64,000 nucleotides of DNA from Fimbriosthenelais zetlandica. Lineage: Eukaryota. The notes below the pieces were generated by a model. The model saw only the letters and a program-made list of their open reading frames with translations, was not told the DNA's origin and ran no database searches. Shown here in pieces: positions 1 to 64,000 of the stretch (the stretch's first letter is position 1; every line of letters starts with the position of its first letter). The stretch spans positions 9,238,001 through 9,302,000 of the forward strand of contig OZ365115.1 of assembly GCA_977030845.1 (NCBI GenBank), in the 5' to 3' direction. Made by a program: the position numbers and the translations under genes.

Positions 1-11873: not shown

Positions 11874-12166
11874 TCAGCTTTGTGAGCACGCGCTCTGACT
11901 CGAGTCACCATTACTCATTGTGTCTTCGCATACTACCCCCTGAAACTTGTGATACCTTCTGCGGGCATTCATGAAGAAATTGGCAACCGTTGAAACTTCC
12001 AGACCCAGTTGCTTCGCTATGGTTGCCTGCATCTCCTTGGACGGTCGCTTGGTCTCCTTGAAGATAGCGTGGAGTGTTCTACGCTGGATGTCAGTGAACA
12101 CCAGTCGCGGCTTCTTCGGCGTGCGTTCTTTAGGCTGCTGCTGCTCCTGTTCTTTCTGTTTGCACG
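11874..12166 (-). CDS. onecut: ONECUT/HNF6-class homeobox gene, distal terminal coding exon B (linker + homeodomain + C-terminal tail); partial CDS
   Basis: Acceptor tgtcttctgtgctgtctttgcag|CG TGC AAA (phase 1). Translates (A)CKQKEQEQQQPKERTPKKPRLVFTDIQRRTLHAIFKETKRPSKEMQATIAKQLGLEVSTVANFFMNARRRYHKFQGVVCEDTMSNGDSSQSACSQS*. F48/M50 (NFFMNARRR) is diagnostic of ONECUT homeodomains. Confidence 0.93.
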
Positions 12167-13063
12167 CTGCAAAGACAGCACAGAAGACACATTGGTAAGA
12201 GGGGGACAGGAATGTCTTTATATGGAGATGAACCCAATAGATATGTATGATAATACATACATGAATAAACCTGGCTCAAAAGAGGAGCCCAGCTACACAA
12301 ACCAGGTGGTTCTCTGGAATGATAAAGTGGTGCCACCAAGTGTCATCATCATCATGACCATCACCAGCTACTTTAGTCATTCTCACATCAGAGTCATATC
12401 ATCATCATCGTCATTATCGCTGTCAATGTCATTATGGTTATAGCGATCACAGGGACCATGCACCAAGAAACCAAATGATTTTGTATAGAGTGACCTGCCT
12501 ATTGCCTTTGATATCTATATATACTGGTCACGGCAACAGCTTCCGGTCCACCTGGGAGAATCACACCACCACTCGTTGTCACAACACTAAGTAAAACTGT
12601 TGACAAAAAGTTCCTGACACTGAAGACTTTGTCGGCCGGTTTCAGTTTGAATTCGTTGTTAACTCCACATGATTGTTCATCAGTGTATACATAGTCATCA
12701 CCATCTTTAGTTGGTAGTAAATCGAGATCAAGGACAAATGCTGTGTACTCAGTAAGTCATACACAGTAACCACCATCAGTATCATTATTATTAATCACAT
12801 TTCACCATCAATAATAATAACAATAATGATAATCCTAGATATGCTGTCAGTTTGGTTTAGTTCAAAATTGTGATGGCATCATCATGTATCGTCAGTGACA
12901 TCATACATCACTTGAGCATGCCCTGTGACGTATGATACCTCTTGACGGACACATGGCCGGTATCATGCATGCATACACTGCCTTATTATCAAGTAGAAGT
13001 AGAGGGGGGAGAGGGTGGTGATTAACAAGGAGAATAAGAAGGGGAAGAGGTCTGAAGACACAA

Positions 13064-13377
13064 TCAGTTCTGCTGTGAGAGGCTGGTTGTGTCTGACATC
13101 ATCATGGCTTCTTGTGTCATTCGCTGTGATGCTTGTGGTTCATCCTCCATGTATTTGTCTACTGACCGCCTGCGAGCATTCATGAAAAAGTTGGCAACAG
13201 TAGAGACTTTGAGTCCGAGTTGCTCAGCTATGGTCGTTTGCATCTCCTTGGTGGGCCGCTTGGTTTCTTTGTAAATGGCCATCAGGGTGCGCCTTTGTAT
13301 ATCAGTGAACACGAGACGCGGCTTCTTGGGCCCCGGGTTCTCCTGGCGGGGAAGATCATGGTCTTTCCGCTTGCATG
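13064..13377 (-). CDS. onecut: ONECUT/HNF6-class homeobox gene, proximal terminal coding exon A (linker + homeodomain + C-terminal tail); partial CDS
   Basis: Acceptor ttcatttccctttttgcag|CA TGC AAG (phase 1). Translates (A)CKRKDHDLPRQENPGPKKPRLVFTDIQRRTLMAIYKETKRPTKEMQTTIAEQLGLKVSTVANFFMNARRRSVDKYMEDEPQASQRMTQEAMMMSDTTSLSQQN*. The ACKRK start matches the conserved ONECUT intron position just after the CUT domain. Confidence 0.93.
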
Positions 13378-16300
13378 CTGCAAAAAGGGAAATGAAGGCT
13401 AATGTCAAGAAGAAGAAGAAAAAATGACTAAAAATGGAAGGTTTTTATTATTCGGTACTTTAGAAATCATAATGAGAATGTTGGTAGAAGTCATCTCTTT
13501 TGGCGGCCCTAGGAGAAAAGAAATACTAAATGGGCACTCATCTCAAATTATTCTTCTGTTAATATTTTTTGTTAATATTACATTTCTTGTCAATTTTGAT
13601 TGTATCTGATAGAACATGACTTTAAATATCAACTCATCTTGGTGTTAAATTTTGGATATATTTCAACACTTCTATATCATTCAAGTTCATATTATTATTA
13701 TTATCAAAACTTGTGCATAAGTTGGAGGAAAGTAATTGCATTGTTTGCCTAGGGTTTCATGGAAAGGTAGAGCACAAAGATGAGAGGGTCTGGCCACTAG
13801 AGTCTAAAGACAATTTAGACAACTTGCAGGAAAGAAGTGCAAAACTTGATTCGGCTATGTATATATAGAGAGTTTGCTGAGACAAAAAAGCTCTTGTCAA
13901 GGAAGTTGCTTAACTGTATATGAAATAAGTGCCCTTAATGAGATAATGGTAATTACTAGACTATGGGTGCAACACACTCAGACAGAGAGGAATGGCCAGT
14001 AACTCGGAGCAGGAAAGGAAGTGATAATGAACATAATTGGTTCATACTAGAACTGTATTTGGGTTAATTTCTAAAACTGAAAAACCGATTTCACAAATTT
14101 TCTAAAAGAATACTTCTAAGGGTTATCACTTCTGAATCCAGCTCTTTTTTACTGACCATTCACTCCTGAATACAGGTAAAAATTCACACACATATATACA
14201 GTAGAAGACAACGAGGCATGGAGAGTTTGTAACAAAGAAAGTGAAACATACAGTGTGTAAAAATGTCAACATTATTAACACCATGGTCATGGATTATGAG
14301 TCATGAAAAGCGAAGCTGACATTTGGATATATATATAACAACAAAAGCACACGACGATAGTGTGCAGTATTCAAAGAAGAGACAATGATTCATCATAAGA
14401 GAGATGGTTACACAGTTGACCTTATTAGATATTAGCAAGGATTTCGCAAATCCACAATGACATAGTTTTGCCTGGTGAATTAGTATTGAAAATTTCCAGT
14501 GAGAATTTTAAATATAGCTCCATGGACCTGCTTCAGAGAATATGAGATATGATGTTGACTCAAATGATATGGAATTAATTATAAGGATGAAAATGATATA
14601 CCTTCACATGGATTGAAACTATATAGGTTTTGACAATTAAAGAGGTTATTTTTATGAGGTGAAGGGTTCAAAATAATAGCAGAGGGTTCTATGACATTAG
14701 GAATGTAAATTGCCTATCTATTGCAGGCTGGTAAAGAGGCGATTACAGAGATGAGTGGGGAAGCTTTCAGAAGGCATTTTGTGAGCAATTGAAGCCATTC
14801 TATGTACTGTCTCTCCCTTCCTCGTCTCATTGGTTAGCCATGCAAACTCGGACAGGGAGGTATCATTATCTGGGGCGTTGTTGCTGGGGATCAGTCATTA
14901 TCAAATGGGCATCCCTCTCATTTGCCTCTAATAGGGCATGCTCCCTGAGCTTCTCATGCCTTATCCCCCCATTCGCTCCCTACATCACTTCCCAACCCAT
15001 CTTTCCCTTTCAAACAACTGAGATTGCATGAATTTTTCCATATGATTCCATTGCAGCATGGATTTAATTGACAAAGGAACACAATTTGATAACGCAGTAA
15101 TGTTAATAACATTGTAAATAAAATGACTTAATATCCGTTCCCGTACACCAAAAGCATGCATAGAAATGAATAGAGAGAAGGCATTGAAAGAAGTATAACC
15201 ATAAGCAAAGTCAGGGGCTGAAATTAAACCACCACAACCCCTATATCTTAAATCACCAGCCCCTCTCTACCCAACCCCGCCTCTTACCTCCCGAGGGAGA
15301 AACTAGCAAAATAAAGAATTAACTCGCTGCCCTCAGGCCGAGCCAAATCTTCACCCCGTGGGCTGACTAAACGCTTTGATAAATTTTTCACCGCCCTGTC
15401 CCCGCGGTACAATTTGTCGGAGCCGCATGACAAGAGGCTAACTGGGCAACGCTAGAGCCATTAAAGGTCCGCCTAGGATCGGCAGAACGGGCCTCCAATC
15501 TAGCGCCTATCTATCAGATTATGGTCCCACCTAACCACACCCGGAGCCCCCTACCTTCAGCCTATCATGGCTTCATTCTACAGGACAATTCTTCTCAGTC
15601 ACCACGTCCAAATTAAACATCAGTTATAAGGATGCCCTTGCTGCACTTCTATAGCAAAATGGATGTTTTCCGCACACATGTACTTCGAACAAATGTTTGA
15701 GAAAGATGAATAGTTTTATCATCCCAATGTCCTCTGTCATTCACACAGATACAGCTGTGTTTACCCCAATAGTAAATAGTTATTGATTTGATCATCTACC
15801 AATTTACCACCGAAATAGGACGAGATTCTCCCACAAATAAAAATGTCTAAAATCTAATGAAACTGAACAGGAAAGTAAGCATTGTTATCGACAGTTCATT
15901 ACCTGACTGATGGATCGTTTGTAAACACCTGCCTTTAGTCAGATACAGGTGTTGCTAAGGGATACTTCAATGGAATAATGAATTTGAAGGCTTCAAATAT
16001 ATTCCATGCTTTAAGTCAGAGGTACCATATCCTGGCATTCTCCACAGTGACACAAGTAAAGAAACGGTCCATACTCCTCCAGTATGAGAACACCCTCCCC
16101 CAACGCACCCCACCCCCACCTCCTGGCCCTAACCGGGGGCATATTTCAGAAAAGTAATTACATGGATAGAAGGGCAATCCCCGACCGGGGTTAGGTAGGC
16201 CTGGCCCCCTGGCCCTCCCGGTCTAAATCACCCACCCGACCACGCCCCTCCCCCACCCTATCCTCCTCCTATCCTCCACCCCAAAGGATTTTACTATAAC

Positions 16301-19300
16301 TCACAGCCATAAGAACCCCATCTGGCAGGGTGGAGAGTGGCGAGTGGCATAGCCCTGCCTCACACACAGGACAAAACTATTGACTCCCACTGCTTAAAAA
16401 ACAGAAAATATAAATGTCCTCTAACGGCTGTGGCTATTGGCTTTACGGCTGCTGTATACAGTCATAAAGTGTGGTTGAAATAGGCTGTGGGGATCAGGTA
16501 TTTAAAAGATGCACCAATACATCGCCATCTTCTCCTGATCAACATGAACCACGATAAAACTAGGCCCGACTTAGTTGAAAAAAAATACAAACGACTGTTT
16601 CTTTGAGATAATTCATTTTCTTTTCTAATTTATAATAATAATCAAAACATAATGTACTCTTTTTCAGAATCTTCAGTATTTGCCGTGTCTAAAATGTTAC
16701 ATTTTCACATTTCTCCTGTTCAGGATCCGAACTTTGTAGTGTAAATAGGTGAGGGTATTCCCTAAATGGCACTTAGCTGGGGGCGGATTCTAATGAACAT
16801 TAGTCAAGACACTGTCAAGATAGGGTCAAGTAACTCGAGGCTATAACTGGCAAACATTTCAATCCAAATTCTGAATTTCAATGCCATTAAACTTATGAAA
16901 TGCTTTAAGTAAATATAGACTGGGGTTCACTTGCATAGGTTTTACATCATGCTTTGTCATGAAGGAGCCTATATGCTGTTGCATTGGAAACGTGGTGACT
17001 AAAGTTATGAAGTGACAATGATTAGAGTTTTAGCATTAGAAGACGCTCTGAGCTGTTGATTTTATGGAATGAATTCATCAGAGATTGCCACAGGACACAT
17101 AATACGGGATATTGACATCTCTAGCTAGGCAACATCCTAAAATATGACACCAAACGACTATGTACAGATCCCCATTCTCTAAATTCTACTCTAACTCACT
17201 GACATATTCACTCCTTCCAGTGACACTCAGAAACTCTGAAGCTATACTGTGGAATCACACTGATTCCCTCAATAGCTTTATTGAACAGTAATTGAGTTGT
17301 GTCGGAGCATCTGTTTCTCTAGCTCCTGTCTTCGATTTGTCCTCATTTTTTCTCCTTCACGATGGCCAGATTAACACCTGCGGGAGAGGCGCACGTCTTC
17401 ATTCCCCGGACGACTCACAGCCCAGCCTCCGCGCGGAAAAGTAGTTCCTACAAATGGCGGCCAGCCGTGGGCTACACTCGCCTGCTATGTGAGCTAGCGT
17501 GTGGCTGAATGAGTATTCTTCAAGGTCTTTATGGCCTGATTCAAGCTCAAGATTCCTTCACTTTAGTTCAAGGTGTAATTATGGAGAGTTCATATAAATT
17601 TGAGGACTTTAGCAGATTGCATAGAGGCTATATAATCTCTTCTTTGTAACAAACAAGGTATGTTAAAGATATACTTCTCATTTGGTTCTAATAGGGCATA
17701 CTCGCTCCGGCCTCTACATCCTATTTCCCATGTCTTCATTGTTGGATTGTATCTTTTCACTAGACAACACTAGAGCAAAAGTTTGACGAAGGAACATAGA
17801 TTGTTAACCATCAGGAAACTTGAGGTTTGAAAGTCAACCACCAACAAGCAGTGTAGATGAAGGCGTAGGTGATGGAAAGGCAAGCTGTAACAAACTGTTA
17901 CATGATAGAACGAAGCCAGAGTGAGAGATACGAGACCTCTCTACGGCCATCTCTTGATCCCGCCCACATTCGGGAGTGACATGCTTGAATAGGCCTAGAC
18001 AGGAAATCAATGCTCTCTGACATTGGTATACTTTCCTGCCAAAATTCACAACGCATTGTCATCCGCACATTGAAACAACTTCAGAAAGAAAGAGAGGCAG
18101 AAAGGGAGAGATTCACAGCCGATCACAGCCATCAGATATGAGGGGAAAAACATAGAGAAAATATTGAAAAATACTCTTTCAGTTGCGGGAAGGAGGGATT
18201 AATATGAAGTTGGAATACGAAAGCGCAAAATGGAGCTCAAACGCCATTCCACGATACAACAGAGTAGCAGAATGAGGGGCCTGTAATCCCTTTGATTCCA
18301 ACAGTTAACGACCATAACACAGTGATTACAAACTCGTCATTGTAATTTCCACATCCATTAAAATCCCATTAAAAACGAGCCGAGAGGGAAAGCATTTGAA
18401 CTGAATTAGAAAAATTTTCCAAGCTGGGGCGATTGGAGCTTGGGAGTTTTGGCTGTAAACGAGCATTAGAATCACGCTAGCGTTCACATCGGGAAGTGAC
18501 AGTGCACGCGTGCTGCGATGAGCAAGCAAATAAAAAAAAGGCTTCGCTCCACTGTGCTGCCATTTTTTCCTCTCTCTCCACATTCTGTCGCAGCGACTTG
18601 CGTACTCTTGTCTGAAGAGCGGCAGCTGATGATTCTGATTGGCCTGAATTACAAATAAAACGCCTCCCAATCCTTTTATCACAAATCCTCTCTGTCTCTC
18701 TGGTGTGTGAATGGTTTTTTTTCTGCCCTAAAATCCCGCTTTTTCCTCGCCTCCCGAGAATAGCGGGTCATGCTTTAAATGTCTTGTTGCTTAGTTCAAT
18801 TAAGCAGACAATGGAAGGGAATCCTCTCCTCTCCACAGGGACTTATTCTGATGTAAATTACTGTAAAGAAAATATAGTGTTAAAAACTTTAAAATCCCTC
18901 CCTTTTCACGAAAACTTCACATATCCCCTTTCTCCCTTATAGCTGGGTATGAAAGCTACCAGCGAGTGTTCTACGCTGTCTTAAGTGGATAACTAAGTTT
19001 ACATCAACATCCTCTGGTTTCTAAAGGACGATTGTCATCCAAGGAATACACATATATACTCCAAAAGGAGCTGAATCTGAAGCATTGGCTTTACTTTAAA
19101 CTTCTAAATACCCACAAGTATTTTCTCTCGAGTAGTTTCAAGCCAGCCTTTACTGTCGTCTAACCTTTTAGCTTCTAATGCATAAATGCATACTAAACTT
19201 TAGTGATATATCCTCATCTTCAGGATACCAATCCACTGAGGACGTTTATGTTAAGTAAGTACAAAGCTTGAGTCAAGTGATGTTGATATGATCTCTTCAA

Positions 19301-22300
19301 GGTGGTTATTATATGCTCTAGTTTTATGTTTCTGATCCATCATCTCAAAGAACTAAAAGATACTGTAGCATCTACACCACAAGACAGGTTTCTCTCCTAG
19401 GTTTACATCCAGCCCCTAACCACAGTTCCCCCGACCGCACAAGACTAGTACACATGAAATTCCATCCCTTTGTCATGGAGCAATAGTCCATTGATTGGCC
19501 CTATCCTTAACAATGTCTTGATATTTGCATGAGTAAATTTAATGCCCATGCATCAAACAGACATTGTACTTACTGCGGGTGTGGAACTACAATTCCAAAC
19601 TTCAATTTCATTTATCACGGTTTTTGAATCTTGGAGGTATACTAAGGGAATATAAATGGTAGATCTGGATGACAGGTATAAGGCATCTACACCTGGGTGA
19701 AATATAACTTGTCCAAGCTATATAACCCCACACCTCGGTTCAGCACCTCCGCGCATCCGATGGCTATCAATATTGCACTAGGACTCACACTAGGGTAGAC
19801 ATAGGCCAGTGAGGGAACGAGCCAAGTGAAAGAAAGTGCATCATGGTTTATGAATTGTCACCAACGTAAAACATGACCTACAAAGAGGTACTCGGGGAAG
19901 TACCTTCTAAAAAACATAGCACCCGAAGGCTTTATGATACTCTTTGATTCACAGCGCACTTCTGACATGAATTAAAATGAACATTTAATAACGCATTCAT
20001 GGACTGTACCTAGGGTTATGGCACTATTTGGTTATGTCCCCTCATCTAGGGGGGCTTTATTTGTCACCTAGTTCCCTGTCCAAACCCGGGGGTCTTGTAT
20101 TCACCAACCGTCTCCATGGCGACTGCAAACATGGCCGCCGATTGGAGGCCTATGATGATCTAGTCGCACCTGAGTAGTAGGACCATACTCCCTTTAACGC
20201 TCCCTCTCTCCCCTTCAAGTCCACCTTGTGTCAACTATCCCAGGTAGAAGTGATACGTTTTGGGTGTTGGACGCATACTACGCGTGTGTTTGTTGGCAGT
20301 GGAATTGGGGCGTTGGACCATGTAATGTGAAGTCCTTATACAGCCAGTAGACTGTGGTAGTGGTAGTAGACTCAGTCATGGGACTGGCGTCGACTGTCTT
20401 GTATTAGACTGTTTTTGTGTGAGCACCTGTGAGCAAACTCAACAAACTCCAGGTGTGGCACACAGAGGAAAACTCTCATGGGCTTGTGTGGATGGGAAGG
20501 GGTCGACATGAGGAAAGACTGGAGTTTGTAATCAATATAATTCCTACATTAAATATACAACACATAACTTTGTTATAAAAGATGGAAAGGAACTTTCAAG
20601 TTCATCCATGTTGAAATGGTTTTCTTTTGTTGAAGGCTCTAAACTGGAAAACTCCTAAATCTTGCATCGGGGCATAGTTAAAAATGAACCCAATAGGCAG
20701 AGATAAATTAGAGCCAACTAGAGGAACAGGACCATTCTGACATAATGAATGAACCAAGCCCCGTGTCCAGTCAGTCTACTTATAAACAAACCCCCAATCA
20801 AGCACCATGATTCAGACACCAAGCTGCCTAGGTCACCGACCACTGGTCATTCAATGGTCAAACCACGACAGGGTAATGGTCATCCCCTGGATCGGACACC
20901 CCATCAGGCTGAGGACAATGTGTGTTTAGTGTCACACAACTGTCAACTTCAGCGCCCTCCAGTGTCACTACCTGTCACTAACGTCATAGATCAAGGACCT
21001 TGGAAGGGCATTGTGGAGTGAAGGGCTATGTGTGGGTCTTTAATCTCCCCCAGGTTTGGTATTAACTCAACTAGCCACCTGATGAGGGCCATGTTCTGGG
21101 CAACTCTGGGCTTTAGTGGTCTATTTTCCCAGAGGAAATATTGCATTCTCGCAAGGACAAGCTGGTTTGGGAAATGTACCATTTCACGGCACAATATCCT
21201 GGGATTTTCAAGTTACACGTCTTTCTTTACAAGAACTCAGTTCATTCCCTCTCAAATGTGAAATTAATTCTCAATGAGGAGAAATTCAAATATGTTGATA
21301 AAGATCAGAAAAAATGCATGAAGATTCCCATGGCAATTGGCTGTTATGAGCATTCTTCAGTTAAAAACAAACGGACAAGAAAAAAGCATTTGATGGTGAT
21401 CGTGCGATGCACAATCACTCACTTTAAGGCAATTATTGTCCAACACATTCTTTGTACAACATAATCGGTTCAAGGGATTCTCTCCAAATGCCAGCTGTTG
21501 AAATGCTTTCCCCTCACCTACTTTAGATTTTCTCCCATCAGGAATAAAAACACATTTAAAAAATAAGAACAAAAGAAAGGAGTCTGCCCACATGTTTAAT
21601 CTCACAGTCTCCCTACCACCCTGGAGCATCGCCTGCGACAGGGAGAGGCTGATCACATCTTAAATTCCCCACTTTGTTGAGACTTGCTGAGACTCTGTGA
21701 AGGGTGAAAAGCTCCTTTCTGTTGTGGCGTAAGGTCTGGAATTGCCTGCACACATGGCTTGCAGTTTGTGGGTGAGTAAGAGTGGTGGGTGGGTTGAATG
21801 TGTGATCCTAGAATGTGTAAGAGTGAATTGGAGTGGTCTTGGTAAGAAGTGCTAGGCTGAGCTTACATTTCATTGTAAGTTGCCGGAGGGCCAGAGCATC
21901 CCGTTGCGGGATGCATCTACAGAGATGGGAGCAAGGATGCAGCCTTGGGGCACACCACCTCCACCACAGTGGTGCCTCAATTTGTACGATCCTATCTTCC
22001 ATGAACCACTTCTGGAGGGAGGCAGTAGTCTATTGCCCGAGACAGATGGCTCAGGTCCCTCAGCTCACCTCCCTTTAAATGCAAGTCCCCACACAGAGTG
22101 CACCTCAAGGTAAACTCTGATGAAACAAATTGTTTGTCACCTTAGATTTGCAGGGATTAATTATGTCAGAGTAGTAGTTGATGTCCCAGAGCTATACACG
22201 CAGAGGAAAGAACCCTGAGATTCATCCCCAAACTGACGTATATCTTAAAATGGGAAGAAAACAAGAGAAGAACCTGACACAGACACAGTCTAAGCAGAAG

Positions 22301-25300
22301 CAATAAAGATAAGATTTGAAGGAGCAGTGATATAGAGAGGAGACAATAGGAAACATGGAGGAACAATTCATGAATGGAAGACATCTATAAGACTGCACAT
22401 GACTCTGTGGGGTCACAGCCCACCGCAGCAGCTCTTCCCTTTTTTTGCCCCCCTCAACGGAAGTGGTGAGGGTAATGTAGCGTGCCCTCATGGAGGGTGA
22501 GTGAATACCGGAAGTGCGTCAGCATGACAGGGCTGGACATGTGGGAGGTGAGGTGGAAGCTCCGGGCTGAGGAGGCCGGGGTGGAAATGCGGGGCAAGAA
22601 AGTGGGATGAGTGGTCAGTTACCCCGGCAACTTAACTCGCCACTGTCAAGTTCAGACAGCTGTGGTCACTACCCCAACCAGCCCACAAGCAGACAACTAT
22701 GAGAGTATGATGCCCGGATGACAAGGACATGGCCAGTTCATTTGTGAGATGCACACTCGCAGCAACTTCTTCAGATTGGGTGTCAGCGACGACAAATGGC
22801 GCCCTGCAATTGAAAGCGATGGCTCCTGATACTAAGTGCCGAATCATAGAGCACTAGCCCAGGTCCTGAGTCAACCACGCAAGTGGAACTCTCTTATGTG
22901 AAAGGCGCGAAAGGTCAACTGATGGATGAGAGCGAGTGTAGGTATTGGCAGAGGAGCCCAAATTGCATTGCACGTCATGTGAAAAATCAAATCTATGCAG
23001 TTTGGAGACCCGAAACAAAATCTACAGAGTGAAGGCAATCTGTAAATTGGCGAGTTTTGCTCCTGCCTTGTCTGAGCAAAATGCCAGATTTATCAGGTTT
23101 AGGTGCGAGCCCTAACCACGTTTACATTAATTGCAATGACAGTCAAGTAAATCCAGCGTGTCTGCTAGGCTGGGGGCACTCTACATGGGATTTGCTCCTC
23201 GCAAATTGTATTACCCAGATTCTGTTCCAGGGGTTAAACACCAAATTGACATTATGAAATTGAAACACACAAGTTTCAACGGCTGTCCTAATGGGATTCC
23301 TCCCGTGACAAATTGAAATACGTTGTGGCATCTGTGGGCCTAATTGCCATTAAAGCTACAGAGCTTTCTTGTAAGGCATAACAAGTGAAGGACCCAAGAA
23401 GAACCCTCAAGTGTTTACCTACAAATTTGTACCTCAAACACGATATACATACTAATGATCTAAGTGAATATAGTACTTATATACTTCAATAGTTACAATT
23501 GAACATTTGATCAAATTGTCCTAGAGTAATGATGGAATTTTCTTGGGAGACACAGTATGTCACAGTATTGGGAATAAGTTGCGTCCCCTACAGGGAAGGC
23601 TACTCAGGAGAGGGCAGGTCTTGTGGGGACAACACGTTTGGAGCTTGGTGGCAAATTGTGAGCAGGGCCTTGGGAGTGACCAGGCGCCTACGGAGCCTAA
23701 TTCTAATTACATTGGCAGCTGGTGAGCCACTCGCCTGGATCCCAATCACATCGGAGTGGCTCGAGAAGACATCTTGAGGAAATTCTCAAGTTCAACGTGA
23801 CAGGATCACTGGCTGGCTTGTCGGCAGGGTCAGGGGCTGGAGAGGGCCAGAAGGCGTACTCTATCCAAGAACAGGGGCCAAGATTGGCTGACAAAGGGCT
23901 TGCCATCCCACTTGTATCTGTGACCAGTATATCATTAAACCTGCTCTCCAGATTAAAAAAATAAAAATCTGAAAAGTTTGCAATATCATCACGGTACAGG
24001 ATCTACTTTTCAATACGGCATGCACAATTCAGAAAATAAAACATTTCCTTACAAATTCCACATTCTTCCCAAATATGAAAATTAGGAATTTAGTTGATGA
24101 TCTTGACATTGAGAGAAGTTGGACATTGAGGAAAGTTGCAGATTGTTGTTTTCATACTCAAGGCTTGGTCGGAAAGTGCAGTGCTTGGGTGAGGAAAACA
24201 CACAAAATGCAAGGGTCAGAATCAGCAGCCTTGACTGTGAATAGATGTGGCGGTCTCTACACAGAAGGGGCTAATCTGTTAAAGGCCTGGCAGTATTAGT
24301 TTGCCGGGGGTTTGATCTATCTCTGCTGCGGTCATTTGACTTGCTAATACAGGTTGTTAGGGGCGAATAAAGATTGGCACCGGCTGGCTTGGCAGGGACA
24401 GGAAATCCGGGGTCTTAGAGCAACATATGACTGGAAGAGAGGGGCTAAAATGCCAGGTAATAAGCGCTTAGTGGTGAACATTGGGCCTGGAGTTATCACT
24501 TATGTTGTGGCAACACCCCCACTTTAACACCGTCCCCACATCCAAAACCTACCCCGACAGATTCATATCATCTATCGTGGCAAGGCGAGCCGTAGAGACG
24601 CAAATTAATCCTGACATGTTATATTAAAGTTATCACATTAGTGGGAATTGTTCCACAACAAATCACTTAATATCGCCCATGTTGGGATAAGCTGCCATAA
24701 CAGGAATTTGTATGAGGTGTTGACAGGCTGCTTGAAGGCAGGGAAGGGGTCGGGGGAAGGTCCCCGGTTATAAAAGGTTCGCACATCATTTATATTCGTA
24801 GAATACAACTCGCTGTCAATTTATGCAATGACGGTTTACTCCGGGTGACATATAAGGAAAAATGCCAGCTAGAGAATACCGATCAGAATATTCCCCACGG
24901 AATATGGTGATTTTTCCAGGGTAAAAGGGATATTTACCAAGGTAAGTCTGACATTCAAATGTCTGCAACAGGGATGGCACGTCCGCAATTAAATGAAACA
25001 AGGACTCCTTAAAAACCATGTCTATACACAGTGTAAAGGAAACCTAGTCTGACGGCCATAATTTTTAGTAGACCTGACACATTCTCGGCCGCTAAAAAGT
25101 GCCATAGTCATCCACTTGTATAATCTGGGGAGTGCTTAATTAATTATGACATCTCCCTGTGTCTGAATGCAGTCTCCAGTCCCCTTCCATTCTCTCCTTG
25201 CAATTCAATAGTAAAATACCTCGTCTCTAGTTGCGTCTTTCAGACTTCCCCTACAGGCTAGCATCGGGAGACACACCGTATCGACCTACATAGAGGCTGG

Positions 25301-28300
25301 CGGACACACACGTCGATACGCTCTTCGATTTGCCCCACATACCACTCCAATGCTAACTCGCCCATATCGAATCCTTCTCGCCTCCCCCTTTCCACCCCGG
25401 TGTCCCATCTTTTCGCGAACATTCTAGATGGGGTGGCGGGGGACAAGAGCCTAGGTTAGATTATACAGGTCAATATTATAGACCTTTGTCTCCCTGCCAC
25501 TTGCCACCCTGACCCCACCTTGTCAATGGGTGGTAATGATTAGGTTAATACAAGGCCATGGAAAATTAGGCCAGGCTATGGATTACCGATAAGCCGAGCG
25601 TGCAAACCACTGTCAGCCTAGCTAACATTATAGACGAGTCGATGGCAAGTTTAGACTAAATTGGACTCTATATAGGCCTGGTGTCCATTTCTAGAGTGTT
25701 TCTGAGAAATAAGCAATGCTTTCTTTTTGAAAAGCAGCATATACTTTGATCGAACAGTGTGGCCATTCGAAAGTTCTGAAAAACTTTCATTTCCAAACCA
25801 ATGTGTAACACATTGCGCTGTAGGCAATAGAACAGATTGGTGTTTTTCTCAAGCCTCGCATTGTCGAATCGGGTGCCCATGTTACACGATTCAAGGAGCA
25901 CCATTATGTCATTCATCTAATAATACATGCATTCTGATCAATATTTACTTATCAAAATCTCTTGTCCTTTTTATTTGCTAACTGAAAATTCACACCTGAG
26001 CCATTGGCCTGGAGCTGACAATATGTGTAAACATAATTACTCGGTTCTCTAATGATGAGTCATGGATTGGGGTGGAGTGGGCCGGGGTTAGCTAGTGCTG
26101 GTGGGCAGGCCTTGAACATTAAGTTGATTTAGGTGTAGAGTGTATGAACTGTTGTAGCTCTTGCCTTGCTCCGTGTTTGGAGCGGTGTTTGTTGATGGCT
26201 GAGCCAGGCGTCCCCACCTGGAAAGACGATATGACGGCCAACACTGATACGTGGATAATTGGCCAGCGTTCATGCCACACACGGGCTCTACCTGCTGACG
26301 TGCACTGATGACAACCACCATGACGCCAGGTGAAAACAGGCAACGTCTAGATCTACCACTGTACGGACCGCAAAGAGAGAGAGACAATCCCCCCTTTCTA
26401 GAAGCAAGGCCAAACGGGAGGGACTTGGGAATAGAACCAGATGCATGGGGCATCCTGTTACAGGGGCAAACAATCCGGCGACAATGGCCGATCTGCGGGC
26501 TTCTGTTATTGGAGGCAAGCTCGGCAAACTGGATCAGTCTCCCTGCATATTGTCTGTCTTTTGTTACCATGGACACGGGCCGAAGTAATCCTTGAAATAC
26601 GAAATTAATATCTGGCGCATGGAAAGAGAAACCGGCGACGAGCGTGTTTTATCACCCGAGGTGTGAGCGTATAAATACCTCCATGATTGCCTCCATATCA
26701 GATGCGCTTCTCAGCCAGATAAATCTCCAACACACAACATCAACTTTTTAAATCTAATTATTTATTCCATTTAGTTCAGTGGCTTCCACAGTGACAAACA
26801 TTTCATGGTGGCGGCAACAACATCAATCTTCATCAGCAGGATGCTTAACATATGTACCCAATGTCTGAGCTGAATTCAATCCCTATAACAAAGCCAAAAA
26901 AATGTCTTTTATGCTTGTTATGTTGGGGGAGTTGGAGGCGGCAAGGGGTTTTGCTTTACATGCTTCATCTGTCTAAAGGTCAATAAGGGCCATGTCTGTA
27001 AAAAGCCCGGATGTAAACGCTCCCACTTTTTTAAAGCGATCATGCGAACTATCCAATTTTTTAGATGGGCTTCCGCCGTGCGCGGCGCTGGCTTGGCCTT
27101 CTTCTGCGGTGTCTACAAAGTTCCTTAACTCCTGCTGCATTTCTCAAATTGCTGCCCGATCAATCCCGCTTTCATAACCTGCCCTCCTGCCTCCCCCTTC
27201 TGACGCGACTCAGATGTAAATCCGTCTGTGGCCCTGTTTCGCATGGGCTTCATCGCGTCCGAAAGCTCCGTTATGAAATTAAAATCTCAGCAAATGGACA
27301 GCCCCCTGGGTGCACGAGTCCATTTCATGCGGGTCCGCAGCCTCCCAAGACACCATCTTGTGGTTATCTGATTGGGCGGAGGGATAGAGAAGAACAATGC
27401 TCTCAGAGAGTGGCTGTCTGCCATTCTTACCCGCCCTCCTCCCAGCTCACAGTGGGGTAAGACTCTTGGCTAAGACAAGGCGACCTCTGAGTGTACAGCC
27501 TTTCAAAGCGTTCATCCTTGCATGACTCGTGCTTACCAACTCCTGCAGGCTCAAAGTTAAACCTGTGCTTCATTCCTGTAACCATGCCAACCCACATGCC
27601 CATACATCTCCTCTGGTCCCGGGAGAGACAACTTCAAATACGCACGGCCCTTCTTCTGCTGCCCGCGCCCACCGCGTCTATCACAGAGGGGCAATTAAAC
27701 AATCTCTCTTCTTGTGCTTCCTACCAAATGTAACTATGGCAATGCTCCCCGTGCGATTTACACACCAGGGAAAGGACAGCCGAGGAAATGGCCCTTTCTT
27801 CCGCAGGACAAATCTCTAAAAGGCCCTTCACACGCACGATCAAATGGCCCTCCTCGGGAGGCTCCTTACCTGAGGGCCTCTACAATACACTCACACTCTT
27901 TTTTCCACCTCACTTTTCTCAGCCCGGCGATAGTTTTAAATCATCCTCGAGCTGTTTATCTCACTCCCTCTATGCTCATCGCCCTCTGGGGCCAACTATT
28001 TTATAAATACCCCATAAGGCTTCCATCCATCTAGCCCCTCTCTCCCCCTCTACCCAACCATACCCTCTCTCGCCAAGCCTCTATTTGTTCTCACCAACTT
28101 TTTTGCGTCTCTTTCTCACATCATTGCTTCACAATACAATCAACCCTGTGGGGCTTCCTCAACTCTTTCCAGACTGGCAAAGATTTCAATCCCCACACTT
28201 TTTTTAATCACAGGCCCGGTAATTATTCTCCCCCATCCCCCATCTACCCTTACCCAGTTGCAGCTGTTGAGAAGTGGCAGGATAGAACCAGAGGGGAAGA

Positions 28301-31300
28301 AATCCATGTATTGGATTCACCCACTGACACATTTTCACTGGATCCATCCTCCTCCTCCCTCACACTAACAACAACGGAGTCCTCGCTCGATACAAAAATC
28401 ATTGTTTTGGACCAATACTTGTGCACTCTGTTGACATGAGTACCAATAAGACAACACAAATAGTGTCGCGGCATGACCATGCCACTTAATTCGATTCGGC
28501 CATTGATTGGCCGCGCCTCTCGATCGAGGTGCTCCCGGGGAGAGGAGCTGCTCCTCCGCCGATAGACTGTAGCAGCCAGACGCTGTGATAACGATCGTTG
28601 AGCAGCCAGTGTGTACACTTTTTATCCACCTATACCTCCACACACACCCAGATCCATGAATAAGACAGCCCAACGTCTCTCCAAAGACTTAAATGGAATT
28701 TCCATAGACTCTTCACGACTAATATTCTTGTGATAATTTCCCCTGTTTTGAGTATCAAGATATAATATATAAAGATAAATTACCTATTCATATCTACAAC
28801 TGATAAGATTCCAAAATGTTCCTTCATACATTCCATATTTGGATCCAAGAAACATACAGAAAACATGGTGGTATGAATGGTTGGTATCTGACAGCCAACT
28901 CCGAACCTGACAAGATAAGGACTCATCTGAGACTTGGGCTGTGGCCACGGGTCAAGCTAGGAGGAGATAGGAGCATCGGGGGCACTGATGCCAATACACG
29001 AGCCGCGTTATATATGTGTAGGACTACAATATGACATTACATGTATACTATGCATATGACAGTATACACAAGTCCAATGACACAGTAAAGTAAAGAAACA
29101 TTGTATGGTTGTAAAGAAACCATCAAGATATTTGTGCCAGTGCAAGAGACAAAATTGATACATATAGGTAGTAATTTATATCATAGTTCTAAGACAATTT
29201 CAATTTTGTCTCTTATGGAAAATATTTTTCATATGCTTAATCATCTCGTCACTCAAGTCAGTAAATATTTAAAACACATGGGCTTTTCACACCCTAGAGA
29301 GGACGATTAGCCTAAATATTGCCTACAAGTGATGCAGGTCTAAGCATTATTTAATCCCTTCATAAAAAATCAATGCCATGTTTAAAACATGAAGCGCCAG
29401 TGATTATGAGTTTTTACGCCTGGCCCATATTTTCTCTATCATCCTGGAGATTTGATTGATCGCAGTCTCTAATCAACACATATTCACCTCAGCTAACTGT
29501 AGGTAATGCTCAAATCCTCTAGGCTTTTAACCACACACACAGAGGCGAGAATGTCGTTAATATCCTTATGTTTGCTCAGAGATCCTGTCTCCTGCCTTAC
29601 AGATTAAGAATAATACCAAATCCAAACTCCAGGACCCTGTCTCTGTCCACCAACTTCGCAGAATCACTAAGAGATTTCTTATATACTACCACAACTTTAG
29701 TTTTCTGCCACAATTCTTAGCCTCACTTGAAATTCAATTCACTTCCTGTTGCGCCTGCGCACTGCATGCACAAGAGACAGTTGAAGGTCATCGATTGGGA
29801 GGAAAACAGGGTTTGAATTTCCTTTCCAAATCAAGTCCAACTTGAAATCTTACAGTAAATGGGGGTTTCACTATGCCTTTAACCCATGCGAACACAATGG
29901 GAAGGTATATGGCTTTTAATATTGAGAAACATTTCCACATTACTGCGAAGGATGAGGACATTTTTTCTTATTTTCTTTTTACATAGGGCGAGGCTTCAGG
30001 AATTCCAACTTTAATGCACACAGAAGTATAATGAATGACCCTAAAACGCGTCTAGAACTTATAATGCCGTTGACGAAGAGCCCTGTTGACAATTTTATTG
30101 CCAATTTGGAGCCAGCGTGTTTGGAAAATGTGCGGCGGGCAGGATGAGACGGGGGAGAGGGTGAGCTGGGGGCGAGAGAGGAGTGATTAAGCGTTCAGCA
30201 AGCAGGCCCAAGGCCAGCACTAACAACTTGATGAGAGGGACATCCACAGTCAGGTCAAGGAAACAAGGCCAGCAATGAAAGAATCCACAGTCAAGGCTTT
30301 TTGTTGCCTTCCCCACTTTCTAATGAATCTAAACCTAAAAGAAAAACTTCATGTGTTTAACATCCTAGATGATGTCGTGTTCTGAAAGGAATAGCACTTT
30401 CTGTACTATCTCGGTTGCCATTGCATTTTTTCATCTAACCTTTGTGAACTGCAGGCTTATTTTAAGCCAGGATACATTGCTGGTTCATATAGGGTTTGCC
30501 ACACAAAAGACATGGATGGTAAATTGTTAGAGACTTATATGGGTATGATGAATAGGAAAGGTACCACATCAAAGGTGTACCTGATGTACACACAGATGTA
30601 GATATGAAGATAACCACATAAAGAAACCAGAAACTATCCATCAACATCTTTAATGCGAACACTGGTATAGAGGCTGCAGATAACATTAGTAATGTGGGTG
30701 AGTTATCTGCCAAGATGTAATCAGATTCTGAAATCCCAAGTTATTTTGAGCATTTGATTGACAAAGTAACAATGCTGAAATAGCTAATTCCCAAAGCCTA
30801 TATTTCAGATTTCACTAAGGTTCTCTTCTCTGCCACTGGACCACAATCTAGGAGACAAAGGTAAGTGGGTGCCAGCACCCCTAGTGCCGCTTGATTACCA
30901 CCAAAGATGCTGGCTTTTCACCCACAGACGCCATTGCTGCTAATGGCGCCAAAAGAACCTTCCGGTGGGTCATACCAGACGACATTGGTACCTTGGCTCA
31001 AAGTCCTTCAGTGTCAGCCTCTGAGACCCAGAGGGTCTGTGGAAGCACACTAATTAGGTGAACTTCACACTTCTCAAAGCTACTCTGAGGGGAAAAGAGG
31101 TTTCTCTGGCTGTGTTTGTACTCGCTGTGGAAACCGAGAAGGATTTTCTGACCAAACCCCATGGGCAACACCATCAAAAGCGTGATGCCATCTACACAAC
31201 TCCCTCTGATGTGGGACTATTGAATAAATTGGCTGCTTCATGGGGTTAGGATCATTGAAACGTACACCGAAAGCACCTAATAACCGAAAATACATGTAAT

Positions 31301-33514
31301 AGTGCATTTATTAAGGTTGGAAGTGCTGAAATTAGCTGTCACACACAAAATACAGACCCATAACCTTGGGAGATTAGCTCAAGTAGGGTTTAGTTGCACA
31401 GCCCCTTCCACCTGTCACCTTGCACTGTTATTAATGGCCAATCAAGCAATCTCCTCATAGTCAACACAAAGGTAACAAGCCGGTAGATAACCTCCTGCCG
31501 ACCGCTTTAACGGTAAGAGGTGACAAGGGAACAATTCATATCAGCCTCCGAGCCGCAAGAACGCCACCAGGCGACCGGCGTGTAATGTGATTGTTGCCGT
31601 GTAATTTACCAGTGGGCTGAATAGGATTGGCATGAATGGCCAAATGGTTTATACAGGTCCCAATGAAGGCCGGTCATTTACGCTGATTTCTGAAGTAATT
31701 CTGAGTCTTTTGGGATAAATTTGCTCACATTTGAGGTTATCATCAAGGAACAGACTCAATTCAATGATAAACTCTTTGCATTTATATCAGGCCTGATATA
31801 TTGCGTAATGCAATAGATGCGGCACCTTCATTTCAAATGTAGCTTGCGCATCATAGATGATACTTTTGGCATCTCGCATACCTGAATCTTGTCCTCCCAA
31901 AGCTTTGAAATACGGCCTCAGTCTCTAATCACCAATTTCAATATCACATCAGTCTGTCCATCGAATCCTATTAATGACTCTGAACTGGTATCATGGAAAC
32001 CACAAATGGAAGGGGGACGCTTATTGATTGGGACGATCAGGGGTGAGGATATGAGGCCACATGCTGCATGTTGGTGGAGAGGGTCAGCAAGCCTTGACAC
32101 CTCACACTGTGAGTGACTTATTATCATGTCATTGATCTAACTCATACTCTTCATCCCCCAACTAATAAGGCATTTATTGAAACAGCAGCCAGCGTCAATG
32201 CCAATGACTTTCAATTCACTCCGACCGAAGGTGCTATCCATGTAAATTGTCAAAATGATCTCTTTCACATTCAGCAATTATTATGGTTGGTATTTGTCTA
32301 ATTTACCTCTATATAAAAAGAATAGGGCTTTTTTTGATAATTATGTATCTGAGATACAATGACGTTGCTGTGACGTAGAACACCAATGCAACCAACCAAC
32401 CGTCCGACCAACAAATTTCCAGGAACAGAATACAATGAATATTATATATCATACATGTATACAAGATACATTATGCAAATGAAACTAGCCATAAAAGTAT
32501 GACGCTATACCATCTGTGTTATCTCATTGCTTGCAAACACAGGTCTACTTTTTGTGATGAATATGAATAATATATTTTGTGCACAGCTGACGGTCCACTC
32601 TTTCCTAAACCAATATACCTGGGGGAGGTCTCAGGTTTAACCCCCTACTCCCCAGGCCACTGCCTATCACTTGGCCTAAGTGTGAGAGAGGTGAAGGGCT
32701 ATTGTCCCAAAGCTGTGTGCCGTGCGCTCAAGAGCTCTTGTCACCTCACGGGTTCTTGCTCCTTCACCGCACCTCCGTGTGACGTCACAAGGCACACGTC
32801 ACAGCGTGATGTCGTTCCAACGTTCTTCCATCTTTTACACACACTAAGGGATAAAGGGGACAGGAAGAAAAAGGTTCCGACGTCGGCAATCACACAAAAA
32901 CAGACGTCCCTACGTCACCGAGCCGTTCTCTCCAGGCGATGTGTTCCCAACCCCATTCTCTTCTCATTGTGCGCGGCGCCTTTTTTAAACGTCATGATCT
33001 TGTGTTTGCAAAGTGTGCTTAGTTTTTTCATTCAGTGTGTGGCAAAGGAAGCAATATTGCGTTTTTCAACGCTTGCTGGGGATTGAAATTCAACACGAAT
33101 GTATGCGTACAGTCAGTTATGATTATGATGACAATATTTCTGGAACTGACTGAATTTCAGCATCCCAAATTGGAATGCTTGTTCACCTGGAAAAGGGTTT
33201 CAATGAACTAGTTTTCAAACTGTACAATACAATATCTGTTTAGAAAACTGCTGTTCAGGCGTTCAGCTCCATGACTCACCATAAAGGGAGGATCAGCAGT
33301 GTCACTGTCTATTCACGCTAGCCATATAAAACAGCATAAAGCAACAACAATGTAAAACAAAGCATCGTTCATAATCAGCATCAAGCTCAAAAACCAGCAA
33401 ACACCAGTGTTGAGGCGCTCTGCGAATACGAGTAAAACACACGGAGGTGTTTTTGTTATTTTCTTGTTTTTGTTGCGCTGTGAACATTCAGAACCGAGAG
33501 AGTGAATGTGGAAT

Positions 33515-33540
33515 GAGAGAGAGAGGAGAGAGAGAGAGAG
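33515..33540 (+). repeat. Interrupted (GA)n microsatellite
   Basis: gagagagagaggagagagagagagag. Confidence 0.85.
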
Positions 33541-34626
33541 GTGGGTGGCAATGGTGATGATGGTTAAGGGAGGAGAGTAGGGAGGAGGGGGCCTGGTATA
33601 ATTTGAAGGCCGTTATTTGGTCCTAATTGCCATTTGTGCCTGGTAATCCCCGCCCCGGCCACGGCCATTAGCCAGAGATCAGACCCAGCCTCGCTGGCGG
33701 TGCGAGCCCGGGCAAGGTGAGCGCCAGATCCTGCCTGGCTGGAAATTAAGGACGGGAATGAGAAAACGCCGCTGCTGTATACAATTGTATTGTTGCTGCA
33801 GGTCAGTAGTTATGTCTCAAATGGGAGATTTTAGATTGTCATAACTGTATCTAGACTCTACAAGCAACTGCCTTGCTCAAGCTTAATAAGGAAGCGACTG
33901 TCTGTTTTTCGAAGCGCTTTATACTTGGAAAAATGGTTCTTGAATATCGAACCAAAAATGGTTATTGAATGTTGAACCAGTATGCACAAACACATAAGGA
34001 ATGAAGCAAGAGAAACCAATGTAACAGCCAGAAATTACTTGGGGGTAGAAATGGAAATAAAACGTAAACTGTATATCAAGGGGAAGAACATCATCAACTG
34101 GAGTGAGACGAAGCTGCAGGAATAGAAACTTTGTAGGTAAGAAAGCCAAGAAAAGCTTAGCTGGAAAAAGTAGGAAGCTAAGCAATGGAAAAACAGAAAA
34201 GCAGCAGGATCAAGGGAGCAGGGGAAGGTAGTAGGTGGAGGAAGAGGAGGAGCAGGAGGAGTAGGAATGTTGCGACAGCCTTGCCTCCAGCTGGAGATCT
34301 TCCCACAGGAGGATTTGAGAGTGTGTGAGCATGTATTTGTAACCCGCTCAAATCCCACCACCCGAACCATCCCCCCCAACGCTTCCACCACCACACTCAG
34401 ATCTTCTAGCGGATAAACCCAGGCTTCCATCCAGCCACAGAGATCCCCTCCTCTACCCGGTACACTGGAGGCAGGCCAGTATACCATAGACTGGTATAAA
34501 CCCAGCTTCTACCACCACCTTTATACCAGTGGTACACATGTGGTGTTAAAAAAGATGCTTGACTACTTTCATCAAAGGGACTATAGCGCATAGACGAACT
34601 GATGCTTGTATTTAGAAGCAAGGACT

Positions 34627-34906
34627 TAATCCATTAATCTACGATCATCAGGAATCTTTAATCCATACCGGTAATACAAGCTAAACACTCCTCCAGAGCG
34701 TTGGGATTAAACAACCAGGGTACTATGTTTACTTATATTAAACCTGTAATGCCAGTTATAATCGTGCCATCTAATCCATCCATTGCATATCTCAGCACAA
34801 TGAATCCTTTGCTCATGCTGTTCCATAGGGAAAGCAACTTTTTGTGTAAAGGCTGATAAACCTCAAGGTATATAAGAATACGTGTAGGCTATTGGGAGCT
34901 GGATTA
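34627..34906. promoter_or_regulatory. Homotypic cluster of TAATCC/GGATTA (K50 homeodomain: Otx/Pitx/Gsc-type) sites; candidate enhancer
   Basis: Exact hexamers at 34627, 34659, 34704(-), 34772 and 34901(-), plus TAATCT at 34635 and ACAAT at 34797. Confidence 0.55.
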
Positions 34907-35982
34907 ATACAACAGTAGTTAATTCCATACGTGTTTTGGTAACTTTATTCAGTCTATATAAGTCTATAAATACATAGTCATGTTTAGGCCCCGGAATTAT
35001 GTAAGTATTTTTCACCAAACTCGTTTGAATATGAACCAAAACTAGGACTCATATTTCGCAGTGTTTTAAATCTCATCAATTATTCAAATCAAGGTGAGCC
35101 CCCAGTGAAACCAAAGCGAGGTAGGTGGCGCGGTTGGCGGTTGAGGCAGGAGAGTGGACCTTAATCCAAACTGGCGCATGTTGCATAATTCTATTGAGAG
35201 GAGACCACATGCTGGCTTCAACCAATCACGGCAAGCCCCACTCCCCACATCTCCCTTACCGCCTTCAATTTCAATCCTTTCACCCAGTCCTCCGTTTATA
35301 CCAAGCCCTGTTCTGTACTTTTGATCATTTAATTCCACAAGTTGGGCCTTTTCAAACGGGAAATTACCAGCTACCTTTGATTTGTTCCCTTTGAGACACT
35401 TTCTTTACTTGCAGGCATTGTCGTCGGCTCGTTTCGCGGCCCTTTTTTGTGGCGAGGCGGACAATTGTCGTCTGGTAATGACACCGCGATCCACTATGAC
35501 TGTTTCACTATCCATCATGTCAAAATCAACTATAAAGCCGAGCAGGTTAACCAAGCATGAAGGCCGAGGTGTAAACGAGATGGAAATGATAAGTGAAACA
35601 GATTTTCTACGGGGGAAGGGTGAATGTGGAAAAGGCTGCTGTGAATGGAACATGCAATGCCATTTGCACGAAGATGTGCATACACGCATGGCAGGGACCC
35701 TTACACCCTGGAATCTGCTTTGTTTTCAGCATATTGCATCAGGGAATAAAGTGGGGCAAAGACAAGAGAGAGAAAAATGTGATTAGATCAAAAATGAGGG
35801 GCAGACGGTTGGTTAAGTGCAAGATTTCTAAGCTGTTGGTGCATCTTGAAAGACTAAATTAACGCTTTAAAAGTATGAAACCACAGAAGAAAATCATAGG
35901 AGTTGAGATAATTCTGACTTGCAAATAGATTCGGGAGTGAAAGCCATTGAGAAATCTATATTGTAAGTCTCTAAAACAAATA

Positions 35983-36107
35983 TTACCTGACACTCAGGCT
36001 ACCTTCTATATACTACTTGGTCATAGTAGTATATGGAAATGCATGATTGATGCAGGAATGCCATGAACAAATAACATGCAAACGAATGCATTTCTCACTA
36101 AGAACAG
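35983..36107 (+). repeat. Left arm of a ~125-bp inverted repeat pair
   Basis: Reverse-complement match to 37708-37833, including a 53-bp perfect stretch (35999-36051) and only scattered mismatches elsewhere. Contains an internal hairpin TATACTAC-ttggtcata-GTAGTATA. Confidence 0.92.
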
Positions 36108-37707
36108 TATAAAATACTTCAGGTGCAGTAAAACCTATGTGAAAGTTTGCTTCAACAGTGGAGTAACGTTACTACGTACACTAAATCCAAATCTTTTCCT
36201 CCATACCTCCCGATACCCATCTCTATCCCACCCCAGCCCTACCCTCTAACTCTCGCCCATGCACCTTTCAATTAGGCTCTCCCCACCACCAGTGATTATC
36301 TGAGTTTTTTTCAATATCAGATAAGTCTGACGGACCTCGGAGAAAGCATGTAGTTAGTGTGAGTGTAGGCCCAGAGGTAGCAGGGGTCTGATCCGGGTGG
36401 GGATCAAGCCTGGGTCGGTGACGTCATTATGGGCCCGCTAATTAGTCCATCATGGCCTCCATAATCAATACCCTCTCTATGTGACACCAGTCCCAAAACA
36501 CATCCCCACCCCCTTACTGCAAAGACCCCCGTCCGCTCTAAATCCCCAGCCCCATTCTTCAGGCATATTCTCCTTTTCGGCAGGGCGCACTATGTGGATG
36601 ATCCCAGTTCTGTGGGATCATGTGAACTTGGAAAGTGATAATCAGAGGTGGTCGCATCATTTTTATAATTGGAGGCCTGGGGTACTGGCTCCCAAGGTCT
36701 TGGCGTGTGTGTGTGTGGGAGAGAGAGGGGGTGGGCAGGGTGAATGGTTTACAGGCACATGGCGGTGTTAGGGTGGGGTCCTCCGGAGGGGTCGGGATTA
36801 TTGCTATTGATCGACGTGGAAATCTGGATTTAAGGGCGGAGAGGGAAGGAAGAGGGGATTCAGCCTCCTTGGTTATGGGATAAAGAAGTACAGGTGGGGT
36901 TAAGAGATGGTGCTCTTATTAAGGGAACAGGACTGGATGTTTAATTCCACCCTCGCAATTGGAAAAAAAGGATCTCCTCAGTAAAGAAGAAATCGTTAGA
37001 TGAAAGCATTTCTAAAGTAAAATTGGATGCACTAAATTAAATTAAGTTTCTGGGATTTCAAGCCGTATACGTTTCCATGAATGTGGTGAAAAGATGCACG
37101 ATGTACAGGGATCATGATGATTGTAATTGAATGTAACTGTTTAAAAGCGGATGAGGCAGCTGGGTTCCCGCGGGCGGCCGCCCTGCATGGCTCACGGGAG
37201 GAGAAGCGCCGGCTTCCGTCAGCTTTCAATTTGAGGTCGGTTCCCGTCGGTAAAAGTAACCTAACACCTTTAATAGGAAATCCCCTAAAAAAATTATGCA
37301 ACCTGTGTTATTCACTATGTGAATACTTATGGCGATTATAATTAAATAAATTTAAAAGCATTTCTATAATTATTTGCATGGAAAACCTTTCAACATCGGC
37401 AGAGTCGAGAGGAGAAGGAAAAATGTGTAAAATGTTTGGTAAAAGGAGGAAAATAATGAGGTTCTGTGCGGACTAGCGGGGGGCAATGAAGCGTGAAGGG
37501 ACAGGGAGCATGTGGACTTTGTGTCCAGGAGAATAGATGCTCCCAGCCGGATTAACGGCTGCAGTGACCGGATAATCTCTCCCCTGGCTTCCCCACCACC
37601 TCCTCCTCCTTCTCCACTGGCCATCCATTCCCTCGACTATATATTCTATAATATGTTATACAGTCACACAAATATTCAATAGAAAAAACAGAGGTGTGTT
37701 ATACTAG

Positions 37708-37833
37708 CTGTTCCTAGTGAGAAATGCAGTCATTTGCATGTTATTTGATCATGGCTTTCCTGAATCAATCATGCATTTCCATATACTACTATGACCAAGT
37801 AGTATATAGAAGGTAGGCTGTGCGTCAGGGTAA
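37708..37833 (-). repeat. Right arm of a ~125-bp inverted repeat pair
   Basis: Reverse complement reads ...ctaccttctatatactacttggtcatagtagtatatggaaatgcatgattgattcaggaaagccatgatcaaataacatgcaaatgactgcatttctcactaggaacag, matching 35999-36107. Confidence 0.92.
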
Positions 37834-40800
37834 AATTAAGGAATTTAGCTCAAATCAAGTTGAAATTGTGAACTCCTGTACGCACGCGATGAGTGGAGAG
37901 GACTCGAATCTAAAGACGTCCTCGGGAAGAAGAGACAGTCCAGGCGCCCTCCCTCCCTACCTCCCCCTCCTCCTGTACATGTACCGCCCTGGAGGAACGG
38001 CAGGAGAAGCAGGAGGAGTAGGAGGAGGCCAGTATTTAACTTGGGACATTCCGTCAATATTCTATAGATTTGTCCCAGTCTGGACTGGATGGGGCTATTG
38101 AAGAGAATCTAGGTTGGCGGAGTATAGTGGAGTATGTATGGATCGGCTGAGCATTCTACCTGTTTGGGGGTGTGTATATTTAGGGCCAGCACAAGTTCAA
38201 CATCAATGTTATATAGTGTGTACAGGGTGCATGGTATGTGTGAGGGGGTGGGTCGATAACATGACAAAATCTCACTCACTCAGTCTATATTGATAGCCCC
38301 ATCCTCAGTGACAAACACTTAACTTGAGAGGTGCTGTCACTTGTGATATTGTTCCTTTTGAGTCTTAATTAATCCTATTTGTACCATTTCTAGTCCTTAT
38401 CCGCCATCCCTCACAGCTCCTCCCCCCGTGCACTTGTCCACTGATTGAATGGCTTGCATGATAGTTATAAGTGCGTGTCAGACTCATCATGTAGTACACT
38501 ATGGGGGTTGAGTTCTTTAAGAAGGGGACAGGAGAAGAGAGAGCACCCTGTTAATGTCTCAACTGCTAGTTTGATTTGGGTTTTTTGGACGAACTTCCTT
38601 AGTTGAAAGGTAGTATATTATGGCGTTGTAGTCATGTAAATACATGTATGTGGTTATTGAAAGTACGGGTCTGAATGTATATATAGTCACAGACGCAATG
38701 GTCAGTGTCTAGGCTGTGATGGTCACCACCACTGTCCCTCAGTAGGTCAGAGTTGACCGGTATAGGCAATCAATGAGCGAGTGCGCCAATGTTTTGCTCC
38801 GCCCGGCGATTAGATGTTATATTGGGCGATATTAGGTCTATTTTCCCCGGGGATCGATCCCGTATTGACGAGCGTTTGAGGGCCAACCCCGGACGACCAA
38901 CAGACAGACGGAGGAGGAGTAGGGGTGAGGCGGGGATGGATGGGTTAGTAGGAGGTGTTTGTCTATAGTATTATACCCCGAACAAACCGTCACGACCCAA
39001 GCGCTTTGGTTAATATGATAATTGTATGTGTCCCCGAAGCAAATGAAAAGACGCTTCTGAGGGAAGGTAGTCTATTTAAATGACCACATTCCTTCAATGT
39101 CTCATCACGACCATCACCCCCTCCCATCACCCATCCAATTCATTAAAGGCCTTCACTCAGCCCACTCATGCTTGTCATGCATTAAACCAGTGTTGAGGAG
39201 ACACTTTAAGATTGCCCGGGGCAAGCTTTTCTCCTACTCCTCTCCCTACCTCCACCTGCTCATCGCCAGCAGAAAGCACCAGCTCCTGATCTCCTCTCGA
39301 CCCTGGAGGACCATCTCTCTCCAGTATTTCTTGTGTCGGGACCGCTGTGGGGGTACCATGCACGCCACCACCAGCCCAGCTTTCCTTATCCTCCTCCCGG
39401 TCCCCAGCTTCCTCCATCTCCTTCTCCCAGCAGATCAGGAGCCGCTCACCGCCCGCTCTGCATATGAAAGCCTGAGCAGCTCGCCCACTACCAGCACATA
39501 CACCGCGCGAGCGACTCAGGCGGAAGAGTAAAAGCCTGAGCTCGGCTGTTAAAAGCAGCCTGGGAACCTGTCCTCCTGACGCGATTGTCTCCTGCATTGT
39601 GTAAGGCGGGGATCCCGCAGGCGGTCACGGCCGCGCGTGTGGGCTGGCTGGAGGTAGAAGAGGATGGCCAACACATCCAATGTGAAGAAGGCCTTTTGTG
39701 GTGCATGTGTGCTGGTGTAAGGCACACACTTTTATGCACACAAACTGAGCCAAGGCATGGTTAGATTTCCATAGAAATAACCTCCGTGTTTGGAGGAACG
39801 AGTCTGGAATCAAGAGGGAACTTGGCAGTGCATGTATTACGTGCCAACATATGTGAAAGTTTTTGTGCATACAAATGATGGACAAGAAATGCGGTGGTTT
39901 ATAGATGCGAGAGCATGTATACAATACAGCAAAAAGGGAGAGGGGTGACGCTGAAGGTTACATGGTAGGGTGTACACGAGTTGTTCTCCTTCCATACTGA
40001 TGTAAGGTGGATTAAGGGATTAGCAGAGCAAGGAGATGACACATATGGTGGGATTATCACCATGCCAACGTCATCTCCTCATCTCTTAAATCTCACCCAC
40101 CTAACGCAGATTGCTTCTCTCACATGCATGACTTCCTGTTTTTAAATGTTAAGTATTGGTAATGGAGGGACTACATAGTGTCTGTCTAGGAACTTTGAGG
40201 CCTGAGATTTTGTAACAAGTTTGGCAAATTTTGATGTGAAATTTGAAGCCTTCTTGAGTATAAGATATATGAAATGTCTGCTTTTGACACCAAGTATAGC
40301 TGAAAAGAAGTGAGATACAGAGAAGAAACATTGAGAAACATAACACTTTGTAGGCAGTGAGTGAACAGTGCACTTCACCGATGAGTGGGAGGTCTCGTCA
40401 TCTCTCGCGATTCCCCATCGTCCACGAGAGCTGGGGAGATTAACTTATCACATAGGGACGCTCAGATAGGAGTGGGAGACGTGAAGTCTCTGTCCCACAG
40501 TGCCTCGGACAAGCGGCCATGTTTGAGAAGACCATGTCATAAATGTTGACATTAAAGCACTTACTGCTCCATGGCATGAGGCCATATTGACACAGGAACA
40601 TGCACTAACGTTCACTGTCTCCCAGTCCAAAGTTGCACATCAAGGAAAATGCAAACAATGTCTTATACATAACAGAAAATGTCATCCCTAGGGTCGTCCA
40701 TCTTCCAGCCACGCAGTCAATTTATGTACTGGCATTACCAAACTGAACACGAGCAACTTAAAATAAAGAATCCCCGGCAGCCTTTCCGTTATCATTTTGC

Positions 40801-40880
40801 AAAGTGGTTTCATTATGACGTTTGAGGTTATTTTATGCAGTAAGTGTATTTCCTAACCGCAATTGATGATTTTCGAGAGC

Positions 40881-41874
40881 GCGCCCCCTGTGAGCTATCA
40901 AGTGTAATACAACCTCATCAAGAGTGACTTCCGGGTGGCTTCCGCCCGCCACCCCGCCACCTAGCGCCTATTAAACTGATGCACTCTGCCCAGGCGCCGT
41001 TTCAGCCCTTAATAGGAAACTCAGCCAGCCAAAAAATAGCAGAGAGGAGAATCATTTCTTTACGATCAAACTCGAGCCATAAGTGGCCCGCTTACTTTCC
41101 CATTCTCTCTTGAGTATGGGGATGATGAGTGATTGCCTGCACATGCGCAGAATGACATAACCATGGTTGGGTAGGAGCCCCATGCAGCTGACCCGGCATT
41201 TTGAATAATTATACAAATAGCCGATACAATAACTCTTGGGGTAAGGGTTTGGGGTTTGTCGCTGGAGAGCGAAATGAGGTTGGGGGGTGGTACCTCTGAT
41301 TCATTAAGTTATCGCCAGGAGGCGTTAGGCGAGGATGCAACCTCAGTATGGTAACGTGCTCAGCTGGTGTGAAAATGAGGCTGTCCTCACCCCCAACAAG
41401 ACACATCTGAGGTGCCAGGGGGCGGGTGGGGGCAGGGGCAGGGTGAGATTTGTGGACACAGGGTCATGGACACTCTAGGTGGGGTAATGCAAAAACATCT
41501 TGGCTCTGGAATTATTTGAAGGATCAGTCACCATTTATGCATATAACCGAAACTGAACATCATCTTGGTTTAAGAATGACCTCTCTTTTGATAGGCCTAC
41601 TGAAAAGCTGAATATCAAGTTTGACCAAAAATATCCCTGGTCACTTGGTGAGTTGAAAATTGAAAAACCTCGCCCAGTGACACATTTTCCATGAAGGTTT
41701 TCTCCTGATCTGCTATAGTTGGAAGGGAATGACAGGTTTCTTGGTGGGTCCGAGCACAGCTGGCTGTGACGCCAGTAATAAGACGTCAGGTGCCCGCTGG
41801 CCCTTGGCCCTGGAGTGGCAAGCTGCTCTCCTCCTCCAGTGTACAACCAAACATCTGGCTCCTGGAGGGGGCAG
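40881..41874. promoter_or_regulatory. Group of four CTCF-like motifs in divergent orientation (40881-40894 -, 40954-40967 -, 41412-41425 +, 41861-41874 +)
   Basis: CTCACAGGGGGCGC (11/14), GCGCTAGGTGGCGG (13/14), GTGCCAGGGGGCGG (12/14) and CCTGGAGGGGGCAG (12/14) against CCRSYAGRKGGCRS. Confidence 0.4.
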
Positions 41875-43437
41875 CTCTACCTCCTTCCCCCAAACCCCAC
41901 TAAGTAGCATCCCCCACCAGCCAGCCCACAGCCGTTCCTTGATGAAGTACACACGTCCAACTCTGCCAAATAGATCCGGACAGGTGTAATTAAGGCTGGG
42001 CAAAGGCTATGAGGGGAACCCGGTAATGGGCGAGAAAGGCCCCCACGCAATGAAGGGGACAGCAACGATCAGGGGTTGTCAAGGCAGGCTGGCCTTGATG
42101 GACAGTGGCCAGCTTGGCTTGGCCATGACACAAGCTGGACCTTACTGACCACAGGTCATTTATACCAGGGGTCTTGTTCAACATGGTCAGAGGGCCAGGC
42201 CAGGCACAGGTGAAACTACCTCCATTTATCTGCGCTGGTTAAGGCATAGTCGCCATCGATTTACCGTGGATAAATAACAGTCAGAGACAAAATGCTGTCG
42301 GCATACCACCCATAAATAATAGTCACGAAGTGAGAATATGAAAACTCAAAAGCTTACCATCTTGGAAAGAGAACAAGAAGTATCATTTCTTTCAATAGAC
42401 TTAATGTCTCAGGGCCATGTAGCTAAATACAGGTTGACCAGACAACAATATGCACAAGTTTAACATAATCAATCATTGGGATTAGTAACTTAAATCATTT
42501 CAGGTAAATGAAATGTTGACACATAATACAGAGCCACTGATTTGAACATCAAATGTCCCAGCATTCCTCAGCCTATCAGTACATGCAGCAGCAGAAGGAA
42601 GGCACCCCTTGTATTTCACCAGCATAAATAATCCCCACGATCGATACGCCTGTCAGCCCGCTGTTTTTTTATTTCTATCTCTCTGAACATATCAAGAAAC
42701 AAGTAAAGTGGATAGCTGGTGAGCAGAGACCACTTCCTAACTGTATCAGTCACCATTCTTCAAGGCAGTGTCATTAATGTTTCCCTGTAGGTACAAGCAA
42801 TACCATCTCAATATATGAACCCATGTATGTGATACCTCAGACTGGGAAAGCAGTGACCTTCTTCTGGAGGCCATGTAGCAAGATGATGATTTGCTGATAT
42901 ATTTTCTCTTCCCCCTACATAATACAGTTGATATTTAAAACTGAGTCTTTGAGATAGATCTGAGTTGACGTTGGCCTGTCGCGGTCAGTCGTAAGATAGG
43001 CGAGGGTGACTCAATATTAGGAAGATGACTGTCACTGTGGTGATATCGCCCATGATGTGATACGGGGACCTTTACGTCGTGATGATAACTTCACCCATTT
43101 GTTATACGTGCGGCAGTCAAGATGAGGGGGCCAGTCAGCTGTGAAAAGCTGCCATATACTCGGGTGGGAGAAGGAGAAGGGGGAAGCGAGCAAAGAGTAA
43201 AAACCTTCAAACTTAAGATGACTGGAGCAATCTCTCTATCAGTCGGCTGTGGACGTTTGGACAGGCGGGGGTCATTAGTTTGTGGACATGGAGCTCCGGT
43301 CAGTGGGCAGCCACCCGTGAGGGCTATCTGGCCAGGCGGTGAATCTCAGAAATGAAACCTGTCCGCAGCTACTCTTCAGACAGCAATCTTGGAAGAGTCG
43401 TAATCTCTGTTTGCTGGAGGATTGAGGCTCATGACCT

Positions 43438-43564
43438 GGGTGGGCGGGGATAGGGAAGGGAGGGGGGTACAGGGAAGGGAGGGGGATAAATTAGGAGGGA
43501 AGGGAGGGGCAGAGGGGAGAGAAGAGGGCAAGGGAAGGGAATGGGAGGAAGGGAAGGTGTGGGG
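43438..43564 (+). repeat. Purine-rich GGGA/GGAA low-complexity tract (G-quadruplex/triplex potential)
   Basis: About 125 nt that are predominantly G/A, with many GGG runs. Confidence 0.75.
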
Positions 43565-44420
43565 TAGAATCTTTGGGAAATATGGTTTCCTTGCTGTTAT
43601 GTTCAGCTGAATAAGCTGTTCAGGTTAGTCCCAAAGTTTCATTAAAGACATTCACTGCCAAATCAGATAAATTATCACAAATTTTAATGATTTATAATGA
43701 TACTCTCATTTAAACAACTTAACTATAACCTCAACTCAAAATGGATATCAAAGAAGCAAATTGTTGACACATTATCATCACCACAAGGCAAGTTTGAAAG
43801 CTAATTTCCAGCCCATGAGCATGTCTTAATCACCAATATTGGTATTTAATGTGTAGCACACCTTGTGTAGCCACCATGGGGCGCATTAAGGACGGCAGCT
43901 CTGCTTCATTATTGCTGGTGCTAATGGAGCGAGTCATTCCATGAGCGGGCACCGCGAGCAGATGATTTAATGTTCGCTTAAGGCCAAGGTCAATCCATCA
44001 AGTACTGCCCTGACACCTTGTGGCGCTTGCAGACACTGACTAACCTGTGAGTGTTAATCGGTGCTAACGGGCCAGTAAGCTCCTTCATAAGTTGTTTTTA
44101 TGTTGGGGTCTGCCACCCTGGCTCTGCCTGCCCATGATAATACGCCATGTCCTATTTACTGCAGGTCTATGGTGGATAAGGTGCGTCGGGGTCATGAGTG
44201 GGGGCACATCTTGGTGACCTCGTATGACCATGGTGTGGCACGGCCATCCGTCTTATGAAAGCACCCAGGGTACCTCCTTCATACAATCATGGTGGTCCTG
44301 GCATACATCCATTTAGCAATGGCAATGCCCTCATCCGCTGACAACTCTCCTCTCATTCAACTCTTATCACGGGGCCAATCTTTCTAGCCCGTTTGTTGGG
44401 CGTATTAATCCGTTGACTGC

Positions 44421-44594
44421 CCCATCATCTTCTCTCAGCATCCCATCCCTAACCCTGCCAACACCCCCATATATCCACCACCACCCAAGGACCACCACCA
44501 CCCCTTCTTCTTCTTCCCAGATGCTGAGCATCTTCCCTCCTCCTTCTCCCCCTCCTCTTCTCCCTGGCTCCTCCTCCAGCTCTCTCCTTCAGCC
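44421..44594 (+). repeat. C/T-rich low-complexity tract
   Basis: Runs of CCA, CTT and CCT units; accounts for the S/P-rich spurious ORF 44413-44607. Confidence 0.7.
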
Positions 44595-46813
44595 TGGAGT
44601 TGGTTAATATGGTCTGGTCATTTTCACCAGGATGGATGAGGGAGGAGAGGAGCGGATCTCAATCTCAGACGGCCAAGTCCCGTGCGTAGACACACCACAA
44701 GGAACTCATTCCGCCAACTGTTATTAAATCCAGTGCGGGAGGCCGCCCAGGGTCACACTGGCCAAATGAGGTTGACCCTACCTCCCAGGGTGTGGATGTG
44801 GGGCGGAGGCGCCCTGGGCCTTCTTTGTGCCCTATCGGACGTCGCTTTGAATATTGAAGGTCACATGGGGAGCGTGAACCCCTTAACCCTGGAGCAAGGC
44901 ATGCTCTGACCTGTTAGTGGAGTCCTGATAGACTGAACTCTTCATCAACACTGTCCTCTACCATATAGACCTATACTCCCTCCCTCTTCCCTGCCCGAGC
45001 CCTCCCTCCATACACCATGCATACACGTCTGATGCAAAGGACAGCAGTTCATATCCCCCTAAGTATGACCTCCACGGGGGAATATAATCATGCATCATCC
45101 TCCTGACACTCCGGATGATGCATCGCCTCCTTAATGCACATTTTAAAAGGATATTTCTTTTACTTTCAGACTCAAATCACAGCAGAAAAGAAAATACTTC
45201 TCAGGCTTAACAGGGAAGTCATCGTTGAGTATGAGAAATAGTTCCCATTGGTTGGGGTAAGGGGGCAATAACTTAGATTAGGCGGTCATGGAGGCAATCT
45301 GAAATGTCCCATTCTGTAAAATCACCACCAGGCTATTTGTGTAGGACATCATCATCATCACATCTTACATTTACTATCTTATCGCCACATGCTCTGTGGT
45401 CATCCTCCGCCATGTTATTCACACAATAATCCGCCGAGACTCGGCCAGTATCACCTTGACAATGACCTTCACCTCTGATGACCTTACGCTGGAGAAAGAG
45501 ACATCTTCGAGTGTGGGGTCTACATTCATGTATTCAATAAGGTGGACATTCTTGACATTTTGCTATTGGCATCGCATTCTCAATGCAAAGAGGTATAGGC
45601 CCTTGGTACTAGATCTCTGTGATTCAAGCTTGTGCAAGATAATCATAAGGAGTTTAAGGGGAGGGGGTGGTGGGTGGGAGAATCTGATAATTTATAATAG
45701 GATGTATGCCTGGCTGTTTGCCAGCAAAAGTTCATGACCCCTTTATTTGCTTCCCATGAAGCCATTGCTGATCTTTTAGTACCACTTCCGGGTCTGACAA
45801 GCTTGAGATGTCGCGCCCCCTCTCGCGGCTGGCCGGTGAAACACTGACCCTGGGTTACCATAAAGTGTCATCGAATGACCAGTTATTTATCTGGACGTGG
45901 GAGAGATCGGCTCCACAAGCAATTCCTACGTGTCAGCAAGACCAGGATAGATGACGCCTTTGGGAGCGGAGCTGGCCACAGGACTAGCTGGGCAAGGAAG
46001 AGGTCTGTTCCTCCCACCTCCCCCTCAAACAGCCCCCGGGGTACGGAGGGAGGTGCTAAAAAGTGGCCCCACTTCTCTCCCCGGCTAGCAGAGCTTGACA
46101 ACGGGAGAATTTGATATAAATGAGTTTTGTTTTGTCCATTCTACATCTGACCTTTTTGTAATTCATTTTGTCTGTGTCACTGAAGAATTCATTTTAAACT
46201 CAGAAGAAAGCAAGATTCATTTCTGTTCTCTGAAGGCAGTGCTATATGTTTAAGGATCGCTATACACAATGACATGCATTTTCTTAGCGTGTAAGAACAT
46301 ACAAATGATTCAGTTCATATTTAAGCGTGATCAGTGAGGTTAATTAGCTGGATGGGGGCTCTGTGGTTAGCTGACCTTAACCTTTTCAAATTAGCCACAT
46401 GTCGTGTGGCGGAGAGATGTAAAAGTTTCCTGTCTTCCCTACCAGTGGTCAACTCTGGGGTCGGTTGGCAGCTTTCTGTTCTCACGCTAAACCACAAGTC
46501 CTGATTATAACGCCCCTTGTCATCTCCTACTACTCATGCTCCCTATATGAAGCCATTTAAGCAGTCCCCACTACATCATGCCACGCGTTAGATCGCCGCT
46601 TCTCACATTTTAAATATTTAATCTATTGTAAGTGATGAACGACTGATTGGAGCTGACAAGTAGAAGAAGAGACAGCTTTGTACAAAGCTAATGTCCCAGC
46701 GAGTAAAAGGTGCTGACAATCCACTTAAAGAATGGGCAAACCGATGTAAATGGCCTTAAATATTGTCCGGAGCGTGTGGCTACCCAAGTGGTCAAGTCTG
46801 GACAATAGAGGAG

Positions 46814-46837
46814 TGGGTGGGGGTTGGGGGGGGGGGG
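46814..46837 (+). repeat. G-run tract (G3 T G5 TT G12), G4 potential
   Basis: gggtgggggttgggggggggggg. Confidence 0.75.
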
Positions 46838-49800
46838 AGAGATTGAAATGGTCTGCTTGAAAGGCTCGGACCTTGGGAGGAGGTCCAGCTGTGGGGGGAA
46901 ATGTTGAAGGCTTTGGTTGGCAGGAAGGCATTCTGTGTGGGGGATGTGCCTAAATCATATTAGTGTGGTGAGGGATTCAGGCATGAGTGGGTAAGGTGCA
47001 CATTAGACTCTGGTCATCCTGAGGCCTCCTACAATAGGAGTTATGTCATGACCTTTCAGAGGACAACAATTGACTCTCTTTGCTTAACTGTCTCTATGTG
47101 TGTCCACATGTCAGGCACTCCCCGAACCATATACAGTCTACAGCGATTATCTTCGGTTCCCGAGGGGGCATAGAATTTGAGGATAAGTGACGATGGCTGT
47201 AAATACCATAATTGTTTGAATATTTCAATGGGTTTAGAGAAAGGGAATGGGCAATAAATCCTATGGCAGTCACAATATCTGTAAATCTCAATTACCTGAT
47301 GCCATCATTGTGTCATCACCTCAAGTGCTTCAATAAAATTGTGTCAAATATTGAAAGTTGTAGGCCATCCTTGAATTATGTCCTTAACCTGTCTAGTGTT
47401 CATCTAAATGCGAAAATAGGTCTACAGAGAAACCCATTGGTGATCAAATGTATAAAATCAATAGGGGGATTCTCTTGAATTCAAAATTTCTTACAGTGAA
47501 AGGCTGATGGGTACATGGGGAGGACAGAAAGGAGATAAAAGTTGCGCAGGATGAGGTAAATCCGCGTTCGGGTATTATCCCATTCAGCCCACCTCCCCCC
47601 AGGCGCGTTCAAGTGGAATTTAATGCAGCATATTTAATCCCTCCAAATCCGGAGCCAATTAGAAAAGTGTACTGCCATGGTCGGGGGCTTTTTTGATCTG
47701 AGTTAACCATGTATGTTCAGAATGGAAACAGCTGGAGTGAAACCCAAGCCTGCTATAAGATATGATGCGACAGAGGACACATCCGGTCTCGACCTCTCCG
47801 CAGTGAATACAGGCGCGTCATTTCATTGGCTGATCGCACGTCCGCTGACCCGCGGTTAATATTGCAGACGACAGCCATTGGTTGATTGGGGGAGAGCCGC
47901 GGGAAGTGAGTCCCTAAATTGGGGATTAGTTTAATGGCGAGGTGCCCTGATCGTTTGTGTTGTAATCCCTTTTGCCAGGGAAGCGATTGATGTGGAGCGG
48001 CTGTTGTCTGTCTGTGTAATAATAAGGAGATGTGGAGAGTTTTTCATCACATATTATTGTTACCGCCATATGCTCGCCCCCGATTCCTCTCCACACATGT
48101 CCAATTTCATAGATCATCTTTGTTACTCAACGAGTAGAATACTTAATCTGCACATATGGAAATCTGCAGAAAAGCTGGTCATGTAATTAAACAGGTTTCC
48201 ACCAAGAAAATCCTTTCATTGTTCATTGCAGCTAAATTAAGTATGAAAGTAACCCATACCAATTAAGTATTGATTTACAAACCATATGATATTTGATTAA
48301 TATATGTAAAACAATAACATTTTCAGTCAATCCCTAAGCAGTTTTGAAATAGATAACATTCTACCTAGGTAGGCAATAATTTAAGATGTCTTTCATCTCT
48401 GCTCGGTTTCACTAAACTACTATTAGCGTAATAATTATCACAATAGTGCCACACAATTCCTCATTATTTCCTCTGTTGATTTAACCAAATTTTCTTAAAA
48501 AAGATTAATCTACTAATCTATACATTAAGCATGAGTCAACATCATTTACTGTACTCTAAAAGACTGGAGCAGTAAAGCCGAGAAGGCCTATTTTATAGTT
48601 CGCATAATAACCACGAGATGTCAGTATGGAGCTATGGCTTGGAATATGCGCTGGTAATAAGGCAAGACCATGAGAGAGAGAGCCAAAGAGAGAGGGAGAG
48701 AGATAGAGAGAGGAGGGCAGCCATGCATGAAAGACTGACATGCAAAGGGTATTGGCTTTCGTCTTTTATTCTTCTCTCTCAGTTTTCTTGCCTCACACAA
48801 TTGGGGCTTGTGCGCTGAGCCGTTGGGAGGCCCAAGATTGACCTAATTTTTTGAGTTGGTCACAGTGGGCTAGAGTTACTCATAGAGTGGTGGCCAGGGT
48901 GGGGCTTAGCGCCTTTCTTGAGGCTTTAGTTCTGAATGCAGAATTTCTAGGATTACCAGATTACAATATCAAAATTTATGCATTGATCTTTTCGAAGGTT
49001 AGTCTAAAGGGAAAACTTTTAAGGGAATTCAGTGAATCCAAATTGAAGAAGAGTTTGGTTTTAAAGCATGTTCCATTAAAGGAAAATGCCATATCATTTG
49101 GACATAGATTGCACAAATGTTTCCTTTCCAAAATTAAGTTCTCAATGCATTCCAGAGGGCCTAAAATATCTACCCAACCCCCCACACACCTCACCTCCCC
49201 CACTTCCCCTCACTCCTCACTCCTCCCCCTGTGCCAAGCTTGTCCGAGCCAGACCTGGCCTGAACTCCGTGACGGAGGTGCATCCTCCTGGGTCTGCCCG
49301 GAGGTGGCTTGACTGGGATTTTATCATTACCCCCGACACTGGTAGACCTACGTGTCCTGACTGCCATTAAAGGCATGCATTTCCCCCTCTCTGCCCTCAC
49401 TCTGTATCTCTGAGCACTGAGTCAAAACACTCCTCACTGTTTAACAGGCGATAAAGGATTAAACCTTCTTTCTACTGACATCTCAACACTTTTACTAGGC
49501 TTATATAATTCATCTTATTATATTTTCTGGACTAAACTTGGTTGAATAGACCCACAGACAAATCCCTTGAAAATTAAAAAAAAATTACAATAAGATTCAA
49601 AGAAATGTCAAGATGTATCAATGAATAACAAAAAGAACAAAAGATATCAAAGGTTCATATTCTTAAGGTGAAATGTCTGACCATTTCTAGAATGCTTTCT
49701 GCAGCCAAAATAGCTAAATTGTCAGAACAAGGGCCAGCAGCGTAAGGGGTTAAAGCAGGGGAAAAGGGGGTGAGGGGGCGGCCTGGTGGGGAGAGGTCAA

Positions 49801-50173
49801 TTTGATTCATTGCAGGACTTGGGGGTTTATTTTGACCGCAGGCATACTCGACCAGTGGTCAGCCGTCCAGATTGGACGCTTGTTCTGTGTGATGCAGCAA
49901 GAAAAGGGTTCCTCACTTCTATTCGTTTTCCTTGAAACGACGTGTCTGTCAAACCATCCCCCCTCTCATCCTCTGAACACCCCAATACTAGTCTACATAT
50001 ACCATTGATACTTAAATAATAGAAAATCTTAAGTGCATGTATTGATGTATATATCTGGAAGGAATATTCTTGTTGCTACTAAAATTTAGGCCTAGTTACA
50101 GCAACGTACATAATTGTTATGGCCTTATCAATGCCCTCTAGCCAAACAATATACAGTGTCCATCTTCAGATCT

Positions 50174-50277
50174 GGGGTCAAGCTGACCCCTCGATGACCG
50201 ATCCACACCACATACTCTCACTTGTCTGCTAATCTTGACCACCGTGTCCCAGAATGACCAGTCGGCAGATCTGACCG
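50174..50277. promoter_or_regulatory. Palindromic IR3 nuclear-receptor element plus additional TGACC half-sites
   Basis: GGGGTCA-AGC-TGACCCC at 50174-50190; further TGACC half-sites near 50195, 50236, 50255 and 50272. Confidence 0.4.
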
Positions 50278-50983
50278 CCCGTACCACGCCCATCTCCTAT
50301 CCTCAATAGAAACGACCCGAATCTCTATTTTATACCTCCTTCCTTAACTCTCCTCTGTTGACCAAACAGGGCTGAGCAAAAATATATTCATTAGCCATTA
50401 ACGGCGATGTAAGCTTCCTTATGAAATTAACAAAAAATTTCGGTTGAAGCTCATTTGAAGTAATCTGTTTTCCCCTTCCAATTCTAGGTTTATCATTCCA
50501 ATTTCTTATATAGTTGGGAAATAAAATCTGAAGAATTTACATTTATACATACGGGCAATGGCAAGAGTGCAATTACTGTTTTTGCCCCATGCTCCCGGTC
50601 CATGTTTTCTGCAGTAGTGGACAGTGCTTTAAGGCCTGCTTTTCTCCCAGTCTTCCAGGCGCAGCACAATTTAGGAGCAATATATGCTCAGTGAAGCTGT
50701 CGTTACAGCAGCTACTCATCACTGACCTGCTCACAGATGCTCCTCTCCTCCAGCTCTAGCCTTAAATTCACCCCTAAGCCATGCTCCCTCCCCCACCCTC
50801 CAGCCCCTTCAATGCCCCATGACAATATTCCACTAGTATGCCCAACAAATTTGCCCGCCTTCGGGGTTAAAAGGCCCTACATCCAGTGGCGTTCAAACTC
50901 GGTTTGCAAAGCCCTACATACTGGCACTGTACAAATCCAAGATGGCCAGGTTAAAAAAGGGCCTTCTTCAAGGGCTTCTGCTA

Positions 50984-51065
50984 GGGGTGTGGGGTCAGTT
51001 GGGGGTGGGGGTGGGGGTGTGGAGATGGGGGTGGGGGTCAGGAATGGCAGGGAAGGGCTGGGGGG
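50984..51065 (+). repeat. (GGGGGT)n-like G-tract, G4 potential
   Basis: Multiple G4-G6 runs separated by short loops. Confidence 0.75.
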
Positions 51066-51950
51066 AAAGAGACTCACACATGACCGAAGAAGCATCACAG
51101 ACTGGTCAGTCGGTCCAATTCACAACCCAGAATCTTATTTTGGCCAATTGGCGATGGGCGAGGGGTCAGCAGTGACCATTTGTCCTTCTGGTCACTTGGG
51201 ACCGCCCCACTCCAGGCCCTTTCTCACCCAGCCTCCATCCCTTGCCTCTTCTTCCTAAACTCTCCTCTCCTCTTTTGGATTTCTAATTCTGTCCCATCAG
51301 TCACTCATGCTCTCTCCACTGGGCTTGGATTCTATCCTTTCTTCTTCAATCTCCTGTCCATTTACAGATCCCAATTCAGTTTCTCTTCACCACGTATAAA
51401 GTAAAAACTGTAATATGCATTCTGACATTACGAAGCATCGATAAAACACATAAACCCCTTACAGGATTCATGGCAAAAACCAAGTGATTATTTATATGCT
51501 TACAGCCAATCTGTCGGTAGCCAATCTTAGCCTTGAAAATACCTACATCTCCCACTCCTCCTTATCCTTCCCTTCTCCCCACCCTCTCTCCCTCCTCTAA
51601 ACGCCAGAGACGGGCGATTATTGCCAGCGAATTACAGGCGATTTAAAGCAGGAGAACATACATTCCCTCCCCATCCCCTTCCTAGGGGATCCCCCTGTAT
51701 CTTTTCAGCCCAACCCTCCTGATCTTAATTGATTCAAAAGGTGTAGCCTTAGCTCGAAAGACAAAGCCTATGATTAGACTTAATCAGCAATGTATCGCTG
51801 ATAACCCCACACCCACCCACCCACCTATCCCCATTTTCTTTATAAGCTCTTTTCCCCAATAACAATAAAAATCCAATGGTATTTGTATATAGCTAGGCCT
51901 ACCCCACACCACCTACGTACATCAAGCCAGATTTCCTCTCTAAAGACTCA

Positions 51951-51970
51951 CCCCCCCCCCCCACCCACCC
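51951..51970 (+). repeat. C12 homopolymer plus ACCC units
   Basis: ccccccccccccacccaccc. Confidence 0.8.
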
Positions 51971-53616
51971 ACTAACGCTAGCCATGTAATATGTTCTGTT
52001 ATAGCTGATTATTTAATGACACCGAGTTTGAGCCACTCAAGCCTGGGGCCTTGATATGCTCAGACCGGCTCACGGCAGACAGACACTCATCCTGGGGGGA
52101 GCTGCTCCTCTCCCTGATTGGGAAATTGACAGCATGGCTGAGGCATCTGAGCAGATGGACAAATTGTATTGTTATTGCTCGCGGATTAGATTAAAAACAC
52201 TACGCTCGACAGCCGTCCGAGAAAACTGGGCGAGGAGGAGGGAGAGGTAGGAGGAGGGAGGGAGGAGTGGGATGGGGTGTTTTAAGAATGCTTTCTTCCT
52301 TTTTTCCATCCAACCACATGGTAGGATCTGATAAAGGGGTTTATTTCTTTAGTATAGTGAAGCCAGTGACTCTATAGATTGGATTATGGAGGTAATACCA
52401 TCATAATGTATGATAGGAACACTGGCACTGTTACATCCTAACATCTATTACTGATATAGGTGTAGTAATGAAGAATATTAACAAGCATTTTTCTTTTATC
52501 AAGCCAGCAAGATTAAGACCAGAAATAGTGCAGGTTTCAAGCCATTGAGACCAAGACTATGGATTCCATCAGGCGCACTGAGTTCCCATTCATATCATCA
52601 CGTAGCGTTAAAACAACAGAAGATTTCCTTCTTATTTGACTCGGCAGTCTTTTTAAGGGAGTTTTATCAGTAGAATTGTGGCTGGGATGTATGGAGGGAG
52701 GGAGGGAGTGGAGGCCTGAGCTATCCAGAGATGGGGGAAGATTGGCCTATTGCCAATATGTTATTATCTGGTAATTCTCTGACCCAGAACATATTTCTAC
52801 CCAGCAGCCCACCCCCTCAGCTCTTGAGCCTGCTGACTACCTACAAATCCTGACTAGATAGATTATCCTGATCATCCATAGAGGGAGCTTGATGTTATTG
52901 ATCAATTAGTGCGCGTTTCCAGACACTGGGGTTCACAGCATGTTTTCACTTGTTTCATCATGCTAACGATGTGACTAATATAATTATGTGAATAATCCAT
53001 AATTTGAAAGCAATTTCTTACCAAAACACCTTAAATGAATTAAATATAATTATGGTGTATAGGATAGACCAAAAGCTGGGTATTAAAGGCTGAAAGTCTC
53101 ATTATATGAAGAGGCAATGAGAAACTACTCTTATGAAGGTTTTTGAGGTAAATATTATACGAGGTCATGTTTTCTTTAACGTACGTACGTTCTTCTGCAC
53201 AAAGTTATCATGATTTATCTTAAACATTATAATCACTATGACCGTAATTATACTAATAGCATATTCTGGTTATGGCTTCAAACCCCATGACAAATCCACG
53301 GTCCTATATACCAAGCCTAGAGCCACCTCTGCAGCGGTATCCATGCACACCTAGGCCTTCACCACTCGGTGTGATGTCCGACTGAGTCCACACAAAAACC
53401 CTCCTGTCAATGTACAGATCAATGGATTCAAGTGTATGGTTACCTAGAGAACAGCTGTTCCACGGCCTGGCCACGGGGTTACCCCTCAATAAGGCTACAA
53501 GCCCAACTGTATGAAATGAATGCAGTTCCCATATCTCAATATAAAAACTGATGTTAATCTAACAATATATGGGAATCCCCATCATGTTCATGTATATTGA
53601 TCTTTGTTTTCGGCCA

Positions 53617-53724
53617 GTTAAGTTATCTGTTCTTCTTTGGGAAGATAACATTGTGACAATGTATTCGACAGGTTAAGTTGATATCCGTATTTCTTTCTTG
53701 AGAAGATATCATTGTGACAATGTA
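53617..53724. repeat. Degenerate tandem duplication (period ~55-61 bp), each unit carrying the palindrome CATTGT-G-ACAATG
   Basis: gttaagtt...gaagataacattgtgacaatgta and gttaagtt...gaagatatcattgtgacaatgta; palindromes at 53649-53661 and 53710-53722. Confidence 0.8.
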
Positions 53725-56439
53725 GCATTGAGAGAATATGGACATTAGGTGAAAGACTAATCATAGAGCTTACATAGAGTCAGTTCGTTCCTCACACGTG
53801 TGGCTTGAGGTAATGGTTGAGGTAGGGTATAGCGTTTGAGGCTGCTTCCATGCCATCAGACGAGCTATCTCTCCTCCTCACCCATCCATCACCCGCTGAC
53901 AGCCCGGATTAAATATTTCCATTTGAGACATGTCAGCTCTTGACATTATTATCATACACCCGCTCAACCCACATGTCAATATAAAATTCAAGCTTTTGTC
54001 AGGGAAAATTTGCCTTCACTTCAAATACGCATTTCACTATAACGGGGGGAGGGATGGGGAGGAAAACAGAGACATGGGAAAGGCTTTTAGTAGGATAAAG
54101 CCTTATGTATGAGACCTAAACATTGAATTCATCAGTCCTCACCGATTCTCATGCAGCTTTGAGATCAAAAAGCTTTTTCTATCTGGTGGAAAATATTCAT
54201 TGGTGTTGTAAATGACCCGGAGCCAGAAATAATTGATCATCCCTGTATTTATTCATCTATATTTCTCTCGAATTTTATTCAGATATTCACAGAACCATTT
54301 ATTGTTTCTCTCATCAAAGTGAGGTATAGCTTGACCTCGATCAGTGGCATTTAAACAGAAAACAGCAGTGATGTATGGGACAATTTTCAGGTTGGTAGAA
54401 TCGTTTAAAACATGAGGCAGTGAAGGGTTTTTTTCTCAGCCGCCAGGTTCAAGCCCGAGGCAGGGTCGTCAGCTTTTGGCTTGAGAGGTTGGAGATGGAG
54501 GTTGCCAATCATTTGTCCTTCCCTAAACCTCTCAAAAACAGCTGTTGGGCCTAAAGCCCCCTCCCTCCCCTATACCTCTCCCCCACCCCATCATCCACCC
54601 ACTGCTGTTACAGTATTACCTCACCCATCCCACATTCACATTGGTCAGGCTTGTATTTACTGAGAGGAAGCCTGTTAATATTAGACAAAATAAACATCAC
54701 AATTTTATTTGCCAGCAGTTTGAAAATACACAAACGAGTTGCATCACTCTGACTGGAGGGATCCGGCAGAGAGGTGACTGAAAGGAGGGCTTGTATTTTT
54801 AAGTGAATACAAACATAGCATGTAATCCATTTTTAAATGGATTTGCTCTCAGGGATTCGGTAGGCCTATGATCCTAATCAATTTTAATTAGGGTGAATTT
54901 TTGATTCTTAATTAACCATGCAATTCCATAATTGCTTTCCAAAGTTGGTGAGACAAGGATTTCGGATAATTCTTTCAGGATCATCTTTATGTTGTCTATC
55001 TTTCATATCTTATTATATGGTGGCGAGGAATTTTGAGGTACACTTCATATAAAGCATTATAGTAATACATATGATAAATAATTAATAAACTGATGAAAGG
55101 GTAAGAACAGGTCAATTTTAGGTTAATGAACTTAATACTAAGATATAATCATCAAGAGATTTAGCTCTACATGCAATATGCTTTGTTGGGATAACCAACA
55201 GTAATAAGCCTTCCAATGGATTTGTATTGATCATTAAATACCACACAAACATTCTAATTACACAGTACATCCAGTGGCTGTAGACTAAGCATATATATAG
55301 TTCATTTATATATATGGTTTATTTTATAAGTGTGTCACTTTGTTGATCTAGCTGCTGATCTATTTTATAGGGGCCATATATCTGTCATACAATTATGAAC
55401 ATGAATCCAGATATATGACAGGTAAAAAGGAGTTCATAATTAAAATTAGTGGCAGAAATATCGGCAGCAAATATTTAAGTGTTTTCAACTAAGGACTTAT
55501 AACCAAAAAACTATTTATTTCAATATTGAAAGTGCATTTAAGTTGCTTATCAGGTGCACAGGTAGGCATGAGTGGACAAGTTTCAACACGTCTGTATTTA
55601 CCTACTAATATCTCAAGTCCTTTTAATATGTCTGGGTAAACTCCATCCCAGGCCATTATGATCTCCTTATAAATAACAGAGATAAGGTTTAGTGTTATAC
55701 AGTCTCATACTTTATCATCAGATGATAAGAGCGATGCATGCTAATGGACAGTGAGCTAGAGGAGTGCTTCTGTATATATAACTGCGATGTGACATATGTG
55801 GCTGAAAGGTGGACAAAATATATTTAGCTATCAATCAGATCTTAATATTATACTTCCTTGATATTTTTCTGATAACAATTACAGCAAATGTAGACTCCTT
55901 ATATGATTAAATATGATATAGAATAATTCATTTACAGTTCATATTCTAACATTATAAGTACCCTAACCAAAGTATTTATCTTCAAAGTTTGTAAAATTGA
56001 GGATGGACAACCTATCCCATCGCTCTTATCTTGGATGCAAATCATTCTTAGATGATTGAGGTGGGGGCGTTTTGTCATTTAGTGAGGTGATCTCACTAGA
56101 TATTTGGGATGATAAGCAGATATTCCCTCAGCTGATGTCAGGATACCTTGATATTGTGACCCATTTTAACAACTTTTCTGACGTATATCTGCCATTTTCG
56201 ACAGAAATAAAATAGCGAAATATAAGAGATTGGAGCCTTAAATCCCTTTCATGGAAATACATAGCAAACTTCTTTAACAATTACTCTGGTGTCATTTTAT
56301 TTTGACTGACTGCAAATATTCATTGAGTAATGCTTATTAATGGGGGTACCCGAATGAAGCCAGACATTTGGGGTATTACCGAATGCCTCCGGGCTGCCTA
56401 CATGTGTGGGCACAAGTTCAGGTGTGTGCCGTCAGGTGT

Positions 56440-56845
56440 GGCGCCCCCTCTTGTAAGGTCCTTGAACTAAAACCGCCAGGGGGCATGGGCGGGGGATTTT
56501 CCCGTCGGCACGAGTGAAAAATGGCATAGTAAAATCACCAAATGTGTATACCCTCCAAAAAGGACGGCACAAATTTGGATTTGTGAGATCAAAACAGATA
56601 ACAAGCAGAGTCAGTCTTGAAACATGGAAATTGTTACTCCAAAGGCTAAAATATTACTTTATATTGAGGCCTATGGTAAGGGGTCCATCACCAGGTAAAT
56701 TGAAAGTGAAATTACCTGAGAAAATACCATTACGTAAGCCCTTTTAACCACGGGGTCATATTAGAGGTGGGCATGCGCAGTCAATATTTGTTCGGCGGCC
56801 GCCTCCACTTCCGGTGGCCTGGCGGGCCGTGTTGTGAAAATGGAG
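56440..56845. promoter_or_regulatory. GC-rich block with CTCF-like, NRF1-like, ETS and YY1-like motifs
   Basis: CCGCCAGGGGGCA (56473-56485), GCATGCGCA (56771-56779), ACTTCCGG (56807-56814), AAAATGG (56837-56843). Confidence 0.4.
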
Positions 56846-57386
56846 GAGTGTAATATAAGGTTAATAGTGTGTTATACAATTACCCCGCCTCCAAACAAGT
56901 TTACCAGGAAATTACCCACCCATGCCTCGGGTCAGCCTCTGGTATTGGCTATTCATAGACAAGATGCAAATTTACATACAAGTATATATGAAATGAAGGA
57001 ATCAGAACTTTCTCTTCAGTATTATTCTATGGATGCATTATTCGCATATAAACTGCATGTGTTGGATGAATGAGGAATGAGTTGGTTCTCCACTTCTGAG
57101 ATTTTGCTTGCGACACCACAGCGACAAAGATATCGCAATGAAATTATCAGTAGAGGACAGTCCAAAGGCCTTGGGAAATTTTATTTCGTAAGTCCCATAT
57201 AACTGAACATAATGGATTCAAGTTTGAACAGTTTACATATCACACATCCTTGCCTGTGACTTGGGCAAACAGCCAGGAGAGCACTCAGGTCTGGTCACTA
57301 TCTGAGCCCGTCTCACCGGTAGTTTCATGGTCAGTATCAGCTGCTGACCATTAGTGACACCTGCCACAGCCTTGGGTGGAGAAGAC

Positions 57387-57420
57387 GGGGTGGGGGGGGG
57401 GGGGGGGGGGGGGGTGGGGG
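57387..57420 (+). repeat. G4 T G23 T G5 homopolymer tract
   Basis: Direct reading; the run length may be unreliable in an assembly. Confidence 0.85.
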
Positions 57421-58444
57421 TGCCCGTGTATAAGGGCCCCGAGGGCTATTGTACATGTAGGCACACTTGGGTGGATATTGACCATGTACACAGCGGCACA
57501 AGGTATGCTATCATCATCACATTCAGAACAAAATTGTCAGACACTTGTATTTATGGCTTCCTCAAAATCAGAGGTGATTATAGATACATAATATACACAT
57601 AGAGTATTGCAATATCGCTCGAAGCATGAACATGAAATGTTGCAATACCATTTGTTCAGTGAATGGAGGTTAAACACAATTTTTCCAGTTTCAAAGTCAT
57701 TGCAAAAGGGGAATACCTAAAATAATCCAATTTCTTGCGTGTGATTTTTTGTCAAAGGACCGTAATCATGAAGCCTATTTCACAGCATGCATTCCATCGG
57801 ATAATAAATTTCTCTCTGGGCTGAATAGGTAGTAGTTCCTTCTTTTGAGACATGCCCTGATGTGCGTATTTGTAAATGTATTAAAATTAAAATTAAAATC
57901 ATTATATATGATCCTTTGATATTTTACATGCATATTGACCCCCCTGCTATCAATGACATGCTGATATAATCTATTAGGATGTATATCAAGAGCACCTGCC
58001 GCATGCCAGCCATGCAGCCTAAATATAGAAGTTGGCTTGGATTTGAAATCGGCAGCATTTTCAGGTGTTGCTAAGTGAGTGACACACCTATGAGATATAT
58101 AGGCAGGTGTGAGGTGGGACTTAATGTGGGTATTAGACCTGCGTGTGCTGGGTGTACCTGTGAAAGCATAATGTTTAGCAGACACAGGCAGATCTCTGCC
58201 CCCAAAGGGGATCTGGCCCGCGACCAGAGCCGGGGAGACAGGGCCAAGGTTAAGATAATGGAGTCTTGTCACACGACCATTGTAACAAGGAGATGATGGG
58301 AGGTGGTGGTGGGGGCGAGGTGGTTAAATTCCCAATACACTTAAACAGCCCTTGACCCCTACCCCCGCATCATGTACCTGGGCTCACAGGTGAATTCTGG
58401 TTGACAAGTTTCTCATAAAGTCTACGAGCTTTGACCAAGGCATC

Positions 58445-58857
58445 AGTAGTATAGGGAATGGAGATTTGGGGGTATCAGGGCGTGTGAGTAGTATGTAGAA
58501 ATGGGGACTTTTACATGGTAAACCTTGTACATTTCAAACATAACCAACTTTATGCCGTAACCAAAGGGTACGTACACGTAGTATAGGGAAATGGGAGTAT
58601 TTGGATGTGAGTAGTGTAAAGAAATGGCGAATTGTGTATGGCTCCCCAAAAGAGGATCAATTTATAGAATGAAAATGCATGCTTAAAACCAAAGGGAAAG
58701 AAGTATAGGAAAATGGTTCTTTGGGGCAGTAGTATAGGGAAAAGAGGAATCTTTGATGGGATACATTTCATACAATACCTTATCGATACCTTATGCAAAG
58801 CCAGGGGGATATAATGGTTATTTGTGGCAGTTGAATCTGAGTAGTGTACGAAGATGG
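58445..58857 (+). repeat. Degenerate tandem repeat with seven copies of an AGTAGTRTA...GAAATGG motif
   Basis: Copies start at 58445, 58487, 58578, 58610, 58702, 58728 and 58840. AACCAAAGGG recurs near 58559 and 58687, suggesting a ~125-130 bp higher-order unit. Confidence 0.7.
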
Positions 58858-61798
58858 GTAATAGCAAATGGCAATTCCAAGACAAGGATATCACCTTAAC
58901 ATATCTGCCTTCAATTTATGCTTTGTCATAGGACTATTTCCACAAGTTGGGCTTTCACCAACATCCAGTTTTTCTGGCAATCACATGCCACATACACACA
59001 CACCCCGACTTAATACATAACTAAGCCAACGACTTAAGTCAGTCTATCAACCTACAACTGTAGGTTCATGTGCCAAGCTAAGCCCATGGTTGCTTAGCAC
59101 TAAGCTAACCGATGCAAAATGTTAAATCCCCCCTAGCTGGCTTGTGCTGTGTAAGGTTGGAGGACCAAAACAGGCGCACACTGGTCAAATATTGTGTCGG
59201 GGGTGGGGCGGGGGTAAGAGGTTGAGGGGGCGAGTGGGGGTGCATGGCTGGGGTGGAATTGTGGGCGCACAACAACTGTTCAAACAAGGCGTCCACTGTT
59301 TGCCTTAACAAGGCTTATTAGTGGGAAGGCAAAGGGGGATATGGGACTCATTTTCACCTGGGAACCATGGGCCTAAAAGCCACTGAGTGTGACTCCAGCC
59401 GCGCCGGGAAGGCTATATTATAATGTTATCGCCTTAAAATAAATGGTAATGACCAATATGACAGAAATAACTGAGAAACAACGTTCTCTAGCATTGACAT
59501 GTTTTTTGGGTGTTGGCGTTGTGGCACTCATTACCTTTAAGTGTCCCTGAGAGCTATTTCCACGAAGGACAACCCACACAGCCTCATGGCTTCACCCAAA
59601 TCCCCGCGGGATTTCCCAAGTGTCAATCTCCCCATCCGCTGAAAGACCCAGCGCGACAAATATCCACCATTTTAACAGCTCGCGAATAGCAGACTTTTCT
59701 TAAAGGAAAATGTCCGTCACCTTTTATAAATAGAGATTGCAACAAGTGTGTTTTACACCCGGAGAGAAAGAAATCTCGATGAAAAAACGAGATCTCGTGT
59801 GTGTAGTGGGATATTAGCGATAATAGGGGCAAATGTCATAGACGCCTAGGTTAAAACCCCAGCGCCACCTTGGCCGCGACTTCATGTCGATAATATTGAC
59901 CCATCTTTTCCCTCAGACACCTCAGGTCCAACCCCTAATGATTTTACAAATGAAAAATCTATAGAATTGGTGAAATGTGTGTTTAAATACCGCCTCGGCA
60001 CGGCTCCCGCCACTGATCGGTCACGCTATGGCGGACTGAAGGGGTAGTGCTTCCAAGGTGGTTCCCCTCACTCAATCTATCCCAACACTGTCCATTATAC
60101 CCCCACCCACCCCCTACTAACCCCATAGCCCTTATTCACACACCACTACACACTAACATACAGGTAAATGATACTCAAAATTAAAATATTAGTCTGCAAT
60201 TTTTTTTACAATAATTATTTGTTATCTTTACATGGGGTATACAGCTGGAGGAATTTTTCGTTAAGGAGAATTCAAAAGTGAATTATTTGCATACATAAAC
60301 AAAATATGCTCGTATATGCTCATAGTTTAATTAAAGTTTGGGGGTTGATATTTTCGCTGGATTCATTTAGGTATAAAGTAGGTCAGTTGGGTGAGCAGTA
60401 GAACTTGCTCGGCCTCAGTGTTTTGCAGTTGGACACGCAATAGTGTAGCTCAACCACCCATCCCTTCCCCCCACAACCTCACCCTCCTCACCCACCCCTT
60501 CCTCCCCCTCCTCAATCATGTAAAATATTCAAAACATCAATTATCTCTCTAGTCTAGTGTACGCTTAACATGCTATCGTATCAGTTAGCAGGCCTGAATC
60601 TTTTATTATGAATCAGGATGCATTCACAAAATTTTCATCAGCGCACTTAAAGGGTTAATTTGGCTCAATTGAAACTAAAACTTTTTATCTGAAATTCTTC
60701 TTGTATTCTATATAGGTAAAGGCAATTGCTGGTGTAGGTGTTAATATTTTTTGTAATTATTTTTGATATGTTGAAGTAACACCTTCACTGCCAATTGTGG
60801 CGTCAATAATCAATTGCCAATTGCCTCTCATCATTCCGCTCAGATGTCATTTATATAGTCCTATATGAGAACATCAAATGGATATATGTAGCAGCAGTGG
60901 GTAGAGATAAACATCAATATTAGGATTTCCAATATTTCATTTTATCATTCTCTCACCCAAAATCGATGCTGGCCCTCAGGCTCAGCGGTCTTCACTTGGC
61001 TGGCGTTCAGGTGATGGCGAGGCAAGACTGGCTTCTTCAATTTCCCTTATACCAAATGAGCAAACAGAACAATGTGAGGGCTTTAGAAGAGGTCCCCTTA
61101 GGGGCTGGGGGAAAAGCGGAGTAGGGGGGTGTCTAAGGACCATCCCCGCGCTGGGAATCACTGCGAGAAAAGTCCTACATGAACGCAGTGCTCAGTGGCT
61201 GGGGCTGTAGTGAATGACTTCAAACAACGCTCTCAAGGCGCATCTTCACGCGACACACCCAGCCCTGTTTATATGTCTTTTTCACCTACAAAAAGGGGGA
61301 TCTTCCCCATTGGAAGCATTCTAAATATAGTTCAAACAAACGGGGTTTATGTGTGGTTTGTAGGTATTTGGACGAGTGAGGGGCTGAGTTGGGAGGAGAG
61401 GGCGAAGAAGAAAAGGGCCTAAAGATCTAGATTCAGGGGGATCCAATCGGCGGGGCTGTTGAAAAGCAGGCGCCATGGCGAGAAATAACTACATGACACC
61501 AATTTCCAATTTCTAACAAATCTATTCTCGACCCCCGCTGGCCATTTTAGCAAGGGACCTTATGGGTGTTGACATAAATGGGGAAAAGAAATTCCCTCTC
61601 TGTGGGAATGACTCGAGGGCCGTGGGGGTAGAAGAGGGGAATGTTGGATAGGGAGGAAGACAGGCAAAAGCGCGAGAATCTTTCACAGGGGCAAGCACAT
61701 GACTGCCTCTAGCTCGACACTGCATGGAACGTGTGCGCAGGTCAGTGGAAAGTCGTGAGTCATGCTTCTAAAAGGGGGAGATGTATGGAGAGAGAGAA

Positions 61799-61801
<3 letters not shown>

Positions 61802-61870
<69 letters not shown>
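61802..61870 (+). repeat. (GA)~34 microsatellite
   Basis: Perfect GA dinucleotide run of 69 nt. Confidence 0.97.
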
Positions 61871-61875
<5 letters not shown>

Positions 61876-64000
61876 TGGGCGGGGGAGGAAGATGAGAGAG
61901 TCATTCAATTAGATGTGTCGCCAAGAGAACATCGTCAATCCCATAATAGTCTCATAACAATATGGAGTCAGGGAAAGAAGTGTCCTAAACAGGAAGCAAT
62001 AGTGACTGGTCTACCAAGACGACAACACAGACAAAAGTGCATGACCTCTTGTGTTTTTACACAAACACTTGTTTCTTTTTCGATGTATGGATATTTTGAA
62101 TTGCCCTTTGGACTGTAGGACCAATGCCTTTAGGTGACTTTCAGGCATTTGCTTGCAGACAAACAATCCTAGATCTTCACACCTAAAGGCAATTCATCAA
62201 GGCTTTAACTAACGTTCAATTAAGCATCGCTAAGTGACCACAAGCTGCATGCCTCTCTTATACGGTCATCGGGCCGCTCTCAGTAAGATAGATGACCACT
62301 CGGGGGACACTGCCTTGTCCCATGTCCCAAAACAGGTACCTTCTCATCCTCTTCAATAAACATTAAGTAAACACGGCCAACGTTAGAAACGTGTACAAAT
62401 GAATACGTTTCCCTTTTAAATAAATACATAACATTATCCTTTACCATTGCATCTGTTCTTTATAGGGATATTTGGGTGTTGCTTGCATTACGTTTTGTGA
62501 CCATCATAAACTTGGGTCGTTGATGGGGAGATAGGGACGCGAGCTGAGACATCAACATCTCAGTTTTCATTATGTGCATATGGGCAGGGCGACAGGAAAA
62601 GTGGAATGGGATATTAATGTTAACTGTGTGCCTTGGCTGAACACTATCCGAGCATGCCTTGTAGCCTCCTGCATAACCAAGCAGCGCCACAAGTGGACGG
62701 CGGGCGAGTGAGCCTATCATGTGGCATATTCAGGTGTATATACACCATCTTGGTCCAATGTTGTATACTGCAGTGAGTGGAGAGAGATCCTTTACACCCT
62801 GGATTTGGCTTCAGGTAATGAACTAGGTATGTGTACATATCCCTGTTACTTCCAGTGGAAGATAAAAGTCTTACAAATATGATAAAAATATCAGAATACC
62901 TATATCGAATTCATTCTTCTTTGTTGGGGAAAAGTAAATAGCCAGTGCAAGAAGATACGAATTTTAGTGCCAGGTACTCTTGAGACATCAAATAAACAAA
63001 TGCCTTACATTTGAGTTTCAGTTATAAACGTATTTATTAAGGATCTAGACAAAAGCAGATGTTAATACGAGGTCTCTAGTCTCGTTTGCGAGCCATTGGG
63101 TTAAAATTAGGCTAAAACCCATTCTCACTTTTCACCTTCACCCTTGCTAACCCACTCCCATGCCACACCTGAGATGTAAGTAAACACTGATCCCTCCCTC
63201 ACCCCCTCCACCGCCCACCAATCCCCCAACCCCACCTCTCTCCCTCGTCAAATTAAAAGCCCAGCAGAGAGCCCCCCTTTTACACATGGTTGTCAGAATG
63301 TTGGTTTTAGCTCTAGTTAAACATACGCTCACCAGGTGGGAGGGTGTTCGGCGGAGGACACGTGCCGCACTCGTAGCACCTTTCAATATCCATGAAGCTG
63401 CATTAACATTCAATATCAAACCCCAAATTAATTCATCCAACACTTGTCATGATATTTACAGAAAACGTGCCATCCCCCCATTAGGAATCCGAGTATTAAT
63501 TATTAATCGACTTATTTTAAATATCAATTCCTTTAACAATTATTGAGCTTGTACAAATATTGGACCTTTTCAAACACACATTTTTATATGAATTGCATAG
63601 TTTGTGCAGGATATTTTGAACTAGTCGAGAGTTTGGTTTCCTTAAATTAATTGCTGAATATTATAAACTATCCTGGATGTTTTTAAGAATGTCCCTCATA
63701 ACTATGTAATGATGAAATATTGTGGTTGTTTTGAGTAGGAGGAAAATATTCATTGAATAGTGGTGAGAGGTTGAAGTATGGGGGTCAGAGATTGGGGGTT
63801 CAGGGGGGAGACCCGAGTTTGACAAAGAGAGGAAAGAGCCTGGCCGAGTCAGCGACAGGTAGCCTTGTCCCCCTGACGGCTTGATCAAACACTATGCATC
63901 ATATGCCAGGATTAACACGGCCCCGCTCCTGTATATTCATGAGCGGGAAACAACAGGCCCCGACCCTGTATGAATAAATTACCTCCCCTTTATTTTTCTT

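What the first reader, a model, noticed from the sequence alone, without database searches (positions are those of the whole stretch)
11874..13377. One Onecut gene with two interchangeable homeodomain exons: candidate homeodomain swapping by alternative splicing
Seen: two complete linker+homeodomain+tail exons lie in tandem on the same strand, with acceptors 1211 nt apart. Each follows a polypyrimidine tract ending TTTGCAG, starts in phase 1 at (A)CK, has a 16-residue linker to homeodomain position 1 and ends in its own stop. No CUT exon lies between them, so exon B cannot belong to a separate intact gene. Over homeodomain codons 2-55 there are 6 amino-acid differences, while 28 of the 48 codons for identical residues differ synonymously. 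That indicates an old duplication with both copies under purifying selection, not a dead pseudoexon. Established: ONECUT proteins bind DNA through CUT plus an F48/M50 homeodomain, normally encoded by one terminal exon; rat HNF-6 alpha/beta isoforms differ by a linker insertion, not by homeodomain. Inference: one CUT domain is spliced to either of two homeodomains and C-termini, giving two paralog-like factors from one locus. I do not know of this being described for Onecut, but could not search.
Basis: partly seen in the sequence, partly recalled or inferred. Interest (0 to 1): 0.9.

Follow-up and report, generated by a model that had tools for sequence, protein, structure and literature searches.

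The report
Onecut gene with two homeodomain endings
A probable annelid's Onecut gene ends in two complete, anciently duplicated versions of its homeodomain, both kept intact by selection in many worm genomes, so one gene very probably makes two regulators, though RNA using the second version was not found.

Summary
On the minus strand, two linker+homeodomain+tail coding blocks lie in tandem: A at 13377-13064 and B at 12166-11874. Each follows a pyrimidine tract ending in CAG, starts in phase 1 and has its own stop. No CUT exon lies anywhere in the 64 kb.

The same A-then-B pair occurs in at least eight other independent assemblies. Capitella teleta and one further contig carry a divergent second copy. 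A-type and B-type exons form separate, strongly supported clades.

B is under very strong purifying selection. Against a distant relative it shows 43 base changes, 39 of them at third codon positions, and 2 amino-acid changes (dN/dS about 0.01).

An RNA contig from a sister species joins the CUT exon through a 37-residue linker exon to acceptor A. It then runs unspliced through B and about 5 kb further. B therefore sits in the 3'UTR of the A mRNA. The switch would be a choice between two acceptors in one terminal unit, not two separately polyadenylated exons.

No transcript spliced to B was found, and the run and read tools yielded only DNA of relatives. The base-contacting homeodomain residues are identical in A and B. 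The differences lie at surface positions 17, 36 and 41 and in the tail. My literature searches found only linker-insert Onecut isoforms. This scan has noted similar exon pairs in other transcription-factor genes of this genome.

The parts
13378..64000 (-). Part of the giant intron upstream of exon A. It holds no CUT exon and no match to the sister species' linker exon.
   Evidence: tblastn with P0126, P0125, P0139 and the L004 protein gives only the two homeodomain hits. In the L001 species the CUT exon lies about 169 kb upstream on the same contig and strand.
13743..13982 (-). Conserved non-coding block in the intron, 0.4-0.6 kb upstream of acceptor A. Its function is unknown; it could be an enhancer or a splicing regulator.
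   Evidence: 93-98% identical to the sister species in three of its four 60-nt bins (85% in the fourth), against 79% over the whole alignment. 73% identical to L001 over 221 nt. It has stops in all frames.
13378..13420 (-). Acceptor A: a pyrimidine tract ending tttgcag.
   Evidence: The sister species' RNA contig L004 is spliced exactly here, with the junction at L004 1056|1057.
13064..13377 (-). Exon A coding part: 16-residue linker, homeodomain A and tail A (begins RRRSVDKY), including the stop codon. This is the annelid-type Onecut homeodomain.
   Evidence: It falls in the A clade with 100/99 support, together with Capitella teleta. dN/dS is 0.012 against the sister species.
12167..13063 (-). 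The A-B interval. It is 3'UTR if acceptor A is used and the end of the intron if acceptor B is used. It has no AATAAA or ATTAAA.
   Evidence: The L004 RNA contig is collinear across it. No exon-like conservation with L001. A block at 12423-12602 is 83-90% conserved in close relatives.
12167..12200 (-). Acceptor B: a pyrimidine tract ending tttgcag.
   Evidence: A pyrimidine tract ending in AG, followed by C-N and TG[CT]AA[AG]CA, is present in every species with a B exon.
11874..12166 (-). Exon B coding part: linker starting CKQKE, homeodomain B and tail B (begins RRRYHKF, ends in a CSQS motif), including the stop codon.
   Evidence: The B clade has 99/99 support. Against the sister species: 20 nt changes and 0 amino-acid changes. 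Against L001: 43 nt changes, 39 at third positions, and 2 amino-acid changes, dN/dS 0.010.
6968..11873 (-). Shared distal 3'UTR (minimum extent).
   Evidence: The L004 RNA contig stays collinear down to 6968. Patches conserved with the distant L001 lie at 11144-11271, 10781-10850 and 7698-7784. The first poly(A) hexamers after B are at 9834, 9331 and 8129.

Best explanation
This is the 3' end of a single Onecut gene of a probable annelid. Its terminal region carries two tandem, anciently duplicated coding modules, each with a linker, a complete homeodomain, a C-terminal tail and a stop.

The upstream exons end in phase 1 with a G. They comprise a large exon encoding the N-terminus and CUT domain, plus at least one phase 1-1 linker exon, and they lie more than 50 kb away. 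These exons splice either to acceptor A (13377) or to acceptor B (12166).

If acceptor A is used, the protein is CUT-HD(A). Its mRNA carries the untranslated B module and a long shared 3'UTR. If acceptor B is used, A is removed with the intron and the protein is CUT-HD(B).

The two homeodomains share the recognition helix and all base-contacting residues. They differ consistently at surface positions 17, 36 and 41 and in residues 56-59 plus the whole tail. The isoforms therefore probably differ in partner binding, CUT-homeodomain cooperation or DNA-backbone contacts, not in core DNA motif.

Shown: the anatomy, its conservation, the selection on both copies, use of acceptor A, and read-through across B. 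Inferred: use of acceptor B and the functional difference between the isoforms.
For: Anatomy and phase.

Conservation: the A-B tandem occurs in L001, L002/L003, L004/L005, L006 and L009-L012. L008 holds a B exon at a contig end. Capitella L007 and L015 carry a divergent second exon. All have a pyrimidine tract ending in AG and phase 1.

Orthology: separate A (100/99) and B (99/99) clades.

Selection: B dN/dS is 0.010-0.011 with substitutions concentrated at third positions, and the tail is constrained as well. A DNA contig of another relative shows the same changes spaced in multiples of three.

No other way to translate B: no conserved in-frame ATG precedes it, and the A-B gap shrinks to 299 nt in L006.

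RNA: L004 is spliced from CUT to the linker exon to A, then continues collinear with the genome through B and about 5 kb further. The exon 1 donor and the linker exon both end in phase 1 with G, which fits both acceptors.

Gene structure: one CUT exon lies about 169 kb upstream on the same contig and strand in the L001 species. Only one CUT exon lies in 32 kb of the Capitella locus.
Against: No transcript or read joined to acceptor B was found. The listed runs (X1-X5) are DNA of relatives. The protein searches could not target long B-ending proteins.

The one RNA contig available passes from the linker exon into A and on through B without a break. B-splicing was therefore rare or absent in that sample.

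Some annelid-like contigs have A-type exons with no second homeodomain within up to 3.4 kb, so B is dispensable in some lineages.

The upstream exons of this genome lie outside the window.
Confidence: 0.8

Rival explanations
1. B is a real coding exon, but it is joined to a different upstream exon. This could be a first exon from a promoter inside the giant intron, giving a homeodomain-only protein without CUT. It could also be a second, diverged CUT exon hidden in the giant intron, making two interleaved genes.
For: The upstream exons are not in the window. The intron is large enough to hide exons, at about 169 kb in a relative. A highly conserved non-coding block lies just upstream of exon A. 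My recollection is that some C. elegans Onecut genes lack a CUT domain.
Against: B keeps the CK[QA]K[ED] linker start that in Onecut proteins directly follows the CUT-domain exon, with the same phase and split Ala codon as A. Capitella has a single CUT exon in 32 kb. In the searches made, one CUT-exon sequence turned up in the L001 species' sample, on each of its two contigs. The conserved block at 13743-13982 has stops in all frames.
Confidence: 0.12
2. B is a relic of the duplication. On this reading it is an untranslated pseudo-exon in the 3'UTR of the A mRNA, or it is conserved for an RNA-level function of the UTR.
For: B lies inside the A mRNA's 3'UTR in the sister species. No B-spliced RNA was found. 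B is absent downstream of A in some annelid-like contigs.
Against: The open frame, stop position, acceptor and phase are kept in at least eight taxa although synonymous sites are saturated. 39 of 43 changes against L001 are at third positions, with 2 amino-acid changes. That pattern marks a translated sequence, not an RNA element or neutral DNA.
Confidence: 0.03
3. The tandem is an assembly artefact or a recent segmental duplication private to this genome.
For: None was found beyond the general possibility.
Against: The same order, spacing class and orthology occur in many independent assemblies and in one RNA contig. The divergence between A and B is saturated at synonymous sites.
Confidence: 0.01

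Closest known systems
ONECUT / HNF-6 class homeobox genes and their known isoforms (rat HNF-6 alpha/beta; little skate Onecut1 LSOC1X2)
   Same: A single CUT domain plus a divergent homeodomain with F48 and M50. An intron lies between CUT and homeodomain at the LRLA|A-CKRK position. Isoforms are made by alternative splicing in the CUT-homeodomain linker. The sister species here also has a 37-residue linker exon.
   Different: The known isoforms change only the spacer between the two domains. Here the whole homeodomain and C-terminus would be exchanged. The review PMC10515288 and my searches describe no alternative Onecut homeodomain.
Mutually exclusive tandem exon duplicates in homeobox genes, for example Meis exon 9 in Capitella teleta (Irimia et al. 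2011, PMC3140891)
   Same: A tandem duplicate of a coding exon in an annelid homeobox gene, giving two proteins that differ by a few residues. It has the same evolutionary origin: exon duplication instead of gene duplication.
   Different: The Meis case is an internal cassette pair. Here the duplicated unit is the terminal coding block with its own stop, the distal copy sits in the proximal isoform's 3'UTR, and exclusivity follows automatically from acceptor choice.
Insect BTB-zinc-finger genes with alternative 3' exons encoding different DNA-binding domains (lola, broad, tramtrack, fruitless; cited from my own knowledge)
   Same: It would work the same way: common N-terminal exons are joined to one of several terminal exons, each encoding a complete DNA-binding module and a stop.
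   Different: The protein family is different (zinc fingers, not a homeodomain). Those modules differ in DNA specificity, whereas here the base-contacting residues are identical. There are two options here, not up to about twenty. This is a likeness in mechanism only, with no family membership.

Membership tests
ONECUT class homeobox gene | Homeodomain of the Onecut type with F48 and M50 | tested here: met
   Both A and B carry the NFFMNARRR helix. Pfam Homeodomain scores are 44.6 and 48.1 bits against a cut-off of 22.9. The best solved-structure matches are HNF-6 (2d5v, 1s7e) and ONECUT2 (8t0f) at E 1e-26 to 1e-31.
ONECUT class homeobox gene | A single CUT domain in the same protein, upstream of the homeodomain | tested here: inconclusive
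   There is no CUT exon in the window. It is met for exon A in the sister species' RNA contig L004 (CUT 117.6 bits). In the L001 species a CUT exon lies on the same contig and strand. It is not shown for exon B.
ONECUT class homeobox gene | Conserved intron between CUT and homeodomain, with the exon starting (A)CKRKE | tested here: met
   A starts (A)CKRKD and B starts (A)CKQKE, both in phase 1. Molluscan, nemertean and other Onecut proteins show the same boundary motif.
Alternative exons arising by tandem exon duplication | Homologous exons in tandem on one strand with the same phase and intact splice signals | tested here: met
   a pyrimidine tract ending in AG and phase 1 for both exons in all taxa examined.
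Alternative exons arising by tandem exon duplication | Both copies maintained by purifying selection | tested here: met
   dN/dS is 0.012 to 0.024 for A and 0.010 to 0.011 for B. The two form separate orthology clades.
Alternative exons arising by tandem exon duplication | Mature transcripts that use one copy or the other | tested here: inconclusive
   Use of A is shown in L004. No B-joined transcript could be retrieved, and no RNA run was listed for this species.

The most novel reading that the evidence does not exclude
For a very long stretch of annelid evolution, one Onecut locus has acted as two paralog-like regulators. A regulated choice between two acceptors 0.6-1.7 kb apart, at the end of a 50-170 kb intron, attaches the same CUT domain to either of two homeodomain-plus-tail modules with different partner or affinity properties. 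Pancrustacean-like animals have independently evolved a half-homeodomain version of the same device. Terminal DNA-binding-module duplication would then be a recurrent, overlooked alternative to gene duplication for homeobox genes.
Probability: 0.45. Interest if true: 0.72.

Novelty: new variant of a known kind. Interest (0 to 1): 0.58.

Why it matters
Onecut factors are conserved regulators of neuronal, sensory and gut or liver cell types. Vertebrates diversified them by gene duplication into ONECUT1, 2 and 3. If annelids diversify them by swapping the whole homeodomain and tail within one gene, this gives a natural experiment on what the non-DNA-contacting homeodomain surface and C-terminus of Onecut proteins do. 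It would also be a clean example of exon duplication substituting for gene duplication.

There is a practical consequence for annotation and expression work. Exon B sits inside the A mRNA, so read coverage or probes over B do not report the B isoform; only junction-spanning reads or primers do. Gene predictors will normally miss B. The Capitella gene model, which is partial, stops within exon A and takes in no second exon.

Tried and rejected
- RNA runs. A search for RNA runs holding the region listed none. A search for runs of any kind listed five, all holding only DNA contigs of relatives that include the acceptor-flanking intron.
- Protein searches for a CUT-to-B protein. The B exon alone retrieves only short genomic ORFs because of the length filter. 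A search with the species-specific N-terminus found no B-ending protein. A trick alignment, with a long first sequence plus B exons, also found none; the profile used all columns, so it did not act as a B-specific filter. Absence means little here, because even the A-isoform ORF of L004 is not in that database: it is cut by the contig end.
- JGI metagenome scan. It found more genomic A-B tandems but no B-spliced annelid transcript.
- Two contig look-ups returned no DNA.
- My recollection that C. elegans ceh-21 and ceh-41 share a CUT domain by splicing was not borne out. The papers read describe an operon or cluster of three Onecut genes.
- A cassette exon in the conserved block at 13743-13982 was rejected because it has stops in all frames.
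- A small first exon in the A-B interval was rejected: there is no ATG-led frame ending in a phase-1 donor and no deep conservation.
- A scan for recursive splice sites in the intron found none.

Full report
**1. Observation**

The minus strand between 13420 and 11874 holds two tandem coding blocks. Block A runs from 13377 to 13064 and block B from 12166 to 11874, stops included. Each follows a pyrimidine tract ending tttgcag. Each begins with the last two bases of an alanine codon (phase 1), followed by Cys-Lys. Each has 16 residues before homeodomain position 2 and carries the Onecut hallmarks F48 and M50.

The acceptors are 1211 nt apart. Over homeodomain positions 2-55 I count 6 amino-acid differences, and 28 synonymous differences among the 48 codons for identical residues. 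Both blocks match Pfam Homeodomain above threshold. Their best solved relatives are HNF-6 and ONECUT2.

No CUT exon lies between them or anywhere else in the 64 kb. This was tested by tblastn with three full-length Onecut proteins and with the sister species' own protein. The rest of the window upstream has almost no long ORFs, as expected of a giant intron.

**2. What organism**

Exon A carries a signature in helix 2 and the tail (IAEQLGLKVS, then DKY). This signature is shared with the NCBI-named Capitella teleta protein and with many unnamed worm-like sequences. It is absent from the molluscs, nemerteans, brachiopod, arthropods and deuterostomes compared. The genome is therefore most likely an annelid. 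Other agents of this scan reached the same view on other windows.

**3. Conservation of the arrangement**

The same A-then-B order on one strand is found in:
- a sister species, in L004 and L005, whose DNA is about 79% identical to the window;
- L001, which is 96% identical in B protein although its non-coding DNA is mostly unalignable;
- L002/L003 and L006;
- four further metagenome-derived contigs, L009-L012.

L008 holds a B exon at a contig end. In every case both exons keep a pyrimidine tract ending in AG, phase 1, the C-N/TG[CT]AA start and their own stop. Acceptor spacing ranges from 592 to 1742 nt. The gap between the A stop and acceptor B is as small as 299 nt, which leaves no room for a CUT exon or a plausible promoter plus first exon.

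Capitella teleta (L007) and one other contig (L015) have a more divergent second homeodomain exon 0.3-0.5 kb after A. It is again in phase 1 behind a pyrimidine tract. It keeps a KQKE-like start in L015 and an ancestral-looking RDKW tail.

A maximum-likelihood tree places all A-type exons in one clade (100/99 support) and all B-type exons in another (99/99). Both clades arise from the lophotrochozoan Onecut polytomy, and Capitella's second exon is a long branch. The duplication therefore predates the split of all B-carrying lineages sampled.

Some annelid-like contigs carry A-type exons, of two paralogous kinds, with no second homeodomain within up to 3.4 kb. B has apparently been lost, or never existed, in some lineages.

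**4. Selection**

| Comparison | Codons | Base changes | At third positions | Amino-acid changes | dN/dS |
|---|---|---|---|---|---|
| Exon B, window vs sister species | 96 | 20 | 18 | 0 | 0.011 |
| Exon B, window vs L001 | 96 | 43 | 39 | 2 | 0.010 |
| Exon A, window vs sister species | 103 | 19 | 18 | 1 | 0.012 |
| Exon A, window vs L001 | 98 | 66 | 50 | 11 | 0.024 |

Flanking DNA in the sister-species comparison is only 45-80% identical. A small DNA contig of yet another relative shows changes spaced in multiples of three across B.

The B tails also share a C-terminal motif, [CIV]-[ST]-Q-S, near or at the stop. B is therefore translated.

It cannot be translated from an unspliced RNA. The in-frame sequence upstream is closed by a stop in this genome. 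The only ATG in front of B in relatives is not conserved. The first conserved Met is inside the homeodomain.

**5. RNA evidence**

L004, a 7.7-kb contig assembled from a public run of the sister species, is a spliced transcript. One ORF of 455 residues runs from the N-terminal region through the CUT domain. It continues through a 37-residue linker exon and crosses a junction that coincides exactly with acceptor A, then reads to the A stop.

The same contig then stays collinear with the genome through the A-B interval, exon B and about 5 kb more, down to window position 6968. L005, from another run, is unspliced at acceptor A.

The window has no AATAAA or ATTAAA between the A stop and acceptor B, nor for 2 kb after B. 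The same holds in 4 of the 6 taxa checked. Deeply conserved patches lie only downstream of B. The A mRNA therefore carries B in its 3'UTR, and both isoforms would share the distal UTR.

The exon-1 donor (LRLA then G|gt, seen as intron read-through in genomic ORFs) and the linker exon both end in phase 1 with G. Either can join A or B in frame and recreate the Ala-Cys-Lys start.

In the L001 species the CUT exon lies on the same contig and strand as A and B, about 169 kb upstream. Capitella has a single CUT exon 11.4 kb upstream of A in a 32-kb locus.

I found no RNA joined to acceptor B. No RNA run was listed for this species, and the listed runs are DNA of relatives. The protein database could not be queried for long B-ending products. 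The unbroken L004 contig suggests that B-splicing was at most minor in that sample.

**6. Mechanism proposed**

I propose a choice between two 3' splice sites at the end of a giant intron. Acceptor A gives CUT-HD(A). Acceptor B removes A and gives CUT-HD(B). Mutual exclusivity is automatic, because A ends in a stop and has no donor.

Using standard homeodomain numbering (Pfam register), A and B differ in this genome at positions 17, 20, 27, 32, 36 and 41. Across taxa, the type-defining differences are:

| Position | A type | B type | Outgroups |
|---|---|---|---|
| 17 | hydrophobic | His | His |
| 36 | Glu | Lys | Gln |
| 41 | Lys | Glu | Glu |
| 56-59 plus the tail | S-x-D-K-Y | [YLF]-H-[KR]-[FY] | S-x-D-K-W |

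The N-terminal arm and helix 3 up to position 55 are identical in A and B. By established homeodomain structural knowledge these include the base-contacting positions 3, 5, 47, 50, 51 and 54.

I therefore infer that the isoforms recognise the same core motif. They would differ in surface electrostatics (a reciprocal charge swap on helix 2 and the following turn), in the end of the recognition helix and in the tail. That points to differences in partners, CUT-homeodomain cooperation or affinity. This last step is inference only.

**7. Comparison with what is known**

Known Onecut isoforms alter only the spacer between CUT and homeodomain. Examples are rat HNF-6 alpha/beta (from my own knowledge) and the skate Onecut1 48-residue spacer isoform (preprint 10.1101/2025.07.30.667746).

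The 2023 review of CUT homeobox genes (PMC10515288) mentions no alternative homeodomain. The C. elegans ceh-41/ceh-21/ceh-39 loci are a cluster or operon of separate genes. Phrase searches for alternative homeodomain exons found nothing relevant.

The closest analogue in kind is the mutually exclusive tandem duplicate of Meis exon 9 in Capitella (PMC3140891). The closest analogue in mechanism is the family of insect BTB-zinc-finger genes with alternative 3' exons for their DNA-binding modules (my own knowledge).

Within this genome, the scan has already noted tandem alternative exons in the DNA-binding domains of Vsx, Pax2/5/8, ARNT and AP-2. This is therefore one more instance of a habit of this lineage, which tempers the surprise.

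**8. A parallel case seen in passing**

Marine metatranscriptome contigs of a pancrustacean-like Onecut (L019, L020, L024, L025) carry a second ORF a few hundred nt after the stop. It follows a pyrimidine tract ending in CAG and encodes the homeodomain from position 22 onward plus a tail. Its protein is identical between two species whose DNA there is only 67-76% alike. mRNAs of related species (L028-L031, L043) use that second type as their only homeodomain end.

This looks like an independent, partial-homeodomain version of the same arrangement. I did not follow it further.

**9. Verdict**

It remains unproven at the RNA level.

It needs two refinements: the mechanism is acceptor choice within one terminal unit that shares a 3'UTR, and DNA-contact residues are unchanged. 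It is a new variant of a known kind, of moderate to good interest.

Noticed in passing
L019, L020, L024, L025 (about 200-600 nt after the first stop); L028-L031, L043: Pancrustacean-like Onecut mRNAs from marine metatranscriptomes carry a second ORF in their 3'UTR, preceded by an acceptor, encoding homeodomain positions 22-60 plus a tail. The ORF is protein-identical between two species. Related species' mRNAs use that type as their only homeodomain end. This may be an independent half-homeodomain version of the same device.
   Followed up: partly
L007:22910-23331 (Capitella teleta KB293180.1) and L015:4522-4872: A divergent second homeodomain exon lies 0.3-0.5 kb after the A-type exon. It has a phase-1 acceptor and a tail of the form R[SC]RDKWQ[DE]E. 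It is not part of the partial Capitella gene model, whose range ends within exon A.
   Followed up: partly
L045-L087 (JGI host-associated metagenome contigs): There are two distinct A-type annelid Onecut paralogues, with tails SLDKY[LV]DD and STEKYCDD. Neither has a second homeodomain within up to 3.4 kb downstream. These lineages may have diversified by gene duplication rather than exon duplication.
   Followed up: partly
window 13743-13982 (-): A non-coding block in the intron 0.4-0.6 kb upstream of exon A is more conserved than the exons. Three of its four 60-nt bins are 93-98% identical to the sister species (85% in the fourth), and it is 73% identical to a distant relative. It contains TAATTA-like sites.
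   Followed up: partly
window 12423-12602 (-): A block inside the A-B interval is conserved at 83-90% in close relatives, including a DNA contig of run X1, but not in distant ones. It is a candidate regulator of acceptor choice or a UTR element.
   Followed up: no
window 240-2505: A cluster of seven tRNA genes on both strands (Pro-AGG, Gln-CTG, His-GTG, Leu-TAG, Pro-TGG, Cys-GCA, Glu-TTC) lies downstream of the Onecut 3' end.
   Followed up: partly
L089 and L001 (ENA contig ctg38370_34x_l): In a related species the CUT exon and exon A lie about 169 kb apart on the same strand, making this one of the larger introns. A scan of the intron part in this window found no recursive-splice-site motif.
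   Followed up: partly
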